Of a stretch of DNA of 64,000 bases, positions 1 to 64,000 are shown in pieces; the first letter of the stretch is position 1, and every line of letters begins with the position of its first letter. The stretch covers positions 65,527 to 129,526 of the forward strand of contig JAOAEV010000008.1 of the NCBI GenBank assembly GCA_026416585.1, written 5' to 3'. Below the pieces are notes generated by a model that searched no databases, was not told where the DNA came from, and saw nothing but the letters and a program-made list of their open reading frames with translations. Source of the DNA: Chlorobiota bacterium. Its GTDB lineage: Bacteria > Bacteroidota > Ignavibacteria > Kapaibacteriales > NICIL-2. The translations under genes were made by a program, and so were the position numbers.

Positions 1-1478
1 GCCCCAAGCACATTTACTCGATCTATCAAAAAATGCAACGGCTCGGTGTTCCTATGAGTGAGCTGTATGACCTCCTTGCAGTACGCATCATACTCGACAC
101 CAACGAAAACAAGCATTGCTACACCGTTTACGGGATCGTTGCCGACATATACGAACCGATTGCCGATCGTTTCAAGGATTACATCGCTCGCCCAAAGAAA
201 AATTCGTATCAATCTCTCCACGCAGCATTCATCGGTCCTGATGGGAAGCGTATCGAGGTGCAAATCCGCACACGAGCGATGCACGAAATTGCCGAGCGTG
301 GTATCGCTGCACACTTTCGCTACAAAGAAAATCAAGGTAATGGGCGCGTTCCGTCGTGGTGGCACGACAAAGAACTCGAGGAGTGGGCAAACTGGGTTCG
401 TGACATCTTCGAAAACGCTGGTGACGAAGCACCTGAACAATTACTCGAATCATTCAAGCTCAATCTCTACCAGGACGAGATCTATGTATACACCCCACGA
501 AACGATTTGATCATCTTACCCCAAGGCGCCACACCGATAGACTTTGCATACGCCATCCACAGTGAGATCGGCAATCACTGCATCGGCGCGAAAGTCAATG
601 GCAAACTTGTGCCGCTCGATTATCAGCTCAAGACCGGCGATCAAGTTGAGATTCTAACCTCCAAAAATCAGCACCCCACCAAAGACTGGGAACGTATCTG
701 CATCACGCACAAAGCAAAATCGAACATTCGCAAGTACCTCAACGATGAAAAACGACGATTCGTAGAACAAGGCAAGCAGCTCTGGGAAAAACGACTCCGC
801 AAAGCACAAGCAGCACCGACACAAGAGCAATTCGACCGAATGCTCAACAAGCTGGGCATTCCCAATCCGAATGAGTTTTTCTACAAACTCGGGCTTGGCA
901 TTGTTAACGCAGATGTAGCGATTCAACTCGTCGGTGCCGACACCGATCGAGCCGAATCATCACCAAGCGTACCCGACGGCACAGCACATCAAGTTTCACT
1001 CGAGCGCCTCCGATCCGACAGTGGCGTTGTGCTCGATAGTGCACACCCACCGATTCCGAACCTGCTCTATCAGTATGCCCGCTGCTGTAACCCTGTTCCT
1101 GGCGACGACATCATTGGCATCATCACTATTGGAAGCGGGATAAAAGTCCACCGCCGCGACTGCCGCAACATTGCCGAAATGGGCGACACATTGCACGCAC
1201 GCATAGTCAACCTTTCATGGGCGCCTCATCAACGTGGTGAATACCTGGCAACACTTCGTGTCACTGGTGAAGACAGACCAGGCATGTTACACGACATAAC
1301 CAATGCCATTACCGGTTATCGTAATACGAACATTCGTAGCGTGAACATCGATGTATTCGGCAGCGACTTTGAGGGAATCATCACGCTCTACGTGCGTGAC
1401 CTAGAGCATCTCAACGAAATTTTCTCCCGAATCGGTCGAATCCGTGGCGTACGGTCAGTTGCACGTTTCAACGGGTAA
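1..1478 (+). CDS. (p)ppGpp synthetase/hydrolase RelA/SpoT, C-terminal portion (5'-truncated by window edge)
   Basis: Reading frame is open from base 3 with no upstream stop. It carries RelA/SpoT synthetase-domain motifs (EL/IYDLLAVRIIL, YQSLH), then a TGS region, and a C-terminal ACT-like region (GMLHDITNAI...). Bifunctional SpoT versus RelA cannot be decided without the N-terminus. Confidence 0.85.
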   Translation, partial: PKHIYSIYQKMQRLGVPMSELYDLLAVRIILDTNENKHCYTVYGIVADIYEPIADRFKDYIARPKKNSYQSLHAAFIGPDGKRIEVQIRTRAMHEIAERGIAAHFRYKENQGNGRVPSWWHDKELEEWANWVRDIFENAGDEAPEQLLESFKLNLYQDEIYVYTPRNDLIILPQGATPIDFAYAIHSEIGNHCIGAKVNGKLVPLDYQLKTGDQVEILTSKNQHPTKDWERICITHKAKSNIRKYLNDEKRRFVEQGKQLWEKRLRKAQAAPTQEQFDRMLNKLGIPNPNEFFYKLGLGIVNADVAIQLVGADTDRAESSPSVPDGTAHQVSLERLRSDSGVVLDSAHPPIPNLLYQYARCCNPVPGDDIIGIITIGSGIKVHRRDCRNIAEMGDTLHARIVNLSWAPHQRGEYLATLRVTGEDRPGMLHDITNAITGYRNTNIRSVNIDVFGSDFEGIITLYVRDLEHLNEIFSRIGRIRGVRSVARFNG

Positions 1479-1515
1479 TATATCAGCTGCCATCACAGTG
1501 GTGTATGGGGCAATC

Positions 1516-2055
1516 TCAGATACCCTCGTGTGTGCGAAGGATGTGTAAACAGGTCGCTAAATCTGGAACGATCGCAAAAGCAGTTGGCACATCATCAGGC
1601 GTGTATTCACCAACGAGGATGGCTCGCACACCAGCGGCGACACCTGCTTCAACATCGCTTGGCATATCACCGATCATCCAGGACTGTGCAGGATCGCCGT
1701 TCCATTTTGTCAATGCATTGAGCAACATTGTCGGGCGCGGCTTGCGACACTGCGCCTGGGGTGTTTCGAGCTCGGTGCAGTAGTACACATCATCGAATGT
1801 CTCTCCGCAGAAAGCGTGTAACTGTTCGTGCATCCATACGGTCAGCTGCGATAGCTCTTCTGCTGTCATAATCCCTTTTCCCACTCCCTGCTGATTCGAA
1901 ACGATGATCGCACGATAGCCACGTGACTTGACCCATTTAAAAAGCGCAAAGAAACCCTTGCAGAACACAAACTCCTCGGGCGAGCGAACGTAGTCGCCAA
2001 CGATACGTTCGTTGACAATCCCGTCGCGGTCGAAAAAAACGATTCGATCCACCAC
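1516..2055 (-). CDS. gmhB: D-glycero-D-manno-heptose 1,7-bisphosphate phosphatase (HAD family, GmhB-like)
   Basis: 179 aa. HAD motif I (FFDRDGIVN), motif II (VSNQ), a CxxC..C zinc site typical of GmhB/histidinol-phosphatase-like HAD, and GDxxSD. Confidence 0.75.
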   Translation of the reverse strand: MVDRIVFFDRDGIVNERIVGDYVRSPEEFVFCKGFFALFKWVKSRGYRAIIVSNQQGVGKGIMTAEELSQLTVWMHEQLHAFCGETFDDVYYCTELETPQAQCRKPRPTMLLNALTKWNGDPAQSWMIGDMPSDVEAGVAAGVRAILVGEYTPDDVPTAFAIVPDLATCLHILRTHEGI

Positions 2056-3083
2056 TACGCGCTGAATAGTGGCATCGTCGGATGCGGTGGCGCAAGCCCA
2101 AGATGCTTATACGCTAGTGGTGTAACCTCCCGACCGCGCGGTGTACGATTCAAAAATCCTTCCCGAATCAAGAATGGTTCGTACACTTCTTCAATCGTCC
2201 CAGCTTCTTCCCCGACAGCAACTGCGAGCGCGTTGAGCCCTACCGGACCACCGCTGAATTTGTCGATGATGGTCAACAGAATAGCCTTGTCCATCTCGTC
2301 GAGACCATGCTCGTCTACTTCGAGAGCTTCGAGCGTCATGAGCGCAATATCGCGGGTAATGATACCTGCGCCATGCACGTCGGCGAAATCACGTGTACGA
2401 CGAAGCAGACGATTTGCGATGCGTGGTGTACCACGTGAGCGTCGAGCAATTTCCATCGCAGCTTCTTCCTCCATCGGGACACCGAGTATCGAAGCTGATC
2501 GCATGACGATGTGGAATAGTTCTGCGGCGTCGTAGTAATCGAGCCTGTTGACGATACCAAATCGCGAGCGTAGCGGTGCACTAATCAGCCCTGCACGTGT
2601 AGTCGCACCGATTAGTGTAAAACGCGGTAATGAAATTTGAATCGAACGAGCAGCAGGTCCGCTGTCTATCATGATGTCAATACGGAAATCTTCCATGGCT
2701 GAGTACAGGTACTCCTCAACCACACGTGAGAGCGAATGAATCTCATCAATGAACAGAATGTCGCGCTCGTCGAGATTAGTCAGCAGGCCTGCCAGATCTC
2801 CAGGCTTTTCAAGCACAGGTCCACTTGTGATTTTGATATCACTCCCCATCTCGTTAGCAATGACATAGCTGAGTGTCGTCTTTCCCAAACCAGGCGGACC
2901 AATGAATAAAACATGGTCGAGTGCTTCCCCGCGTTTGCGTGCTGCAGCAATGTACACCCTCAAGTTATCGAGGATTTTTTGCTGTCCGCGGAACTCAGCA
3001 AATCGAGCTGGACGAAGCGATGTATCGAGCTCATCGTCTGGTGTTCGTTCTGGATTACGTATTGGCGACGTCGAGTGTGCCAT
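2055..3083 (-). CDS. ruvB: Holliday junction branch migration helicase RuvB
   Basis: 342 aa. AAA+ Walker A ([10 protein letters not shown]) and the RuvB-specific N- and C-terminal regions. It overlaps the gmhB start by 1 nt. Confidence 0.95.
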
Positions 3084-3129
3084 TTGTCAACACCGACAAT
3101 AAATGTCCGCTACAAAGATAGTCGGATGC

Positions 3130-3888
3130 TTAGGGTAAAACATCCTCGCCGATCAGCTCAGCACGACGGAGATCACGATTGAGCTGCGCAATGTATCCGA
3201 CACTGATGCCCTTCGGGCACGCTGCTTCGCACTCATAGTGGTTGCTGCAATGACCGAAACCATCGGACTCCATCTGTTCGACCATCCGACGAACGCGACG
3301 ATACCGTTCCGGTTGCCCTTGTGGGAGCGATCCCAGATGTGCGATCTTCGCAGCGACAAAAAGCATCGCTGATGCATTCGGACAGGCAGCTACACATGCA
3401 CCACATCCAATACATGCGGCAGCATCGAATGCTCGATCTGCTGCGGGCTTGGGTACCGGAATTGCGTTCGCATCAGGGACACCACCAGTATGAGAACTGA
3501 TGTAACCACCGGCTGCGATAATTCGATCGAAAGCGCTGCGATCAACGATCAAATCTTTGAGCACCGGGAATGCCTTCGCTCGCCACGGCTCGATCCATAA
3601 CTCGTCACCATCGCAGAACATGCGCATGTGCAGCTGGCATGCCGTCGTGCGGTACCGCCCACCGTGTGGGCGACCGTTGATCACCATTCCGCACGAGCCA
3701 CAGATTCCCTCCCGGCAATCGTGCTCAAAGGCAACCGGTTCTTTCCCTTCGGCGATGAGCTGTTCATTGAGCACATCGAGCATTTCAAGAAAGCTCATGT
3801 GCTCATTGACGTTGTCGAGTGTGTACGTTTCAAATTTGCCCGTTACTGTCGGCCCGGCTTGACGCCAAATGTGCAAAGTCAGCTTCAT
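3130..3888 (-). CDS. sdhB: succinate dehydrogenase/fumarate reductase iron-sulfur subunit
   Basis: 252 aa with 2Fe-2S and two 4Fe-4S cysteine clusters (CxxxCGSC, CIGCGAC...CP, CxxxxxCEAACP). Confidence 0.9.
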
Positions 3889-5801
3889 TACTTGTAGCTT
3901 CGGACGGTGAGTTTGACATTTTCGAATACAAGCGGCTCTTTGTGCAGTACCGGTTCAGAGTCTGGACCAGTGTATTCCCAGACAGCGACATACGCAAATT
4001 GATCATCGTTACGGAGCGCCTCGCCGTCCGGCGTTTGATATTCTTCGCGGAAGTGGCCACCACAGGATTCCTCACGGTGCGCAGCATCGCGGCACATCAG
4101 CTCGGCAAACTCCAGGAAATCTGCAACACGCCCAGCGTATTCAAGGTTTTGGTTGAGTTCTTCACCACTACCGGGCACAACAACATTTTCCCAGAATTCA
4201 GCGCGAAGTTCCGGAATGCGTTTCACGGCATATTTGAGCCCTTCGGCGGTACGCGACATGCCACAATAATCCCACATGAGTTTGCCAAGCTCTCGATGGA
4301 ATGACAGGGCTGTTCGCCGCCCTTTGCTCTTGAGCAGACGCTCGATACGTTCATGAGCCTGTTGTTCGGCTTCGTCGAACGCAGGATGATCTGTCGTTAC
4401 GTCCATCTTTGGATAGGACGTCAGGTAATACCCCAGCGTATAGGGAATGATGAAGTATCCATCCGCCAAGCCTTGCATGAGAGCGGACGCACCGAGTCGA
4501 TTTGCTCCGTGGTCAGAGAAGTTTGCCTCGCCGAGGACATGCAAGCCTGGTATTGTGCTCATGAGGTTGTAATCCACCCATAGACCACCCATCGTATAAT
4601 GTGGTGCAGGGTAAATACGCATTGGCACTTGGTACGGACTTTCGCCGGTGATGCGCTCATACATTTCGAACAAGTTACCGTACCGTTGCTCGATGACATC
4701 CCGTCCGAGCCGTTTTATCGCATCGGAGAAATCAAGGTACACGCCCAACCCACCAGGACCGACGCCACGACCTTCGTCGCAGACTCGCTTGGCTGCACGC
4801 GAGGCGATGTCACGTGGACTCAAATTGCCGTAGCTTGGATAGAGTCGTTCAAGGTAATAGTCACGCTCACTCTCTGGAATTTCATTGGGCGGACGTTGAT
4901 CCCCGAGCTGTTTCGGCACCCAGATACGCCCGTCGTTCCGAAGAGATTCGCTCATCAATGTTAGCTTAGACTGATAATCACCACTTGGTGGTATGCACGT
5001 GGGGTGAATTTGTGTAAAGCACGGGTTGGCGAAACCTGCACCGCGCTTGTATGCACGGTATGTTGCTGTCACATTCGAGTTCTTCGCATTCGTTGAGAGG
5101 AAGAACACGTTACTATAACCACCTGTGCAGAGGAGAACCGCATCGCCAACGTGGCGACGAATTTCGCCTGTGACCAAGTTACGTGAGATGATTCCTTTCG
5201 CATGACCATCAATGACCACCAAGTCAAGCATTTCTTCACGGGTCCAGAGCGTAATCCGGCGAGCATCCACCATTCGCATCAATGCTTGGTAGGCGCCAAG
5301 TAGAAGTTGCTGTCCTGTTTGCCCCTTTGCGTAGAAAGTCCGCGATACAAGTGCCCCACCGAAGGAACGATTGTCTAGGTAGCCACTATACTCACGTGCG
5401 AAGGGGACACCCTGTGCGACACATTGATCAATAATATTCGTACTCACCTCTGCCAGGCGGTACACGTTTGCTTCACGTGAGCGGAAATCGCCACCTTTGA
5501 TCGTATCGTAAAAAAGCCTCCACGCACTGTCACCATCATTGGGATAGTTTTTTGCTGCGTTGATACCACCTTGTGCAGCGATCGAGTGTGCACGACGAGG
5601 CGAGTCATGATACGTAAACACGTGTACGTTGTATCCCAGCTCTGCCAAAGTCGCCGCAGCCGACGCACCTGCGAGCCCAGTACCAACGATAAGAATTTTG
5701 AACTTACGCTTATTTGCTGGGCTAACGAGCCTGACATCGCTGCGGTATCGCGTCCATTTTTCTTCGAGCGGACCAGATGGAATTTTCGCGTCAAGTTTCA
5801 T
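3888..5801 (-). CDS. sdhA: succinate dehydrogenase/fumarate reductase flavoprotein subunit
   Basis: 637 aa. FAD-binding [10 protein letters not shown], the HSxAAQGG covalent-FAD histidine motif, and a long-type C-terminal domain. Confidence 0.92.
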
Positions 5802-5833
5802 TGTAGGTGTCGTACGGACGTGTGAAACTGTCT

Positions 5834-6556
5834 CTACGAAAGCGGTTCGAGAACGTGGGCTAACGCTGCTAATGGAATTGACACATATCCAATCCAGAGC
5901 ACAACTGCCAGCACTAAACTGGCTTTACGAATCGGTTGGATATAGCGTTGATGATAGATGCCGAGCGTCTGAAGCGCACTTTGAATTGCATGTACCAAGT
6001 GGATCATCACAAAAGTGACGGCAACAATGTATAGCGCAGATACCCACCATTCTTGGAAGCTCCGCACAACCATTGAATACACATCGTGTACTGGACCCCG
6101 ACCATCGAGGAAGTACGTTGCGGCGTAGTACTGTGGGTAAATCCTGCCCCACGTAAAATGCGCCAGATGAAATGCAACATAACTGAAAATGACCAAACCC
6201 GAAAGAAGCATCGTTCGGGAAGCAAAGGTTGATGCTTCGTATTGCTGACGCGTATAACTAATTGGGCGTGCGGCCGCCGACAACGAGCGCAATTGAATCG
6301 TAAAGTACACGTGCAAAACCAAGCTGATCAATAACACAAGCCGTGCTGCCCACAATAACGCCCCTACATCGCGCAATCCAACAGCATACTTATTGATAGC
6401 TTCCGGACCAGCAAACACGAGCAAATTGCCGCTCAAGTGTGCTATGAGAAAAAGCACCATCACCAGTCCTGTCGTCGCAACAATCGCTTTTTGCATCACT
6501 GTCGTTCGAAAAACCGATCCGAGGCTCATAATGCAAAGAATTGTATGTCCAAGCAT
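5834..6556 (-). CDS. sdhC: succinate dehydrogenase/fumarate reductase cytochrome b subunit (Bacteroidetes/Chlorobi FrdC-type)
   Basis: About 5 TM helices with conserved His residues, lying upstream of the flavoprotein and Fe-S subunits. The true start is probably an internal Met (MQKAIV...). Confidence 0.75.
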
Positions 6557-6664
6557 CGAAACAACTCGCCCGCAAGGAGCGTTCCAAAATTACGGATATG
6601 TTCTAATGGGATGTGCGATGGTATGTTTGTACTTGTGTAATAATCACAAATCGATTCTGTTGCT
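6557..6664. promoter_or_regulatory. divergent promoter region between sdhCAB (-) and an outer-membrane-protein gene (+)
   Basis: A 108-bp AT-richer intergenic region between divergently transcribed genes. No motif could be assigned with confidence. Confidence 0.3.
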
Positions 6665-7405
6665 ATGTTTACTCGTGTATCCATCGCAATCGCTTTTGTG
6701 ACACTAACGGCGATTAGTCAAATCCCGCAACGCACGCTTCGACCAGCGGACGAAGCGATACAGCAATCAGTAGTCAGAACGGAACCTTCATATCAGGTTT
6801 CCATCGGTGCGTACCTTGCTGCTAAGGTTGGTATCAATACCACCGTCGCCAGAGGGCGGAAAACCGATATCAACTTCAATACGTTGCCTGACTTTGGCGT
6901 TTCGATATTTGCTCCCTTTCAAACTGGTAGCCGCATTGGTGCGGGACTTGATCTTGGTTATGCAACATACACCTACGTCAACAAACCCGAAAGTAATGTC
7001 ACCGACGATAACACAATCATTGAACGATACAGCTACCTTAACCTTTTTCCTCATCTGAATCTGAGCGGAGTTATAGTCGGCGTCAATCTTGGTTTTTCAC
7101 CAAAAGGTCGAGCAGAAACCCGGAGTGGCCGCCAGGTCAGCGTTGTGACAAATGGAAAGACTGAACTTAGTAGCGACGAACTCGGAACACTCGTCGAAGC
7201 TCGCATTGGTGGTAATTTCTCTATCTGGGAAAATCCAATTGGACATCTTAACCTTTACGTTATGGCAGGGTATGTAGTCAGCGGCTTGTACACGGACTAC
7301 CAAACGTACATTTACAGCCGCGATAATTATGCTGACAACAATCCAAAACCTGCCTCGTTAGCTTTAGGATTAGCATACTATTTCCGTGTCCCGCAGGTCA
7401 AGTAG
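6665..7405 (+). CDS. hypothetical outer-membrane beta-barrel protein (signal peptide)
   Basis: 246 aa. N-terminal signal peptide, alternating hydrophobic beta-strand pattern, aromatic C-terminus (YYFRVPQVK). Confidence 0.5.
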   Translation: MFTRVSIAIAFVTLTAISQIPQRTLRPADEAIQQSVVRTEPSYQVSIGAYLAAKVGINTTVARGRKTDINFNTLPDFGVSIFAPFQTGSRIGAGLDLGYATYTYVNKPESNVTDDNTIIERYSYLNLFPHLNLSGVIVGVNLGFSPKGRAETRSGRQVSVVTNGKTELSSDELGTLVEARIGGNFSIWENPIGHLNLYVMAGYVVSGLYTDYQTYIYSRDNYADNNPKPASLALGLAYYFRVPQVK

Positions 7406-8852
7406 CAGTGCGGCGACGCCAGAGGTAGTACACCGGTATTCCGGCAAGAACGATAATTAAGCCGGGATAGGTATAGTTGGGTTTTTCCACCAGTAGCACA
7501 GCGCAGATAAATGCGGATGCGGCAATGTAGAGTGCCGGGAGCACGGGATATCCGATTGCTTTAATCGGACGGGGAAGCCGGGGTTTTCTCCATCGGAGAA
7601 TAAAAATCCCTACAACAGTCAAGACGTAAAACAGCAACACAGCAAACACAACATAGTCGAGCAAGTCACTATATCGCCCCGACAGGCACAGAATACCCGC
7701 CCAAATACCTTGTACCCACAATGCAGCAGCCGGTGCGCCATACTTATTGAGTCGTCCGACACTTGCGAAAAACAGTCCATCATGCGCCATTGCATAGTAG
7801 CATCGTGCACCAGCTAATATCATCCCGTTGTTACAACCGAACGTCGATATCATGATAAGCACAGCCATCAACAGTGCACCAACACCCGGGAACATCACCT
7901 CGGCGGCAGCAGCTCCCACACGGTCAGCTACTGCGAATTGAATCCCCTGCTCAAATGGTGTCGTCCCATTGGGTATCCCACGAACTGGCAACGTTACAAT
8001 GTACGCTGTATTGACAAGCAAGTAGAGCACTGTTACCATTATCGTGCCGAGCGTAAGTGCAAGTGGAATGGTTTTCTGTGGGCGAACAACCTCCCCAGCA
8101 GCAAAGGTGATGTTGTTCCAACCATCGCTGGAAAAAAGCGACCCGACTTGTGCCACTGCTAAGGCGACAATGAGTCCCATTCCGCTCAGGATCGTCACTA
8201 TAACACTTCCATCGGCGCTAATCTGCACTGATTGTGCATCCCACAGCGTCGCCAAATTCAGCTCAATGGCGCGGTGATTGTAGCCGACAAATGCCAAAAC
8301 AATCAAGGCGATCAGCGAACCGATTTTGCCAAACGTAAATGCATTCTGCACAAGTGTGCCAATACGAATCCCACGCGTATTGATCCATGTCAGCCCAATA
8401 ATGACTGTGATCGCCAATACATGTGCCATGTTGACGGTGACGTTCCCCATGTGCACCAACACGTTCGTTTCGCTAAACACCGGGAATAAGACCGCCGTAA
8501 ACTTGGCAAAGGCAACCCCAACAGCGGCAATCGAACCCGTTTGGATAACCAAGAAGAACGTCCATCCATAAAGAAATGCAACAAGCGGTCCATAGGATTC
8601 GCGCAAGTACACATACTGGCCGCCCGCTTGAGGGAACATCCCTGCCAGTTCACCGTAGCTGAGTGCACCAATCAGCGTGACAACTCCCGTAATCGCCCAC
8701 ACAACCAGCAGCCATCCTGCCGAGCCAACCGTTCGCGCAATGTCGGCACTGACGATAAAGATCCCCGAGCCGATCATAATGCCCACGACGACCATCGTGG
8801 CATCAAGCAGTGTCACAGTGCGACGGAACTCACCATCTCTCTGTTGGTGCAT
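7398..8852 (-). CDS. APC-family amino acid permease
   Basis: 484 aa, about 12 TM helices, APC signature regions. Confidence 0.8.
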   Translation of the reverse strand: MHQQRDGEFRRTVTLLDATMVVVGIMIGSGIFIVSADIARTVGSAGWLLVVWAITGVVTLIGALSYGELAGMFPQAGGQYVYLRESYGPLVAFLYGWTFFLVIQTGSIAAVGVAFAKFTAVLFPVFSETNVLVHMGNVTVNMAHVLAITVIIGLTWINTRGIRIGTLVQNAFTFGKIGSLIALIVLAFVGYNHRAIELNLATLWDAQSVQISADGSVIVTILSGMGLIVALAVAQVGSLFSSDGWNNITFAAGEVVRPQKTIPLALTLGTIMVTVLYLLVNTAYIVTLPVRGIPNGTTPFEQGIQFAVADRVGAAAAEVMFPGVGALLMAVLIMISTFGCNNGMILAGARCYYAMAHDGLFFASVGRLNKYGAPAAALWVQGIWAGILCLSGRYSDLLDYVVFAVLLFYVLTVVGIFILRWRKPRLPRPIKAIGYPVLPALYIAASAFICAVLLVEKPNYTYPGLIIVLAGIPVYYLWRRRTAT

Positions 8853-8866
8853 ACATGCCTCCCACG

Positions 8867-10366
8867 TTAAGTGTTACTCAGTGCAGACTTACGGAGCAAA
8901 CTTCGCTTTGCGCCGTAGCTGAAATAAATCGCAAGCCCCATTGCCATCCACACAACCAGTCGCAGCCATGTGTCCCACGGTAAACCGTACATCATGAACG
9001 CACACGTCACTACACCCATAATAGGAACAAATGGTACCCATGGAGTTCGGAATGCCCGTGACACATTCGGCTGAGTATAACGTAAAATGAGTACACCGAG
9101 ACTGACCAAGATAAACGCAAAGAGTGTTCCGATGCTGGTCATTTCGCCAACAATCGTAATGGGCAAAAAACCTGCTAATGCACCAACGAATACCGCAAAG
9201 AGCGCATTCGATTTCCACGGTGTACGGAATCGTGGATGAATGTCCGAGAACACTTTCGGAAGTAGCCCATCTTTCGAAATTGAGTAGAATACGCGCGATT
9301 GACCGAGGAGCATTACCAAAATCACCGACGTAAAACCCGCAAGAATTGCGATGATTATCGCCTGTTGTAGCCACAAATACGGGGTTTTCGCTATCGCCCG
9401 TGCAACAGGTGCCGCTTCGCCAACAAAGTTTTTGTAACTCTCCAACCCTGTCATCACATGAGCAAAAAGGACGTACAGCACTGTGCAAATTGCCAGCGAT
9501 CCTATAATCCCGATTGGCATATCTTTTTGCGGATTTCGGGCTTCCTGCGCTGCAGTCGAAACGGCATCAAAACCGATGAATGCAAAAAACACAATTGCCG
9601 CACCTGTCAATATCCCTGACCATCCGAATTGCCCAAATACCCCCGTATTCGGCGGAATGTACGGGACATAATTAGCTGGATCAATGTACTGCCATCCCAG
9701 CACAATGAATGTAACAACTACTCCTACCTTCAATGCAACGATAATTGCATTGAACGTTGCTGATTCTCGGGTACCACGCATCAGAAGCAGTGAGATAATC
9801 GCGATTACAAACAACGCCGGAAGGTTGACTACACCGTGGATGATAGTACCATCTGGCATGGTCTGATGCTCGAATGGCGACATCATCACTACAGCGGGCA
9901 GTTGCACACCGAAGCTATCGAGCAGCTTCGAAAAGTATCGGGACCAGCTCACGGCAACTGTGGCAGCCCCAACAGCATACTCAAGCACTAAATCCCAACC
10001 GATAATCCATGCCATCAGCTCGCCCATCGTGGCGTATGAGTACGTGTAGGCGCTTCCTGCAATCGGTATCATCGAAGCAAACTCAGCGTAGCATAATGCA
10101 GCAAAGGCGCAACCAATCCCTGCCAATACATACGACAGCGTCACTGCAGGACCTGCATGGTGTGCTGCAGCAATTCCTGTCAGCGAAAACAATCCTGCGC
10201 CAATTATCGCGCCGATTCCGAGTAACACCAAATTGAAAGCACCCAGCGTGCGCTTGAGAGTGTGTGCCTCACCAATTCCTGACGCTTCTTGTTGAAGCTG
10301 CTCAACAGACTTTTTGACAAAGAGGAGATTGGGCATAAAGCCTCCGCTCAACACATTGTGAAACAA
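8867..10366 (-). CDS. APC-family amino acid permease (cationic amino acid transporter-like)
   Basis: 499 aa, about 12-14 TM helices. It is a paralog of the adjacent permease. Confidence 0.8.
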   Translation of the reverse strand: MFHNVLSGGFMPNLLFVKKSVEQLQQEASGIGEAHTLKRTLGAFNLVLLGIGAIIGAGLFSLTGIAAAHHAGPAVTLSYVLAGIGCAFAALCYAEFASMIPIAGSAYTYSYATMGELMAWIIGWDLVLEYAVGAATVAVSWSRYFSKLLDSFGVQLPAVVMMSPFEHQTMPDGTIIHGVVNLPALFVIAIISLLLMRGTRESATFNAIIVALKVGVVVTFIVLGWQYIDPANYVPYIPPNTGVFGQFGWSGILTGAAIVFFAFIGFDAVSTAAQEARNPQKDMPIGIIGSLAICTVLYVLFAHVMTGLESYKNFVGEAAPVARAIAKTPYLWLQQAIIIAILAGFTSVILVMLLGQSRVFYSISKDGLLPKVFSDIHPRFRTPWKSNALFAVFVGALAGFLPITIVGEMTSIGTLFAFILVSLGVLILRYTQPNVSRAFRTPWVPFVPIMGVVTCAFMMYGLPWDTWLRLVVWMAMGLAIYFSYGAKRSLLRKSALSNT

Positions 10367-12883
10367 TCATCGTCGTTTAGTCGAGCTCTTACGGGTGCGT
10401 GGGGCAAGAGTCGCCTGTGCCAGACATTCTTCCAACGTTGCATGTTCATAGTCGAAACCGTCCGGCAGCCAGTATAAGCGCGAATCAACTTTTAGGTACG
10501 GTTTGGTTTTCCCTTGCATAATCATTGCATTGGGATTTTCCTCGAAGCGCCGAAGAATGCGCTGTTCTGTTTGTCTTTGTTTTGACGATAGCTCGCTGAG
10601 TGCTTCTTCGACTGTGATTGAATCGAGCCTGTCTTTTGGTATCGTCACAAACTTATCACCAATGCGGACATATGGTCCGTACCGACCGATCCCAACTGCC
10701 ACCTCACGCCCATCATCGGTGGTACCGATGGTACGCGGTTGATACATCCTATTATGCCGTTCGCCGCGCTCGTGTTCAGACTGCTGGAGCAGCTCGATTG
10801 CTTCTTCGAGTGTAAGGTAAAGCGGATCACGATCAGGCGGGATGTTGACAAATTGCCGATTTTGGTCGGCTCGCCATTCAATGTATGCTCCGCGTCCCAT
10901 CGCAATACTGACTGTTCCACCGTTATACTCACCGAGCACGCGAGGAAATTGTAGGTAATAGAGAGCCTGCTCAAGCGTGACGTGTTCGAGGAGAATATCC
11001 ACTGGTAGTGATGCAAAGCGATCACCCCGCTGCACATATGGCTGCTTGTTTCGGTTGATACCAACAAAAACATCTTCGCCTGTGCTGGGATCAGTTCCGA
11101 GGTGGCGACGTCCAACTTTTTGTGCCGATTCTCGAACATGTTCGACTTTGGCATGAAATGGCACGTAAAAACTCTCCAGCATACGTTGCCACTGTAGCTC
11201 TCCTCGCGCAATCTGGTCGAACTGCTCCTCAACCTGAGCGGTAAACTGATAATCCATCACGTCGGGAAAATGCTCCGCAAGAAAATCGGTCACAAATACA
11301 CCGACTTGCGTAGGGAAAAGCTTGTTGCGCTCACTGCCGACCGTTTCAGTCTCGGTTACTTGGCTGATGATACCGCCCTCGAGTCGAAGAATATGCACCG
11401 GTCGCTCGGTTCCGCTTTTGGTCCGTCGCTCGACGTAGTCACGCTCTTGGATACGTGCAACAATTGTCGCATACGTCGAAGGACGCCCAATGCCGAGCTC
11501 CTCGAGCTTGCGGACAAGTGTTGCTTCGTTGTACCGAGCTGGCGGTCGGGTAAAAGTTTGTCGCGCTGTGATGAGATCAGCAGATAGATCCTGCCCAACG
11601 CGAAGCAATGGTAGTAATGCAGATTCTGGATCCTCGCTCTCGGTATCATCATCACGCTCGATGGTATAGAGTCGCAAGAATCCATCGAAGGTAACCACTT
11701 CACCTTCGGCGATAAACCGCTGTTCGACGGTCGAGGGTGCAATAGTTGCTATCGTGCGCTCCAACTGAGCATCTTTCATTTGCGACGCCAGTGCTCGCTT
11801 CCAAATCAGCTCGTAGAGGCGTTGTGCCTGTTCGCCAAGCTCAGTGTTGTCAAGTGTCCGACGCGAAAAATCAGTGGGGCGGATTGCTTCGTGCGCTTCC
11901 TGTGCATTCGCAACTTTTGTTTGATACTGTCGGCGTTGATGATACTCTTGCCCATACAACTGGTTGATCACCGCAGCAGCAGCATCGAGCGCTTCTTCAC
12001 TGAGCGTGACTGAGTCGGTACGCATATACGTAATGTAACCCTGCTCGTATAATTGCTGCGCAAGCTGCATTGTTTTGGTGATTGATAGCCCCAGACGGCG
12101 TGCCGATTCTTGCTGCAATGTTGAGGTTGTAAATGGCGCCGGTGGTGATTTTTTGCCTGGCTTCGTTTCGAGAGCGTCAACGGTGTAGCGGGCACCAACA
12201 AGCCGCTCCAGCAACTGTTGAACATGGTCTGCAGCCGCTATGCGCTCGGAAAGCTCGGCTCGAACCAATTCGTCGCCATCGGTGCGAAAGCGCGCCTGAA
12301 CACGGTAGCTCGATTGCGGCACGAATGCCTCGATTTCCCGTTCACGCTCAACAATAAGTCGAACCGCGACCGACTGCACCCGTCCAGCCGAGAGTGCACC
12401 CTTGACCTTTCGCCACAGTAGTGGCGATAACTCATATCCAACCAGGCGATCAAGAATGCGGCGTGCTTGCTGCGCATTGACCAAGTGTTCGTTAATGCCC
12501 CGTGGGTTAGCAAGCGCACGTTCTATTGCCGAACGAGTGATCTCGTGAAAGACAATACGTCTGGTTTTCTGCGGATCAAGCCCAAGTGCCTCCGCTAAAT
12601 GCCATGCAATCGCTTCCCCTTCACGGTCTTCGTCCGTCGCGAGCAACACTGCCGGAGCATCAGATGCAAGCTTGCTAAGACGTTCGATGACTTTCTTCTT
12701 ACCTGGAATGAGGACATAGCGCGGCGTAAACCCATTCTGCACATCCACGGCGTTGTCGTCCTTTTCTGGCAGATCGCGAACGTGTCCCTGTGACGACTCG
12801 ACAACGAAGCGATCACCAAGGAATCGGGAGATTGTTCGCGCCTTGGTTGGTGATTCGACAATGAGCAAATCGCGTCCTGACAT
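10367..12883 (-). CDS. topA: DNA topoisomerase I
   Basis: 838 aa. TOPRIM N-terminus (LLIVESPTKA), active-site region, and C-terminal repeated topo-I DNA-binding repeats. Confidence 0.95.
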   Translation of the reverse strand: MSGRDLLIVESPTKARTISRFLGDRFVVESSQGHVRDLPEKDDNAVDVQNGFTPRYVLIPGKKKVIERLSKLASDAPAVLLATDEDREGEAIAWHLAEALGLDPQKTRRIVFHEITRSAIERALANPRGINEHLVNAQQARRILDRLVGYELSPLLWRKVKGALSAGRVQSVAVRLIVEREREIEAFVPQSSYRVQARFRTDGDELVRAELSERIAAADHVQQLLERLVGARYTVDALETKPGKKSPPAPFTTSTLQQESARRLGLSITKTMQLAQQLYEQGYITYMRTDSVTLSEEALDAAAAVINQLYGQEYHQRRQYQTKVANAQEAHEAIRPTDFSRRTLDNTELGEQAQRLYELIWKRALASQMKDAQLERTIATIAPSTVEQRFIAEGEVVTFDGFLRLYTIERDDDTESEDPESALLPLLRVGQDLSADLITARQTFTRPPARYNEATLVRKLEELGIGRPSTYATIVARIQERDYVERRTKSGTERPVHILRLEGGIISQVTETETVGSERNKLFPTQVGVFVTDFLAEHFPDVMDYQFTAQVEEQFDQIARGELQWQRMLESFYVPFHAKVEHVRESAQKVGRRHLGTDPSTGEDVFVGINRNKQPYVQRGDRFASLPVDILLEHVTLEQALYYLQFPRVLGEYNGGTVSIAMGRGAYIEWRADQNRQFVNIPPDRDPLYLTLEEAIELLQQSEHERGERHNRMYQPRTIGTTDDGREVAVGIGRYGPYVRIGDKFVTIPKDRLDSITVEEALSELSSKQRQTEQRILRRFEENPNAMIMQGKTKPYLKVDSRLYWLPDGFDYEHATLEECLAQATLAPRTRKSSTKRR

Positions 12884-12892
12884 GAGCTACGA

Positions 12893-13390
12893 CTACGGCT
12901 GGGAAATGGTGGTAGAATATTCATTTTGGCGGCGGAAACGGCAATCGTCGCCGTACATGCATGACGCGAATATCTGGAGAGAGTGACTCACTGCGCGCAT
13001 ACCGTAGCGACGAGCAATTTCATCTTGGAGAGTCAATAGTGCTCCTTCTTGAAACTCGATCACGTGTCCACAGTCTCTACAGATGAGATGATCGTGATTC
13101 GGCTTTCGTGCACTGAGTTCATAGGTAGCACTATCCCCCTGGAAACGATGCTTGACCAATATGTTGCAGCGCGTCAGCAGGTCAAGCGTTGAATAAACCG
13201 TTGCCCGTGAGATTTTATCGCCATTGGTATTCATGTGCACGTAGAGCTCGTCGGCTGTGAAATGCCGATCCAGTTCAGCAGCACGCTCGAGAACACGGAA
13301 CCGTTCTTGCGTATTCCGGTACATTTTTGTCCGCAGAAAGCTGCGGAATTGTTCGCGAAGTTTTTCGAGGTCTATATCGCGCTGTTTCAT
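12893..13390 (-). CDS. Fur-family transcriptional regulator (Fur/Zur/PerR)
   Basis: 165 aa. HHDH..C..C metal-site motifs (HDHLICRDCGHVIEF) and a winged-helix N-terminal half. Confidence 0.85.
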   Translation of the reverse strand: MKQRDIDLEKLREQFRSFLRTKMYRNTQERFRVLERAAELDRHFTADELYVHMNTNGDKISRATVYSTLDLLTRCNILVKHRFQGDSATYELSARKPNHDHLICRDCGHVIEFQEGALLTLQDEIARRYGMRAVSHSLQIFASCMYGDDCRFRRQNEYSTTISQP

Positions 13391-13465
13391 CCTCGATTCT
13401 GTCTGTGTTCAAGCGAATATACAAATGCTCAGCAGCCGCGCACCAAGGAGGACTAATTTCGCGCC

Positions 13466-13774
13466 ATGCCCGATACAACATTCTCGAGGCGATTGTATCG
13501 CCATCCTGGATTCTGGTTCATTATTGCTACAACAGTTGTGGCAGGATGGCTCGTTTTTTCGCGATATGGTGTCCTGACACGATTATCGTTGGAAGAAACC
13601 AATGCACAATTGGACCACGATATCACCGGAGAGCGTCAGCAACTCGACTCGCTCCGCCGATGGCGCGAGCGTTTAGTGCATGATACTCTGCTTATCGAGC
13701 GACTGGCACGTGAACGCTATGGCATGATCAAACCAGGCGAAGTAGTGCTTATCGTTGCCGATTCATCACGGTAG
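13466..13774 (+). CDS. septum formation initiator family protein (FtsB/DivIC-like)
   Basis: 102 aa. One TM helix, a coiled-coil, and the C-terminal ERxARExxGMxxPGE motif. Confidence 0.75.
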   Translation: MPDTTFSRRLYRHPGFWFIIATTVVAGWLVFSRYGVLTRLSLEETNAQLDHDITGERQQLDSLRRWRERLVHDTLLIERLARERYGMIKPGEVVLIVADSSR

Positions 13775-13806
13775 TGATTGTCCAACACTCTAAGAAGAAC
13801 CAAACC

Positions 13807-14187
13807 ATGAAAGAAGCACCCACACTGCACGCTGCACCAATGCCAATCGGACCGTACTCGCCAGTGGTGCGTACAAGCGGCGATCTATATTTTTTCTCTG
13901 GGCAGATTGCTCTTTCCGCTGATGCCACGGAGATTGTCGGCTCAACTGCTGCCGAGCAGACTGAACGAATATGTACCACGCTTGTAGCAATGCTCAAGGA
14001 GCTGGGGCTTAGTATAGACAATGTCGTCAAGACAACGGTCTTCCTGCGATCTATGGACGATTTCGCTTCAATGAATGCCGTATATGAGCGCTACTTCGGT
14101 ACTTCGAAGCCAGCACGTTCAACCGTCGAAGTTTCGCGTCTTCCCAAAGGTGCTCTCGTTGAAATCGAAATTATTGCTGTTCGTTAG
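13807..14187 (+). CDS. ridA: RidA/YjgF-family reactive-intermediate deaminase
   Basis: About 126 aa from the internal Met (MKEAPTL...). It has the RidA motifs (PIGPYSP, FFSGQIAL, STVEVSRLPKGALVEIE). The ORF track shows an upstream in-frame Met at 13774 that I consider unlikely. Confidence 0.85.
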   Translation: MKEAPTLHAAPMPIGPYSPVVRTSGDLYFFSGQIALSADATEIVGSTAAEQTERICTTLVAMLKELGLSIDNVVKTTVFLRSMDDFASMNAVYERYFGTSKPARSTVEVSRLPKGALVEIEIIAVR

Positions 14188-14635
14188 TCTCGTCGCTCTT
14201 GCCCGCGGAGCAGAACTTGATAGTGTTGCGCGCTCGGTAGATTCTGTGACACCGCTCGGCGCTCTGTGGCGCTCGCTTATCGTACCAGGCTGGGGACAAC
14301 TCTATTACGGTTCGGTACCGAAAGCAGTGCTCTTTTTCGGCGCGAACCTAACAATTGCGGGAATCGTCGTATGGAACAATTCGCGATTTCTCGATGCCGA
14401 TAGACGCTACCAGCAATACGACCCCAACGATGGACGCAAGCAACTGGCACTCCGCGAACGAGAGTTCTACCGTGACCAGCGTGATGTAGCAGCATTATGG
14501 CTTGTAGCTGTGTACGCGTTCAATGCAATGGATGCCTACGTCGGAGGACACATGGCATCATTCACACTGGGCGATCGTACTCAGCTTCGGTTGGTACTGG
14601 TGGGCAATCGTATCGGCACTGAACTTCGATGGTAG
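14150..14635 (+). CDS. hypothetical secreted/membrane protein (PGWGQLYYG motif)
   Basis: The ORF overlaps the ridA 3' end. It likely starts at GTG 14150 or TTG 14159, giving the signal-peptide-like M/LSLKSKLLLFVSLVALARG, with AAGG just upstream. There is one more TM helix. No ATG start is available without a >100-bp overlap. Confidence 0.45.
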   Translation: MLSLKSKLLLFVSLVALARGAELDSVARSVDSVTPLGALWRSLIVPGWGQLYYGSVPKAVLFFGANLTIAGIVVWNNSRFLDADRRYQQYDPNDGRKQLALREREFYRDQRDVAALWLVAVYAFNAMDAYVGGHMASFTLGDRTQLRLVLVGNRIGTELRW

Positions 14636-14641
14636 AGACTT

Positions 14642-16177
14642 TTGGCAAAGAACCTCGCCGTAAGTTTGCACATCGCGTTTCACTATTGCATGCATCCAAT
14701 GAATGTCCGCTTTCGAGTTTCGTCCCCAGGGCAGGTACGCACCGACGCAATAGTCTTCTTTCTTCCTGAAGAAGAGCCATTCCGCTCAGCACAGATTGGG
14801 CATATTGTTCAAATATTCCCTGCCGTTGAGGCGGCACTCCGATCAGGCGAGGCCAGCGGCAAACAGAACTCGATAGTTGTCGCATATTCGCCCGAACGCA
14901 CCGGCACTCGTAAAGTTATCGTCGTTGGTATCGGCAAGAATGCAAACATCACCGCCGAAACTTTTCGGCGTGCGGCATCAACCGCTGTGCGACGCCTTAA
15001 CAACGGCGTTAGCTCGTGTGCTTTCGTACTGCCGGACGATTCACATTCACCCGTCGCAGGTAGCGACATCGCATTCGCAGTCGTCGAGGGTGCAGTATTA
15101 GGCAGTTACAAATTCACGCAGTATAAAACAACCGACGTTTCATCCGGTATTAAGGAATTCGTTGTTGTCAGCAGTTCTCGTTCTGCAGCAATCGCTAAGG
15201 CTGTCGAACATGCTGCCAGTGTTTGTGAGGGGGTATATGTAGCACGGGACCTGGCAAACATGCCAGGCAATGATCTTTACCCCGAAACACTCGCCGCACA
15301 TGCCAAACAAGCAGGAAAGAAAGCTGGTTTTCGCGTGCAAGTACTCGACAAACGCAAAATCGAGCAGCTCGGTATGGGTGGCTTATTAGCAGTCAATCAA
15401 GGCAGCGTCAGGCCGCCGGTCTTTATCATCATGGAGTGGCGTGGCGGGAATGCAAAAGAGCCTCCAATTGTGCTTGTCGGCAAGGGTATTACCTTCGACA
15501 CTGGCGGCATTTCGATAAAACCAGCGGAGCGCATGGGCGAAATGAAAATGGATATGCACGGTGCTGCTACTGTCATTGGAACCCTCTATGCCGTAGCCAA
15601 ACTGAAGCTGCCGATCAACGTCGTTGGACTTGTCCCGTCAACCGAGAATATGCCCAGTGGCAGTGCCTACCGTCCAGGCGATGTTATTCGCTTCATGAAC
15701 GGCAAGACTGCCGAAATAGATAATACCGATGCCGAAGGACGGTTGATATTAGCTGATGCACTCACCTACGCTGAACGGTACAATCCGCGTGCAGTTATCG
15801 ATATCGCTACACTTACTGGTGCGTGCGTAATCGCACTCGGTCACATAACGACTGGACTGATGGGCACCGATCGTGATCTGATTGCACGCATTATTGCAGC
15901 TGCCGAACGCACAAGCGAATACGTCTGCGAACTCCCGCTCCATGACGAATATCTCGAGCAGATCAAAAGCGACATTGCTGATGTGAAAAACACTGGCGGA
16001 CGCCCAGCTGGAGCAATCACAGCAGCGCTGTTTTTGAAGCACTTTATTGGCAACTACCCATGGGCACACCTCGATATCGCCGGTACTGGTATGGCACCGA
16101 AAGAAGGTGCCTACACCCCAAAAGGTGCCACGGGCGTTGGTGTGCGGCTATTTGTGGATATGTTGCGCAATTGGTAA
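14642..16177 (+). CDS. pepA: leucyl aminopeptidase (M17 family)
   Basis: 511 aa. M17 catalytic motif NTDAEGRL and metal ligands. The start may be the internal Met at 14699 (MNVRF...). Confidence 0.9.
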   Translation: MAKNLAVSLHIAFHYCMHPMNVRFRVSSPGQVRTDAIVFFLPEEEPFRSAQIGHIVQIFPAVEAALRSGEASGKQNSIVVAYSPERTGTRKVIVVGIGKNANITAETFRRAASTAVRRLNNGVSSCAFVLPDDSHSPVAGSDIAFAVVEGAVLGSYKFTQYKTTDVSSGIKEFVVVSSSRSAAIAKAVEHAASVCEGVYVARDLANMPGNDLYPETLAAHAKQAGKKAGFRVQVLDKRKIEQLGMGGLLAVNQGSVRPPVFIIMEWRGGNAKEPPIVLVGKGITFDTGGISIKPAERMGEMKMDMHGAATVIGTLYAVAKLKLPINVVGLVPSTENMPSGSAYRPGDVIRFMNGKTAEIDNTDAEGRLILADALTYAERYNPRAVIDIATLTGACVIALGHITTGLMGTDRDLIARIIAAAERTSEYVCELPLHDEYLEQIKSDIADVKNTGGRPAGAITAALFLKHFIGNYPWAHLDIAGTGMAPKEGAYTPKGATGVGVRLFVDMLRNW

Positions 16178-16213
16178 ACTGCGTGATCGGTTTCACCGCT
16201 CCGCGGTAATCGC

Positions 16214-18724
16214 ATGCCGCGCTATGTCAACGTTGCTATCCCCCTACCGATGCGGAAGCTGTTTACCTATCAGCTCCCAGACGACGTATCGCCGCAGCGG
16301 GGGAGTCGAGCAATCGTGCCCTTCGGCAACAAGTTTCTGACGGGCATCATCGTCGAGCTGGATGTTGCACCACATCCAGATGCTAAGCCTATTGAAGAAC
16401 TGCTCGACGATGCACCAGCAATCATTCCGTCCGTTTTGGATCTGACTCGCTGGATGGCAGATTACTACTTCTGCTCCTGGGGCGAAGCGCTCGCTGCTGC
16501 ATTCCCACGTGAATTAGCGCCGCAGTCGGTTGTCCGCATTCGGCTCCGCCGTATCCCAGAAAGTGACGAGCTTGCCCAGCTTGAGCGCCGAGCACCCAAA
16601 CGAGCGCGGCTGCTGGCTCTCTTAACTCAGCATACACAGCCAGTAACAATCGGTTACTTGCAGCAGCAACTGCAGACCGACAGCATCACTGCACAAATCG
16701 AAGCACTCGAGAATGCCGGCTACATTGAACTGTTCCACTCTATCGAAGGCGAGACAACTCCGAAAACTGAGCGGTGTATTGTTCCAGATTCACTCATTGC
16801 AGCAGACACAGCGCAGCTTGAACATGTTCTGGAAGAATTAGAGCGACGCGCCCCCAAACAGGCACAGATTCTCGCAGCAGTAGTCGAATCCTTTGCAACC
16901 GAACGCAGGCCATTCCCTCGACGCGAGTTGATGGAAAAATTTGGTGCAAGTGACGGTGTCCTTTCAGCGCTTGTTACCAAAGGGTATCTGCACGAAGTCG
17001 CCATCGAGCGAAGTCGCGTCGAAAGAAGCAGCGAGCATATTCTTGCACCTGACCGCAACGAGCTCGAGCTGCCACTCACTGATGAGCAAGCGCACGCTGT
17101 CTTGCGTATTACTGAAGCAATTGCGACTGACCGCGCCAAGACATTCCTTCTACACGGTGTAACTGGCAGCGGAAAAACTCTCGTGTACATGCATGTCGTT
17201 TCTGCCGCACTCCAAGCGGGAAAAAGTGCACTTGTTTTGGTACCGGAGATTTCGCTGACACCGCAACTGATAGATCGTTTCGGACGCGTCTTCGGTAGCG
17301 GTGTGGCTGCCTTTCACAGCCGTATGAGTGCTGGAGAGCGCTACGACGCTTGGCGGGCAATTCGTCGCGGCCAGGTACGCGTTGTGCTCGGTCCGCGTAG
17401 CGCACTATTCGCACCACTGGAGAATCTCGGCATCATAATCGTTGACGAAGAGCACGAGTCAAGCTACAAGCAAGAATCGCCGCCACCGCGTTACAACGGC
17501 CGTGATACAGCGGTTATGCGCGGTTATCTCGAACGCGCCATTGTCGTGCTTGGTTCTGCAACCCCATCGCTGGAGAGTATGTACAATGCTGCCACTGGTC
17601 GCTACCATTTACTCGAATTGACAACACGTGCTGATGGTGCAACGTTGCCAACCATACGCGTCGTGGACATTCTCGAGGAGCGAAAAAACGGCAGAATGCA
17701 CGGACGATTTTCGGAAATATTGCTCGAAGCAATCAGGGCGCGTATCGAGCGGAAAGAAGGTATTATTCTCCTGCAAAACCGACGTGGATTTGCTTTGCGC
17801 CTTGAATGTCCAGAATGTGGACACGTACCGCAGTGTAGTCAATGCAATGTTGCTTTGACCTATCACAAACGCACTCATCAACTGCGGTGTCATTATTGCG
17901 GTCGTGCGTACCCTGTCTCACCGCATTGTCCTGTTTGCGGCAATCCACATCTCGATGCAGTTGGTGCTGGCACTCAACGCATTGAGGAGGAATTAGATGC
18001 TTTGCTGAAACAGAATTCACTGCAGGCAGTTATTGCACGAGTAGATACCGATGCAACAACGGCGAAAGGATCGCTCCGCCGCATTCTCCACGAGTTCGCC
18101 GGTGGTCGCATTGACATTCTTGTCGGTACACAAATGATCGCAAAAGGTCTCGATATTGGACGCGTCACACTTGTTGGTGTCATCAATGCCGATATGCAAC
18201 TATACATTCCCGATTTCCGCGCATCAGAGCGGACATTCCAGCTTCTTGTTCAAGTTGCTGGGCGCGCCGGGCGCCGCGCTGACCGCACTGGTGAAGTCAT
18301 CATTCAAACGGCACATCCCAAGCATACAGCGATCACGTGTGCACGACTGTATCGGTACGATCTATTTTACAACGATGAGCTTCAGGAACGGCGTGAAGCA
18401 CACTATCCACCGTTTTCACGTCTTGTTCTTGTGGAGTTTTCCGGTAGCGATGCCACAGTGGTCGAACGGCATGCGCATACATTTGCACACTACATGCCAC
18501 GTGGTGTAGAGGCGCTTACCACGCTCGGACCAGCACGTCCAAGTGTCGATCGTATCCAAGGCAAATACCGACGCATCGTACTCGTCAAAGGTGATCGCCA
18601 GCTCGATCCCAATGGCGTCGAACTACGGCGAGCGCTTCTGAGTGCATGGTCAGCATACAACGAACACCATGCATCATCGTCGGTTCGGTTGAGCATTGAT
18701 ATTGACACACAATCATCGCTATAA
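16214..18724 (+). CDS. priA: primosomal protein N' (replication restart helicase PriA)
   Basis: 836 aa. Walker A GVTGSGKT, DEEH box, a Cys-rich zinc-binding insertion (CPxCG...CxxC...CxxCG), and helicase C-terminal motifs. Confidence 0.92.
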   Translation: MPRYVNVAIPLPMRKLFTYQLPDDVSPQRGSRAIVPFGNKFLTGIIVELDVAPHPDAKPIEELLDDAPAIIPSVLDLTRWMADYYFCSWGEALAAAFPRELAPQSVVRIRLRRIPESDELAQLERRAPKRARLLALLTQHTQPVTIGYLQQQLQTDSITAQIEALENAGYIELFHSIEGETTPKTERCIVPDSLIAADTAQLEHVLEELERRAPKQAQILAAVVESFATERRPFPRRELMEKFGASDGVLSALVTKGYLHEVAIERSRVERSSEHILAPDRNELELPLTDEQAHAVLRITEAIATDRAKTFLLHGVTGSGKTLVYMHVVSAALQAGKSALVLVPEISLTPQLIDRFGRVFGSGVAAFHSRMSAGERYDAWRAIRRGQVRVVLGPRSALFAPLENLGIIIVDEEHESSYKQESPPPRYNGRDTAVMRGYLERAIVVLGSATPSLESMYNAATGRYHLLELTTRADGATLPTIRVVDILEERKNGRMHGRFSEILLEAIRARIERKEGIILLQNRRGFALRLECPECGHVPQCSQCNVALTYHKRTHQLRCHYCGRAYPVSPHCPVCGNPHLDAVGAGTQRIEEELDALLKQNSLQAVIARVDTDATTAKGSLRRILHEFAGGRIDILVGTQMIAKGLDIGRVTLVGVINADMQLYIPDFRASERTFQLLVQVAGRAGRRADRTGEVIIQTAHPKHTAITCARLYRYDLFYNDELQERREAHYPPFSRLVLVEFSGSDATVVERHAHTFAHYMPRGVEALTTLGPARPSVDRIQGKYRRIVLVKGDRQLDPNGVELRRALLSAWSAYNEHHASSSVRLSIDIDTQSSL

Positions 18725-18725
18725 T

Positions 18726-19586
18726 ATGGGCAAAATCGCAGCGTGGATCCTTGCACTAATGATTGGATGGGCAATCAGCGGGTGTGATGTTATTTCTCCA
18801 CCGTATACGAAAAGCAACCAGCGCGACACGACCACAAAAGACACCGGCATGGTGCTCTATCGCAAGGTACTGGTCGAGGAATTTACTGGTGCTCAATGCA
18901 CCAACTGTCCGCTCGGGCATCGCAAGCTTGCTGACTTAGGACAGGTATTTGGCGATAGTATCGTCGTTGTGTCCATTCATGCGGGAGAGTTTGCACGCCC
19001 GGATCTACGAAAAGGCTATACGGCTGACTTTCGCACGCCTGAAGGCGAGGAGCTCAACACACGTTTTCGCGTGTTTGCCTATCCGGCAGCAGTCATTGAT
19101 CGGACACAGTTCGGCGGTACATCCTATGTCGTCGGTGTCCAAAACTGGGGATCGGCAATCGCAACAGAACTCCGCACAACGACCCCCGTAGCAATTCACG
19201 CCAGTGCATTTTGCGACACAACCCGCGGTGAGCTGAGCATAAGCGTGCAACTCCGCAGCATTGCTGATGTGTTATACCCACTCAACATTGGCTATTACAT
19301 TCTCGAGGATAGCCTCGTTGCACCACAATTGGATAACGGTGTTTTTATCCCTGAGTATGTTCATCGGCATGTATTGCGTGCAGCACCTCTCGGCGCATAC
19401 GGGGAACCGTTGATTTCCAGCACCACACCTGCGGGAACAACGTTTGAACGAACCTATCTCTACAACCTAAGCAGCAGCGATTGGAACCGTCGTCGGTTAG
19501 AGGCTGTTGTATTTATCGTACGACCGGAGCCGAACTATACAGTTGTTCAATGCACCAAAGTAAATGTTGCAGTTGTATCAAAATAG
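18726..19586 (+). CDS. Omp28-related outer-membrane lipoprotein (thioredoxin-like fold)
   Basis: Lipoprotein signal (LMIGWAISGCD) followed by VLVEEFTGAQCTNCP, resembling the Omp28-family thioredoxin-like motif found in Bacteroidetes. The start was chosen at the Met just after the priA stop. Confidence 0.55.
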   Translation: MGKIAAWILALMIGWAISGCDVISPPYTKSNQRDTTTKDTGMVLYRKVLVEEFTGAQCTNCPLGHRKLADLGQVFGDSIVVVSIHAGEFARPDLRKGYTADFRTPEGEELNTRFRVFAYPAAVIDRTQFGGTSYVVGVQNWGSAIATELRTTTPVAIHASAFCDTTRGELSISVQLRSIADVLYPLNIGYYILEDSLVAPQLDNGVFIPEYVHRHVLRAAPLGAYGEPLISSTTPAGTTFERTYLYNLSSSDWNRRRLEAVVFIVRPEPNYTVVQCTKVNVAVVSK

Positions 19587-19613
19587 TGTGGTGTTGCATT
19601 TTTGTGGTACTAT

Positions 19614-19697
19614 GGAGGGTTCGCCTAATTGGTATGGCAGCGGTCTTGAAAACCGCCGGGCGATGAGCCTGTGGGGGTTCGAGTCCCCCACCCTCCG
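19614..19697 (+). tRNA. tRNA-Ser (anticodon TGA)
   Basis: Folded by hand. 7-bp acceptor stem GGAGGGT/ACCCTCC, a 3-bp D stem, anticodon stem GCGGT/ACCGC with loop CTTGAAA (anticodon UGA), a 16-nt variable arm, T arm GGGGG-TTCGAGT-CCCCC, discriminator G. CCA is not encoded. Confidence 0.85.
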
Positions 19698-19760
19698 CTG
19701 GACAAGCCTACCCCGATGGGAGACTTGCTATTGGTGTTTCACTATTTTCCCGGTGCCCCA

Positions 19761-20486
19761 ATGAAACGTATCGGATTGCTCTTGGCAGCTGTAGCTGTTG
19801 TGTATTGGCTTGGTGGCTGTAAGTCTGGCACTACATCTCCGAGCGAGACTCCTGACTATATGCCGATGGCAAGCGGCAACTACTGGGTGTATGAACGGTA
19901 CGAGCTTGACTCGAGTGGCCAACAGACTGGATCTGCGGCGTATGACTCTGTCGTGGTCGGAGCAGCTACACAACTTAGCGGGCGGACTGCTTACCCCTTC
20001 TATACCATCTCGAGCGATGGCTCTCGGGACACGACGTACTATTCTCGCGATGCCGATGGCACTGTGTGGCAGTACATGTCGTTTTCTGCCGGTGCAGAAT
20101 ACGGCTTACCAGAACTTTCAGCTCGATGGGTCAAAGTTGCAACGGTGGGAAGCGAAACAAACTGGACAGTTCTCGATACAACAATGACCGTGACTATTCC
20201 GAACGTTCCGGTACCGCTATCTGTACAATTCAAGGTAACCGGATCGAAGGGAGGGACTGAAACCGTTACGCTATCAGGAAAATCGTACACAGTACAGAAT
20301 TTCTCCCAGACCCTGACGATAACGGTTGTTGGAGGGCTCGCGAATGCCAACGCAACACTCAATGCAGGATTTGTTTCTGGAATCGGTCGTGTTAAATCTC
20401 ACAGTACCTGGACTATCACGATAACCGGTTCTCCAACCCAAACCAGCGGATCTGAAGATATGCTTGTCAGATGGCGGATCAAATAA
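19761..20486 (+). CDS. hypothetical lipoprotein
   Basis: Start chosen at MKRIGLLLAAVAVVYWLGGCKS (lipobox), because the longer ORF would overlap the tRNA. Thr/Ser-rich and predicted beta-rich. Confidence 0.5.
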   Translation: MKRIGLLLAAVAVVYWLGGCKSGTTSPSETPDYMPMASGNYWVYERYELDSSGQQTGSAAYDSVVVGAATQLSGRTAYPFYTISSDGSRDTTYYSRDADGTVWQYMSFSAGAEYGLPELSARWVKVATVGSETNWTVLDTTMTVTIPNVPVPLSVQFKVTGSKGGTETVTLSGKSYTVQNFSQTLTITVVGGLANANATLNAGFVSGIGRVKSHSTWTITITGSPTQTSGSEDMLVRWRIK

Positions 20487-20506
20487 TAATGGCTTTATCT
20501 CTCTGC

Positions 20507-20542
20507 AAAACGAGCGCCCCGGTTAGGGGCGCTCGTTTTTTT
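20507..20542. terminator. bidirectional rho-independent terminator hairpin
   Basis: AAAACGAGCGCCCC-GGTTA-GGGGCGCTCGTTTTTTT. A perfect 11-bp GC-rich stem flanked by an A-run on one side and a T-run on the other, between convergent genes. Confidence 0.7.
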
Positions 20543-21359
20543 GTCGTCGTGCCAGATAAATATCGAAGTTACCAGAGCGATTGCTCACAAAAAGTAAATC
20601 GCCATTGGGCAGAATACACGGATCGCGATCGTCAGTGGCTGAATTAATTGAAATCAGTGGCAGCGGAGGTTGCCACTGCCCCGCCGACCGAACAGTCATG
20701 TATAAATCAAAGCTGCCCCTGCCTCCAAAACCGTCCGACGCAAAGAGCAACGTATCGTTACCGACAAAGCATGGTGTAATTTCATAGCCAGGCGATTGCT
20801 CGAAACCGTCGAGAGGATAGGGAATGCTCCACTGCGAGCCATTCCACCGGCTCACCCAGAGATCGGTTGGTAGCTGTCGAGCATCATTTGTTGTTGCAAA
20901 GATGAGGGTTTTACTATCGGATGACAATGTCGGGTACATTGCAAAGCGTTCAGGTAATTCGAGTTCAGCAATTGGCACTGCCACACCAGCATCGCGACGC
21001 GGAAGAGGTGCGATGACAAGTGCAGTGTAGCGCTGACGCTTTCCTTGGACGAGGCGATGCCCGACCCAATGCACACCATTGAATGACGCGTACAGAATCG
21101 AATCACGGATTGTGTCAAGAGGAACGGTATCGGTAGCAATTAGTCGGTCAACCGAGCAATGCCGGCAAGCTAACACAACCAAAACATCGTGAAGTTGTCG
21201 GGCAAAGTATAACGTCGAATCAGCCGGTGACCATGCAGGCGCGAATTCGTCTGACTGGGTTGAAAGTACAGCGATACGTACCGGATCAGACCATTGTCCG
21301 TAGCAAAATGCCGACACACACAGCGCAAGACCAACAAGTAATTTTGGAACAGACTTCAT
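20523..21359 (-). CDS. TolB-like / WD40-like beta-propeller (PD40) repeat protein, secreted
   Basis: 278 aa. Signal peptide and repeated PD40-like segments (LYFARQ, LIFATTND, DLYMTVR, LLFVSNRSGNFDIYLARR). Confidence 0.6.
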   Translation of the reverse strand: MKSVPKLLVGLALCVSAFCYGQWSDPVRIAVLSTQSDEFAPAWSPADSTLYFARQLHDVLVVLACRHCSVDRLIATDTVPLDTIRDSILYASFNGVHWVGHRLVQGKRQRYTALVIAPLPRRDAGVAVPIAELELPERFAMYPTLSSDSKTLIFATTNDARQLPTDLWVSRWNGSQWSIPYPLDGFEQSPGYEITPCFVGNDTLLFASDGFGGRGSFDLYMTVRSAGQWQPPLPLISINSATDDRDPCILPNGDLLFVSNRSGNFDIYLARRQKNERP

Positions 21360-21374
21360 TGAGTGTAGCGATCT

Positions 21375-22250
21375 ATGAATGCGACTTTTCGATCAGCAAT
21401 AGTGTTAGGCGTACTGCTTCTATTTGCAGCATGTGGTGAACACGATCGCACTCCAGCTACTATCCCGCCACCAGGCAGTGACACACTTTTTAGCGTGCCC
21501 TCCCAATACAAGAATTCTCTGCTGAAGTTTTCCGACATAGACGGTGATGGCTGGCGTGATGCACTTCTTGTTGTACACCATTCATCACACATCACCAGAG
21601 AGCAAAGCGATTCATTACTCGTGTTTCGATTTGATCCATCCACTGCTCGTCACGCCCTTGTTGGGACATATGCAGACATCGGTCTTTATGACGTTACCGT
21701 TGTTGAACATCGTTCAGTTAATCAGCCTATCATTGTTGCGTTGCTCTATGGCGGCGGCAACGATGCAGTTACATACGGCAAAGTTCTACTGGTTTGGCGC
21801 AATAATCAACTTGACAACATTGCGGAGGCACCATGGGGCGATCCGCGACTGGTCGATGTAGACTCACTGCTCGTACTGGAAATTCATCAAACATTTTCAG
21901 GAATGCTGCCGCATGCGCTCGCAGTTGAGTATGCTGACTCGCTGGTTGTGGTCGGTACATCGTCACCGCCATATCGTGAGCTTCTCGAGCGGCGCCTGGC
22001 ACGGTATCTGCAAATGCTTGATTCGCTCTGGGACACGCCTGCCAGTAGCTCTATGTTACAGTGGGATGACATCACAAGCAAAATTATCAGTTGTATCAAT
22101 CTTGAGTCAAAGCGCCGCGGTACGGCAGCTGCACAGTCACTGTACCATCGCCTCCGTAACCGATGGTATAAACGACTGCCGACTCAATACCGTCAACTGC
22201 TCGACGATTTTGCTGCCGGCTTGGGAGATGAATTCTCGTTCATCCGATAG
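21375..22250 (+). CDS. hypothetical lipoprotein
   Basis: 291 aa with a lipoprotein signal (VLLLFAACGEHD). No recognisable domain. Its 3' end overlaps the convergent GT2 gene by 58 bp. Confidence 0.45.
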   Translation: MNATFRSAIVLGVLLLFAACGEHDRTPATIPPPGSDTLFSVPSQYKNSLLKFSDIDGDGWRDALLVVHHSSHITREQSDSLLVFRFDPSTARHALVGTYADIGLYDVTVVEHRSVNQPIIVALLYGGGNDAVTYGKVLLVWRNNQLDNIAEAPWGDPRLVDVDSLLVLEIHQTFSGMLPHALAVEYADSLVVVGTSSPPYRELLERRLARYLQMLDSLWDTPASSSMLQWDDITSKIISCINLESKRRGTAAAQSLYHRLRNRWYKRLPTQYRQLLDDFAAGLGDEFSFIR

Positions 22251-23032
22251 CGCGGATGTACGTAGAGTCCCCAACGTGCAAGAACATGTTGCACCGACAC
22301 ACGTAATACCCCTAACCCATACCGGACACTTCGCCAGAAGTTTATCGAGGAAGCTTCATCGAAGTATCGTGTCGGGCAGGTAATTTCAGCAACTTCGAAG
22401 CCTGCATAAATAATCTGCGAGAGCATTTCATTGTCAAAAACAAAATCATCACTATTGGCATTCAGTCGGATGCTACGGAGCACATTACTGCTAAATGCGC
22501 GATAGCCGGTGTGATACTCCGAAAGTTTTGCACCAGTAAACAAATTTTGTACAAATGTCAAAACACGATTTGCGATATACTTGTAAAGCGGCATTCCGCC
22601 TTTTCGAGCGCCATTGCCGAGAATCCGCGAGCCCAACACAACTGGGTAGACATTGCTGGCAATAATGCTCGCCATGGGAAGGATGAGTTTCGGTGTGTAT
22701 TGGTAGTCCGGATGCAGCATGATGATAATGTCAGCCCCCAACTCAAGTGCATGCCGATAGCACGTTTTTTGATTTCCTCCATAGCCGCGATTGCGCTCGT
22801 GAACAACGATATGGCGAATACCAATTCGCCGTGCAAGATCAACGGTACGGTCACGACTGGCATCGTCTACGAGAATTACTTCGTCAACAATGTGGTGCGG
22901 TATTTCTGCATACGTTCGTTCGAGTGTACGTTCTGCATTATAAGCTGGCAAGACAACAACAATTTTTTTGCCATCGAGCATGTCAAATTCTGCGTCGTGA
23001 ACACACGATGCAAATATCAATAGCATACTCAC
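22193..23032 (-). CDS. family-2 glycosyltransferase (dolichyl/polyprenyl-phosphate sugar transferase-like)
   Basis: 279 aa. GT2 motifs (VVLPAYNAE, ILVDDAS.D.T, DADxQ-like PDYQY). Confidence 0.75.
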   Translation of the reverse strand: MSMLLIFASCVHDAEFDMLDGKKIVVVLPAYNAERTLERTYAEIPHHIVDEVILVDDASRDRTVDLARRIGIRHIVVHERNRGYGGNQKTCYRHALELGADIIIMLHPDYQYTPKLILPMASIIASNVYPVVLGSRILGNGARKGGMPLYKYIANRVLTFVQNLFTGAKLSEYHTGYRAFSSNVLRSIRLNANSDDFVFDNEMLSQIIYAGFEVAEITCPTRYFDEASSINFWRSVRYGLGVLRVSVQHVLARWGLYVHPRYRMNENSSPKPAAKSSSS

Positions 23033-23090
23033 AGCAGAGTCTTTCGCATTTTTGCATACATTTTGTATTCATTACTCATCAAGTCAAAAC

Positions 23091-24203
23091 ATGATTATTG
23101 GAGTCCCCAAAGAAATCAAGGCAAACGAGAATCGCGTTGCTATCACCCCTGGCGGTGTTGAAATGTTTGTCCGGCACCGGCACAGTGTTCTGATTGAATC
23201 ATCTGCTGGTGTTGGTAGCGGCTTCAATGACGAGGCGTACAAACGGGCGGGGGCGACAATCGTTGGCTCCGCATCTGAAGTCTACGCCGGTGCAGAAATG
23301 ATCTTGAAGGTCAAAGAGCCAATTACTTCGGAGTATGAGCTTATTCGCCCCGGACAGGTAGTATTTACATACTTTCATGCTGCCGCCTCGCGTGAGTTGA
23401 CTGAAGCCATGATTCGAGCGCGTTGTATTGGTATTGCATATGAGACCGTACAGAAAGCAGATGGCTCGCTACCCCTGTTGATTCCGATGAGTGAAGTAGC
23501 GGGACGGATGGCACCACAAAACGGTGCAAAATATCTCGAGCGCACAATGGGTGGACGCGGTGTTTTGCTTGGTGGGGTACCTGGCACTCAGCCGGGGACA
23601 GTTGTCATTTTGGGAGGCGGCGTTGTTGGAACAAATGCTGCAAAAATTGCCGCCGGCTTTGGTGCACGCGTTATTATCCTTGATAACAACTTGTATCGGC
23701 TTCGCTATCTTGATGATGTAATGCCGAAAAATGTCACGACGATGATGTCCACTCCTGAGAACATTCGTACTGTAATTCGGGAAGCAGATATTCTTATCGG
23801 AGCAGTTCTAATACCGGGTGCAAAAGCTCCCTACTTAGTCACACGCGATATGCTGCCGACGATGAAAACAGGTGCCGTTATTGTAGATGTTTCCGTTGAT
23901 CAAGGAGGTTGCATCGAGACAACCCATCCGACAACCCACGAAAACCCAACATTTGTAGTGGATGGTGTGGTGCACTACTGCGTTGCGAATATGCCCGGCG
24001 CAGTTCCTTTTACCTCGACAATTGCACTAACAAATGCCACAATTCCGTATGCATTGGAGTTGGCAGATAAAGGCTGGCAGCAGGCAGTACGAGAAAATCG
24101 CGAGCTGTGGCATGGGCTGAACTTTATTGACGGCCACATCACCTATCGTGCTGTGGCAGACGCATTTGGTATACCTTATACCGATCCAGCAACACTCTTG
24201 TAA
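23091..24203 (+). CDS. ald: alanine dehydrogenase
   Basis: About 371 aa from MIIGVPKEIKANE. Rossmann GGGVVGTNAA and the AlaDH/PNT N- and C-terminal domains. Confidence 0.9.
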   Translation: MIIGVPKEIKANENRVAITPGGVEMFVRHRHSVLIESSAGVGSGFNDEAYKRAGATIVGSASEVYAGAEMILKVKEPITSEYELIRPGQVVFTYFHAAASRELTEAMIRARCIGIAYETVQKADGSLPLLIPMSEVAGRMAPQNGAKYLERTMGGRGVLLGGVPGTQPGTVVILGGGVVGTNAAKIAAGFGARVIILDNNLYRLRYLDDVMPKNVTTMMSTPENIRTVIREADILIGAVLIPGAKAPYLVTRDMLPTMKTGAVIVDVSVDQGGCIETTHPTTHENPTFVVDGVVHYCVANMPGAVPFTSTIALTNATIPYALELADKGWQQAVRENRELWHGLNFIDGHITYRAVADAFGIPYTDPATLL

Positions 24204-24731
24204 TCACTCCTGGTCATGCTCTGGCACACCCGGTGTAACCCGCTTGCCGGGTGGGGTGCTCGGCTGATCAACTGTGGGGCGCTCCGATTCTGACTCGCTG
24301 CGCCGAGACGGCTGTGTTGGTGGTGCAAGTTCTTCTTCGATAGCCGAATCGGTAGGCACAACAAGTGGCAGAACGTGTGGCGCAGGTATCGTATGGTGTT
24401 CGCGTGAGCTCGATGACCGCGTGCTGGCAAAGTAGTAAGCAATCCCCCCAACAATTGCAGCACCAACACCAATAGCAATCCACGTGCGTGGCGATGCCAA
24501 CCGAAGACGGCGCGGTCGCAAATGGCGACTCAACGATTCACACTCCCGCAATCGTGAAAGAACTTTTTCCTCAAAGCCTTCTGGTGCTGAGGCATGGGGG
24601 AGTTGCTCTTTCATCATGCGACGGAGCAGCACTGTCTCCTCGAATCCAAGTGGTGCAGTTACCCGCGGCAATTGCCGCAAGAGGTTACTTGCCTCGGGAT
24701 GTTCGTGATTATCAGGTGCAGAGTCGATCAT
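24204..24731 (-). CDS. putative anti-sigma factor (Pro-rich, one TM segment)
   Basis: 175 aa, immediately downstream of an ECF sigma factor with a 4-bp overlap. Central TM helix (IAIGVGAAIVGGIAYYFA) and a Pro/Ser-rich extracytoplasmic tail. Confidence 0.5.
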   Translation of the reverse strand: MIDSAPDNHEHPEASNLLRQLPRVTAPLGFEETVLLRRMMKEQLPHASAPEGFEEKVLSRLRECESLSRHLRPRRLRLASPRTWIAIGVGAAIVGGIAYYFASTRSSSSREHHTIPAPHVLPLVVPTDSAIEEELAPPTQPSRRSESESERPTVDQPSTPPGKRVTPGVPEHDQE

Positions 24732-25330
24732 TGCGACTGCTTTCCATAAAGTTCTTCATATACATCGTGCAGCAATTCTTGCAACATGGCCCGGCCCCGG
24801 TTGATACGGGATTTGACTGTACCGAGTTCTACATTGCACACGTCGGCGATTTCTTCGTAGGTTAGTTCTTCAATGTCGCGCAAAATCACTGCTTCGCGAT
24901 AGACTGCGGGCAGCTTTCTGAGCGCTTCCTGAATGCGTTGGGCAATGATAGTCGAGTCCACTGTCCGATCAGGCGTATATGTCGAATCTGGTATATCACG
25001 CTCGACCTCCTGCCCATCGTCGTCCGTTTCTACAAGCCGTGACACGGGATGGCGCCTTTGTTCGTTGAGAATAGATAACGCCACATTCCGCGCGATTGCA
25101 TATAACCACGTTTTTAAGCGCGCACCACGCTGAAACGTCTCAATGAAACGGAACACGCGAATAAATGTCTCCTGCGCCACATCAACCGCATTGTCATACG
25201 AGCCAACAAAACGATAGGCGAAGTTGACCAGGTCATCCTTGTAAACCCGCATCAACTCGCGGAATCCTTCTTCTTTCCGCTCCATGAGCAGTTCGACGAG
25301 TGTTTGCTCGTCTATGCTTGCGCGTCCCAT
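24728..25330 (-). CDS. ECF-type RNA polymerase sigma-70 factor (sigma-24 family)
   Basis: 200 aa with sigma-70 region 2 (ETFIRVFRFIETFQ...TWLYAIARN) and region 4 HTH (LTYEEIADV). Confidence 0.88.
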   Translation of the reverse strand: MGRASIDEQTLVELLMERKEEGFRELMRVYKDDLVNFAYRFVGSYDNAVDVAQETFIRVFRFIETFQRGARLKTWLYAIARNVALSILNEQRRHPVSRLVETDDDGQEVERDIPDSTYTPDRTVDSTIIAQRIQEALRKLPAVYREAVILRDIEELTYEEIADVCNVELGTVKSRINRGRAMLQELLHDVYEELYGKQSQ

Positions 25331-25372
25331 AGACTCAAATGACGTGCGATTTGTTTCCTAACTATTGCCAAA

Positions 25373-26710
25373 TTACATCACAAGCTTTGTGAGCGCTTCG
25401 CTTAAGTTATATGCAGTACAAAGCTCGATACCTACACTCTGAATAGGGACAGCAGGTGGAACGACAGCAGAGCTAAATCCCAGTTTCGCTGCTTCGTTGA
25501 GGCGAGTATCCATAGAGGACACTTGTCGCAGTTCCCCCGTAAGACCAACTTCACCGATCGCAACAACTCGTTCTGCAATCGTGCGATTGTGCAGCGCACT
25601 AACAAGAGCTGCACACACTGCAATATCAGCTCCTGGATCTCGCAGTACAAAACCGCCAGCTATATTAACAAATACATCACAACGAATAAAATCCAAACCA
25701 AGTCGCCTTTCCAATACAGCAATAAGCATCTGCAGGCGCTTGTAGTCGAAACCTGTTGTAACTCTCTGCGGCATACCATACCCACTCTGCATCACTAATG
25801 CTTGAATTTCCACGAGTAAAGCTCGACTTCCTTCAATAACCGCAGTTACCGCAGTACCGGGAGCTGGTGTCGCACGGTCACTCAAGAAAAGTGTGCTCGG
25901 ATTGCGTACCTCAGCCAACCCGCATTTGCTCATCTCAAATACACCAATCTCGTTGGTTGAACCGTACCGATTCTTGATTGCCCGCAAGATGCGATATGCA
26001 TAGTTCCCCTCACCCTCGAATTGAATCACCACATCGACCATATGTTCAAGTACCTTCGGTCCTGCCAGCATCCCCTCTTTGGTAACGTGACCGACTAAAA
26101 AGATAGGAATACCTGTTTGTTTGGCGACCTGTACAAGTTGCGCTGCACAATAGCGAACTTGTCCGATGCTACCAGAAAGCGACTCCAATTGACGTCCATA
26201 CATCGTCTGGATAGAATCAATAATCACGATGCCAGGTGCTTGGGATGCGATCGTTGCGGCAATATCTTCAACAGCTTGTTCAGTGAGGACCAAGATACCT
26301 TCTTGCTCAATACCAAGACGTTGAGCACGATAGTGGATTTGCTCGAGAGATTCTTCCCCTGTGATGTAGAGTGGATTGCGTTGTGCAAATCGTGCACATA
26401 GCTGCAGCATCAACGTTGACTTCCCTACACCGGGATCTCCACCTATGACAGTAACTGAACCTGGAACAATACCTCCGCCCATGACCCGATCAAATTCCTC
26501 GATACCACTGCGGAGACGCTCAACCGTTGTCTGAGCAATACTCGTCAGCGGTACTGGCTCCAACGCGCGATGTTCGGTTCGTTTAGTATCATCGCCTCGT
26601 TCGATTTCTTCGACAAGCGCTCCCCATGCACCACAAGAAGGGCACTTACCTAACCACTTGAGTGAGCGATAGCCACACTCCTGGCATACGTACACCGAAC
26701 GTGTTTTCAT
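25373..26710 (-). CDS. radA: DNA repair protein RadA/Sms
   Basis: 445 aa. N-terminal C4 zinc finger (CxxCG...CxxCG), RecA-like Walker A GDPGVGKSTL, KNRYG motif, and Lon-protease-like C-terminus. Confidence 0.93.
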   Translation of the reverse strand: MKTRSVYVCQECGYRSLKWLGKCPSCGAWGALVEEIERGDDTKRTEHRALEPVPLTSIAQTTVERLRSGIEEFDRVMGGGIVPGSVTVIGGDPGVGKSTLMLQLCARFAQRNPLYITGEESLEQIHYRAQRLGIEQEGILVLTEQAVEDIAATIASQAPGIVIIDSIQTMYGRQLESLSGSIGQVRYCAAQLVQVAKQTGIPIFLVGHVTKEGMLAGPKVLEHMVDVVIQFEGEGNYAYRILRAIKNRYGSTNEIGVFEMSKCGLAEVRNPSTLFLSDRATPAPGTAVTAVIEGSRALLVEIQALVMQSGYGMPQRVTTGFDYKRLQMLIAVLERRLGLDFIRCDVFVNIAGGFVLRDPGADIAVCAALVSALHNRTIAERVVAIGEVGLTGELRQVSSMDTRLNEAAKLGFSSAVVPPAVPIQSVGIELCTAYNLSEALTKLVM

Positions 26711-26754
26711 TGAAAAGCGACTTGGACGGTACGCTGCCAGCGAATTTAGTGTAC

Positions 26755-27639
26755 TTACGACTGACGAAGCGCCTCAGCACCACCGACAATCTCGAGCATC
26801 TCCTTCGTGATCGCGGCCTGACGAGCTTTGTTATACTCCAATTGGAGTGACGTGATCAAATCACGGGCGTTTGTAGTTGCATTGTCCATTGCAACCATTC
26901 GTGCCGCATGCTCAGCTGCATGCGATTCGAGAAGGGCAGACCATATTTGCAGATTCACATATTGTGGCAGGAGTGCCTCTAAAATTTCTGCCCGAGAAGG
27001 TTCATAGATATAGTCACCTGCATCACGATGTTCTTCCTGATGAGCAGTTTCAATCGGCAGTACTTGTTTGCGTCGCACTTCCTGCCGCAAAATCGAACGG
27101 AACTCATTGTACAGAACGTACACCCGGTCGTATTCTCCGCTAATGAAACCATCCCCTACGCGTGGGGCAATCTGAAGCACAGTGGAAAAATCCAAGCGCC
27201 CGAACACATCAGGGAGGGAAAGCACAAGCCAATCGGAGCGCCGCTGGAAGAATTGTACCGCACGCTTGCCAACAGCGATCACGTGTGTTTTTGCTTTAGG
27301 AAATTCATCAGGTATTCGGCGCTCGATGTAATATTGAGCCGCTTTGAGAATATTCGAATTGAAAGCACCACATAAGCCGCGATCGCTGGCAACAATGATC
27401 AAAAGTACATTCCGCACATCAGGGCGTTCTTCAAAGAACGGGTGAACAAAGCTGTACCGCTCTGCTTGTGCCAGGTTCTGTAGTATCTCAGCAACTTTCG
27501 CTGCATATGGGCGAGCGGCGATAATTGCGTTCTGTGCTTTGCGCAACTTCGCTGCTGCTACCATCCGCATTGCGGAAGTGATTTGCGATGTGCTTTTGAT
27601 TGCTACAATGCGTCTGCGAATGTCGCGAAGTGTCGCCAT
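26755..27639 (-). CDS. atpG: F0F1 ATP synthase subunit gamma
   Basis: Start at MATLRDIRRRI. Gamma-subunit N-terminal (ITSAMRMVAAAKLRKAQ) and C-terminal (ITKEMLEIVGGAEAL) helices. Confidence 0.92.
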   Translation of the reverse strand: MATLRDIRRRIVAIKSTSQITSAMRMVAAAKLRKAQNAIIAARPYAAKVAEILQNLAQAERYSFVHPFFEERPDVRNVLLIIVASDRGLCGAFNSNILKAAQYYIERRIPDEFPKAKTHVIAVGKRAVQFFQRRSDWLVLSLPDVFGRLDFSTVLQIAPRVGDGFISGEYDRVYVLYNEFRSILRQEVRRKQVLPIETAHQEEHRDAGDYIYEPSRAEILEALLPQYVNLQIWSALLESHAAEHAARMVAMDNATTNARDLITSLQLEYNKARQAAITKEMLEIVGGAEALRQS

Positions 27640-27650
27640 GATGGATTCTC

Positions 27651-28637
27651 TTACAAGTATTGCCAGGGACAAACAAGATGATTCCGGACATAATCCTCGA
27701 CAGCATCTTCCAAAGACGTTGTCGGGAGCTGCCAGCCTCGCTGGCGAAACTCTTCTGCCAAGGGTTTCATATCAGCTTGCGTGAAGTTCTGATACTGTCC
27801 ACGCAGCTCTTCCGGCATAGGAATGTATACAATGGATGGTTCACGATCCATTGCAGCGAACACTGCCCGCGCTAAATTATTCCATGACCGTGCAGTGCCG
27901 CTCCCGATGTTGTAGATGCCACGGATTGGTCGCTCTGATCGTTGCGTATAAACAATTTGCCAGACAATCTCCGCAACGTCTTTAACGTACACGAAATCGC
28001 GCTGCTGTTCACCATTGGCATATTCAGGAGATGTGCTTTCAAACAAATGCACTCTCCCTGTTCGTTGAATCTGTCCGAACGATTTAAACACCATACTTGC
28101 CATTACGCCTTTATGATACTCATTCGGACCGAACACATTGAAAAACCGAAGCCCGCATACCTGATCAAGCAGCCCGCGTTCTTCGATCCAGCAATCAAAG
28201 AGATACTTACTCATCGCATATGGGTTGAGCGGGCGCAACTGGTGTGTTTGTCCCACACTCCAACCGTGTTCGCCACTGCCATACACAGATGCACTACTGG
28301 CATAGATGAATGGTATGCCCCGCGAAAGCGCATATTCAGCCAGTCGCACGCTGTAGCGGTAGTTATTGGATGCGAGAAATTCTGCATTCCGTTCGGTTGT
28401 ATCGGTTCGAGCACCAAAATGGATGACCGCTTCAAGATCACCGATCGTATCGTGCTCAATTCCGGAGAGAAATTCCTCTGGCGTTGCGAGGTATCGGAAG
28501 CGCTTACCGATAAGATTTTTCCACTTCGCATTTTCGCCCAACCGGTCAACGACGCACACATCGCTGACACCTGCAGCATTTAGGCGCCATAGCAGGATAC
28601 TTCCGATAAAGCCTGCACCGCCTGTGAGGACTATCAT
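27651..28637 (-). CDS. hldD: ADP-L-glycero-D-manno-heptose-6-epimerase-like NAD-dependent epimerase
   Basis: 328 aa. TGGAGFIGS Rossmann, the YxxxK SDR-e catalytic motif (YAMSKY), and a length and motif pattern matching HldD/RfaD. Confidence 0.7.
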   Translation of the reverse strand: MIVLTGGAGFIGSILLWRLNAAGVSDVCVVDRLGENAKWKNLIGKRFRYLATPEEFLSGIEHDTIGDLEAVIHFGARTDTTERNAEFLASNNYRYSVRLAEYALSRGIPFIYASSASVYGSGEHGWSVGQTHQLRPLNPYAMSKYLFDCWIEERGLLDQVCGLRFFNVFGPNEYHKGVMASMVFKSFGQIQRTGRVHLFESTSPEYANGEQQRDFVYVKDVAEIVWQIVYTQRSERPIRGIYNIGSGTARSWNNLARAVFAAMDREPSIVYIPMPEELRGQYQNFTQADMKPLAEEFRQRGWQLPTTSLEDAVEDYVRNHLVCPWQYL

Positions 28638-30206
28638 TCATCCTGCTGCGACGGTGCGACGGCGAAATCCTTCTACGAATGCCTTGAGCACTGCATCAAG
28701 CTTCTCCTTGATTTCTGGCGTCAGATCTTTTGTTGTTGCGATTGCGTCAAGGAGATCAACATGCGCGGTGTCGAGAAATTCGTAGAGTTCCTGTTCGAAT
28801 GTTTGGAGCGATTCAACAGGCAAATCATCCACATACCCATTCGTCGCGGCATAAATGAGCGCAACTTGTTTTTCGACGGGTACGGGACTGTATTGTTTCT
28901 GCTTCATCAGCTCGACAAGCCGCGCTCCGCGACGGAGCTGCTGTTGTGTTGTTTTATCGAGGTCCGATCCAAACTTGGCAAATGCTTCCAGCGCACGATA
29001 CTGCGCCAGCTCCAGCTTGAGCGGCCCTGCTACCTTTTTCATCGCCTTGATCTGTGCATTACCACCGACCCGCGACACCGAGATTCCAATATTTAGTGCC
29101 GGACGGATTCCTGCATTGAACAAACTTGTCTCGAGATAGATTTGCCCATCGGTAATCGAGATAACGTTCGTCGGGATATAGGCAGACACGTCACCTGCTT
29201 GTGTTTCGATCACGGGTAACGCTGTTAGCGATCCTCCTCCATACCCATCGCTGAGTTTGGCTGCTCGTTCGAGCAAACGACTGTGGAGATAGAATACATC
29301 ACCTGGATAGGCTTCTCGCCCTGGAGGGCGACGCAACAGAAGCGATACCTGACGATATGCCGCCGCTTGTTTCGAAAGATCATCGTACACGATGAGCGCA
29401 TGCCGCCCACTATCGCGGAAATATTCACCCATCGCAGCACCACAGTATGGGGCAATGAATTGCAGAGGTGCTGGATCCGAGGCATTGGCAACCACGACAA
29501 TCGTGTAGTCAAGCGCACCATACTGCTCTAATGTCGCCACAACATTGGCTACCGTCGAGGCTTTCTGACCAATTGCTACGTAAATGCAGTACATTGGTTT
29601 GATTCCACGGCGCGCTGCTTCTTCGGTGTGTGTGTGACGCTGATTGATGATTGTGTCAATCGCAACAGCAGTTTTTCCGGTCTGTCGGTCACCAATGATC
29701 AATTCACGCTGCCCCCGGCCAATGGGAATGAGTGCATCGATTGCTTTGATTCCCGTTTGCAGTGGCTCTTTGACGGGCTGACGATAAACAACACCAACAG
29801 CTTTGCGCTCGATCGGTAGTGCGTGTGGTGTCTCGATTGGACCTTTACCATCGATCGGCACACCGAGTGGATTGACTACGCGCCCAAGCAGTGCTTCGCC
29901 GACTGGCACCGATGCAATGCGACCAGTGCGTCGAACAGTGTCTCCTTCCTTGACCAAACGGTCGTCACCAAAGAGAACCACACCGACGTTATCTTCCTCG
30001 AGATTGAGCGCAATGCCCATGACACCGTTGGGGAATTCGATCAGTTCTGACGCCATGCATCTGGTCAAGCCATAGACACGTGCGACGCCGTCACCGACTT
30101 GTAAAACAGTACCGACTTCTTCGATTTCCGCCTCAAGCTCGAAGCCGGATAGCTGCTTGCGGAGAATTGCCGAAATTTCTTCTGGACGAACTTCAATCAT
30201 TGTCAC
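28638..30206 (-). CDS. atpA: F0F1 ATP synthase subunit alpha
   Basis: 522 aa with Walker A GDRQTGKT and conserved alpha-subunit regions. Confidence 0.95.
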
Positions 30207-30772
30207 GATTCCGGTTGTGTTACATGTCTGCCATTGGCGAAGAGAAGTTGCTCACGGAGCCGCTGAAGCTGACCAACTAGACTTGCGTCCAGTCGTACAT
30301 CATTGCATTCGACAATTAGCCCACCGAGAATCGCCGGCTCGATACGATAGTGAATTTGCGGTGTGCCTCCGAATCGTGTTGCCACAAGCGATTCGATGCG
30401 GGGGTAAATATCGGCAGGTAGCTCTACCGCCGATACCACACGAGCACGAACTATGCCGACGTATTGGTCATACAGTGTAATGAATTGCTCGGCGATTTGA
30501 TCAAGCACGTTTTCACGTCCTTTAGTACAGACCAGCTGCAGGAACGCTCGAAAGAGAGGATGCGTCTGCTCGCCAAAAATCGCGTCGAGTACCGCCTTTT
30601 TGCGCTCGGCTGCGATAACAGGATTCCGCAACAGTGCGCGCAGTGGTGCCGATGCTCCCAATGCAATGTGGAATAACTCGACCGATTGCATGACCTGGTC
30701 GAGTGCACCGGCATTGAGTGCTGCATCGAGCAGCGATTGTGCATAACGTTTTGCGACACGGGCGTTTCGCAT
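30203..30772 (-). CDS. atpH: F0F1 ATP synthase subunit delta (OSCP)
   Basis: Start at [15 protein letters not shown], the typical delta N-terminus. The ORF-track start at 30931 would overlap atpF. Confidence 0.8.
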
Positions 30773-30785
30773 CGGGTACCTCGTG

Positions 30786-31283
30786 TCAATTTGCTCGTTC
30801 CAGTTGCGCCAGCGACTGTTCGACGAGTCGCCGGTGCTGCTCACTATCGAGCTGCTGTGCAAGCAATCTCTGCGCTGCTTGGAGAGCAAGCTCTGCAACT
30901 TCGCCTCGAAGCGCAGCGCGTGCGTCGGCAATCATGCGTTCGATTTCGCGCTCAGCTTCGCGGAGCTTCTCCTGCTTGACAAGCTCTCCTTCCTCGGCAG
31001 CCTTTGTGACGATGCGTTCAGCTTGTTGTCGGGCATTGCGCAGCAGTTCAACCATTTCCGCGTGTGCACGTTTACGCTGCTCTTCAGCGTCGGCAAGCAG
31101 GCGCTGCGCCTCGGAACGAGCATGTTCTGCTGCGCGCAGAGACTCAGCGATTGTCTGTTCGCGACGTTCGAGTGCCACACGAAGCGGTTTATACCCGAAT
31201 TTGGCGAGGATAAACAGGTACAAACTAAAGTTGACGAGCGTCCAGATTATCAACCCTGGACTTATCTGCAGCAATCCTTCCAT
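30786..31283 (-). CDS. atpF: F0F1 ATP synthase subunit b
   Basis: 165 aa with a single N-terminal TM helix and a long charged coiled-coil. Confidence 0.85.
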   Translation of the reverse strand: MEGLLQISPGLIIWTLVNFSLYLFILAKFGYKPLRVALERREQTIAESLRAAEHARSEAQRLLADAEEQRKRAHAEMVELLRNARQQAERIVTKAAEEGELVKQEKLREAEREIERMIADARAALRGEVAELALQAAQRLLAQQLDSEQHRRLVEQSLAQLERAN

Positions 31284-31337
31284 TACGCACCGAAAAAGTA
31301 GTGGAGACTTGGTACTGCGGCTGTGAGAGCCTTAGGA

Positions 31338-31568
31338 TTATCCCTTCAGCGCAAGGAAAATACAGACGACCAATGCAAAGAGCGCAACCCCTTCGATCAA
31401 GGCTGCACCGATGATCATTGTCGTTCGGACGTCACCTGCTGCTTCGGGTTGGCGTGCACCAGCTTCCAACGCTGCGGCTGCCAACCGCCCAATTCCATTA
31501 CCGACACCCAACACAGTGATACCGCAACCGATACCAGCTGCCAACCACGCAAGACCATAACCGTCCAT
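31338..31568 (-). CDS. atpE: F0F1 ATP synthase subunit c
   Basis: 76 aa two-helix hairpin with a GxGxGxG helix and the conserved carboxylate Glu (ALIEGVALF). Confidence 0.92.
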   Translation of the reverse strand: MDGYGLAWLAAGIGCGITVLGVGNGIGRLAAAALEAGARQPEAAGDVRTTMIIGAALIEGVALFALVVCIFLALKG

Positions 31569-31598
31569 CGAAACAACTCCGAAAAAAGTTCAACAAAC

Positions 31599-32597
31599 TT
31601 AGAGCGATACTGCTGTGTGATGTTCATCATGGTCATGCGCATGGTCACCCAGCGCCAAACCGACGAACACCGCTGTCAGCACAGTGAATATGTATGCCTG
31701 CAAAAAGCAGACGAGCGTTTCCAACAGGTAAATAAAAATCGAGAAGCCCACAGACATTGGGGCAACGAATATCGAACGGAAGTAGAAAATCAACCCAATG
31801 AGCGAAAGCAAAATAATGTGCCCCGCCGACATGTTTGCGAACAAACGAACCGTCAGCGCAAACGGTTTTGTGAACAGACCCAAAATTTCGATCGGTACCA
31901 TGATTGGTGCCAAGTATGCCGGTGCACCACCGAGTAAGTGATGGAGCCACCCGTTGATACCAATCTCGCGTATCGCCAAGCCATTGATCACCACAAATGC
32001 CGTTATCGCCAGTGCTGCTGTCGTTCCGATAGCGCCTGTCGCCGTGTGCATTCCTGGCAATAACCCAAGAAGATTCAGTACTAAAATGAACAGGAATAGC
32101 CCGACAAAATATGGCATAAATTGCCGTACCAGCCGTTCAGACCGGAGGTTCGGTCGAACAACTTCGTCGCGTATGTACACAACGATTGCCTCCAATGCAT
32201 TTTGCAGTCCACGTGGTGGCATAAGCGGATCACGCCGATATCGCCGCCCCGCTACAAAAAAGAGCGCAAGAACGATAAGCATTCCGATCCACTGGAAAAC
32301 AACAAGGTTTGTCACCGATAAGTCAAGAGCTGGCGATGCACCATCAGTTGCACGAACAATATGCCCCTTGCTAATGCGGTATTCCCCCTCTTGCTCCATC
32401 GCATGGGCATTGCGATAAAAGTGCCACCTGCCGCCATCATAGAGCACAACAGGTAGCACGTCCGATGTCGTAAATGCAATGTTCAACTCATGATGATCGC
32501 CCAGTTCCTGCAGCAGGTGCGGAATAACCTGGCCCGGAGGTATTTCCTCCGCGTGTGCATGCTGTGTTGCCAACGTGTCAGTTGCAGTCGAACTCAT
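31599..32597 (-). CDS. atpB: F0F1 ATP synthase subunit a
   Basis: 332 aa polytopic protein with the conserved Arg region (LTVRLFANMSAGH). Confidence 0.9.
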   Translation of the reverse strand: MSSTATDTLATQHAHAEEIPPGQVIPHLLQELGDHHELNIAFTTSDVLPVVLYDGGRWHFYRNAHAMEQEGEYRISKGHIVRATDGASPALDLSVTNLVVFQWIGMLIVLALFFVAGRRYRRDPLMPPRGLQNALEAIVVYIRDEVVRPNLRSERLVRQFMPYFVGLFLFILVLNLLGLLPGMHTATGAIGTTAALAITAFVVINGLAIREIGINGWLHHLLGGAPAYLAPIMVPIEILGLFTKPFALTVRLFANMSAGHIILLSLIGLIFYFRSIFVAPMSVGFSIFIYLLETLVCFLQAYIFTVLTAVFVGLALGDHAHDHDEHHTAVSL

Positions 32598-32600
32598 GCG

Positions 32601-32927
32601 TTACCACGTAGTAAAAGGAACTCGTTGACGCCGATAGCGGCGACGCCGACGCAACGGTGTTTTAGCGTTTTCGTGACGTGCGTGCAAAAAAAAAGCCTCG
32701 ACGATCACCATCACGAAAAATGAAACCATGAGCGCCAATGCTAACGCTAGTTTGTGCAAATCGAAGATTGTGACAACAGCCGCGATAATGATGACCATCA
32801 TCACCAGACGCAAAGCCATCGCCGTCAGCACAAGCGATGTCGCGCGATTAACCGGCAAATGTTGTGCTCTGCGTGCCACAAGTAATCCAGCTGCGATATT
32901 GGCGAGGCTAAGCAGGATGCCCACCAT
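32601..32927 (-). CDS. putative ATP synthase protein I-like small membrane protein
   Basis: Internal Met start (MVGILLSLANI...) chosen to avoid overlapping atpZ. Two or three TM helices, immediately upstream of atpB. Confidence 0.45.
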   Translation of the reverse strand: MVGILLSLANIAAGLLVARRAQHLPVNRATSLVLTAMALRLVMMVIIIAAVVTIFDLHKLALALALMVSFFVMVIVEAFFLHARHENAKTPLRRRRRYRRQRVPFTTW

Positions 32928-32956
32928 AGCGCTGAGCAGTATATGCGACGTCGTGC

Positions 32957-33325
32957 TCAATGCCCTGCCGCCGAATTGTCCGACTTCTGCCGCAACTGTT
33001 GTCGGTCTAGCCGTGCGATAGTTCGTATAAACTGTACAATCGCAGCGACAACACCAAACACAAACCCAATGATGGTCCACACTGGACGCATCTCAGTTGC
33101 ACGATCGAGGAACCAACCGAGCCCTCCACCAGCAAGCACTGTCACTGCAAGCTCGACGCCAAGTGTCGCAAGCGGCGCGAGTTGACGGAGGGCAGTATGA
33201 GTCGGTGTCCGCAGCAGTCGGTTGGTCACAGGCATGCGCTCAAAGAACCTTGTTACAATTTGCAAAAATATGGTACTGACAGCCGATGCAACCATGCGAA
33301 CCGAATGTTCAGAGCAACGGGTCAT
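32957..33325 (-). CDS. atpZ: AtpZ/AtpI-family putative F0F1-ATPase accessory subunit
   Basis: 122 aa, two TM helices, with a GGGLGWFLD motif characteristic of the AtpZ family, which is annotated as 'ATPase gene 1'. Confidence 0.6.
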   Translation of the reverse strand: MTRCSEHSVRMVASAVSTIFLQIVTRFFERMPVTNRLLRTPTHTALRQLAPLATLGVELAVTVLAGGGLGWFLDRATEMRPVWTIIGFVFGVVAAIVQFIRTIARLDRQQLRQKSDNSAAGH

Positions 33326-33329
33326 CGTC

Positions 33330-34064
33330 TTAGGTCCTTTCTCCCAACACTCGCATGGGACGGAGCATCACCAGACGCTGGAGTTGAAACCGCTTCACAG
33401 CATAACGCTCCAAGTGTTCTTTCATCGCTTCGACTGAGTCGGTCACGAGCACCAGTTGACGGTCAGTTGGTGAGATAGTTCCTTCCTCGGTCATTTGAGT
33501 AAGCAATGCCTCGACAGGAGCCCAATAATTGGTATCCATCAGCACTATTGGGAAACGCTCGATTTTCCCTGTCTGAATAAGGGTGAGTGCTTCGAACAAT
33601 TCATCAAGCGTACCGATCCCTCCAGGCAGAACAACGAAGCCGTATGAGTACTTGACGAGCAACACTTTTCGCACGAAAAAGTAGCGCACTGTGATCCACC
33701 GATCCAAATAGGCGTTCGGCTGTTGCTCGTGGGGTAGCTCGATATTGCAGCCGATCGAACGTCCACCGGTTTCACGCGCACCACGATTGGCTGCTTCCAT
33801 TAGCCCCGGACCACCACCAGTCATGACGGTAAAACCCATTTCAGCGATCTGGCGACCGACGCGGAGCGCCATGTCGTAGTAGGGATGATTTTCACCGATT
33901 CGCGCAGAGCCAAACACTGTGATACACGGCCCGACGAAATGTAGCGATCGGAAACCACGAAGGAATTCCCATGCAACACGCATGACAAAACGCAGCTCCT
34001 CCCACCGTCCATGTGGACCGGTCAGCGCGTAGCGCTCATCGGTATGCAATAGTCGAATACTCAT
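33330..34064 (-). CDS. LOG-family cytokinin riboside 5'-monophosphate phosphoribohydrolase-like protein
   Basis: 244 aa with the LOG/TIGR00730 motifs (VFGSAR, GGGPGLMEA, PGGIGTLDE). Confidence 0.8.
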   Translation of the reverse strand: MSIRLLHTDERYALTGPHGRWEELRFVMRVAWEFLRGFRSLHFVGPCITVFGSARIGENHPYYDMALRVGRQIAEMGFTVMTGGGPGLMEAANRGARETGGRSIGCNIELPHEQQPNAYLDRWITVRYFFVRKVLLVKYSYGFVVLPGGIGTLDELFEALTLIQTGKIERFPIVLMDTNYWAPVEALLTQMTEEGTISPTDRQLVLVTDSVEAMKEHLERYAVKRFQLQRLVMLRPMRVLGERT

Positions 34065-34067
34065 TGG

Positions 34068-35414
34068 CTAATACCCACGGAGTCGCAATTGTCGGATAAT
34101 ACGATCGGCATAAACGTACTCAACATTGCCGAATACTTCACTCTCCGGCAGCACAATCAACTCACCTTCCGTTGCAATAACACTGGGATCGTACGCAGTA
34201 TTGGATAGGACTGTTGCTTCTTCTGGACGAAATTCGTTATCGACATCGGTAATGGTAACAATTGCACCTATATGTTTCGTACTGCGGTCCATCGGCATCA
34301 AATCGCTCGAGAGCATTAGCCATGGAATGCGCAGACGAACTATATAGCCATGCTGCTGACGCATAGCATGAATAGCGACATCTGCGAATGCTTTCATACG
34401 CAGCCGGGTCAACATGCTACTATCGTTGACGAGCAGTATTGCTCTCGGTAGCTGCTGTTGAAAATTACCAAAATGAATGCTCAAACCGACCAGTGGTGCA
34501 TCTGAACGTCTCCGTATCGTAATGCCGCGTTTTTCTCGTCGTACAGCAATGCTCGGTAGCGTCGAATCCGACACAAACAAATCAAACCATAACTCTAACC
34601 GATCTGACGGACACGTGTCACAGTATGCAATAACGACTTCATCGTCTCGCACTGCAACAGTTAGATACAAATAACTTGTGTCATACACTCCCGCTAACGT
34701 CATTGAGCAATCATCTGGACCACTCCAGTAGTATGCACCGCGCTGGACATAATCAACACTTGCCACATGAGCTCTCCGCTGATAACCATGCCCCGGAATT
34801 ACACCACGGGGATAGATGGGTACAAGACTACATTTTCGCTCAAGCACCGGATTACCGCTGAGTGTCGTTGTCCACTGCTCCCGTATTTCGAGTCCTGCAT
34901 AGCTGAGAGTTTGATCAAGTGTGTAGCTGCCAAGCCGTCGCGTCCGATATTCAGTGGCTGTCACCAGTGCGATACCATCGAAACGATACCCGGTTATTCT
35001 CCAGTTGAATTGCTGTAACTTCTCCGTGATGTAGCATATTCCATAGCGTATGACAACACCGACTTCCAGTGGAAGCTCAACAAAGCGGTATTCTTTCGTG
35101 GCAATGTGGGTCAAATAACCGTCCACGTCCACGAACAAATAAACCCATAAGCGCTTCCCTTTTTCAGCACGATGACGCACAACGCACGCCAAATCGTAAT
35201 TTCCATCACCGGAGAAATCCCCCGCATCCCATGAGTAGAACGTTGTGCCACGGGCATCTGAAAACACCGTATCGAGGTCACTAATAAGTTCCCGATCGAA
35301 GTATAACTCGAGTTTTCGATAGAATTCATCACGTGTCATGCCGGACTGCGCCAGAGACAAAGTTGTCAGCATGACACCAATGACGAGCGCAGCAAGCGTC
35401 TTACAGTGCCTCAT
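34068..35414 (-). CDS. hypothetical secreted protein
   Basis: Internal Met start (MRHCKTLAALVIGVMLTTLSLAQSG) with a signal peptide. The longer form would overlap the upstream GNAT gene by 167 bp. No recognisable domain. Confidence 0.45.
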   Translation of the reverse strand: MRHCKTLAALVIGVMLTTLSLAQSGMTRDEFYRKLELYFDRELISDLDTVFSDARGTTFYSWDAGDFSGDGNYDLACVVRHRAEKGKRLWVYLFVDVDGYLTHIATKEYRFVELPLEVGVVIRYGICYITEKLQQFNWRITGYRFDGIALVTATEYRTRRLGSYTLDQTLSYAGLEIREQWTTTLSGNPVLERKCSLVPIYPRGVIPGHGYQRRAHVASVDYVQRGAYYWSGPDDCSMTLAGVYDTSYLYLTVAVRDDEVVIAYCDTCPSDRLELWFDLFVSDSTLPSIAVRREKRGITIRRRSDAPLVGLSIHFGNFQQQLPRAILLVNDSSMLTRLRMKAFADVAIHAMRQQHGYIVRLRIPWLMLSSDLMPMDRSTKHIGAIVTITDVDNEFRPEEATVLSNTAYDPSVIATEGELIVLPESEVFGNVEYVYADRIIRQLRLRGY

Positions 35415-35892
35415 TAGCAAGCCGGGCAAATTCGACGTCATCGAGGCGGTAGAGCTGCCATTGGGATAAACACCGAGCACCGAGTGCGCGATAGAAGCTA
35501 TGAGCTGCTTCGTTCCAATCGAGAACGAGCCATTCCATGCGCCCACAACCGCGCTCCATCGCAACACACGCCAGGTATTGCATTAGTGCACGTCCGACAC
35601 CTTGTCCGCGCCACTGTGGTAGGACGAAGATGTCCTCTAAAAATAGCGTTGATGCCGCACGAAACGACGAGTATGTTTCAAAGAATATGCAGTAGCCACA
35701 TAAGGCATCGCCCAGATAAGCTAGGAGCGCACTGTACCGTGGTGGGCTGTGCTCGAAGCAATCACGGAAAAGTCGCTGATGAGCATCATGGTCAGGTGGC
35801 ACAAGCCGTTCGTATTCTGCCAGTGCACAGATGAGCTGAAAGAAATCATCGAAGCGCTCTGGAGTCAGTGGTGCGATCCGAACAGCGTTCAT
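35401..35892 (-). CDS. GNAT-family N-acetyltransferase
   Basis: 163 aa with the acetyl-CoA binding motif (QWRGQGVGRALM). Confidence 0.8.
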   Translation of the reverse strand: MNAVRIAPLTPERFDDFFQLICALAEYERLVPPDHDAHQRLFRDCFEHSPPRYSALLAYLGDALCGYCIFFETYSSFRAASTLFLEDIFVLPQWRGQGVGRALMQYLACVAMERGCGRMEWLVLDWNEAAHSFYRALGARCLSQWQLYRLDDVEFARLANEAL

Positions 35893-36230
35893 AGCATCGC
35901 AGCCAAGATATCGTCAGGCACTTCGATCTCCATCATAAGCATTGCCGACGCAATAGTCTTACCTTGTGCGTCGAGTTTAAGCGAAACAGTACCTCCACCG
36001 CCGAGCGCACCATGCAAAATAAAATTGAGTGCCCACAAGTTTGGCAGTTCGTAGCGCTCCACCGGACCAGTACACAAACCGGTGAAATGCGCAGCAACAC
36101 GCTCGACCGTTAGATAATCCCGTAGAATTGGATACCACTCTTGGCGATATGCAATGACTCCACAGTTTGCAGCATCACCTTTATCGCCACTTCGTGCATG
36201 GGCGAGTTTGTAGAGCGGAATACGAGCCAT
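35889..36230 (-). CDS. small conserved hypothetical protein (HARSGDKGD motif; AtuA-associated DUF-like)
   Basis: About 113 aa from the internal Met. The HARSGDKGD/GGGGTV motifs resemble the small proteins usually paired with AtuA/DUF1446. That assignment comes from memory and is uncertain. Confidence 0.4.
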   Translation of the reverse strand: MARIPLYKLAHARSGDKGDAANCGVIAYRQEWYPILRDYLTVERVAAHFTGLCTGPVERYELPNLWALNFILHGALGGGGTVSLKLDAQGKTIASAMLMMEIEVPDDILAAML

Positions 36231-36264
36231 CAGACCATGTGAAATGTTCGACTTTGCGTGCAAA

Positions 36265-37647
36265 CTACGACGCACGACCACGCAACAACCAACCGAGTAC
36301 AATCGGTGTCAACAGTGTTGATGCCATAACCATCAGCATAATTGCCGAATATTCCTCTGCAGAGACCACACCAATTCCCAACCCAACCGACGCAAAAATC
36401 AATCCCACTTCACCACGCGGCACCATTCCCCAACCAACTATCCATCGCCGGACAGGACCAGCAACGGCACCCGCACATAACTTTCCAGCTACAGCGATGA
36501 GTGTAATCAGAAACCCTGCACCTAACACATGCAATGAGTTGAACGTGCGTAAGTCAACGCTAAAGCCAGTCATCACAAAGAAAATCGGTACAAAAAAGTA
36601 TGAGAGTGGTTGAATCATCTCCTCAATGTGGTGCAGACGATACTGATTGAGCACTTCGATTAAGCGACTGCGGGTAGGCTCACCAAGTTCTGGCACGATG
36701 TCGTGCTCAATCGTTTCGACGATTTCTGGCGCACGGTAAATGTTGAAGTGCACCCGATCAAGTATCAACCCTGCGCCGAAAGCTCCAATGATCGGCGCCA
36801 AATCATCAATGTATGCTATATAGCTTACAAGGAAACAAAATGCTGTCGGAACAGCAAACTTCATCGTTGTGGAGGTGCTCAACCGTGCCATCCATCGAGC
36901 AAGTAGGGGTGCGAGTCGTCCGCCAAGAACAATAGCGCCCACCAGAAATATCAGCGATTTACTAACGATAATCGCAACATCAAGCAGATCAAAGGCACCC
37001 GTTTTGACTATCCCCTGAACGACGGCCAGAATAATCACACCGAGGAGGTCGTCAATGACTGCTGCACCCAAAATGATGCTCGCTTCTTTACTGGTGGAGA
37101 CTCCAAGATCGCGAAAGACTCGGACTGATATGCCAACCGATGTTGCTGTCAGAGTCGCACCGAGAAAAATATGCGTGTTGGCACTCATGTCAGGATACAG
37201 ATATTGCCCGAGCAGATACCCGCCTATAAACGGAAAAAATACCCCAACGGTCCCAACAAGTGTTGCTCGCAATCCCACTCGACGAAATTGATCGAGATTC
37301 GACTCTAACCCGATTTGGAAAAGTAGCACAATTGTACCAACTTCAGCGAGGAATTGCATGACAACACTTGTACGCATTGGCTCAAGCCACCGGACCCCCA
37401 TGAGTGCAAGACCACTGAGCACAATCCCTGCCAGAATTTCACCGAGCACGGGGGGCTGCCCCAATCGTTCGATCGCACTGCCGATGCGTGCAGCCATGAT
37501 CACCACAACAATCCAACCAAGCGCAACAAAAATTTCCTCTGATTGCCCCGCTCCACCAGCAGCCAACAATTCCACCACACTGAAACTGAGTGCAACGACA
37601 GCGACAATCACCCAGCGGATCAAGCGGTGCGCATCAAGTGTTAGCAT
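36265..37647 (-). CDS. cation:proton antiporter (NhaP/CPA1-type Na+/H+ exchanger)
   Basis: About 460 aa with 11-13 TM helices typical of Na_H exchanger domains. The start was chosen at MLTLDAH to avoid overlapping the upstream gene. Confidence 0.75.
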   Translation of the reverse strand: MLTLDAHRLIRWVIVAVVALSFSVVELLAAGGAGQSEEIFVALGWIVVVIMAARIGSAIERLGQPPVLGEILAGIVLSGLALMGVRWLEPMRTSVVMQFLAEVGTIVLLFQIGLESNLDQFRRVGLRATLVGTVGVFFPFIGGYLLGQYLYPDMSANTHIFLGATLTATSVGISVRVFRDLGVSTSKEASIILGAAVIDDLLGVIILAVVQGIVKTGAFDLLDVAIIVSKSLIFLVGAIVLGGRLAPLLARWMARLSTSTTMKFAVPTAFCFLVSYIAYIDDLAPIIGAFGAGLILDRVHFNIYRAPEIVETIEHDIVPELGEPTRSRLIEVLNQYRLHHIEEMIQPLSYFFVPIFFVMTGFSVDLRTFNSLHVLGAGFLITLIAVAGKLCAGAVAGPVRRWIVGWGMVPRGEVGLIFASVGLGIGVVSAEEYSAIMLMVMASTLLTPIVLGWLLRGRAS

Positions 37648-37652
37648 GCCTT

Positions 37653-38600
37653 TCAAACAGAACAATTCACCAATTGCTGGCGAAAATAGTCTGCTGTTCG
37701 CCGCAACCCTTCTGTCCGAGACACTCGAGGCTCCCAACCAAGCAACTGCTGCGCCCGCGAAATATCTGGCTGGCGAATCTTAGGATCATCTTCAGGCAGT
37801 GGGTGAAATTCGATTGGGCTTGAAGAACCGACAAGTTCTCGGATTTCTTCAGCCAACTGTAGTACGGAGATCTCATCCGGATTGCCGAGATTGACTGGTT
37901 CAACAGCGTCTGACTCGAGCAAGCGAACAATACCTTCAACCATATCGCTGATGTAGCATATCGAGCGTGTTTGCAAACCATCACCAAATACTGTCAGTGG
38001 TTCGCCACGCAATGCCTGTGTCATGAACGCGGGGATCATCCGTCCATCATTAAGCCGCATTCGCTCGCCATAAGTGTTGAAAATTCGCGCGATGCGGGTA
38101 TCGAGCCCATGATAGCGGTGATAAGCCATCGTCATCGCTTCGGCAAAGCGTTTGGCTTCATCGTACACGCCACGAACACCGACAGGATTGACATTGCCCC
38201 AGTAGCTTTCCGGTTGAGGGTGGACCAAAGGATCGCCATATACTTCGCTTGTGCTTGCCAGTAAAAATCGCGCGCCCTTTGCTTTGGCGAATCCCAGTGC
38301 TTTATGCGTGCCCAGCGAACCCACCTTCAACGTTTGTATCGGATATCGTAAATAGTCCATCGGCGATGCTGGCGAGGCAAAATGCAGTACATAGTCAACC
38401 GGACCTTCTACGTAAATGAAGTTAGTTACATCATGGCAGATAAAACGAAAGTGCGGAGTACCAACAAGGTGCGCGATATTGTCGGGCGAGCCAGTGATGA
38501 GATTATCCAGGCAAATAACTTCATCACCACGGCCGACGAAATAGTCGCACAGATGCGATCCGACAAAACCTGCGCCACCTGTAATGACGATGCGTGCCAT
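37653..38600 (-). CDS. UDP-glucuronate decarboxylase (UDP-xylose synthase)-like NAD-dependent epimerase/dehydratase
   Basis: 315 aa. [11 protein letters not shown], the YDEAKR catalytic motif, and a length and motif pattern matching UXS/ArnA-decarboxylase-like SDRs. Confidence 0.75.
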
Positions 38601-38602
38601 CT

Positions 38603-39064
38603 CTAACCAACAATAATGCTAATGATGCGAACAATTTGCCGACCGACGAGTGCGTAGCTCCCAACCAGCAAACACCAGGTGAAGGTAACTGCGAACCACC
38701 CGCGGGATGAATGACGTCGGCAAAGGACATCAAAAAGGGAGGCATAGCCACCAGCAACAACATCATTCCAGCTAATTAATTGCGGAGAAACGTTCTGCGC
38801 TCGAGCGAGTGCAAGCACACATTCTGCTCGGCGAAGCTGGCGGCGAAAGTCATAGCCCCAGAGAGTCAGCAGTAACAAGTACACCTGATACTGCACCAGA
38901 GAAAATGACTGCCGCTCACTCGGTTGAATTTCGACCAACACAAGCGGCAGCCACATCATTCCTGCAAGCGCGAACGCCATCCGGACAAGTCTGCCAAGCA
39001 CGCGACGTTCGGCAACCCATGCTCCACCGAGCACGTGTTCGGTTACTGGAGGTATTCGGCGCAT
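38603..39064 (-). CDS. hypothetical membrane protein
   Basis: 153 aa with 3-4 TM helices. No recognisable domain. Confidence 0.4.
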
Positions 39065-39082
39065 GGGGTAGTGAGCTTCTTG

Positions 39083-39496
39083 TTACTCAGAGGTTTCCGA
39101 CCCAGCTTCTTGATTTGCTGCTTGTGCCTTTCGGTGCTTACGTTCAGCGCGCTTTTCTTTGTTGCGCCAATAGCGCTTGAGCACACGTTCGCGGTGTTCG
39201 GCAACAAGTTGCTCGATTTCTTCCGGCAAGCGACCTTGACGTTGCAGTGCTCGCCGCAAAAGCACACCGTCGTAATACAAGATGTTGCGAACAGTGTCAC
39301 TCATCTGAGCACCGACGTCGATCCAGTAGATCGCTCGTGCGTGGTCAATACTGATGGTCGAGGGTTGGGTCATTGGGTTGTAATACCCAATGCGTTCGAC
39401 GAAACGACCGTCGCGCTTTGCACGCGAATCAGTAGCGACAATGTCGTAGAAAGGATCATGCGTACGTCCACGACGACGCAAACGGAGTCGGACCAT
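39083..39496 (-). CDS. rpsP: 30S ribosomal protein S16 with basic C-terminal extension
   Basis: Start at MVRLRLRRRGRTHDPFYDIV, the canonical S16 N-terminus. An extra Lys/Arg/Glu-rich tail of about 50 aa follows. Confidence 0.9.
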   Translation of the reverse strand: MVRLRLRRRGRTHDPFYDIVATDSRAKRDGRFVERIGYYNPMTQPSTISIDHARAIYWIDVGAQMSDTVRNILYYDGVLLRRALQRQGRLPEEIEQLVAEHRERVLKRYWRNKEKRAERKHRKAQAANQEAGSETSE

Positions 39497-39632
39497 GATA
39501 TGTACTGGACGCGATAGTGAAACATGAATTGGTAGTGCGACTTGTCGTAGCTCGTGCAGCAATAAGGCATGCACGCTTTTCAGCTACCGCGGCTTTGCCG
39601 CGTCGAGCGTCCACGACATGCACTCCCATTGT

Positions 39633-40970
39633 TTAGCGTTTTGTATCAGTGCCGATCATCGTCGGAAGATTACGGAGCTTGACTTTTCCAGTCGTGACGG
39701 CACGCATAAGCTTTTGCATTTCGTCGAATTGTTTGATCAAGCGATTGACGTCCTGAATACTCGTGCCACTGCCACGTGCGATGCGTAGCCGACGCGAACC
39801 ATTCATAATTCGAGGATTGCGCCGCTCTTGTGGCGTCATCGAGAGAATCATTGCCTCGATTTTTGTGAAGGCACGGTCGTCGAGCTCAACATTCCGCAGC
39901 GTTTTATCCATGCCCGGAAGCATGCCAAGTAGCTCGCGGATCGAACCCATACGACGGATCATACGCAACTGGTCGAGAAAGTCCTCGAAGTTGAACTCAC
40001 GCTTGCGAATTTTTTCTTCGAGTTCTGCTGCTTTTGCTTCGTCGAATTCTTGCTGGGCACGCTCAACAAACGAGACGATGTCGCCCATCCCAAGAATCCG
40101 CGATGCGATGCGGTCGGGATGGAACACCTCGAGTGCATCAAGCTTTTCACCAGTACTGACAAACTTGATTGGCTTACCGACAACGTACCGCAGCGACAGT
40201 GCAGCACCTCCACGTGCATCGCCGTCGAGTTTACTGAGTACGACACCGGTTAAGCCAACACGCTCATCGAATGTGCGTGCTGTGTTGACGGCATCTTGCC
40301 CTGTCATTGCATCGCACACAAAGAGCACTTCATGTGGGGAGATTGTGCGACGTATCGCAGCAACCTCTTCCATCATCGGTTCATCAATAGCAAGCCGCCC
40401 CGCCGTGTCAACGATGATGTGCGTTCGCGCGAACTTGCGCGCATACTGCAGCGACTCGCGCGCGATGTTGACGGGATCGGCACCATCCATCGAGAACACA
40501 GGGACATTCACCGTCGCTGCTAACGTCTTCAATTGCTCGATAGCAGCCGGACGATAGACATCGGCAGCAACAAGCAGTGGTTGCTGTCCTTTTTTCCGTA
40601 GTATTGCTGCCAGTTTTGCCGCAAAGGTCGTCTTTCCTGACCCCTGCAAGCCGACGACCATTACAATCGTGGGAGGCTGTGCTGAATGTGTAAGATCAGC
40701 TTTGGTGTTGCCCATGATTGCAACCAGCTCATCGTAGATGATTTTGACGATGAGTTGGTCGGGAAGAATTTTACCCTTGACTTCCGTCCCAATTGCTTTC
40801 GCCTTGACATCCTCGATAAACCGCCGAACAACATCTACATGCACGTCAGCATCGAGCAATGCCCGGCGCACTTCGGCAAGTGCATCAGCGATATTATCCT
40901 CGGTGATGCGTGCCTGCCCACGAAGCTTCTTAATAGCTTCTTCCAGACGTGATTGGAGACTTTCGAACAT
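39633..40970 (-). CDS. ffh: signal recognition particle protein Ffh
   Basis: 445 aa. N domain, SRP GTPase (GLQGSGKTT, DTAGR), and Met-rich M domain. Confidence 0.95.
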   Translation of the reverse strand: MFESLQSRLEEAIKKLRGQARITEDNIADALAEVRRALLDADVHVDVVRRFIEDVKAKAIGTEVKGKILPDQLIVKIIYDELVAIMGNTKADLTHSAQPPTIVMVVGLQGSGKTTFAAKLAAILRKKGQQPLLVAADVYRPAAIEQLKTLAATVNVPVFSMDGADPVNIARESLQYARKFARTHIIVDTAGRLAIDEPMMEEVAAIRRTISPHEVLFVCDAMTGQDAVNTARTFDERVGLTGVVLSKLDGDARGGAALSLRYVVGKPIKFVSTGEKLDALEVFHPDRIASRILGMGDIVSFVERAQQEFDEAKAAELEEKIRKREFNFEDFLDQLRMIRRMGSIRELLGMLPGMDKTLRNVELDDRAFTKIEAMILSMTPQERRNPRIMNGSRRLRIARGSGTSIQDVNRLIKQFDEMQKLMRAVTTGKVKLRNLPTMIGTDTKR

Positions 40971-41190
40971 CGAGTGTCTGTTGGTGACTGGTCAGCAAGG
41001 CTGCAAAAATACGGGATACTACATTCGGCTACGTCTACGGTACTAATTGGATGCCTGTCTATACAGCCGAGAATGCGTTCATTTGCTTTTTCTTCAAATG
41101 TGCACCTGCGCTCAGATTTCCGTGCAACCAGCCGGCTCAAATAACGTATTGTGCATGCGAGCGTGAACGCTCCAACCGTGTGTACACTTT

Positions 41191-41394
41191 TTGGAAAAAG
41201 CGATAATGCGCCATCGTGCACTGATCGGGTCTGCCCTCATTTGCATCGGTGCCGGACTTCTCGGTCAACGGAGCATCAGGCTTTTACCCTTTGACAACTC
41301 TATTCGAATTGCGGTGCAGAGCCTCTCGAATGTTGCAATCGGGATTGCAGGGATTGTTCTCGACACCATCTGGCGCAACAAACGTACGCTATGA
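41191..41394 (+). CDS. possible small membrane protein (67 aa)
   Basis: A lone ORF inside the 472-bp ffh/yitT intergenic region with two hydrophobic segments. It may be non-coding. Confidence 0.2.
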   Translation: MEKAIMRHRALIGSALICIGAGLLGQRSIRLLPFDNSIRIAVQSLSNVAIGIAGIVLDTIWRNKRTL

Positions 41395-41442
41395 TACCGG
41401 CTATTGTACCTTTGCACAGACGTGCATATGCCCCACTTTACA

Positions 41443-42313
41443 TATGAGAGGGCAACGCCTTACAACAGCGGTATATGAAACAATCCTGCTTTTTGCTGGT
41501 GTTGTATCGGCAACAATCGGGCTTCGTGGCTTTTTGCTACCGGTAGGCTTTCTCGACGGAGGCGTAACGGGAACATCGCTCTTGCTCGCAATATTGACCC
41601 ATGTTCCGCTCTCGGTCTGGCTGGTTCTCATCAATGCACCGTTCATCGCTGTAGCGTACCGCAGTCAGGGTGCACAATTCGCATTGAGAACACTTGCTAC
41701 AATCGTGCTGCTGGCTGTATCGGTAGCGATCTTCCCCCTCGAGGTCGTCACTCGAGATAAGTTTCTCGATGCCATCTTCGGTGGAATTTTTCTGGGTGCA
41801 GGTATCGGGTTGGCTATCCGCGGCGGTGCTGTACTCGACGGCACAGAGATACTTGCCATCATGATTAGCCGCCATACAATCCTGAGTATCGGCGACGTAA
41901 TCTTGATTTTCAACGTTATTCTGTTCAGTATTGCTGCATTTGTGCTCTCGATCGAGGTTGCCCTCTATGCGGTGATCACATATACAGTGGCATCAAAAAC
42001 GGTTGACTTCATCGTTGACGGCATCGAAGAGTATATCGCCGTCATTATCGTCTCCGACCGAAGCGATGATATTCGTCGTGCAATCATTACACAGCTCGGC
42101 AGTGGCTGCACAATTTTCGATGGCAAACGTGGATTCGCTCTCGAACAAGGGCAAATGCGCCAAGCCACAATCCTATTCAGTGTTATCACACGACTCGAAG
42201 TGACGCGCTTTCTTGCCACAGTACGCAGTATAGATACCGACGCATTTGTTGTCATGATGAGTGCAAAAGATCTTCGCGGAGGGTGGGTCAAAAAACGCCC
42301 CCTACAACACTGA
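41443..42313 (+). CDS. YitT-family membrane protein (DUF161 plus C-terminal DUF2179)
   Basis: Start at MRGQRLTTAVYE. Several TM helices, then a soluble C-terminal domain, matching the YitT/YqfU architecture. Confidence 0.7.
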
Positions 42314-42379
42314 ACCTTTCTCGACCGCACTTCAACGGTATCTTCGCAACATGTCTCACGTTGATGGACACTCCATATT

Positions 42380-43528
42380 ATGTCTTTGGGTTTTGCGACA
42401 AAGGCAATACACGTTGGACAAGAACCTGATGCACTCACGGGCAGTGTCACTGTGCCGCTGTACCAAACGTCAACATTTGCCCAGGAAGCAATAGGTAAAC
42501 ATAAAGGCTACGAGTACGCTCGCACTCAAAATCCAACACGGACAGCATGGGAACGCAACATTGCTGCGCTCGAGGAAGGCACCGACGCGGCTGCCTTTTC
42601 CAGCGGTATGGCTGCAATTGATACTGTTGCCCGTTTATTCAACGCCGGAGACCATATCGTGCTTGCAGAGGACATGTATGGTGGCACGTTCCGGCTGTTT
42701 GATACCGTTCTTTCGCGGCACGGACTTCAGTTCGATACCGTTGACATGTGCGACTTCGATGCGGTCCGCCGCTCCATCCGCTCAAATACGAAATTGCTTT
42801 TTACCGAAACACCCACAAATCCGCTGATGAATATCAGCGACATCACCACACTCGCCGAGATCGCACACGCAGCAGGTGTTCTGCTTGCAGTTGACAATAC
42901 ATTCGCCTCGCCGTACTTTCAACGACCGCTGACGCTAGGCGCTGATATCGTCGTGCACTCGGCAACAAAATACCTCGGGGGCCATTCGGACTTGGTTCAC
43001 GGAGTAGTCGTTGTGCGTTCGTCAGAACTTGCCGAGCGGTTGTACTTTATCCAAAACACCGTCGGTGCAGTGCCAGGACCATTCGAATGTTGGCTACTGC
43101 TTCGGTCGGTAAAAACTCTGGCGCTGCGAATGGAACAGCACCAACGCAATGCCCTTGCTATCGCTGAGCTTTGCAGCACTCATCCGGCAGTCGAGCTTGT
43201 GTATTATCCAGGTTTGCCGACCCACCCACAGCATCAATTGGCAGCACAGCAGATGAGTGGTTTTTCCGGCATGGTCTCGATCGATCTTGGCTCGCGGCAC
43301 CGTGCTGATCGGTTCATTGCTGCACTGCGCTTGATCACGCTCGCCGAATCGCTCGGTGGCGTGGAATCACTCGTCTGCCACCCAGCAACAATGACCCATG
43401 CGAGCATTCCCGAGCCGATACGACTTCAACGCGGCATCACCGATGGACTTGTTCGGCTCAGCATTGGCATCGAAGACACCACTGACCTACTTGAGGATGT
43501 ACTGCATGCACTCGACAGTTGCCGATAA
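42380..43528 (+). CDS. PLP-dependent cystathionine gamma-synthase/beta-lyase family enzyme (Cys/Met metabolism)
   Basis: 382 aa with the PLP-lysine region (HSATKYLGGHSD) and conserved trans-sulfuration family motifs. Confidence 0.88.
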   Translation: MSLGFATKAIHVGQEPDALTGSVTVPLYQTSTFAQEAIGKHKGYEYARTQNPTRTAWERNIAALEEGTDAAAFSSGMAAIDTVARLFNAGDHIVLAEDMYGGTFRLFDTVLSRHGLQFDTVDMCDFDAVRRSIRSNTKLLFTETPTNPLMNISDITTLAEIAHAAGVLLAVDNTFASPYFQRPLTLGADIVVHSATKYLGGHSDLVHGVVVVRSSELAERLYFIQNTVGAVPGPFECWLLLRSVKTLALRMEQHQRNALAIAELCSTHPAVELVYYPGLPTHPQHQLAAQQMSGFSGMVSIDLGSRHRADRFIAALRLITLAESLGGVESLVCHPATMTHASIPEPIRLQRGITDGLVRLSIGIEDTTDLLEDVLHALDSCR

Positions 43529-44204
43529 CATACCTCGGCTGCTGGCACTCGAAACAAGCGGTGCTGCATGCAGTATCGCGCTATTAGCTGGTGAGCAGCT
43601 TCTTGCCGAATATGCTCTTGAAGAGCCAAACGTCCACGACCGTATGCTGGCAGTATCAGTCGAGCGTATTCTGGATGATACACACACACAGCCGGAGATG
43701 CTCGATGCACTTGCTGTATCCGCCGGACCAGGCTCCTTCACGGGACTACGGATCGGACTGGCGTTTGCCAAAGGATTCTGCTTCGGTACTGCTACACAGC
43801 TGATCATGGTTCCCACCCTCGAGGCATGCGCATCATCTGCAGTTCCAATCGCCAAGCATATTCCCGAGTGTGACATCGCCGCAATTGTTCATGCACACGA
43901 CGACCTATACTTTGCTCAGCACTTTGCTTGTGATGGCACACCTTTGACTGAACCTGCCGTTTTAGAACACAACATTATTGAGCAACGCATAACGATGCAG
44001 ACGATCGTCTGTGGTTCTGGGGCTCGTGAGTTTCGTCATGGTATTCACATTCCCGGACTGGCACGACTGACCGCACGGTTTGTCGCACGCCGTGCACTCG
44101 CGTTGTTGGCGGCTGCGGAAATCTCCGACCCAGCCAATGCAGCACCTCTTTACGTTGAAGAGTTCGCACCGAAACGACGTCTCACCGCCCAGAGTGTGGA
44201 TTGA
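43506..44204 (+). CDS. tsaB: tRNA threonylcarbamoyladenosine biosynthesis protein TsaB (YeaZ)
   Basis: Start at MHSTVADNIPRLLALETSGAACSIAL. TsaB N-terminal ASKHA fold motifs and GPGSFTGLRIG. Confidence 0.8.
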   Translation: MHSTVADNIPRLLALETSGAACSIALLAGEQLLAEYALEEPNVHDRMLAVSVERILDDTHTQPEMLDALAVSAGPGSFTGLRIGLAFAKGFCFGTATQLIMVPTLEACASSAVPIAKHIPECDIAAIVHAHDDLYFAQHFACDGTPLTEPAVLEHNIIEQRITMQTIVCGSGAREFRHGIHIPGLARLTARFVARRALALLAAAEISDPANAAPLYVEEFAPKRRLTAQSVD

Positions 44205-44265
44205 CACTCGCGGTATCTTCGCATACCCTGTAATCGAACACGACTGAACTCACTGCATTCTGCCG

Positions 44266-45564
44266 ATGATCGAACGGTACACACGCCCGCAGATGGGCAG
44301 TATCTGGAGCGACGAAAACAAGTACAGCATCTGGCTCGAGATTGAACTGCTTGCAGTCGAGGCACACGTCAAACTCGGTATCGTGCCGCAAAGCGATTAT
44401 GACGAACTCCGTGCAAAGGCTCGATTCTCTGTCGAACGCATTGCCGAAATCGAGCGCACAACCAAACATGACGTCATTGCATTTTTGACCAACCTTGCTG
44501 AAAACGTTGCTTCTCCTGCCTCTCGATGGTTGCATTTAGGCATGACCAGCAGCGATGTACTCGACACATGTTTAGCCGTCCAGCTTAAACAAGCTGGGGA
44601 ATTACTCTTGGACAATCTTGACAAGCTCCGCTCAGCACTGGCGCAAAAAGCAGTGGAACATCGCTCGACGATCTGCGTCGGTCGCACACATGGTATACAT
44701 GCCGAACCGATGGTCTTTGGCTTGAAGTTTCTGCTCTATCATGAAGAATGTATCCGCAATATCGAGCGCATGCGTCGGTCCGTTGAGACGGTTGCTGTGG
44801 GCAAACTCAGCGGTGCAATTGGCACATTTGAGCATCTCGACCCACGAGTGGAAGAATATGTCTGCTCAAAACTTGGGCTGCAACCCGATCGTATCACAAC
44901 GCAAGTAATCCAGCGCGATCGTCATGCCGAGTTCTTGACCACACTGGCTATCATTGCAAGCTCCTTGGAAAAGATTGCTCTCGAGATTCGACACCTCCAG
45001 CGCACAGAGGTTCGTGAGGCCGAAGAGCGATTCACAGTCGGACAGAAAGGCTCCTCTGCAATGCCCCATAAACGTAATCCCATCATCAGCGAACGTATCT
45101 GTGGCTTAGCACGACTGCTGCGCGGCAATGCAATGGCAGCACTTGAGAACAATGCACTCTGGCACGAACGCGATATTTCGCACAGCAGCGTTGAACGCGT
45201 GATCTGCCCTGATTCGACAATCGCGCTCGACTACATGCTCGCACTGACAACTGAGCTTGTCGAAACGCTTGTTGTCTATCCGAACCACATGCTCGAAACT
45301 ATCGAGCGCTCGCATGGCGTTGTGTACTCACAGACGGTACTACTCGAACTAGTCCGCAAAGGCATGACGCGCGAGGACGCATATGCAATTGTTCAAGCTG
45401 CAGCGATGCGGTCATGGGATACAGGACAGCATTTGCGTATGACACTGGCGGACAACCCAACCGTCCGTCACATGATGACCGATGACGAACTGGATGCTAT
45501 CTTTCGGGGCGAGCGATCATTTGCCAACATTCCGTACATCTACCGACGATGTGGACTCACCTAA
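44266..45564 (+). CDS. purB: adenylosuccinate lyase
   Basis: 432 aa with the fumarate-lyase signature (GSSAMPHKRNP) and a PurB-specific C-terminal domain. Confidence 0.95.
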   Translation: MIERYTRPQMGSIWSDENKYSIWLEIELLAVEAHVKLGIVPQSDYDELRAKARFSVERIAEIERTTKHDVIAFLTNLAENVASPASRWLHLGMTSSDVLDTCLAVQLKQAGELLLDNLDKLRSALAQKAVEHRSTICVGRTHGIHAEPMVFGLKFLLYHEECIRNIERMRRSVETVAVGKLSGAIGTFEHLDPRVEEYVCSKLGLQPDRITTQVIQRDRHAEFLTTLAIIASSLEKIALEIRHLQRTEVREAEERFTVGQKGSSAMPHKRNPIISERICGLARLLRGNAMAALENNALWHERDISHSSVERVICPDSTIALDYMLALTTELVETLVVYPNHMLETIERSHGVVYSQTVLLELVRKGMTREDAYAIVQAAAMRSWDTGQHLRMTLADNPTVRHMMTDDELDAIFRGERSFANIPYIYRRCGLT

Positions 45565-46778
45565 GTATTTGGCTCTTTGCACTTGCACTCGTATCAGCAA
45601 CTGCACAAGAGAACGAACTACCGAAAATCACGCGCAAATGGCGCGTACCGGGTGAGGTCAATGCTCATCAACCAGTGGTTGCACCGGTTCTATCACCCGA
45701 TGGGAGTGTCTTGTACTTTTCGCGCAAGTACTATCCCGGTAACATCGGTGGGTCGAGTGATCCTGATGATATTTGGCTAGCCCATCGCACGAGCGATTCG
45801 ACATGGGGCACACCACAACGACTCGACGTCCTCAACACACCCAATAGCGATGTGCTGTTCGGCTTTGCTGCCGACGGAAAAACCGCACTTGTCCAGCGAG
45901 GCAGCGGTGGCGGGGAAACTGAGCAGTTTGTACTCGCACGCGAAATCAACGGCAGATGGTCATTCGAGCCAATCACGATCGAAGGTTACACCAATCACTC
46001 CAGCTACTACTATGCGTTTATGACGCCTGACATGCGGACTCTGGTTTTATCGCTCGAGGGTCCCGACACTCGCGGCGGACTTGACCTCTACGTTTCACAC
46101 CGCATCGGTGAATCGCTCCATTGGTCCACACCACAGAATCTTGGCTCGACGGTGAACTCATCTGGCATGGAGTCGTCGCCATTCTTAGCACGAGACGGAC
46201 GTACACTGTACTACGCATCGAGCGGCTTTGCCTCCAACGGCAAGTATGACATCTACATGACACGCCGTCTCGACGATTCGTGGCAACAGTGGTCCGAACC
46301 TGTTCGACTTCCGCCACCGATCAACACCGATGAGATGGACCTGTGCTGGTGGCTGTTCCCCACTGGCGATACCGCCGTATATGTCTCCACCGACAACGGC
46401 ACACGACGCATGGGGATATACCTCGCGATACTGGAAAAGCAATATCAACCGTTGCCGATACGCTCGTGGCAAGTCCGCTTCGATTTCAACAGTGCAGTAC
46501 TTTCCCCACAACCAATTCCCGATAGCATCGTTGCTCTGCTTCGCACGGCACGGAACATTCGTCTTGCGGGGCACACCGACTCTATCGGAGCCGATCAGTA
46601 CAACCAACGTTTATCTCAAGCACGGGCACGTGCAGTACGCAATTGGCTGGTCGAACGTGGGCTTTCACCTCAGCGGATCACCGTTGCTGCCTACGGTCGT
46701 CATCGCCCGATTGCACCGAACAGCACCGATGCTGGGCGTATGCTCAATCGCCGTGTTGAAATTGAGTGGGAAGACTAA
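45549..46778 (+). CDS. OmpA-family protein with N-terminal TolB/PD40-like beta-propeller region
   Basis: Signal peptide, PD40-like repeats (LYFSRK, DLYVSHR, LYYASSG, DIYMTRR), and a C-terminal OmpA peptidoglycan-binding domain (GHTDSIGADQYNQRLSQARA...NRRVEIEW). Confidence 0.8.
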   Translation: MWTHLSIWLFALALVSATAQENELPKITRKWRVPGEVNAHQPVVAPVLSPDGSVLYFSRKYYPGNIGGSSDPDDIWLAHRTSDSTWGTPQRLDVLNTPNSDVLFGFAADGKTALVQRGSGGGETEQFVLAREINGRWSFEPITIEGYTNHSSYYYAFMTPDMRTLVLSLEGPDTRGGLDLYVSHRIGESLHWSTPQNLGSTVNSSGMESSPFLARDGRTLYYASSGFASNGKYDIYMTRRLDDSWQQWSEPVRLPPPINTDEMDLCWWLFPTGDTAVYVSTDNGTRRMGIYLAILEKQYQPLPIRSWQVRFDFNSAVLSPQPIPDSIVALLRTARNIRLAGHTDSIGADQYNQRLSQARARAVRNWLVERGLSPQRITVAAYGRHRPIAPNSTDAGRMLNRRVEIEWED

Positions 46779-48417
46779 CCGGATGCATCGCACTGAAAGG
46801 CGATTGATACGCACTGGCCGTCATGATTGGTTGCGAAAGTTCTGTTGGTGGTGATTGCCCCATCGCGTGATAGGCTTGAACGACGTGATAGCGAAACAAT
46901 TCATCGAAGACGTGCTGAAATGCACTGCGATGTTCGTCACCGAACCACCAAAACCAATCACTTCCTTCCGCGGTGAGCAGGTGACGGTATGCCAGTGCGT
47001 ATGCACTCGGATCGAGGAACCTTGCATGAGTATCCAGGAGAGTGCGAGCCTCACGTAATATCTCCCATGCTCGCCGATCATCAGGATGGCCAATCCAAAT
47101 TCGGAAACTCCCACCAATCCATGACCCTGCGACAATATGATCGAGAGTTGTCGTGGAGTGATCGGCAAGCGCTTGTTGGGCAACATCGCTGAAAGTGACC
47201 GTTTCGAACTCTTCGCTTTTGCTCAGCATGTCGTAGAGCGCACGGAGGAATGGCTCACCGTTGCGTTCGTAGTACTCCCAGCAGTTTTCTCCATCGAGGA
47301 TTACTGGGACAACTGCCGTCCGAAGGAAATCACGCCCGTGTTGTTGTATCAACGTTGTGCGGATACGGCGTAAGCGCTCTACAAAATCGGCAACCGCATC
47401 ACGCGCGTTCCACGTGCTGTACACGAAACCGATTGCGTCGCTCAATTCCGAATTGCGGAAGAGCACAGCAATTCGACGACCATTTCGCTTCCACACGAAT
47501 GGGCGGTAACATTGGTCTGACTCTCTGTCGCCAAGAGTACGCCGAAGAATTGCACAATCACTCGCTGTCCACTCGATACCACATTCGGCAAGAACATCGA
47601 GTGCATCATCGCTTATGCCGCCTTCGCTCAGCCACATTCCCCGTGGCGTAATTCTAAAGTATCGTTGCATTGCATCGAGCGCACGGCGCGTATGCTCGAC
47701 GGCATCACAGCGCCAAGAGAATGGCGGTTCAAGCGGCTCGATGTCCGAGTCGGATTGTTTTATTGCATCGCTCGAACAGACCAGCGGTAAAATTGGGTGA
47801 TAATACGGCGATGTCGCTAGTTCTGCACTCCCGCCACGTACCAGATTGCGTAACCGTTGGAATACCGCTACCAATAAGCACCGCTCGAGCGCAACAAGAC
47901 GCTCGCGATCATCGGAAGTAAAATCCCGTCCGCGTGCAAGCATGTTTTCCACCGACTGAATGCGTCGCGCTGTCTCGCCGAGCCATGTCAACCGCATCCA
48001 CACTTGCAAATCGCGCCATTCGGATTGCCCCCACGTTTTGTGCTTGTCATTAGCAGCATCATCACGTAGTTGCCGGTACCGAACATATGGATTGATCATG
48101 CGCTCGGCATTGCCTACAAATGCCCAACGCAGTAATCGCAGACGTTCATCATCGCCTGCTGTTGCTCTATCCATCGCAGAGAGAACGCCGCACTCATCCT
48201 CAATTCGACCATTACAGTAGTCATCAAGTTGTTCAGCAAGAATTGGCGTGACATTATACGTTAGCCGCAAGGTTGGGAAATCGCGGTGAATTGCAGGTAG
48301 CTCGGCATAATCCTTTGTTGCATGCAGACGAACCCATGGGAGGACGGCTTGGTTCCCAACACGATAATCAGGCTGGTGGAAGTGCCACAAAATTGCGACG
48401 CGCAGGCGGTGGTTCAT
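46744..48417 (-). CDS. glycoside hydrolase family 57 protein (alpha-amylase/branching-enzyme-like)
   Basis: 557 aa with the GH57 N-terminal signature (ILWHFHQPDYR) and conserved catalytic-region motifs. Confidence 0.75.
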   Translation of the reverse strand: MNHRLRVAILWHFHQPDYRVGNQAVLPWVRLHATKDYAELPAIHRDFPTLRLTYNVTPILAEQLDDYCNGRIEDECGVLSAMDRATAGDDERLRLLRWAFVGNAERMINPYVRYRQLRDDAANDKHKTWGQSEWRDLQVWMRLTWLGETARRIQSVENMLARGRDFTSDDRERLVALERCLLVAVFQRLRNLVRGGSAELATSPYYHPILPLVCSSDAIKQSDSDIEPLEPPFSWRCDAVEHTRRALDAMQRYFRITPRGMWLSEGGISDDALDVLAECGIEWTASDCAILRRTLGDRESDQCYRPFVWKRNGRRIAVLFRNSELSDAIGFVYSTWNARDAVADFVERLRRIRTTLIQQHGRDFLRTAVVPVILDGENCWEYYERNGEPFLRALYDMLSKSEEFETVTFSDVAQQALADHSTTTLDHIVAGSWIGGSFRIWIGHPDDRRAWEILREARTLLDTHARFLDPSAYALAYRHLLTAEGSDWFWWFGDEHRSAFQHVFDELFRYHVVQAYHAMGQSPPTELSQPIMTASAYQSPFSAMHPVSLPTQFQHGD

Positions 48418-50381
48418 TATCGTGTAACAGCAAGTGGCGTAACATAGAGCCGCCCACGAATGCGAGCACGTACATAGTACGTACCCGACGCCAATTGCTC
48501 TGTTGAAAATACCGAAATCTGCGATGGTGGGATGGTCGCCACCACGGCACCATGCACATCGTAAATGCGGATCGATTCGTCAGGCACCAGAGCCAGCACA
48601 ATCCAAACTGTGCTGGTGGCTGGGATCGGCCGAATATTGATTGCATCCTCATTATCGGTCAGCTCGACATTACTCACCATCGGCACCGATGCCAACGACA
48701 CAAGAGAACGCACCGAACGCCCAATATTCAGCGCGATCGACGTGAATGCACCGAGCGAATCGAACTCAATGGTCATCTCCTTTGCGGTGTTTATGACTGT
48801 GCGATGATTAGTATCGCTGCGCCCAATAAAACTCAACTCGAGCGGCAACGTGGTGTATACACCGAGAGAGTCCGCCTGAATTTGACGGATATGAACAGTA
48901 GCTTTCCATCCATGCTGGGATGGGGTACGGAGTGCTTCAATCGCCAGCACAGGCCATCCTTTCCCACGAATCCACTCATCGAAGAATCGCCGCACAAAAT
49001 CCTCGCGTCCACTCATTGCAGCAAGTGTGCGCACCAGTGTGTCAATCGTGACGTTGCCATAGCGGAACCGCTCCAATAGATGCCGACACCATACAAAAAA
49101 CACACTATCGCCGATAGCCCATCGGAGCATACCGAGTACTGCTGCACCCTTTTCATAAATCACGTGCGGATAATTCGACGACGGCGGGGTACGGTCAAAA
49201 TCATACATCGGCAGGATGCCTTCAAACATCGGGTTGCCAGGCTTGGCATATTGATTCAAGTAATTACTGATCTTGCGCTGCTGTTCGTTGAGATACGCAG
49301 CAAAGCCACTCAGTTGCTCGCGCCAGAGCGATTCACAGAACGTCGCAAAGCTTTCGTTGAACCACGCGTCCCGGAAATCCAACGGCGTAACGCAATCACC
49401 AAACCATTGATGCGCCAACTCATGCGCGGCGATCAAATTGATCGAGTCTGTCGTGCGAGCCAGTGAAGCTGGATATGAAATCATTGTCTGATGTTCCATT
49501 GCGCCCTTTTGCGTCATCACGTACCCGACCTTCTCGAACGGGTACTTCCCGAACCGAGCCTCGAAGGCACGCACCATCTGTGGGAGTAGCCGAAAGTTTC
49601 GAACAGTTGCAGTTGAATCAGTTCGGCGAGCATACACCACAATTGGTACATCAAGAGCTGAACGATCGTTGATGACACTCACTACAGATGCCGGTAGTGC
49701 CGCAAATGTCAGTAGATACGTCGCCGTTGGAATGTCTGAATGAAAACGATATATCCGCCATCCAAGGCTATCAATTGGGGGCAGCTCTATCCCTCCCGAT
49801 GCAACAACATACGACACCGGCACACGGAAAGCAAGAGAGAAACTGGCTTTGTCCGATGGATGATCGTAGCACGCGAGCCAATGTTGAGTAGCCGATACGT
49901 AATTATTGTAGAACCCTACACCGAGCGCGTACACGATGTTTCCCTCGCGCTGAACACCGCCCCATGAGTAGCCGCTATACGGTGGCTCGCCGGTCATCGT
50001 CCCTCGGTATGTAATGCGCAGCAGGACGGTATCGCCCACGTGGTGCGTCGGTAGTGCTGGTACGGCGTAGTGATATGTTGCATCGGTGGGTGTACCGCGA
50101 GCGAACCATTCGACAGGTATTGCCCTGCCAAACTGCACATACTCGACGCGAACAACCTCTAAACCGCGCAGATGGAAACGCAGCGTATCCGGTGCTCGAC
50201 GCCACCGAACACGCCAGCTACACATGCTTTCTCCAAGAACTGGTAGAGGAAGAGAGTCGAGCGCAATAAAAGCATCGTAGTGAAGCACATCGAACGACTG
50301 CTCGATAAACTGTGTCGGCGACGAAATCTCTTGTGCAAGCGCAAGCGTACCCGCAAAACACGCGATAATGGCAGCTTTCAT
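48417..50381 (-). CDS. pepN: M1-family aminopeptidase N with C-terminal T9SS sorting domain
   Basis: Start at MKAAIIACFAGTLALAQE (signal peptide). HEXXH-(18)-E zinc site (HELAHQWFGD...NESFAT). The C-terminal roughly 80 aa (SGTYYVRARI...) resemble the Por/T9SS C-terminal domain. Confidence 0.8.
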   Translation of the reverse strand: MKAAIIACFAGTLALAQEISSPTQFIEQSFDVLHYDAFIALDSLPLPVLGESMCSWRVRWRRAPDTLRFHLRGLEVVRVEYVQFGRAIPVEWFARGTPTDATYHYAVPALPTHHVGDTVLLRITYRGTMTGEPPYSGYSWGGVQREGNIVYALGVGFYNNYVSATQHWLACYDHPSDKASFSLAFRVPVSYVVASGGIELPPIDSLGWRIYRFHSDIPTATYLLTFAALPASVVSVINDRSALDVPIVVYARRTDSTATVRNFRLLPQMVRAFEARFGKYPFEKVGYVMTQKGAMEHQTMISYPASLARTTDSINLIAAHELAHQWFGDCVTPLDFRDAWFNESFATFCESLWREQLSGFAAYLNEQQRKISNYLNQYAKPGNPMFEGILPMYDFDRTPPSSNYPHVIYEKGAAVLGMLRWAIGDSVFFVWCRHLLERFRYGNVTIDTLVRTLAAMSGREDFVRRFFDEWIRGKGWPVLAIEALRTPSQHGWKATVHIRQIQADSLGVYTTLPLELSFIGRSDTNHRTVINTAKEMTIEFDSLGAFTSIALNIGRSVRSLVSLASVPMVSNVELTDNEDAINIRPIPATSTVWIVLALVPDESIRIYDVHGAVVATIPPSQISVFSTEQLASGTYYVRARIRGRLYVTPLAVTR

Positions 50382-51130
50382 CGTTTCAGTGGTAAGGGAA
50401 CATATGATACCCACTGTGCAAAATACTGCATCCAGTAGCGGCGACATACGATACCATCAAATGCAAGCAAAAGACCCCCGATTAGTGTGGCGACCTCAAT
50501 CCCACTACGCCATGCGATCACAGTGAAAAATGCAATGATCGCCACACCAACTATGTGTGAGGCTGCATGATTGGAGCCATACGGATTCAATGGTACAGCC
50601 GCAAGAAAACTGACACCCAACCAACCGATGAAATTCAACAGCGGCACTCCATAATAGATGCCGTTTTGTTCCCAAACCCACAACCGCATCGGTCCGATCG
50701 CGACAGGATCGATGAGCAAATCAAACATCGTCATGGCGAGCGCGATAATGACCCGTGCACGCCAAGCGTGTTGCGTGATTGTCATCGCCAGCGTCCATGC
50801 ATATGAAAGTAGTACCAGCCATGCTGCAACCATGACAATGGGGACCCCTGCAATCGCTGGTCCCAGCGTTTCGGTGTAGTGATAGCGCCCAAACGGAATA
50901 CCGATAGCTACCCCGACGATTTCACTGATGAGACCGATAGCCGCACCAAGAGCAAGCCGTGCTCCAAGCGGATGTTGATACACCACAATCACCGCCGCTG
51001 CAACCCAGAGAAACAGCATTTCTCCATAGCGTCGGAGTACGGCAAGGTCACTATCGGCAGCAGTGGTAAGACTACCGCCAATCAGAAGAACAGCAAATAG
51101 TGTAGCAAGTATTCTACGAATCCATTTCAT
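50378..51130 (-). CDS. cruF: carotenoid 1,2-hydratase CruF-family membrane protein (Pfam 'carotenoid biosynthesis protein')
   Basis: 250 aa with 6-7 TM helices, the GIPFGRYHYT and DLLIDPVA motifs that I recall as characteristic of the CruF/Caroten_synth family, and a location inside a crt cluster. Confidence 0.6.
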   Translation of the reverse strand: MKWIRRILATLFAVLLIGGSLTTAADSDLAVLRRYGEMLFLWVAAAVIVVYQHPLGARLALGAAIGLISEIVGVAIGIPFGRYHYTETLGPAIAGVPIVMVAAWLVLLSYAWTLAMTITQHAWRARVIIALAMTMFDLLIDPVAIGPMRLWVWEQNGIYYGVPLLNFIGWLGVSFLAAVPLNPYGSNHAASHIVGVAIIAFFTVIAWRSGIEVATLIGGLLLAFDGIVCRRYWMQYFAQWVSYVPLPLKR

Positions 51131-52589
51131 GTCGCTTGATCAGATCAAAAACCAACTTCGACGAAAGCACGACCATCGGCGTACCTCCACCTGGGTGTGT
51201 ACTGCCGCCAACATAGTAAAGCCCACGCACGTTCCGATCCCGCAGCGGATGTCGGAGAAATGCTGTTCGGTACGAGTGCGAAGCAAAGCCGTAGATGGAA
51301 CCTCCGGGCATTCCATATGTGCGTTCAAAGTGTTCTGGTGTCCACACCGAGCGGACAGCGATATCACTTTCGACAATGTGAATACCAGAGCGCTCCAATA
51401 CGCGCATCATCCGTTCCCAAAGCATCGGTATTGCGTGCTCCCACTGACGCCCCTCAACCGCAGGAGCATTTGCCATCACAAACAGTGTCTCGCCACTTGG
51501 CGGTGCAGTCGTTGAGTCGGTTTTACTGGTGACGTTGAGATAGACTGTTGGTTCGCTTGGGAACTCCATGCGGTCGAATAGTTCAACAAATTCGCGCCGA
51601 TAGTCCGTCGAAAATGCAATGGTGTGATGGAACACATCTGCAGGCAATTGCCGACGCAAGCCAATCAAGAACACGACGCCCGACATTGAGCGCTCAGGAA
51701 GTCGTGGTGGCGGCGGCATACCAAGTAACGTGTGTGCTCGTGTCGCATCACCGTTGAATGCTACAACGTCAGCTTCCACGACGTCCCCACTTGCAAGACA
51801 AACGCCACGAACTCGGCGGTTTCTCTCGATAATCGAGACGACATCTGCATTCGTTGCAATCATCACACCACGCTCGCGTAGCGCTCCAAGGATCGTCTCG
51901 ATAATGCGATAAAGTCCGCCGTCAACATACCAACCACCGTGGGCAAATTCAAGATATGGAATAACAAGAAGTGTTGCTGGCGAGCGATACGGTGATGAGC
52001 CGACAAAGGTCGGGTAGCGATTGAAAATCTGCCGGATGTACGAACTATGAATATGCCGTTCAACTGTGCGTGAGTAGTTTCCCCACGCATTGCGCAGCGG
52101 GAACCATCGGAGAGACCTCACAAGTGCTTGTAGCTGCCGCGATGTTGGCAATTCGAACGGGCTACTCTGAAAAAACGTACGTTGGGACAGCTCGAAGAGC
52201 TTTGCTGCTGTTGCCATCAAACGCCAGTAGCCACGACCACCGTCTGGTTCGAGTCGCTCCAACATCGAGGCAATTGCTGGGAGTTTGTCAGGATAGGTAA
52301 TGCGTTCGCCATCAGGAAAACGATACTGTGTCAGCGGCTGCAAACGCCGAAAACGTAAACTACCGGTGCCTACACCACACTCTTCGAACATCTGTCGGAA
52401 CACGTGCGGCAGCGTGATCAATGATGGTCCGGTATCAAAGCGGTAACCGTCTTGTGCGAGAATATTCATTTTTCCACCGGCCTGGTGACTGCGTTCGAGA
52501 ACAGTTACCTGCCACCCGGCGCTGACTGCTCGCAACGCAAGTGATAATCCGCCGAGTCCGGCACCAACGACGATCAATCGTTTTTTCAT
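51114..52589 (-). CDS. CrtI-family carotenoid desaturase/oxygenase (CrtD 3,4-desaturase- or CrtO ketolase-like)
   Basis: Start at MKKRLIVVGAGLGGLS (FAD Rossmann). Phytoene-desaturase family length and C-terminal motif (GGSTHPGGG). Subfamily assignment would need phylogeny. Confidence 0.75.
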   Translation of the reverse strand: MKKRLIVVGAGLGGLSLALRAVSAGWQVTVLERSHQAGGKMNILAQDGYRFDTGPSLITLPHVFRQMFEECGVGTGSLRFRRLQPLTQYRFPDGERITYPDKLPAIASMLERLEPDGGRGYWRLMATAAKLFELSQRTFFQSSPFELPTSRQLQALVRSLRWFPLRNAWGNYSRTVERHIHSSYIRQIFNRYPTFVGSSPYRSPATLLVIPYLEFAHGGWYVDGGLYRIIETILGALRERGVMIATNADVVSIIERNRRVRGVCLASGDVVEADVVAFNGDATRAHTLLGMPPPPRLPERSMSGVVFLIGLRRQLPADVFHHTIAFSTDYRREFVELFDRMEFPSEPTVYLNVTSKTDSTTAPPSGETLFVMANAPAVEGRQWEHAIPMLWERMMRVLERSGIHIVESDIAVRSVWTPEHFERTYGMPGGSIYGFASHSYRTAFLRHPLRDRNVRGLYYVGGSTHPGGGTPMVVLSSKLVFDLIKRHEMDS

Positions 52590-53701
52590 TCCATCACCTG
52601 CTTGGGTCGAATAACACGATAGCGACGATCTTTCCACTCGACGCCACGGCTACTACGCCACCACGACACCACCGCAAGAGCAAGCAGAACGACCTCCGCT
52701 ATGGGGTGCCATAGAATGCTCCAGAGCTTGTGACCAAATCGCAGTGCCAGTACCAGGCGCGATGCCCCAACCGCACACGCTGCAATCAACAACGGTAATG
52801 TCGGTGTGAAGAGAACCGCCATAAATGGTACTGTGAAGACTGCACCGTGAAGTGCAAGCACTACCGGGAAAAGCCACCGTCGCCGAAATCCTGGATAAAA
52901 GTTTTTCTGAAAGCCGCGCCAAATCTCCCCGAAAGTCTGATACATCCGCACATGTACAATCTCTTGCCCATCGCAACACAACGATTTCTCGCCGGATTGC
53001 CTCCAATGCCGCGCCAGAGCCGTGTCTTCGAAAAGCTCTGTACGAACAGCAGAGTGCCCGCCCAGACGGAAATATGTTTGCCGATCGCATAACATGCACG
53101 AGCCATGCGCTAATGCATAGCGCGGGTGATTCGACAGTTGTTGTAGGGGTGAAGGCAGGAGCGTCATTACGTAAAAATCTAACATCGGCATGAGCACACG
53201 CTCAACCGGGGACACCATCTCAATCTTGGGCCATGCCGATAGCAGTGTTGCGTTACATGCACGCGCAGTTGCGATCAACCGCTCGACACTACCGGGGTTT
53301 AGTTGTGCATCCGCATCGAGAAAGAGAAGCCACTGACTCTGTGCCGCTGATGCCAAGCGATAACATGCGTGTGGTTTACCGTACCATCCGTTGGGCAGCG
53401 GTACTGTCTCCAGCACACGAACACGTTGGTCTCGTTGACTCCACGTTTGGGCTACGTAGTGGGTCGTGTCAGTGGACTGGTCATCGTAGATAAGCACTTC
53501 TGCAACGACGTCACCGCAGGCAAGGACACTTTCGATACAACGGCCAAGCACCCCCTCTTCATTCCGCGCTGGAATAAGAACACTGATGTACGTGTCCAGT
53601 ACGCCCACTGGAGAACGTGTACGCAAGAATGCAATCGCATTGATCGTAGCCAGCACGAAAAATGACAATGCTACCACTGCGATAAACCACTCCCCCATCA
53701 C
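52586..53701 (-). CDS. family-2 glycosyltransferase, carotenoid glycosyltransferase CruC/CruG-like
   Basis: 371 aa. N-terminal TM helix, GT2 catalytic region (VLIPARNEE...DDQSTD...DADAQ), several C-terminal TM helices, embedded in the crt cluster. Confidence 0.65.
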   Translation of the reverse strand: MMGEWFIAVVALSFFVLATINAIAFLRTRSPVGVLDTYISVLIPARNEEGVLGRCIESVLACGDVVAEVLIYDDQSTDTTHYVAQTWSQRDQRVRVLETVPLPNGWYGKPHACYRLASAAQSQWLLFLDADAQLNPGSVERLIATARACNATLLSAWPKIEMVSPVERVLMPMLDFYVMTLLPSPLQQLSNHPRYALAHGSCMLCDRQTYFRLGGHSAVRTELFEDTALARHWRQSGEKSLCCDGQEIVHVRMYQTFGEIWRGFQKNFYPGFRRRWLFPVVLALHGAVFTVPFMAVLFTPTLPLLIAACAVGASRLVLALRFGHKLWSILWHPIAEVVLLALAVVSWWRSSRGVEWKDRRYRVIRPKQVME

Positions 53702-54429
53702 TCATCGAATATGATCGATGCAACTTTTTCGGGTGCTTCGTCCAACAGCAAGTGACCTGCGTTTTCGATGGGATGATCGCTCAAAGCACGCAGATAGCGT
53801 CGCCAGATCGGTATGGAGCGACGTACTGCCGCAAATGTTCGCTCTCCCCACACTATTGCAACGGGTTGAATGATCGAAGCATATCGCTGGGGTCCTGGCA
53901 ATTGTGCCAACGCTTTTAGATAGGCACGAGTCACTGCCGCCTGCTTATCAGCGAATGATGCCATCATGTCTGTATCGGCACGGCGCCGAGAACGCAGTGC
54001 TATGTTGACCAGCTTGCGACCAAGTGCTGTTTGGAATGTCATACGATATGCAATTGCTCCGACCGGTTCGCTAACGAAGAAGCGGAAATACCACGGCATG
54101 AACGCGAACAAGTCCAGCGCTATGATTCGGCGTATCCGCTGCGGTATGCGTAATGCCGTCTCCAGCGCAATGACAGCTCCACTGCACGAGCCAATCACAA
54201 TGACTGGCGCAGGAAGCGATTCGATCATGGTAGCAACCAATTCCGCAGTGCGATCGATCCGAAGTGGTTCGATAAGTGGTGTGGCACCATAGCCCGGTAA
54301 ATTTGCTGCGATAAGTCGCCAACGTGGAGGCAATAGTGGCACCAGCGGCGCGAACGTACGATGATCGCCACCCCATCCATGCAGCCCAACGATAATATGA
54401 TCTCCACTACCGTACTCGACTGTGTTCAT
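53698..54429 (-). CDS. alpha/beta-hydrolase fold protein inside carotenoid cluster
   Basis: Start chosen at MNTVEYGSGDHIIVGLHGWGGDH. The full-length ORF would overlap crtI by 358 bp. HGWGG oxyanion motif and the nucleophile elbow GSCSG. Confidence 0.6.
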   Translation of the reverse strand: MNTVEYGSGDHIIVGLHGWGGDHRTFAPLVPLLPPRWRLIAANLPGYGATPLIEPLRIDRTAELVATMIESLPAPVIVIGSCSGAVIALETALRIPQRIRRIIALDLFAFMPWYFRFFVSEPVGAIAYRMTFQTALGRKLVNIALRSRRRADTDMMASFADKQAAVTRAYLKALAQLPGPQRYASIIQPVAIVWGERTFAAVRRSIPIWRRYLRALSDHPIENAGHLLLDEAPEKVASIIFDE

Positions 54430-55885
54430 CGCTAACGATACGTTGTGCAACCATCGCGCCACTGAGCACAACCATTGGCAGCCCTGTTCCGGGTGTTGTG
54501 CTCGCGCCAGCATAGTAGAGCCGTGCAACTCTGCGATCTCGATTCGATGGGCGGAACGGCCCGATGTTCCAGAGGTTGTGAGCAAGCCCGAATGCCGAAC
54601 CATCATAAAGTCCAAAGCGCTGCCGCCACTCGTGTGGTGCCCAGACATGCTCGACAACAATATCTTGTGGCGAGATCGCGATGCCGTGCATATCAAGTCG
54701 CTGCAGAACTTCCTGGCGCGATCGCTCGATTGCAGCATCCCAATCGAACGCAGGACCAGCAGCACTCAAGGTCGGAGCAGGCACTAACACAAATACCGTA
54801 CTGCAACCTGCGGGAGCAACACTCGGATCACTTCGAGAGGGTACACAGATGTAAAATGGTAAATCGTCTGGCAATCGGCGGCGCAATTGTGCATACGCTG
54901 TGCGTGGATCGCTCGGCAGAAAAATGCAATGATGGTGTGCTGTGTCTATATTTCGCCGCACGCCCCAATAGAACGTGATGACACCTGGTGTCATGGTCCA
55001 CTGCTGTCGATGGGGTACAGCACCAACAATCATTGTCTGTGTTGTTGGTACATCGACGTTCGACACAACCGCATCAGCCGCGACAATAGTGCCATCCTCA
55101 AGTTCAACACTTCGTGCACGATTGGACTCAATGCGGATTGCACGAACCGGACTATTGCAGAATATTCGAACTCCAATTTCGACTGCACGGCGACGTATTG
55201 CTTCCACCAGAGCATAAATCCCCCCGCGCGGATACCACAGGCCATAGTAGAGCTCACCAAACGGCAAGATGCTGAACGTGCCCGGCAGCTTGTACGGAGA
55301 ACCACCTAAGTACATCGCGTACGAGCCCAGTGCTGCTCGCACTGATTCAGAGCGGAAAAAGCGTGCAAGCTCACGATCGAGTGACCGAAACATGCCCAGC
55401 CTCATCAATCCTTGCTTGGGAACCGGGGCTATCCACTTCCCAATAGTTTCCGCATTCGAGAGCACCAAATAATCGAACAAGAATCGAAAACGCTCTTGAT
55501 TTGCCGATAGAAACGCCGAGAGTTTTGCGTGTGCTGCATCGTCGAACTGCGATAACTGCTCGGCAAGATACTGGAAATCAGAACTCAGTTGTAACTGATT
55601 TCCATTCCGCCAGAAAAAGGTCACCGAAGGATCGAGCGGAAGTAGCTCTACATAGTCGTCCATGCAAGCGCCAGTTACTGCAAAAAGTTGTTCGAACACC
55701 CATGGATAGTTGATAAGCGATGGTCCTGTATCAAAACGAAATCCATTCGTTTCGATGCGATTTGCACGCCCACCGACAAGCGGATTTTGCTCGTACACTT
55801 CTACATCATACCCCATCGTGCACAGGTGAATTGCAGCACTCAACCCTCCTAAGCCAGCACCAATGATCACCACTCGCTGACTCAT
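54407..55885 (-). CDS. crtI: phytoene desaturase (CrtI family)
   Basis: Start at MSQRVVIIGAGLGGLSAA. CrtI-family motifs throughout, C-terminal GASTTPGTG, and a location immediately downstream of crtB. Confidence 0.8.
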   Translation of the reverse strand: MSQRVVIIGAGLGGLSAAIHLCTMGYDVEVYEQNPLVGGRANRIETNGFRFDTGPSLINYPWVFEQLFAVTGACMDDYVELLPLDPSVTFFWRNGNQLQLSSDFQYLAEQLSQFDDAAHAKLSAFLSANQERFRFLFDYLVLSNAETIGKWIAPVPKQGLMRLGMFRSLDRELARFFRSESVRAALGSYAMYLGGSPYKLPGTFSILPFGELYYGLWYPRGGIYALVEAIRRRAVEIGVRIFCNSPVRAIRIESNRARSVELEDGTIVAADAVVSNVDVPTTQTMIVGAVPHRQQWTMTPGVITFYWGVRRNIDTAHHHCIFLPSDPRTAYAQLRRRLPDDLPFYICVPSRSDPSVAPAGCSTVFVLVPAPTLSAAGPAFDWDAAIERSRQEVLQRLDMHGIAISPQDIVVEHVWAPHEWRQRFGLYDGSAFGLAHNLWNIGPFRPSNRDRRVARLYYAGASTTPGTGLPMVVLSGAMVAQRIVSDEHSRVR

Positions 55886-56922
55886 TTGCCATACTCCGGG
55901 GTTAGAAATGCAAGTGGAAGCACCCAATATTTTGACGTTGGCAGGCAAGCGAGTTTGCGATGCCAAGAAACGCTTGCGCGACGCTGTGGGTTACAAGCAC
56001 GTTCTAACATCGTTGTAAGCTCACCATACACCGCTATGCAGGACGAAATCGCAGGAATGCATGAAGGATCGAATGCATCAAGCAACCGCTCTGCATGATG
56101 GTAATGTCGCCACGCAGCTTCCGCGTAACGTCGGATAACGTATTCGGTTGCTTTAGGCTCAGTGCCGGCGATAAAATCTTCAACAGTTGTCCCAGCTTGA
56201 CGTAACAGTTCCTGTGGAACGTAACATCGGCGTCGGTGGTGATCTTCTCGTACATCGCGCAAAAAGTTAGTCAATTGCAGTGCAATTCCGAGTGCTCGAG
56301 CGGACTCTAATGCCTCTTCGATAGAGCGCCCGGGAGCAGCACCATAAACGTAGGTCAGGAAGTAACCAACAACGATCGCGCTGCCATAGATATACCGATC
56401 GATCAAGTCCTCAAAGATTTCAAATGGTTCTGGAGCAATATCAAATTCCATCGCATCAAGAAATGCATGATAGTACTCTGATGGAATTCCATGACGTCGT
56501 ACCAGCTCAGCAAAACCAGCAACAATAGGGTTACAGCCATTGTCGAGACTCTCCCGCAGTGATGGCCGCTGCAGCGCAATAACGTATTGCTCGCGCCATT
56601 GGCACAGAAGACGTCTTTTCTCGTCGGCAGCAAGTGGGAAACTATCTACAACTTCGTCAGGATAACGCACTGCAGCGTAGATGATTTCGACGTCGCGTCG
56701 TTTGTTGCGTGGCAAAAAGCGGGTGACGGTAAAAAAGCTCGTGCTATAGTGACGCAGAACACGCCATGATGCATCTGCAACGATACGGCGTGCATGCTCG
56801 TCGGTGGAAGCTTGACGTGCACGCTGTTCCACGTCAGCAAAAAAGCGAGTCCACTGATTGTACGACCAATGATTCATTCCGCGCTGCATTGAGCCACCTC
56901 GGCTATAAAACCGAGCAGGCAA
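55882..56922 (-). CDS. crtB: phytoene synthase
   Basis: Squalene/phytoene synthase family with Asp-rich motifs (YxxxRxPDExVD, DVREDhhrrRCYVP). The start could be one of the internal Mets at 56892 or 56880. Confidence 0.85.
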   Translation of the reverse strand: MPARFYSRGGSMQRGMNHWSYNQWTRFFADVEQRARQASTDEHARRIVADASWRVLRHYSTSFFTVTRFLPRNKRRDVEIIYAAVRYPDEVVDSFPLAADEKRRLLCQWREQYVIALQRPSLRESLDNGCNPIVAGFAELVRRHGIPSEYYHAFLDAMEFDIAPEPFEIFEDLIDRYIYGSAIVVGYFLTYVYGAAPGRSIEEALESARALGIALQLTNFLRDVREDHHRRRCYVPQELLRQAGTTVEDFIAGTEPKATEYVIRRYAEAAWRHYHHAERLLDAFDPSCIPAISSCIAVYGELTTMLERACNPQRRASVSWHRKLACLPTSKYWVLPLAFLTPEYGK

Positions 56923-56949
56923 ACGCAGGAAGAGCTGTGATAAGTTCCC

Positions 56950-62042
<5,093 letters not shown>

Positions 62043-62113
62043 TCAAAAACGATGACCAATACGAATTTACGCTCTCCTTCCAAGTAGTTTTGTAGCAGTA
62101 CCGATGCTTTCTC

Positions 62114-62617
62114 ATGCGCCCAATGCACGAAGCCACACTCATCATCTCCGATGCGACACTACCTAATGCGCAACGGATGCGCCACATCCTCGATGCTGCC
62201 GATTACTTTATACCGCATGGGAGTGATCGCATCGCTGCAATGGCAAACATTGCGAGCCTGCTGTATTACAGCTTGCCAGATGTGAATTGGTGCGGCTTCT
62301 ACCGTCGAATCGGTGATGTACTTGTGGTCGGTCCATTCCAAGGGAAACCGGCCTGCATCGAAATCCCCATAGGACGTGGTGTGTGTGGACATGCAGCTTT
62401 CAATAAGCGAACGCTTATTGTCCCTGATGTCGCACAATTTGTCAGCCATATCGCTTGCGACCCCGCCTCACGCTCGGAGATTGTCGTACCGTTGATTGAA
62501 AGCGAGTGTGTAGTCGCTGTTCTTGATCTCGATTCACCGATAACAGCGCGTTTCACCAAAACAGAAGCACTACTACTCGAGCGCATCGCAATGATGATCG
62601 TCGAACGAACCAAATAG
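62114..62617 (+). CDS. GAF-domain protein (free methionine-(R)-sulfoxide reductase-like)
   Basis: 167 aa. A single GAF domain with the conserved Cys triad region (WCGFYR...CIEIP...GVCG) typical of fRMsr/YebR. Confidence 0.7.
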   Translation: MRPMHEATLIISDATLPNAQRMRHILDAADYFIPHGSDRIAAMANIASLLYYSLPDVNWCGFYRRIGDVLVVGPFQGKPACIEIPIGRGVCGHAAFNKRTLIVPDVAQFVSHIACDPASRSEIVVPLIESECVVAVLDLDSPITARFTKTEALLLERIAMMIVERTK

Positions 62618-62623
62618 GATATA

Positions 62624-64000
62624 ATGGGACCACGCGCAGCAATCGGTCTTTTAGCAACTGTTGCACTGCCGGCGCAAGTGGTTATCAATGAGATGCAGCC
62701 GGTTCCCCCAACCGGCGAACCAGAGTGGGTCGAGTTGTACAATCCCGCCGATACCGATGCAGTGTTGACAAATATCTACCTCTACGACCGCACAGCACGT
62801 GCCTCGCTGGCAGGTGTAATTGTGCCTGCACGTGGATTTGCTGTGCTGACCCGCGATACAGACGACTTGAAGCTTCTTCGCCGAATACCGCCGATAGCTC
62901 GGCTATATCAAGTGTCGTTACCGACACTGAACAACACGACCGAGAGCCTATTCCTTGCCACGCGGGATACTGTCGTGCTCGACTCGGTGTATTACGACAT
63001 GCGCTGGGGTATTCGGGGGAGAACACTCGAACGCGTTGATCCGGCAAGACCTGGATACCTCCGCGATAACATCACTGCGTGTATTGCACCCGATTCGGCT
63101 ACCTGTGGCTATGACAACTCGGTAAGCATGGTCGAACGCGATGTTCAATTGCGGGGCGTGCGTGTTGATTCGCTTCTTACCGCACATATCGAAGCAGCCA
63201 ATCGTGGACGAACGCCGATGTCTGGTGTTACTGTCCGCTTACGTTATCGCCGACCACGCCAGGACGAATGGTTCCAGTTAGGGCAAATCATAGTAGAGTA
63301 TCTTCCCCCAGCAGCAACCTCTCAGGTTAGTATCGCTTTATCGGATTATTCCGCCATCACGTCCGCCGGTTATGGTAACTTTCAGCTACAAGCAATCGCT
63401 GATGTTGCCGATCAACGCAGCTGGAACGACACCGTCACAACACCATTTTTCATTCCATTCCCACGCGGCAGTATCGTTATCAACGAAATCATGTATGACC
63501 CTCTCGATGGGAGGAGCGAGTACGTCGAATTATCCAACACAACAGACGACACACTCGACGTTAGTGGACTTGTACTCGGAGATGCATTTCCACCGCAGGT
63601 AGTACTGCCCAGTGTACTGCTCCCTCCAAGTGGCTTAGCTGTCGTTGCGTTGGATACAGGTATCTGGGCAATATTTCCGGAGCTGAGAAGCGATCACCGC
63701 TGCATTATGTTGAAAACATCCTGGTCGCTGAATAATTCGGGTGATGCGCTCATTCTTGCCAATCCTAATCATAGTGTACTCGACTCGTTGCGTTATTATG
63801 CCTCGTGGCATTTCTGGGGAATCAAGGACACAAAAGGTCGTTCTCTCGAAAAGCTACGTCCGAATGCTCCCTCGAACGATGCTCGATCGTGGACAACTTC
63901 GACTGATCCGCGCGGTGGCACCCCAGGCACTGCCAATAGCATTCTTCCGAGAGACACTGCACAGGTAGTGATATCAGCAACGCCAAATCCCTTCTCCCCA
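62624..64000 (+). CDS. secreted lamin-tail-domain (LTD) repeat protein, 3'-truncated by window edge
   Basis: The ORF runs to the window end with no stop. Signal peptide, then two LTD-like repeats, each beginning VVINE(M/I).....EWVEL(Y/S)N and containing the WxLxNxGDxL motif. Confidence 0.65.
   Translation, partial: MGPRAAIGLLATVALPAQVVINEMQPVPPTGEPEWVELYNPADTDAVLTNIYLYDRTARASLAGVIVPARGFAVLTRDTDDLKLLRRIPPIARLYQVSLPTLNNTTESLFLATRDTVVLDSVYYDMRWGIRGRTLERVDPARPGYLRDNITACIAPDSATCGYDNSVSMVERDVQLRGVRVDSLLTAHIEAANRGRTPMSGVTVRLRYRRPRQDEWFQLGQIIVEYLPPAATSQVSIALSDYSAITSAGYGNFQLQAIADVADQRSWNDTVTTPFFIPFPRGSIVINEIMYDPLDGRSEYVELSNTTDDTLDVSGLVLGDAFPPQVVLPSVLLPPSGLAVVALDTGIWAIFPELRSDHRCIMLKTSWSLNNSGDALILANPNHSVLDSLRYYASWHFWGIKDTKGRSLEKLRPNAPSNDARSWTTSTDPRGGTPGTANSILPRDTAQVVISATPNPFSP

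What the first reader, a model, noticed from the sequence alone, without database searches (positions are those of the whole stretch)
26755..33325. ADP-heptose epimerase (hldD-like) inserted inside the F-type ATP synthase operon; atpD/atpC absent
The operon order is atpZ, an atpI-like gene, atpB-E-F-H-A, then a 328-aa HldD/RfaD-like epimerase, then atpG (12-bp gap). It continues into radA. No beta or epsilon subunit genes follow, so they must lie elsewhere, as happens in some Chlorobi and Bacteroidetes. A heptose-pathway gene sitting between the alpha and gamma subunits with tight spacing implies co-expression of LPS-core synthesis with the ATP synthase. It is an architecture worth comparing across relatives.
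Basis: seen in the sequence. Interest (0 to 1): 0.5.

Follow-up and report, generated by a model that had tools for sequence, protein, structure and literature searches.

The report
Heptose epimerase gene inside ATP-synthase operon
A normal cell-envelope sugar enzyme gene (hldD) sits between the alpha and gamma subunit genes of the ATP synthase operon. This odd gene order is real and shared by the whole Kapabacteria lineage, but it looks like an old passenger insertion, not a new kind of system.

Summary
On the minus strand the order is atpZ, atpI-like, atpB, atpE, atpF, atpH, atpA, hldD, atpG, then radA. There is 0 nt between atpA and hldD and 11 nt between hldD and atpG.

The 328-aa protein is a true HldD. 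It scores 353 bits on TIGR02197 (cut-off 274.6), its best solved relatives are all HldD, and its catalytic residues are kept.

No beta or epsilon gene lies in the 64-kb window. That split is already known for Chlorobi and Bacteroidetes. In the relative Ca. Thermonerobacter, beta and epsilon sit on another scaffold.

The window matches a "Chlorobi bacterium" MAG of the Kapabacteria (OPB56) lineage. The atpA-hldD-atpG order recurs in 10 further independent loci plus a published MAG. HldD identity there is about 50-70% and AtpG identity 43-86%, and the flanking genes differ. These operons form one clade in an AtpA tree (bootstrap 87/100). The nearest outgroup and about 60 other FCB-type operons have atpA next to atpG.

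The best reading is a single ancient insertion that is co-transcribed as a passenger. No evidence links heptose synthesis functionally to the ATP synthase. I found no earlier description. Interest is low to moderate: it is a clade-marking operon variant.

The parts
32957..33235 (-). atpZ (AtpZ/AtpR-type small membrane protein, PF09527). The longest ORF starts at 33325. The ATG at 33235 gives 92 aa, as in relatives.
   Evidence: PF09527 scores 53.1 bits against a cut-off of 26.6. Relatives are 73-106 aa. The sequence was read.
32601..32960 (-). atpI-like small membrane protein. The likely TTG start overlaps the atpZ stop as TTGA.
   Evidence: Only weak matches: PF03899 at 20.1 bits (cut-off 25.1) and NF053722 at 20.6 bits (cut-off 40). 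An ORF of 95-119 aa holds the same position in relatives. The junction was read.
31599..32597 (-). atpB, Fo subunit a
   Evidence: TIGR01131 scores 144.4 bits against 102.6. PF00119 scores 192 bits.
31338..31568 (-). atpE, Fo subunit c
   Evidence: TIGR01260 scores 50.2 bits against 43.95. PF00137 scores 59.8 bits.
30786..31283 (-). atpF, Fo subunit b
   Evidence: TIGR01144 scores 86.1 bits against 65.5.
30203..30772 (-). atpH, F1 subunit delta. The start is taken at the ATG that gives 189 aa.
   Evidence: TIGR01145 scores 101.4 bits against 57.5. PF00213 covers residues 59-229 of the long ORF. Relatives are 181-198 aa.
28638..30200 (-). atpA, F1 subunit alpha (520 aa from the ATG at 30200)
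   Evidence: TIGR00962 scores 829.8 bits against 484. The start was read.
27651..28637 (-). hldD (rfaD/gmhD), ADP-L-glycero-D-manno-heptose 6-epimerase, 328 aa. Its ATG directly follows the atpA stop codon.
   Evidence: TIGR02197 scores 353.4 bits against 274.6. The best PDB hits are 1eq2, 2x6t, 4ej0 and 3sxp, all HldD. GGAGFIGS, S115, Y140, K144 and K176 are conserved. The junction was read.
26755..27639 (-). atpG, F1 subunit gamma (294 aa), 11 nt after the hldD stop
   Evidence: TIGR01146 scores 323.9 bits against 194.45. The start is fixed by the alignment. The junction was read.
33263..33270 (-). TATTTTTG, a match to the Bacteroidetes-type -7 promoter motif TAnnTTTG. It lies in the 94-nt gap upstream of atpZ and is a candidate operon promoter (inference only).
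   Evidence: There are 11 such motifs on the minus strand of the whole 64-kb window.
25373..26710 (-). radA, same strand, 44 nt downstream of atpG. Read-through is possible here, but it is not a conserved part of the unit.
   Evidence: TIGR00416 scores 550.7 bits. The spacer has no terminator-like fold, z = +0.74. Downstream genes differ in other clade members.

Best explanation
**What it is.** The 328-aa gene is a genuine ADP-L-glycero-D-manno-heptose 6-epimerase (HldD). It is the last enzyme of ADP-L,D-heptose synthesis for the lipopolysaccharide inner core.

**How it got there (inferred).** It was inserted once, between atpA and atpG, in the common ancestor of the Kapabacteria (OPB56) lineage, and it has been inherited vertically since.

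**How it is expressed (inferred).**
- It has no promoter space of its own in most lineages.
- It is therefore transcribed as a passenger on the atpZ-I-B-E-F-H-A-hldD-G messenger, from a promoter upstream of atpZ.
- It is probably translationally coupled to atpA, through a TGAATG junction here and an ATGA overlap in relatives.
- atpG is then translated 6-28 nt after hldD ends.
- The result is constitutive, housekeeping-level expression of hldD.

**Why it stays (inferred).**
- The arrangement probably persists because moving either hldD or atpG out would need a new promoter.
- I do not think it persists because heptose synthesis and ATP synthesis interact.

**Beta and epsilon.** They are encoded elsewhere, as is usual in this superphylum.

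**Shown:** gene identities, order, spacing, clade-wide conservation, and absence of the insertion from outgroups.
**Inferred:** single insertion, co-transcription, translational coupling, and the neutral passenger status.
For: **Identity**
- TIGR02197 scores above its trusted cut-off.
- The top four PDB hits are all HldD.
- The Rossmann motif, Ser/Tyr/Lys and the second Lys are conserved across 15 homologues.

**Conservation**
- The atpA-hldD-atpG order is the same in NICIL-2, Ca. Kapaibacterium, Naka2016, ChocPot_Mid, GCA_016720145 and HGW-Ignavibacteriae-1.
- It is also the same in four metagenome contigs, L088, L089, L090 and L105.
- It is the same again in the Mushroom Spring Ca. Thermonerobacter MAG, scaffold 1000002, genes 3-9.
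- HldD identity falls to about 50% and AtpG identity to 43%, and the flanking genes differ.

**One clade**
- The hldD-bearing operons are monophyletic in an AtpA neighbour-joining tree (87/100 bootstraps).
- L091, which has atpA and atpG adjacent, is their sister.
- The embedded HldDs also form one clade with a similar internal topology.

**Absent elsewhere**
- 79 of 80 other HldD loci have no atp gene within reach. These include Ignavibacteriaceae, Melioribacteraceae, Stygiobacter and Chlorobium.
- About 60 other atpG loci have atpA and atpG 3-160 nt apart.

**Co-transcription**
- The atpA-to-hldD gaps are 0, 1, -4, 8, -4, 46, 55, 9, -4 and -4 nt. The hldD-to-atpG gaps are 11, 21, 9, 9, 9, 59, 56, 28, 6 and 8 nt.
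- No promoter-like or terminator-like site lies at the junctions.
- GC and GC3 match the neighbouring genes.
- Thiel et al. 2019, Table S1, places the epimerase in the same night-time transcript cluster as atpG, atpD and atpC.

**Passenger reading**
- In Chlorobium, hldD is a lone gene beside hisC and phoH. In Stygiobacter it sits beside metH.
- So in this superphylum hldD is not tied to an LPS gene cluster.
Against: - No transcript data exist for this organism.
- The published cluster assignment is coarse. Cluster D holds 706 genes. It also separates hldD and atpG ("weak evening") from atpB, E, F, H and A ("strong evening"). That could mean attenuation, processing or a separate start after atpA.
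- Two lineages, L086 and L087, have spacers of 46-59 nt that could hold their own promoters.
- Monophyly of the embedded HldDs has only 38/100 bootstrap support.
- Retention for this long, on both sides of a split with about 43% AtpG identity, is also what selection for the arrangement would produce. Neutrality is assumed, not shown.
- Enzyme activity is untested, and so is the presence of heptose in Kapabacteria LPS.
Confidence: 0.72

Rival explanations
1. **Adaptive coupling.** The position of hldD is selected for. Either it ties supply of an envelope precursor to the expression of the energy-conserving machinery, or it acts as a spacer that lowers atpG output relative to atpA (the alpha to gamma ratio is 3:1).
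For: - The order is retained across a deep clade although both flanks were reshuffled.
- In Ca. Thermonerobacter the genes before hldD fall in the "strong evening" cluster. hldD and atpG fall in the "weak evening" cluster together with atpD and atpC. This fits a step-down in message level after atpA.
Against: - No other heptose-pathway or LPS gene is linked to the operon.
- All other FCB-type operons sampled manage the alpha/gamma ratio with the two genes adjacent.
- The transcript clusters are coarse categories, not measured ratios.
- I know of no biochemical link between HldD and F1Fo.
Confidence: 0.15
2. **Independent expression.** hldD, or hldD together with atpG, is transcribed from an internal promoter within the 3' end of atpA or in the spacer. 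On this view the adjacency does not mean co-regulation with the upstream atp genes.
For: - Spacers of 46-59 nt in L086 and L087 are AT-rich, and L087's contains a TATAAT.
- hldD/atpG and atpBEFHA fall in different diel clusters in a relative.
Against: - In the window and in 7 of the 9 other loci measured the atpA/hldD gap is -4 to 9 nt.
- No sigma-70-like or TAnnTTTG motif lies upstream of hldD inside atpA on the minus strand.
- These consensus scans may not fit Kapabacteria promoters.
Confidence: 0.1
3. **Different substrate.** The protein is an SDR epimerase or dehydratase that acts on another nucleotide sugar, for example for a capsule or an S-layer glycan, and is not the LPS-core HldD.
For: - The narrower enterobacterial model NF008360 is not reached (238.5 bits against a cut-off of 452).
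- No biochemical data exist.
- GmhA was not found in the published gene table of a relative.
Against: - The TIGR02197 equivalog is passed by 79 bits. The next-best family, GalE, scores 78 bits against a cut-off of 262.
- The four best PDB matches are HldD.
- The HldD-specific second catalytic Lys (HKG) is invariant.
- A relative is annotated with the two halves of HldE, a GmhB-type phosphatase and several ADP-heptose:LPS heptosyltransferases.
Confidence: 0.04
4. **Artefact.** The arrangement comes from MAG assembly or binning.
For: The window matches a metagenome-assembled genome.
Against: - The same order is found in at least 11 independent assemblies from different samples. These include contigs of 1.1 Mb and 2.16 Mb.
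- The junctions are in frame and tight.
- Base composition is uniform across the operon.
Confidence: 0.005

Closest known systems
HldD (RfaD/GmhD) of E. coli and other Proteobacteria; structures 1EQ2, 2X6T, 4EJ0, 3SXP
   Same: It has the same enzyme family and fold class (extended SDR). The NADP-binding motif GGAGFIGS, the Ser/Tyr/Lys residues and the second catalytic Lys are shared. E = 2e-61 to 1EQ2 over the full length.
   Different: In enterobacteria hldD heads the hldD-waaF-waaC LPS-core operon (my own knowledge). Here it lies inside the atp operon with no LPS gene next to it. The protein is 328 aa, not 310, and has two short insertions.
Split F1Fo loci of Chlorobi, Bacteroidetes and cyanobacteria (Koumandou and Kossida 2014, PMC4154653)
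   Same: The locus is split at the gamma/beta junction. The block I-a-c-b-delta-alpha-gamma is together and beta-epsilon is elsewhere. Most FCB-type loci sampled here also lack atpD after atpG.
   Different: That survey describes splits and occasional hypothetical intervening ORFs. It does not describe a conserved enzyme gene between alpha and gamma, and it sampled no Kapabacteria.
Stand-alone hldD of Ignavibacteriales and Chlorobium
   Same: The enzyme is orthologous, at 42-48% identity. These are the nearest named relatives outside the clade.
   Different: There hldD lies beside unrelated housekeeping genes: hisC and phoH in Chlorobium, metH in Stygiobacter. No atp gene lies within 10 kb.
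N-ATPase (alternate F1Fo, atpDCQRBEFAG)
   Same: It also carries a PF09527-type small gene (AtpR/AtpZ family).
   Different: This locus has a delta subunit and the standard order. Its subunits score well below the alt_F1F0 cut-offs, for example TIGR03323 at 97.6 bits against 282. It is therefore not an N-ATPase.

Membership tests
HldD, ADP-glyceromanno-heptose 6-epimerase (TIGR02197) | Full-length score at or above the curated equivalog cut-off | tested here: met
   It scores 353.4 bits against a cut-off of 274.6, covering residues 2-319 of 328. The next family, GalE, scores 77.9 bits against 262.
HldD, ADP-glyceromanno-heptose 6-epimerase (TIGR02197) | N-terminal Rossmann dinucleotide-binding motif GxxGxxG | tested here: met
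   The motif is TGGAGFIGS at residues 5-13. It is invariant in 15 homologues.
HldD, ADP-glyceromanno-heptose 6-epimerase (TIGR02197) | Catalytic Ser, the Tyr-x3-Lys motif, and the second base Lys (E. coli S116, Y140, K144, K178) | tested here: met
   S115, Y140, K144 and K176 (HKG) align to the E. coli residues. They are invariant in alignment A1.
HldD, ADP-glyceromanno-heptose 6-epimerase (TIGR02197) | Epimerisation of ADP-D-glycero-D-manno-heptose at C6'' | not testable with these tools
   This needs an enzyme assay or complementation of an hldD mutant.
HldD, ADP-glyceromanno-heptose 6-epimerase (TIGR02197) | The rest of the ADP-heptose pathway and heptosyltransferases in the same genome | tested here: inconclusive
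   Only 64 kb is available. A GmhB-like phosphatase at 1516-2055 scores below the GmhB cut-offs (125.9 bits against 178). In the relative Ca. Thermonerobacter the published table lists two COG2870 (HldE) genes, one COG0241 gene and several COG0859 heptosyltransferases, but no COG0279 (GmhA).
Bacterial F1Fo ATP synthase operon | Genes for subunits a, c, b, delta, alpha and gamma, each above the curated cut-off | tested here: met
   TIGR01131, TIGR01260, TIGR01144, TIGR01145, TIGR00962 and TIGR01146 all score above their cut-offs.
Bacterial F1Fo ATP synthase operon | Beta and epsilon genes following gamma in the same locus (canonical order) | tested here: not met
   No beta Walker-A motif is in the window. 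tblastn with AtpD and AtpC finds only the alpha paralogue. This is the known split form of Chlorobi and Bacteroidetes. In a clade member beta and epsilon are on another scaffold.
Bacterial F1Fo ATP synthase operon | AtpI (PF03899) upstream of subunit a | tested here: inconclusive
   It scores 20.1 bits against a cut-off of 25.1, E = 8.7e-4. The position is conserved in relatives.
N-ATPase (alternate F1Fo) | Subunits reach the alt_F1F0 model cut-offs, there is no delta subunit, and the order is atpDCQRBEFAG | tested here: not met
   TIGR03323 scores 97.6 bits against 282, TIGR03324 scores 624.9 against 750.5, and TIGR03306 scores 104 against 302. A delta subunit is present.
LPS-core (waa/rfa) gene cluster | hldD adjacent to heptosyltransferase genes (waaF, waaC) | tested here: not met
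   The neighbours are atpA and atpG. No family-9 glycosyltransferase was found among 47 window ORFs scanned.

The most novel reading that the evidence does not exclude
The hldD insertion is functional, not neutral. It could act as a built-in attenuator or spacer that sets gamma (and hldD) output below alpha output. It could instead couple synthesis of an envelope precursor to the cell's energy-conserving capacity. In the extreme case HldD would associate with F1 during assembly. On this reading, selection on the arrangement itself explains its retention throughout Kapabacteria.
Probability: 0.07. Interest if true: 0.6.

Novelty: new variant of a known kind. Interest (0 to 1): 0.27.

Why it matters
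- **Clade marker.** The insertion is a rare genomic change that marks a whole deep lineage. It could serve as a simple synteny marker for Kapabacteria (OPB56). Several MAGs now labelled "Chlorobi", "Ignavibacteria" or "Ignavibacteriae" carry it, and they group with named Kapabacteria in the AtpA tree.
- **Operon evolution.** One of the most conserved bacterial operons can permanently absorb an unrelated housekeeping gene.
- **A natural test case.** It could show how an inserted cistron affects the subunit stoichiometry of a molecular machine.
- **Limits.** It does not reveal a new enzyme, pathway or mechanism.

Tried and rejected
- **Locating this MAG's own contig.** An exact-sequence look-up found nothing on record, even though a 100%-identical NCBI protein exists. 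I therefore could not check atpD/atpC in this genome.
- **Genome-collection scan with an HldD alignment.** Only one locus of the clade, L001, came back.
- **Literature on hldD or rfaD inside an atp operon.** Four searches found nothing relevant. The NICIL-2 genome paper (Hiras et al. 2016) is not held.
- **A second heptose gene beside the operon.** The PfkB kinase upstream of the operon in Naka2016 is ribokinase-like, not HldE (TIGR02198 at 45 bits against a cut-off of 345).
- **Promoter and terminator scans.** The sigma-70 and intrinsic-terminator scan found no more sites than shuffled sequence, and none at the junctions. The two-part Bacteroidetes-type pattern gave one chance-level match outside the operon.
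- **Terminator between atpG and radA.** The spacer folds no better than shuffled sequence.
- **RNA genes.** Rfam and tRNA scans found nothing in the operon.
- **Searches not run.** I considered a database search with AtpD to find the beta gene of NICIL-2. I did not run it, because the 120 best hits would be relatives of whatever query was used, not Kapabacteria.
- **Readings rejected.** N-ATPase and assembly artefact were both considered and rejected.

Full report
**1. What is in the sequence**

ORF listing and profile searches show a tight co-directional gene row on the minus strand of 26755-33325.

- atpZ: PF09527, 53 bits against a cut-off of 26.6.
- A small atpI-like membrane ORF. It has only sub-threshold matches: PF03899 at 20.1 bits against 25.1 and NF053722 at 20.6 bits against 40.
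- atpB, atpE, atpF, atpH and atpA. All score above the NCBIfam equivalog cut-offs.
- A 328-aa SDR protein.
- atpG: TIGR01146, 323.9 bits against 194.45.
- radA follows after 44 nt.

I refined several starts by reading the sequence and aligning to relatives.

- atpG starts at the ATG at 27639.
- atpA starts at the ATG at 30200.
- atpI-like starts at the TTG at 32960, which overlaps the atpZ stop.
- atpZ most likely starts at 33235.

The inter-cistronic gaps after these start refinements, from atpZ onward, are:

| Junction | Gap (nt) |
|---|---|
| atpZ to atpI-like | -4 |
| atpI-like to atpB | 3 |
| atpB to atpE | 30 |
| atpE to atpF | 54 |
| atpF to atpH | 13 |
| atpH to atpA | 2 |
| atpA to hldD | 0 |
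| hldD to atpG | 11 |

A 94-nt gap lies upstream of atpZ. It contains TATTTTTG, which matches the Bacteroidetes-type -7 element TAnnTTTG. GC and GC3 of the inserted gene match its neighbours.

**2. Is the inserted gene HldD?**

Yes, as far as sequence can tell.

- It passes the TIGR02197 equivalog model at 353.4 bits against a cut-off of 274.6. The next-best family, GalE, scores 78 bits against 262.
- The four best matches among solved structures are all ADP-L-glycero-D-manno-heptose 6-epimerases: 1EQ2 (E = 2e-61), 2X6T, 4EJ0 and 3SXP.
- The dinucleotide-binding motif GGAGFIGS is present.
- The residues that align to E. coli S116, Y140, K144 and K178 are present. They are invariant across 15 homologues.
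- NCBI annotates the 100%-identical protein as ADP-glyceromanno-heptose 6-epimerase from a "Chlorobi bacterium" MAG.

**3. Are beta and epsilon absent?**

They are absent from the window.

- No GGAGVGKT motif occurs in any frame.
- tblastn with a genuine AtpD and AtpC, taken from locus L129, finds only the alpha paralogue.

This split is ordinary. Koumandou and Kossida 2014 report the locus split at the gamma/beta junction in Chlorobi, Bacteroidetes and cyanobacteria (PMC4154653). Most FCB-type loci sampled here also lack atpD after atpG.

I could not check the rest of this genome. In the clade member Ca. Thermonerobacter thiotrophicus, the published gene table lists beta and epsilon as adjacent genes on scaffold 1000116. 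Gamma to a are genes 3-9 of scaffold 1000002 (PMC6338057, Table S1).

**4. Synteny in relatives**

The same atpA-hldD-atpG order is present in every locus below.

| Locus or genome | HldD identity |
|---|---|
| Chlorobi bacterium NICIL-2 | 70% |
| Ca. Kapaibacterium sp. GCA_026003475 | 68% |
| Naka2016 (Ca. Thermonerobacter) | 54% |
| ChocPot_Mid | 52% |
| "Ignavibacteria bacterium" GCA_016720145 | 53% |
| HGW-Ignavibacteriae-1 | 51% |
| Metagenome contigs L088, L089, L090, L105 | 49-52% |
| Mushroom Spring MAG (gene 4 of scaffold 1000002, "nucleoside-diphosphate-sugar epimerase", between gamma and alpha) | not measured |

The genes flanking the operon differ outside the NICIL-2 subgroup. radA is replaced downstream by an RRM protein, QueG or PspC.

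The insertion is absent everywhere else I looked.

- 79 of 80 HldD loci from other bacteria have no atp gene within reach. These include Ignavibacteriaceae, Melioribacteraceae, Stygiobacter and Chlorobium.
- About 60 other atpG loci have atpA and atpG 3-160 nt apart.
- In Chlorobium and Stygiobacter, hldD is a lone gene beside hisC/phoH and metH respectively.

**5. One event or many?**

- In a neighbour-joining tree of 68 AtpA sequences, the eleven hldD-bearing operons form one clade. It is recovered in 87 of 100 bootstraps.
- L091 is their sister. It has a 99-nt atpA-atpG spacer, no hldD, and no atpD downstream.
- In an HldD tree of 83 sequences the embedded copies are again one clade. The sub-groupings are similar: L085+L105, L086+L001, L087+L088, and L083+(L081+window).
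- Bootstrap support for that HldD clade is only 38/100.

The simplest reading is one insertion in the ancestor of Kapabacteria followed by vertical descent.

**6. Expression**

Ten loci were measured; L088 was not matched by the start-pattern search.

- The atpA-to-hldD gaps are 0, 1, -4, 8, -4, 46, 55, 9, -4 and -4 nt.
- The hldD-to-atpG gaps are 11, 21, 9, 9, 9, 59, 56, 28, 6 and 8 nt.

Eight of the ten leave no room for a separate promoter. They suggest translational coupling through TGAATG or ATGA junctions.

Consensus scans give no promoter-like or terminator-like site at the junctions. These consensus patterns may not describe Kapabacteria promoters.

The only transcript evidence found is categorical. 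In the diel metatranscriptome of Ca. Thermonerobacter, the epimerase, atpG, atpD and atpC are in Cluster D ("weak evening"). atpA, atpH, atpF, atpE and atpB are in Cluster E ("strong evening").

Both clusters are night-time patterns, which fits co-expression. The difference between them leaves room for a step-down in message after atpA, or for an internal start.

**7. Interpretation**

The best-supported account is a bona fide hldD that became a permanent passenger in the atp operon of one lineage. It gains constitutive expression from the operon promoter.

Nothing links the rest of heptose or LPS-core synthesis to this locus.

- The only other candidate pathway gene in the window is a GmhB-like phosphatase at 1516-2055. 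It lies 25 kb away and scores below the GmhB cut-offs.
- A PfkB kinase next to the operon in Naka2016 is ribokinase-like, not HldE.

An adaptive role cannot be excluded, given the long retention and the transcript-cluster difference. Such a role could be tuning the alpha/gamma ratio or coupling the envelope to energy status. There is no positive evidence for it.

**8. Novelty**

The enzyme, the operon and the gamma/beta split are all known. The gene is already correctly annotated in public records.

I found no description of the conserved placement of hldD between atpA and atpG. The arrangement appears to be a synapomorphy of Kapabacteria (OPB56). I rate it a new variant of a known kind, of modest interest.

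Noticed in passing
window 34068-35567 (-); also L001 3900-5219, L081 3178-4512, L083 3241-4587, L085 1119-2459, L086 574-1881: An uncharacterised protein of about 435-500 aa lies just upstream of the atp operon in six clade members. It has no Pfam or NCBIfam family, only a faint CBM9 hit on record. Identity between the window and Naka2016 is 33% (E = 2e-93). It is as deeply conserved a neighbour as the hldD insertion. It is absent upstream in L087.
   Followed up: partly
window 1516-2055 (-): A HAD-IIIA phosphatase of 179 aa sits next to ruvB. Its best matches are GmhB models (NF006506 at 125.9 bits against 178, TIGR00213 at 113 bits against 149.6), both below cut-off. It is a possible second ADP-heptose pathway gene, 25 kb from hldD.
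   Followed up: partly
PMC6338057 Table S1 (Ca. Thermonerobacter thiotrophicus, scaffold 1000002, genes 3-9): Within one apparent operon, atpB, E, F, H and A are classed as "strong evening". The epimerase and atpG are classed as "weak evening", together with the unlinked atpD and atpC. This hints at a change in message level after atpA.
   Followed up: partly
L091 (metagenome contig Ga0164241_10000197) 3367-5879: This is the nearest operon without the insertion. AtpA is 76% and AtpG 52% identical to the window's. The atpA-atpG spacer is 99 nt and no atpD lies downstream. It is a useful empty-site comparator, but its taxon is unknown.
   Followed up: partly
L112, L129, L143, L147 (and L137): In the AtpA tree these loci form the group next to Kapabacteria plus L091. 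In L112, L129, L143 and L147 atpD follows atpG directly. The gamma/beta split may therefore have arisen more than once in this superphylum, or the tree may be unreliable at this depth.
   Followed up: no
L001 (HGW-Ignavibacteriae-1), L087 (GCA_016720145, 'Ignavibacteria bacterium'), L081/L082 (NICIL-2, 'Chlorobi bacterium'): MAGs deposited under Ignavibacteria or Chlorobi names carry the insertion. They group with named Kapabacteria (Ca. Kapaibacterium, Ca. Thermonerobacter) in the AtpA tree, so their labels look outdated.
   Followed up: partly
window 33330-34064 (-): A LOG/TIGR00730-family gene lies between the conserved unknown protein and atpZ. This is seen only in the NICIL-2 subgroup (window, L081, L083).
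   Followed up: no
window 50378-56922 (-): This looks like a carotenoid gene cluster. It holds phytoene/squalene synthase, two CrtI-type desaturases, an alpha/beta hydrolase, a family-2 glycosyltransferase and a Caroten_synth (PF04240) protein. The content suggests a glycosylated or acylated carotenoid.
   Followed up: no
window 3130-6556 (-): A succinate dehydrogenase / fumarate reductase operon is present. It has a b558-type cytochrome subunit (TIGR02046), a flavoprotein and an iron-sulfur subunit.
   Followed up: no
window 19614-19698 (+): This is the only RNA gene in the window, tRNA-Ser(TGA). It overlaps the start of the mechanical ORF 19671-20486, whose true start must lie further downstream.
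   Followed up: no
window 31594-31601 (-): A second TAnnTTTG motif overlaps the end of atpB, about 26 nt upstream of atpE. It could be an internal promoter for the abundant c subunit, or a chance match.
   Followed up: no
window 37653-38600 (-): A second extended-SDR gene of 315 aa is present. It is dTDP-glucose dehydratase / GalE-like, below all equivalog cut-offs, and is not an HldD paralogue (TIGR02197 at 54.7 bits). It holds the same position in NICIL-2 and Ca. Kapaibacterium.
   Followed up: no

Follow-up and report, generated by a model that had tools for sequence, protein, structure and literature searches.

We have found that six genes, which overlap one another along the minus strand at positions 50378-56889 of a 64-kb stretch of DNA (the whole of which we refer to as the window), form a genuine operon for a sugar-bearing and probably open-chain carotenoid. 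The families represented make a carotenoid glycoside pathway very probable, and we think it fairly probable that the six genes are co-transcribed as a self-contained route to a photoprotective membrane carotenoid; less probably, one of their products, an alpha/beta-hydrolase (ABH) with a cysteine nucleophile, may serve as a sugar acyltransferase. The original prediction had counted a hydrolase gene simply as a member of the set, and the gene is present, but its standing as the diagnostic, Cys-type component of the cassette, the sole part that has no known role and yet is conserved across phyla, had been overlooked.

The identities, order and overlapping junctions originally proposed for the six genes are confirmed, as are the open reading frames themselves. 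The first gene encodes a CrtB-like protein of the squalene/phytoene synthase family (55882-56889, 335 amino acids) from an ATG at 56889 with GAGGTG 7 nt 5' of it; we prefer this start to the one given earlier, 56922, which is the first TTG of the longest open reading frame. The crtB stop overlaps (ATGA) the start of the gene for a CrtI-type phytoene desaturase (54407-55885, 492 amino acids), whose end overlaps the ABH gene (53698-54429, 243 amino acids) by 23 nt. An overlap of 1-4 nt leads on to the gene for a membrane glycosyltransferase of family GT2 that is CruC/CruG/HpnB-like (52586-53701, about 370 amino acids, with a start at 53698 or at a GTG at 53701), and a second ATGA joins the GT2 stop to the gene for a CrtD-like 1-hydroxycarotenoid 3,4-desaturase (51114-52589, 491 amino acids), which in turn overlaps by 17 nt the gene for a CruF-family polytopic membrane protein, a presumed carotenoid 1,2-hydratase (50378-51130, 250 amino acids). 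Overlap at every junction makes the proposed translational coupling plausible. Coupling extends past the six genes, in that the start at 50381 of an M1 aminopeptidase with a T9SS sorting tail (48417-50381, minus strand) overlaps the cruF stop (ATGA) and a co-directional GH57 gene (46744-48417, minus strand) is coupled to it in turn; a role for either in the pathway is not evident. Directly upstream, 60 nt before the crtB ATG, lies a gene for a 1007-residue amidohydrolase (56950-59973), itself preceded by ligA (59970-62039), both on the minus strand. The M1 peptidase-GH57 order downstream of the cassette is the same in Kapabacteria loci L005-L011, and the ligA-amidohydrolase synteny upstream is also conserved in Kapabacteria loci. 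The DNA comes from a Chlorobiota metagenome-assembled genome (MAG), to which Kapabacteria is the closest group.

All six proteins score above the Pfam gathering score of their families: SQS_PSY (PF00494, 194 bits) for the CrtB-like protein, Amino_oxidase (115 and 67 bits) for the two CrtI-family proteins, Abhydrolase_6 (68 bits) for ABH, Glycos_transf_2 (PF00535, 83 bits) for the GT2 and Caroten_synth (PF04240, 104 bits) for the CruF-family protein. The CrtB-like protein carries two Asp-rich motifs, D78EVVD and D212VRED. Both CrtI-family proteins pass TIGR02734 (crtI 399 bits and crtD-like 331 bits; cut-off 238), and comparison with solved structures separates them, the crtI product scoring 237 bits with Pantoea CrtI (4DGK) against 211 bits with the CrtD structure 4REP, and the crtD-like product scoring 278 bits with 4REP, a gamma-carotene desaturase, against 159 bits with Pantoea CrtI. 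The second paralogue had been described as CrtD- or CrtO-like; the former stands, albeit with 295 and 286 bits to CrtD models whose cut-offs are 580 and 500, and the latter is rejected (21 bits to the CrtO model; cut-off 1000). The CruF-family protein has eight hydrophobic segments and scores 94 bits with TIGR03460, under the cut-off of 155.

The GT2 has a D128AD motif, hydrophobic segments towards both ends (one N-terminal, three C-terminal) and equal scores, far under the respective cut-offs, for CruG (138; cut-off 600) and HpnB (137; cut-off 379). Its homologues at 51-62% identity carry the JGI name chlorobactene glucosyltransferase, a name for CruC, a 1'-O enzyme. The original prediction of a 1'-hydroxy-2'-O-glycoside is unsupported, because such a product needs a 2'-hydroxylase and none was found in the operon or among annotated neighbours in related loci; nor do the tied CruG and HpnB scores, or the homologue names pointing to CruC, lend it support.

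ABH has a capped fold and no predicted signal peptide. Its nucleophile elbow reads G-x-C-x-G, with Cys where Ser would be expected, and Cys is found in 209 of the 221 aligned sequences that cover this position. His226 and Asp/Glu106 are invariant in the alignment, whereas conservation is lacking at the canonical acid position that follows strand beta7, so that the triad predicted from the alignment rests on the Asp/Glu after beta6 and consists of Cys82 (54186-54184), Asp106 (54114-54112) and His226 (53754-53752), all on the minus strand. The elbow and a Cys-His-acid triad are also features of the polyhydroxyalkanoate synthase PhaC and of dienelactone hydrolase, and in PhaC the acyl-thioester intermediate serves transfer rather than hydrolysis. 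This analogy is mechanistic only, as sizes and cap architectures differ and neither enzyme is among the best 50-60 PDB matches of ABH, from which no specific sequence or fold relationship emerged. The ABH family is a small one, with 117 clusters at E<=1e-30 out of 1.84 billion representatives and 85 word-index matches, and is almost confined to the carotenoid cassette.

That cassette is a unit, and ABH is an integral member of it. We see the order crtB-crtI-ABH-(crtE)-GT2-crtD-cruF again in the majority of 81 related loci, every one of which comes from a MAG or a metagenome contig, chiefly of Kapabacteria and Acidobacteriota but also of single MAGs labelled Dehalococcoidia, Hydrogenedentota, Thermodesulfobacteriota and Verrucomicrobiota. 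In 66 of the 74 testable loci, across phyla, crtI immediately precedes ABH, which is set between crtI and GT2 or crtE with overlapping or near-abutting junctions; in 49 of 59 loci a GT2 gene follows within 3 kb. Where GT2-crtD-cruF has been relocated (L047, L068, L089) the crtB-crtI-ABH block is intact, and two further loci (L013, L033) retain crtB-crtI-ABH-crtE but lack GT2, crtD and cruF over 10 kb. A polyprenyl synthase belongs to the cassette in 46 loci and resembles GGPP synthases in the small residues that it has at -4 and -5 relative to DDLPxMD. The flanking housekeeping genes are unrelated between lineages; the commonest of the annotated neighbours are CarH-like MerR-B12, photolyase, epimerase/DUF1731, SRPBCC-like and NUDIX genes, and in Acidobacteriota the genes for a photolyase and a CarH-like B12 photoreceptor often adjoin the cassette. 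Eight ABH homologues do not adjoin a crtI-family gene, seven of which lie outside any crt context.

At the Pfam level, Lycopene_cycl, LPLAT and polyprenyl_synt domains are missing from the approximately 56 open reading frames of the window, which bears out the earlier statement that CruA/CrtY and CruD are not encoded there; four of these frames have no Pfam match and two have weak sub-threshold matches only, so the absence of a cyclase or LPLAT enzyme is not absolute. A cyclase or CruD could sit elsewhere in the genome, and crtE must lie outside the window, since no polyprenyl synthase is found within it. Among annotated neighbours in about 80 related loci there is likewise no cyclase or LPLAT gene, and for these reasons an acyclic product is the most economical reading, toward which we lean slightly. 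The original suggestion of a possibly acyclic pigment, or else of a non-canonical enzyme in one of the missing roles, is supported.

As we picture the pathway from gene content, CrtB would join two GGPP to give phytoene, CrtI would convert phytoene to lycopene, the CruF-family membrane protein would hydrate the psi-end C1=C2 bond to yield a 1-hydroxy group, the CrtD-type flavoprotein would add a 3,4 double bond, and the membrane GT2 would place a sugar on the tertiary 1-hydroxyl. The most likely product class would be an acyclic C40 1-hydroxy-3,4-didehydro carotenoid 1-O-glycoside, the most economical candidates being 1-hydroxy-3,4-didehydrolycopene glycoside or a symmetrical 1,1'-diglycoside, and protection from light would be its putative function. 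Carotenoid glycosides of related lineages are normally acylated, and in Salinibacter, Rhodothermus, Ignavibacterium and Thermomicrobium it is CruD, an LPLAT enzyme, that transfers the acyl group to the sugar. We tentatively suggest that ABH may acylate the sugar in place of CruD, with a thioester or a lipid as the donor of a fatty acyl group that Cys82 would accept as an acyl-thioester and hand on to the sugar. An obligate role of this kind predicts neither the loci that have no GT2 nor the ABH homologues away from crtI.

ABH could instead be a true hydrolase (such as an esterase, a thioesterase or an enzyme of oxidised-lipid repair) that belongs to a light- or oxidative-stress regulon and is expressed together with the pigment genes without acting on the carotenoid. 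The folds nearest to it in the best 50-60 PDB matches are those of esterases, BioH and perhydrolases, the Acidobacteriota CarH/photolyase neighbourhood also has non-carotenoid genes, one of the seven homologues outside crt clusters adjoins a photolyase and a PAF-acetylhydrolase-like gene, and L013 and L033 have no GT2 nearby. We nevertheless consider this unlikely, given the embedding of ABH in the cassette across phyla, its unchanged position in Kapabacteria where neither CarH nor photolyase is nearby, the near confinement of this small family to the cassette, and an invariant Cys for Ser that would be unusual in a plain esterase. That the tightest linkage of ABH is to crtI, and that crtB-crtI-ABH holds where the later genes have moved or are absent, might suggest that it acts early, alongside CrtB and CrtI, for example by delivering substrate, releasing product or modifying lycopene in some novel way such as 2-hydroxylation or cyclisation, and not on the sugar. 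This seems improbable: CrtB and CrtI alone give lycopene in well-studied systems, and we know of no hydrolase-fold carotenoid hydroxylase or cyclase. No enzymes are assigned to carotenoid 2,2'-hydroxylation in Thermomicrobium roseum (PMC2615216), but the acyltransferase gene cruD of Rhodothermus marinus holds the same operon position as ABH (PMC7414004), so that linkage to crtI is no argument against acyl transfer.

With regard to the product, the operon may be the psi-end tailoring core of a monocyclic pathway of the salinixanthin or deoxyflexixanthin type, with the cyclase, and possibly a ketolase and CruD, encoded elsewhere and ABH accessory or unrelated. Ignavibacterium album and R. marinus, relatives within the Chlorobi/Bacteroidota group, carry crtY, cruD and a ketolase gene and produce glycoside esters derived from gamma-carotene (PMC3362086, PMC5822342, PMC7414004), the R. 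marinus cruC lies far from its cluster, showing that carotenoid genes can be dispersed, and crtE is certainly outside the present window. We regard this as rather unlikely, however, as the lack of cyclase and LPLAT genes among annotated neighbours of about 80 cassette loci spans several phyla, its placement between unrelated housekeeping genes in each lineage is as expected of a self-sufficient module, and T. roseum offers a precedent for cyclase-free acyclic glycoside esters (PMC2615216). A C30 pathway, with a dehydrosqualene- or presqualene-type synthase, flavoproteins acting on diapocarotenoids and staphyloxanthin-like glycoside esters, is highly improbable. The CrtB-like protein does score higher with HpnD (135 bits) than with CrtB models (94-106 bits), and among solved structures it comes closest to CrtM dehydrosqualene synthases (53 bits), but these scores are far under the cut-offs, including the NCBIfam equivalog cut-offs, and do not discriminate. 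A synthase, two CrtI paralogues, a GT2 and an acyl-handling enzyme recall crtMNPQO; against this, the two desaturase paralogues find their matches in the CrtI and CrtD known from C40 pathways, CruF and CrtD belong to psi-end chemistry in C40/C50 pathways, neither an aldehyde dehydrogenase nor a CrtP-type oxidase accompanies them, and the 46 loci with a polyprenyl synthase have GGPP-synthase-type residues.

Among the closest known systems is T. roseum trd_1158-1167, which directs the synthesis of acylated oscillol diglycosides through crtB, crtI, a CruF-type 1,1'-hydroxylase and a GT2 (CruC); there is no lycopene cyclase, and the carotenoids are acyclic, glycosylated and acylated (PMC2615216). 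Unlike here, acylation in T. roseum is attributed to an LPLAT (CruD) domain that forms a fusion with CruF, and the description includes neither an alpha/beta-hydrolase nor a separate CrtD (PMC2615216); its 2,2'-hydroxyls have no counterpart enzyme in the present operon. The closest cultured relative with data is I. album, of a non-phototrophic Chlorobi lineage, which shares crtB, crtI, crtD, cruF and a cruC-type glycosyltransferase gene with our operon but also has crtY, crtW and cruD, leading to 1-OH-torulene and deoxyflexixanthin derivatives (PMC3362086), where the present window lacks all three of these genes and has ABH instead.

In the salinixanthin-type pathway of Salinibacter ruber and R. 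marinus, which uses CrtB, CrtI, CrtY, CrtO, CruF, CruC and CruD, 1',2'-hydration and glycosylation are likewise followed by acylation at the psi-end (PMC5822342, PMC7414004). A MerR-type regulator, photolyase and epimerase lie beside the crt genes both there and in the Acidobacteriota cassette loci, and R. marinus has cruD within its crtB/crtI operon, much like ABH here (PMC7414004). Both organisms differ in having a cyclase, a ketolase and the LPLAT acyltransferase CruD and in making monocyclic keto-carotenoids, and R. marinus further has a cruF-crtB fusion and an unlinked cruC; our operon shows none of this. The light-regulated carB operon of Myxococcus xanthus, controlled by CarH and CarA and yielding a myxobacton ester, similarly contains crtE, crtI, crtB, crtD, a 1,2-hydratase gene, a predicted glycosyltransferase gene (orf6) and a putative acyltransferase gene (orf9), with CarH adjacent as in the Acidobacteriota loci (PMC8156234). 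It departs from our operon in having CrtC, not CruF, a CrtYc/Yd cyclase and a monocyclic, keto-substituted product, and orf9 is described only as a putative acyltransferase, not an alpha/beta-hydrolase (PMC8156234). Lastly, the staphyloxanthin genes crtOPQMN and Methylobacterium META1p3663/3664 build on a C30 backbone, with a glycosyl ester on a carboxylate, no CruF or CrtD, and CrtO or LPLAT acyltransferases in place of an alpha/beta-hydrolase (PMC10448405). They nevertheless follow the same logic of a synthase, CrtI-family enzymes, a GT2 and then acylation of the sugar, a step that unrelated acyltransferase families carry out in different lineages (PMC10448405).

We have found that the carotenoid genes of the window overlap with one another and with the gene that follows them. 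The original prediction placed six serial genes between 50378 and 56922, and six long open reading frames (ORFs) are indeed present there on the minus strand: crtB-like (56889..55882), crtI (55885..54407), the gene for a 243-residue alpha/beta-hydrolase that we refer to as ABH (54429..53698, its start backed by the N-termini of 30 homologues), a glycosyltransferase gene of the GT2 type (53698, or GTG 53701, to 52586), crtD-like (52589..51114) and cruF-like (51130..50378). The outer edge of the cluster shifts slightly, in that 56922 belongs to the same ORF but is merely the first TTG of its longest form, and the likely start is the ATG at 56889, 7 nt after GAGGTG. In order, the genes meet in an ATGA, in overlaps of 23 nt and 1-4 nt, in another ATGA and in a 17-nt overlap. 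Gene overlap extends past cruF, where the gene for an M1 aminopeptidase bearing a T9SS sorting tail begins at 50381, also at an ATGA, and is followed by a GH57 gene (together 46744-50381, minus strand, 3' of cruF). Immediately upstream of crtB, ligA and the gene for a 1007-residue amidohydrolase occupy 56950-62039 on the same strand, and the carotenoid genes are embedded in a co-directional string of ten genes: ligA, amidohydrolase, the six crt genes, M1 aminopeptidase and GH57. Consensus scans for promoters and terminators from 45.5 to 63 kb gave counts at or below the shuffled expectation, not above chance, and so define no operon boundaries.

We compared the six proteins with Pfam gathering scores, NCBIfam equivalog cut-offs and solved PDB structures. 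All six exceed their Pfam gathering scores. The crtB-like protein has an SQS_PSY domain (194 bits against a gathering score of 26) and both Asp-rich DxxxD motifs (D78EVVD and D212VRED), but it does not reach the CrtB equivalog cut-offs (94-106 bits against 480-550); it scores higher with HpnD, the presqualene diphosphate synthase model (135 bits), than with any CrtB model, and its best PDB matches are CrtM enzymes (53 bits). The first flavoprotein (54407-55885) passes crtI_fam TIGR02734 (399 bits, cut-off 238) and leans by a small margin toward Pantoea CrtI (237 bits) over the solved gamma-carotene desaturase 4REP, a CrtD (211 bits). The second flavoprotein (51114-52589), originally described as CrtD- or CrtO-like, also passes crtI_fam and can now be called CrtD-like, as it scores 278 bits with 4REP against 159 with CrtI; CrtD models are its top equivalog matches (295 and 286 bits, under cut-offs of 580 and 500). 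The CrtO-like alternative falls away, as the CrtO ketolase model, with its cut-off of 1000, gives 21 bits. The CruF-like protein matches PF04240 (104 bits, gathering score 25) and has eight hydrophobic segments, and it lies below all three CruF equivalog cut-offs, which are haloarchaeal or cyanobacterial (TIGR03460 94/155, NF041333 62/300, NF045693 56/400). GT2 matches PF00535 (83 bits) and has a DxD motif (D128AD) and four hydrophobic segments as membrane anchors; CruG (138/600) and the hopanoid-associated HpnB (137/379) are both far under cut-off and indistinguishable. Its homologues at 51-62% identity carry the JGI pipeline name chlorobactene glucosyltransferase, the enzyme CruC, and we treat this name as a lead. 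It is possible that the crtB-like protein and GT2 belong to clades outside the current curated models. As far as such comparisons go, the protein identities of the operon are solid at the level of family only.

We scanned approximately 56 ORFs across the window against Pfam and found among them no lycopene cyclase domain (CrtY/CrtL, CruA/CruP or CrtYcd), no PlsC/LpxL-type acyltransferase domain of the kind present in CruD, the usual acyltransferase of carotenoid glycosides, and no polyprenyl synthase, which bears out the earlier statement that a cyclase and an LPLAT acyltransferase are missing from the window. The absence of these enzymes is not absolute, because four of the scanned ORFs have no Pfam match (19671-20486, 21375-22250, 24204-24731 and 38603-39064) and two more match weakly below threshold; the 499-residue product of 34068-35567 (minus strand), for example, belongs to no significant Pfam family and has a weak sub-threshold CBM9-like match. 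Elsewhere in the window, an F-type ATP synthase string (a subunit, delta, alpha, gamma; 26755-32597, minus strand) contains a gene for an NAD-dependent epimerase/dehydratase (27651-28637) between atpA (28638-30206) and atpG (26755-27672); a radA-like gene comes next in this string, placing atpD and atpC elsewhere. A tandem pair of paralogous amino-acid permeases (484 and 499 residues; 7398-10366, minus strand) adjoins topoisomerase I and a Fur-family regulator.

The operon belongs to a widely conserved cassette. Its ABH and GT2 match, at 100% identity, proteins encoded by a MAG labelled Chlorobi/Chlorobiota bacterium, on a contig of 131 kb. A profile scan with ABH of one genome per species returned 165 relatives, and the best 80 loci, all from metagenome-assembled genomes (MAGs), were used, with the taxon names of the records taken at face value. 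The closest relatives of ABH (55-65% identity) are from Kapabacteria and share the entire ten-gene order from ligA to GH57, which is kept at 55-86% protein identity in the MAG loci L005-L011. Blastocatellia, Pyrinomonadaceae, Bryobacteraceae and other Acidobacteriota also have crtB, crtI, ABH, GT2, crtD and cruF in this order. It turns up again in single MAGs assigned to Dehalococcoidia, Hydrogenedentota, Thermodesulfobacteriota, Verrucomicrobiota and Chthonomonadales, and the cassettes of some TPA bins filed under Heliobacteriaceae or Clostridia are arranged like those of Acidobacteriota. Where enough flanking sequence was available, a CrtI-family gene ends between -60 and +250 nt from the ABH start at 66 of 74 loci, and a GT2 gene lies no more than 3 kb downstream at 49 of 59. 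At 46 loci a gene for a polyprenyl synthase of about 310 residues (crtE) lies between ABH and GT2; the gene at this position in Acidobacteriota had been a candidate for the missing acyltransferase or cyclase and turned out to be this synthase. The cassette synthase has Ser, Thr or Ala at positions -4 and -5 before DDLPxMD, and under the chain-length rules small residues at these positions before the first Asp-rich motif mark the GGPP rather than the FPP type of synthase. Seen from another member of the cassette, the best 120 homologues of GT2 are all at least 46% identical to it, and the three loci whose surroundings were looked up, L085 and L086 drawn from these and L089 reached through an ABH representative, all carry the ABH cassette.

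The surroundings of the cassette differ between lineages. In Acidobacteriota the most recurrent flanking gene is that of a CarH-like regulator with MerR and B12-binding domains, found at 31 loci, followed by those of a photolyase at 16 loci, epimerase/DUF1731 at 15, SRPBCC-like proteins at 13 and NUDIX proteins at 10. At L001, L013, L016, L033 and some 30 further loci of Acidobacteriota, the CarH-like gene usually lies upstream of crtB, within 7 kb and in divergent orientation, and the same region holds the epimerase/DUF1731 gene, a 172-residue SRPBCC-like gene, the photolyase gene and sometimes TspO. This arrangement implies light-induced expression of the cassette in Acidobacteriota; none of these five (CarH-like regulator, epimerase/DUF1731, SRPBCC-like, photolyase, TspO) is found in the Kapabacteria window. 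Recurrent neighbours that match no Pfam family were considered as cyclases and rejected: one encodes a soluble protein of SRPBCC-like type, and another group consists of spurious antisense ORFs. We also note that a few Pyrinomonadaceae loci (L055:4507-5007, L074:8796-9296, L082:12791-13354 and, in part, L062) have an extra gene of about 166 codons between GT2 and crtD, whose product matches no Pfam family, begins with a signal-like segment and might be secreted and bind carotenoids or lipids. That unrelated genes border the cassette in different lineages fits a self-contained module. The cassette is compact and appears self-sufficient. Kapabacteria and many soil Acidobacteriota (Blastocatellia, Pyrinomonadaceae, Bryobacteraceae) seem to have it as their standard carotenoid module, and in its seven-gene form it may have spread by horizontal transfer across Kapabacteria, Acidobacteriota and scattered MAGs of other phyla.

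ABH is the sole component of the operon without a textbook role. It has an alpha/beta-hydrolase fold with a cap domain and no signal peptide, its single hydrophobic stretch being the buried nucleophile strand and helix. The nucleophile elbow reads G80-S-C82-S-G84 instead of G-x-S-x-G, within a family pattern G-[SN]-C-S-G, and Cys82 is invariant in a 31-sequence alignment; among the 221 aligned members spanning this position, 209 have the Cys. A profile alignment with BioH pairs Cys82 with the catalytic Ser and His226, likewise invariant in 31 homologues, with the catalytic His. The canonical position for the acid after beta7 is not conserved, and position 106, after beta6, is acidic (Asp or Glu) throughout, which makes Cys82-His226-Asp/Glu106 a candidate triad. 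A word-indexed search of 5.8 billion proteins gave 85 matches at E<=1e-5, with scores dropping from 136 to 46 bits past the family. When 1.84 billion representatives were searched exhaustively with a profile, 117 clusters passed E<=1e-30, and two further family representatives drawn from this search, at L088 and L089, again lie in a crt context. Ser-type multidomain proteins appear in the ABH search only at about 120 bits and below. A distant sub-group (P0200-P0231 of the family alignment; about 105-125 bits) retains the Cys in a G-F-C-M-G-E elbow, and in the one context obtained for it (L087, a 2.4-kb contig) the hydrolase gene directly follows a SPASM-domain gene of the radical SAM type. At eight loci no crtI-family gene immediately precedes ABH; one of these, L056, still has crt genes and a CarH-like gene nearby. 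Seven homologues, at 36-44% identity and with the Cys conserved, lie outside any crt context (L003/L004, L012, L029, L049, L067, L073 and L075) in records labelled Myxococcota, Deltaproteobacteria, Bradymonadales, Gemmatimonadota and Zixibacteria and in one Acidobacteriota MAG. Neighbours of these seven include a photolyase gene with genes for a 408-residue amine oxidase and a PAF-acetylhydrolase-like protein, a gene for a giant TPR protein of 2100-2600 residues (Bradymonadales), or housekeeping genes.

Reading the gene set and the conservation reported here through the chemistry of characterised families, we infer a pathway in which CrtB would convert GGPP to phytoene and CrtI would convert phytoene to lycopene, after which the CruF-like protein is predicted to hydrate C1=C2 to give a 1-hydroxy psi-end, the CrtD-like flavoprotein would introduce the 3,4-didehydro end and GT2 would form a 1-O-glycoside. 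The 2'-O-glycoside originally proposed requires a 2'-hydroxylase; as the cassette offers no candidate for one, we favour 1-O over 2'-O glycosylation, by parsimony only. We regard an acyclic product as the most economical interpretation and give it somewhat better than even chances, because no cyclase is found in the window or among the annotated neighbours in about 80 related loci. Those neighbours include no LPLAT gene either. There is precedent in Thermomicrobium roseum, which is without all classes of cyclase and makes acylated acyclic diglycosides (PMC2615216). The alternative that a cyclase and CruD are encoded elsewhere and the product is monocyclic gains from the fact that relatives such as I. 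album have both enzymes and that crt genes can be dispersed, and we consider it a serious if rather unlikely one. A C30 pathway is very improbable, given that the crtE of 46 related loci has GGPP synthase-type residues and that the flavoproteins match C40-type CrtI and CrtD. These rivals overlap with those for ABH, since the monocyclic alternative concerns the backbone and the two that follow concern the hydrolase.

What ABH might do is a more tentative matter. Catalysis by a Cys nucleophile proceeds through a thioester, PHA synthase being an example, and such an intermediate suits transfer from acyl-CoA or acyl-ACP better than hydrolysis, which is one reason to suppose that ABH may transfer an acyl group to the sugar of the carotenoid glycoside. 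Another is that the usual enzyme for this step, CruD, is absent from the cassette, and a third is that the carotenoid glycosides of the bacteria compared are typically fatty-acyl esters, as in I. album (PMC3362086), R. marinus and S. ruber (PMC5822342, PMC7414004), T. roseum (PMC2615216) and M. xanthus (PMC8156234). Moreover, in R. marinus cruD lies between cruF::crtB and crtI in a small operon (PMC7414004), a position that closely matches that of ABH, so the tight linkage of crtI and ABH is compatible with an acyltransferase. Glycoside acylation is known to be performed by unrelated families, namely CruD/LPLAT, CrtO of S. aureus and the Methylobacterium LPLAT META1p3664 (PMC10448405). We therefore lean, with limited confidence, toward an acyltransferase acting on the sugar, and ABH could with similar reserve be proposed to represent a class of carotenoid-tailoring enzymes not recognised before, one that would most plausibly work through a thioester intermediate and would have displaced CruD in the cassette. 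That ABH is instead a stress-regulon hydrolase unrelated to pigment strikes us as doubtful; the generic esterase fold, the seven loci outside crt clusters, and L013 and L033, where crtB-crtI-ABH-crtE is kept and GT2, crtD and cruF are absent within 10 kb, would be in keeping with it. There is a small chance that ABH acts together with CrtB and CrtI or supplies some other modification, and a role in another missing function, such as the 2-hydroxylation of oscillol- or myxol-type pigments, is likewise less likely than acyl transfer.

Many non-phototrophic bacteria of the Chlorobi/Bacteroidota group, Chloroflexota and myxobacteria have carotenoid glycoside esters as their chief membrane pigments, and several steps in the tailoring of these esters have incomplete or lineage-specific enzyme assignments. 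The cassette is a seven-gene construct directly testable in E. coli, and it draws attention to one small family of enzymes whose Cys nucleophile is unusual. If ABH is an acyltransferase, it would be a third unrelated solution for the same biosynthetic step and a soluble catalyst, possibly useful toward acylated carotenoid glycosides; if it is not, the operon would be an ordinary carotenoid operon. In the literature searched, whose coverage was incomplete, we found no description of a cruF/crtB cluster linked to an alpha/beta-hydrolase or of this cassette in work on carotenoids of Kapabacteria, Blastocatellia or Acidobacteriota, and we found no pigment chemistry for the lineages that bear it.

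As a whole, this is a carotenoid glycoside operon of an already known kind. Among described systems it comes closest to the T. roseum cluster, with its acyclic, glycosylated and acylated carotenoids, and to the pathways for salinixanthin and myxobacton. The cassette differs from these analogues in that all 89 related loci recovered come from MAGs or metagenome contigs and none from a cultured organism, in its fixed seven-gene architecture common to several phyla, and in that the LPLAT acyltransferase is absent and a dedicated Cys-type ABH is constantly present.

Follow-up and report, generated by a model that had tools for sequence, protein, structure and literature searches.

What does an alpha/beta-hydrolase (ABH) do in the middle of a carotenoid operon? 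The question is raised by a locus in the window, that is, the whole stretch of 64,000 nucleotides that was analysed, where the gene order is crtB-crtI-ABH-GT2(CruC-like)-crtD-cruF. Each of the other genes of this cassette has an assigned step, and the hydrolase is the one hole in the pathway. The genes are the following:

55882..56922, minus strand: crtB, phytoene/squalene-synthase family, first gene of the cassette (PF00494 SQS_PSY, E = 6.4e-57)
54407..55966, minus strand: crtI, phytoene desaturase family (TIGR02734 crtI_fam, 398.7 bits against a cut-off of 238)
53698..54429, minus strand: alpha/beta-hydrolase, 243 aa, carotenoid-cassette family, predicted Cys-His-Asp triad
52586..53701, minus strand: GT2 glycosyltransferase, CruC/CruG-like, membrane-anchored (PF00535, E = 3.3e-23)
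51114..52637, minus strand: crtD-like 1-hydroxycarotenoid 3,4-desaturase (crtI_fam, 331 bits)
50378..51130, minus strand: cruF, carotenoid 1,2-hydratase (PF04240 Caroten_synth, E = 2e-29)

The original prediction had the hydrolase flanked by crtI and a carotenoid glycosyltransferase, and the profile matches agree with this. TIGR02734 matches crtI above its cut-off; the best NCBIfam match of the GT2 is CruG, with 138 bits and under the cut-off of 600, and homologues of the GT2 carry the JGI label 'chlorobactene glucosyltransferase', that is, CruC. CrtD models are the best specific matches of the crtD-like gene (295 and 286 bits, both under their cut-offs), and CruF models score under their cut-offs for cruF. 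The cassette product is predicted to be an acyclic, 1-hydroxylated, 3,4-desaturated carotenoid glycoside. The start of crtI is likely ATG 55885, which gives an ATGA overlap with the crtB stop; it was chosen because of the MSQRVVIIGAGLGG dinucleotide-binding motif and of the 4-nt crtB/crtI overlap seen in another locus (L084). Similarly, crtD likely starts at ATG 52589, in an ATGA overlap with the GT2 stop.

The start of the hydrolase gene had been considered uncertain, with an overlap of up to 358 bp with crtI. The ORF has its stop end at 53698 and counts 243 aa from the ATG at 54429. Since the N-termini of 32 homologues line up on MNTVEYGSG, and since the NCBI model of the protein (P0001) has 243 aa at 100% coverage, sequence comparison places the start at ATG 54429, which reduces the overlap with crtI to 23 nt (crtI stop at 54407-54409). 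The 355-aa ORF that begins at GTG 54765 was discarded, as its additional part is merely an alternative frame of the crtI 3' end. At the other end, the 4-bp coupling to the GT2 gene stands: the junction reads either GTGA (GTG 53701 over TGA 53700-53698) or TGATG (ATG 53698), the latter start being that of the NCBI model of the GT2 (370 aa).

A 355-aa frame overlapping crtI by 358 nt could point to a chance ORF, or to a decaying pseudogene lying over the desaturase gene. From the true start, the overlap is short, and the protein has full-length Pfam matches, an alignable N-terminus, a confident AF2 model, 78 homologues with invariant catalytic residues and a position conserved across phyla. These observations rule out an artefact, whose probability we regard as negligible; the gene is real.

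The protein has the ABH fold, with a beta-sheet core, a helical cap, a nucleophile elbow after beta5 and a histidine after the last strand. Its full-length Pfam matches are Abhydrolase_6 (PF12697, E = 7.8e-19, 69.6 bits against a gathering score of 26.3, residues 13-238) and Abhydrolase_1 (PF00561, E = 6.1e-16, 59.3 bits against 25.8). Conservation was examined at the positions where catalytic residues are expected, and in the cap:

54367..54381, minus strand: HGWGG oxyanion-hole loop, residues 17-21 (H17, G18, W19 and G21 invariant, 78/78)
54178..54192, minus strand: nucleophile elbow G80-S-C82-S-G84 (Cys82 codon TGC at 54184-54186)
54112..54114, minus strand: Asp106, proposed triad acid, after strand beta6 (D in 76/78, E in 2/78)
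53983..54018, minus strand: cap-domain segment R138-R149 with two conserved arginines (R138 in 78/78, R149 in 74/78)
53752..53754, minus strand: His226, triad histidine, in a GAGHL motif (invariant, 78/78)

The HGWGG oxyanion loop and the GSCSG elbow of the original prediction were thus both located, but it had missed that the nucleophile is Cys82 and not the usual serine. The elbow consensus is G-[SN]-C-[SG]-G, and the cysteine is invariant in the 78 relatives aligned as well as in some 95 more distant representatives; in profile alignments, it coincides with the catalytic Ser residue in both PlaF and BioH. The acid seems to have been relocated. The canonical post-beta7 site (D207 in BioH) aligns with T198, where every sequence has T or S, and E196 is replaced by Ala in 19 of them. 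We infer from the alignments a triad Cys82-His226-Asp/Glu106, with a geometry that is predicted.

How close is this protein to known enzymes? A PDB sequence search returned remote ABHs only, the best being PlaF (6i8w, E = 8.6e-17). BioH is also among the best PDB matches and is the best NCBIfam match; it is likewise a cap-bearing ABH, with an HGWG loop and its nucleophile at residue 82. However, the match to TIGR01738 (55.7 bits against a cut-off of 206.95) covers residues 8-105 only, at about 20% identity, the BioH triad is Ser82-His235-Asp207 whereas the one proposed here is Cys82-His226-Asp106, with Thr198 at the D207 site, and the genomic context is one of carotenoid genes, not biotin genes. 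The elbow cysteine (G-x-C-x-G) is shared with PhaC, PhaZa1 and dienelactone hydrolase, from which the protein differs in the position of the acid residue, in substrates and in genomic context. No PhaC or dienelactone hydrolase model was among its Pfam or NCBIfam matches at E <= 0.01, and with 243 aa it has less than half the size of PhaC (about 560-590 aa), whose profiles it does not match and whose N-terminal domain it lacks.

Judged by sequence searches, the family is small, sharply bounded and distinct. It comprises 84 clusters at E <= 1e-34, followed by a gap up to E > 1e-6, and 117 representatives at E <= 1e-30 among 1.84 billion (1.84e9). The gene was found in 206 of 185,579 species genomes, in Kapabacteria, Acidobacteriota, Myxococcota and other phyla, mostly uncultured, and no homologue was found in a collection of 72,556 plasmids. 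Databases currently label it 'alpha/beta hydrolase' or, wrongly, 'pimeloyl-ACP methyl ester carboxylesterase', and no description of an ABH in the crt clusters of bacteria came up in a full-text literature search. Transfer of an annotation from a sister Cys-ABH subfamily (elbow GFCMGG) was attempted and abandoned, as the contexts were inconsistent. One locus of that subfamily has genes for an MGDG synthase, a GT2 and a lipid A acyltransferase as neighbours; two others were uninformative.

The original prediction was to fall if its homologues were never linked to carotenoid genes elsewhere, and this is clearly not the case. The hydrolase lies inside a crt cluster in about 72 of 80 genome loci, and all three look-ups seeded from the GT2 (3/3) returned the cassette with the hydrolase in it. 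The general arrangement, present across phyla, is crtB-crtI-ABH-(crtE)-GT2-crtD-cruF, and even the most divergent hydrolases (37-38% identity) are within the full seven-gene cassette. The hydrolase appears as a soluble, cap-bearing ABH that would be a core part of a mobile carotenoid cassette. Its position between crtI and the glycosyltransferase holds for this Kapabacteria-type locus, but in most relatives crtE is found between hydrolase and GT2. In Acidobacteria, the gene at this place had been expected to encode an acyltransferase of the LPLAT type; it proved to be a polyprenyl synthetase, crtE.

The neighbours are not equally constant. The gene immediately upstream is crtI in 69 of 75 loci, often with an overlap of 1-19 nt, and crtB is conserved upstream of crtI in 66 of 80; the GT2 is present in 52 of 59 hydrolase loci and cruF in 48 of 59. 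GT2-crtD-cruF behaves as a separable module, which lies upstream in two loci (L052 and L079). In a Blastocatellia-like clade of five loci (L009, L021, L034, L041 and L065), which have the layout CarH, SDR-SRPBCC-photolyase-crtB-crtI-ABH-crtE, none of its three genes is found within 10 kb. The constant partners of the hydrolase are crtI and crtE, not the GT2. The two proteins seem to co-evolve within the cassette, as hydrolase identity tracks CrtI identity (r = 0.65), and at equal CrtI divergence hydrolase identity is 0.76 in the clade with no nearby GT2 vs 0.78 elsewhere, so that constraint is undiminished.

The constancy of crtI and crtE fits a role in making the carotenoid backbone together with CrtB, CrtI and CrtE, in which the hydrolase would perform new or accessory chemistry on lycopene or its precursors, or assist CrtI in assembly or channelling, the glycoside being irrelevant. 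The unit crtB-crtI-ABH stays intact where the glycosylation module has moved or is absent within 10 kb, with no relaxation of constraint, and in a Myxococcota locus (L064) the hydrolase has as partners a lycopene cyclase and a CrtI from another subfamily. There is also a partial parallel in BchO, an ABH of uncharacterised function that is encoded next to crtI/crtB in the photosynthesis clusters of purple bacteria such as Rhodobacter. BchO is, however, a different ABH, associated with Mg-chelatase genes, and its model gives only a weak N-terminal match (TIGR03056, 41 bits vs 172.55), so that it is not an orthologue. Moreover, CrtE, CrtB and CrtI suffice for lycopene in heterologous hosts, with no missing step known, and a hydrocarbon polyene offers no obvious substrate to a Cys/His/Asp acyl-enzyme machinery. 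The loci with no nearby GT2 form a single clade (CrtI 83-90% identical) and count as one rearrangement, and the GT2-crtD-cruF genes may lie elsewhere in those genomes. We consider a backbone role unlikely. A more specific form of it, to which we give slightly less credit still, makes the hydrolase an obligate partner of CrtI, whose invariant cysteine would carry out new carotenoid chemistry on polyene or prenyl precursors through a covalent or thiol-assisted intermediate, or which would channel the CrtI product. It would explain both the tie to crtI and crtE in every lineage and the fact that constraint is not relaxed in the clade that has no GT2-crtD-cruF within 10 kb.

A second feature of the neighbourhoods points in another direction. 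At the head of many loci stands a regulator of the CarH type (MerR/B12), whose operon also encodes a photolyase, an SRPBCC protein and an Epimerase+DUF1731 SDR, and four of the 80 loci (L008, L029, L055 and L078) have no crt neighbour at all; in one of these (L055) the hydrolase follows the Epimerase+DUF1731 SDR. The hydrolase might thus be a passenger of a light- or oxidative-stress regulon, for example an esterase for lipid repair that does not itself act on carotenoids. Against this, the post-crtI position is kept across several phyla, including Kapabacteria loci that lack CarH and photolyase, the family hardly occurs outside crt cassettes, and a catalytic cysteine would be poorly suited to photo-oxidative stress. 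Such a role seems improbable to us.

The hypothesis that leads is that of the original prediction, a novel acyltransferase or esterase acting on the carotenoid glycoside. Fatty-acid esters of carotenoid glycosides occur widely as membrane pigments, in Chlorobi, Rhodothermus, Thermus, myxobacteria and staphylococci. Every acyltransferase to which their synthesis has been ascribed, firmly or tentatively, is to our knowledge of the LPLAT or CrtO type. As had been stated for the known pathways, enzymes of the LPLAT type are known or predicted to serve in published producers of such esters, namely Orf9 in M. xanthus and CruD in R. marinus and I. album (PMC9304148 Table S2, PMC7414004, PMC3362086). 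Comparable producers carry cruD or orf9 (PMC3362086, PMC7414004, PMC8156234, PMC9304148), but in the 80 loci the conserved neighbours of the hydrolase include neither an LPLAT nor another acyltransferase family. The hypothesis leads because of the crt linkage, the look-ups seeded from the GT2, this lack of an LPLAT neighbour and the use of LPLAT enzymes in the producers studied. A search with a PlsC-motif regex, which is blind to HtrB-type enzymes and to genes elsewhere in the genome, found nothing in the window nor in the 3,618 ORFs of the 80 loci, and the genomes may well have an LPLAT gene at another place, which weakens the argument from the pathway hole.

The likeness to CruD (Chlorobaculum, Ignavibacterium, Rhodothermus) and Orf9 is one of context and not of homology: they too belong to carotenoid clusters with a CruC/GT2-type glycosyltransferase and a 1,2-hydratase (PMC3362086, PMC7414004, PMC8156234). 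Their role is to esterify the sugar of the carotenoid glycoside, and by analogy the same role is proposed for the hydrolase. The proteins themselves differ, CruD and Orf9 having an unrelated fold, of the 1-acyl-glycerol-3-phosphate or lipid A acyltransferase type (product name in PMC9304148 Table S2), and using no covalent intermediate. The acyltransferase (PlsC/lipid A) HX4D domain is absent from the hydrolase, whose only Pfam matches are Abhydrolase_6, Abhydrolase_1 and Thioesterase. In M. xanthus, orf9 sits before a CarH-type gene (PMC8156234), and the hydrolase of the Myxococcota locus L064 is found at the matching place, directly before a CarH-like gene. This had raised the suspicion that orf9 was a homologue, which was dropped, Orf9 being LPLAT-type.

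In the mechanism that we propose, the Cys82-His226-Asp106 triad would be catalytic and the HGWGG loop would form the oxyanion hole. A fatty acyl group would be taken onto Cys82 as a thioester, then passed to a sugar hydroxyl to give the carotenoid glycoside ester, which is the final modification known for pigments of this kind. The donor might be acyl-ACP, as suggested by the two conserved cap arginines, which align with two of the four ACP-binding cap arginines of BioH (PMC6733898); acyl-CoA or a phospholipid are alternatives. At the level of identity involved (about 20%), these alignments are remote: R138 falls on BioH R142 with both HMMER and hhalign, but for R149 the two disagree, giving R155 (HMMER) or R159 (hhalign). 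The hydrolase would thus be a non-homologous functional replacement for the LPLAT-type CruD and Orf9 and for the staphylococcal CrtO. Against such a role stand the separability of GT2-crtD-cruF, the clade in which the hydrolase is fully conserved with no GT2 within 10 kb, the constancy of crtI and crtE as neighbours and the four loci with no crt genes. On balance, we hold acyl transfer to the glycoside, perhaps from acyl-ACP, to be quite possible, if somewhat short of probable.

The direction of the reaction is a separate matter. PhaC forms an acyl-S-Cys intermediate and transfers it to a hydroxyl group; the thioesterase domain of Pks13 and the antigen 85 mycolyltransferases form an acyl-enzyme and move the acyl chain to a hydroxyl of trehalose. 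By analogy, these enzymes may serve as precedents for an ABH that transfers rather than hydrolyses. The last two share the fold, and the hydrolase matches the Thioesterase model PF00975 (31.7 bits vs 26.4), a partial match limited to profile positions 3-100 of 226 and to the N-terminal 96 residues; they differ by a serine nucleophile, the absence of a specific sequence relationship and their place in the mycolic acid pathway.

The same Thioesterase match is also compatible with a strict hydrolase (esterase, lipase or thioesterase), which would deacylate or remodel carotenoid glycoside esters or lipids, or cleave an acyl thioester so as to supply or edit the acyl group that an unlinked LPLAT would attach. 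The nearest neighbours in sequence and structure are BioH, PlaF, esterases, MenH and RsbQ; in the structure search hydrolases came closest, and acyltransferase and esterase were not separated. Linkage to the cassette fits this reading equally well, and dienelactone hydrolase and PhaZa1, an intracellular PHB depolymerase, are Cys-triad ABHs that are plain hydrolases. Nevertheless, an enzyme that only degrades would be oddly placed in a translationally coupled biosynthetic operon, the neighbourhood has no conserved acyltransferase to act as its partner, and all NCBIfam esterase equivalogs score far under their cut-offs. We judge strict hydrolysis to be rather unlikely.

Whatever the reaction, the hydrolase is a variant of a known fold, and more than 200 species have it as a fixed member of a portable carotenoid cassette of seven genes. 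As this cassette is compact and needs nothing but common precursors, heterologous expression can test the function of the hydrolase directly. If the hydrolase works with CrtI, it would reveal an unrecognised step in a pathway that was thought complete. The Cys82/His226/Asp106 arrangement, with its relocated acid, would offer a clean case for studying how ABHs change from hydrolysis to transfer or back. Should the enzyme prove to be an acyltransferase, a gene now labelled only by its fold would be given a function, and carotenoid glycoside esterification would have a third, mechanistically different solution, proceeding through a covalent acyl-S-enzyme.

Six closely packed genes on the minus strand, spanning 50378-56922, form the carotenoid cassette in which the 243-residue alpha/beta-hydrolase (ABH) is embedded.

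Cassette genes, their junctions and the gene 3' of cruF, in order of transcription
55882-56922, minus strand: crtB (SQS_PSY, E = 6.4e-57)
55882-55885, minus strand: crtB/crtI junction, ATGA
54407-55966, minus strand: crtI (crtI_fam, 398.7 bits, cut-off 238)
23-nt overlap, minus strand: crtI/ABH junction
53698-54429, minus strand: ABH, alpha/beta-hydrolase
GTGA or TGATG, minus strand: ABH/GT2 junction
52586-53701, minus strand: GT2, family-2 glycosyltransferase (JGI homologue naming and profile matches)
52586-52589, minus strand: GT2/crtD junction, ATGA
51114-52637, minus strand: CrtD-like desaturase (profile matches)
17 nt, minus strand: crtD/cruF junction
50378-51130, minus strand: cruF (Caroten_synth, E = 2e-29)
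48417-50447, minus strand: M1-family peptidase with a T9SS C-terminal sorting domain, 3' of cruF

With homology-supported starts, all cassette junctions are of the ATGA type or short overlaps, and Chlorobi bacterium NICIL-2 has the same spacing at its syntenic locus (L084); the closest relatives of the window are Kapabacteria MAGs. Close homologues of GT2 are labelled 'chlorobactene glucosyltransferase', that is, CruC, by JGI. For the crtB product, the top NCBIfam match was HpnD (presqualene diphosphate synthase, 135 bits), CrtB models scoring about 106 and all of these, HpnD included, falling below their cut-offs; its tentative C40 assignment is based on the crtE nearby in relatives. If the M1 peptidase begins at its likely start (MKAAIIACFAG, ATG at about 50381), its first codon shares an ATGA with the end of cruF. 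It keeps this syntenic position in every Kapabacteria-type locus (L001-L004, L006, L007, L084), and co-transcription with the carotenoid genes is possible, which would make it an odd operon partner. On the 5' side, a gap of 27 nt separates crtB from a 1007-residue amidohydrolase and the NAD-dependent DNA ligase gene ligA (56950-62039, minus strand). Since this gap is so short and the order is identical in NICIL-2, the carotenoid genes of Kapabacteria may have no promoter of their own.

The original prediction had left the ABH start codon uncertain, with an overlap of up to 358 bp with crtI. The start is 54429, because 32 homologues begin within one or two residues of MNTVEYGSG, in agreement with the 243-residue NCBI model; ABH therefore overlaps the end of crtI by 23 nt. 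A 355-residue ORF from 54765 only reads the 3' end of crtI in another frame. Both predicted motifs are present, HGWGG at residues 17-21 and GSCSG at residues 80-84, and a feature that had been overlooked is that the nucleophile position of the latter is a cysteine, Cys82. In HMMER and hhalign alignments alike, the residue opposite Cys82 in PlaF (GNSMGG) and BioH (GWSLGG) is the catalytic serine.

Conservation was examined in 78 family members drawn from 80 genome loci. Cys82, His226, His17, Gly18, Trp19 and Gly21 do not vary, and position 106, immediately past strand beta6, is Asp in 76 sequences and Glu in two. The canonical post-beta7 acid, Asp207 in BioH, aligns with Thr198, which is Thr or Ser in every member; the neighbouring Glu196 is replaced by Ala in 19. 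These patterns point to a Cys-His-Asp/Glu triad whose acid has moved from its usual place, the triad geometry being predicted from sequence. The elbow cysteine is retained in some 95 more distant representatives, serine returning only among the generic ABHs that rank last. Two cap arginines are also conserved, R138 (78/78) and R149 (74/78): R138 aligns with BioH R142 by both methods, R149 with R155 (HMMER) or R159 (hhalign). The matching BioH arginines form salt bridges to ACP helix alpha2 (PMC6733898).

The family has few members and a sharp boundary. When 5.8 billion proteins were searched with a word index, 84 clusters matched at E <= 1e-34, the next matches appearing only at E > 1e-6; among 1.84 billion representatives, 117 matched at E <= 1e-30 in an exhaustive profile search, and 206 of 185,579 species genomes encode a relative. 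Nearly all carriers are MAGs of Kapabacteria/Chlorobiota and of Acidobacteriota (Blastocatellia, Pyrinomonadaceae, Bryobacteraceae); the labels Myxococcota, Verrucomicrobiota, Gemmatimonadota and others occur on a few. Several MAG contigs (L009, L016, L021, L025, L026, L056, L071) are titled 'uncultured Heliomicrobium sp.', 'Heliobacteriaceae' or 'Clostridia'; their cassettes are collinear with, and 40-50% identical to, those of Blastocatellia/Pyrinomonadaceae, and the labels look unreliable. The JGI name 'pimeloyl-ACP methyl ester carboxylesterase' is unsupported, since every NCBIfam match falls far below its cut-off (BioH 55.7 against 206.95, BchO 41 against 172.55). A sister subfamily with a cysteine nucleophile (elbow GFCMGG, 25-30% identity approximately) has one member just 3' of an MGDG-synthase-like GT28, a PF03279 lipid A-type acyltransferase, a GT2 and a hypothetical protein (L087, 6316-10783), and others, in L088 and L089, among unrelated neighbours.

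Genomic context was surveyed by tblastn of the window proteins against 80 genome loci, plus six look-ups. ABH is physically part of a crtB-crtI(-crtE) block: a CrtI gene ends at most 300 bp upstream in 69 of the 75 loci with enough upstream DNA, at distances from -19 nt upward, mostly -19 to +26 nt. ABH divergence correlates with CrtI divergence (r = 0.65). Tailoring genes are common on the downstream side: where 6 kb or more is available there (59 loci), GT2 is found in 52 and cruF in 48. As crtE, a polyprenyl synthetase gene, separates ABH from GT2 in Acidobacteria and most other lineages, the general cassette order is crtB-crtI-ABH-crtE-GT2-crtD-cruF. The most divergent ABHs (P0080 and P0061, 37-38% identical) keep this exact seven-gene array, and all three look-ups seeded with GT2, picked without regard to ABH, returned a cassette with ABH after crtI. 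Four loci (L008, L029, L055, L078) have no crt neighbours.

All-against-all clustering of the 3,618 ORFs of the loci revealed no conserved family beyond the cassette genes. The next commonest neighbours, in about 12-21 loci each, were CarH-type MerR/B12 regulators, photolyases, Epimerase+DUF1731 SDRs, and SRPBCC-like, AhpC/TSA-like and IPP-isomerase-like proteins. The AhpC/TSA-like protein, a redoxin-like lipoprotein, lies just 3' of crtE or cruF in 12 loci (for example L034, 11656-12216, with no obvious CxxC motif by eye). Two Blastocatellia loci (L028, 9054-9836; L043, about 10250-11041) have an extra ORF of about 260 residues between crtE and GT2, with only a borderline DUF3291 match (23.4 against 23.5 bits); it may be an additional tailoring enzyme, a CrtA-like oxygenase being one idea. 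In one Acidobacteria-type cassette (L086, 13406-13933) the gene next after cruF encodes a TspO/MBR (CrtK-like) protein, an arrangement shared with purple-bacterial crt clusters.

ABH is probably a dedicated enzyme of the carotenoid pathway. CrtE, CrtB and CrtI would yield lycopene, which CruF would hydrate at C-1,2 and CrtD desaturate at C-3,4, the CruC-like GT2 adding a sugar. In studied organisms with such tailoring, an LPLAT-type enzyme or CrtO then attaches a fatty acid to the sugar; C. tepidum and S. aureus are examples. LPLAT-type enzymes are used, or predicted to be used, for this step in I. album, R. marinus and M. xanthus (PMC3362086, PMC7414004, PMC8156234), and M. xanthus Orf9 is annotated as an acyltransferase (PMC9304148 Table S2). 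ABH is the sole cassette gene without an assigned step at the loci surveyed; no acyltransferase lies alongside, and a PlsC-motif protein is absent from the window and every locus examined. In the Myxococcota locus L064 (crtY-crtE-crtI-ABH-carH), ABH holds the place of orf9 in the M. xanthus carB operon (PMC8156234). To acyl transfer onto the carotenoid glycoside we give somewhat less than an even chance; a true hydrolase, a role coupled to CrtI and a passenger of a light regulon share the remainder. A cysteine nucleophile would suit thioester-to-thioester exchange followed by acyl transfer to a hydroxyl, the route taken by PhaC, and the ABH-fold enzymes Pks13-TE and antigen 85 acylate sugars. 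Acyl-ACP would be a plausible donor, given the alignment of R138 and R149 with the ACP-binding arginines of BioH, remote and partly discordant as it is.

Several observations speak against a simple replacement of CruD. ABH goes physically with crtB-crtI(-crtE), and the four loci devoid of crt neighbours count here too. The GT2-crtD-cruF block can sit elsewhere, being upstream of crtB at L052 and L079. Five loci (L009, L021, L034, L041, L065) have the order CarH | SDR-SRPBCC-photolyase-crtB-crtI-ABH-crtE, and GT2, crtD and cruF are absent within 10 kb to either side. All five belong to a single clade (CrtI identity 83-90%), in which ABH is as well conserved as elsewhere: at equal CrtI divergence its identity is 0.76 there versus 0.78 in GT2-containing pairs. 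This could reflect a single relocation of the tailoring module, or an ABH independent of the glycoside. In this Blastocatellia-like clade (L009, 3420-7403) a divergent CarH-type regulator, with MerR and two B12-binding domains, stands ahead of the operon. The operon also holds an Epimerase+DUF1731 SDR, a 170-residue SRPBCC-like protein (no Pfam match) and a DNA photolyase, and looks like one for photoprotection under B12/light control.

ABH belongs to the alpha/beta-hydrolase superfamily and lacks the defining features of the BioH, BchO, PhaC and DLH families and of LPLAT/CrtO carotenoid acyltransferases. CruD, Orf9 and CrtO possibly have the same role, yet are unrelated to it, and full-text literature searches turned up no description of any alpha/beta-hydrolase in bacterial carotenoid clusters. 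The family brings no new principle and would mildly surprise carotenoid specialists; it is a new ABH subfamily, specific to this context, whose triad is unusual and whose pathway role is probably new.
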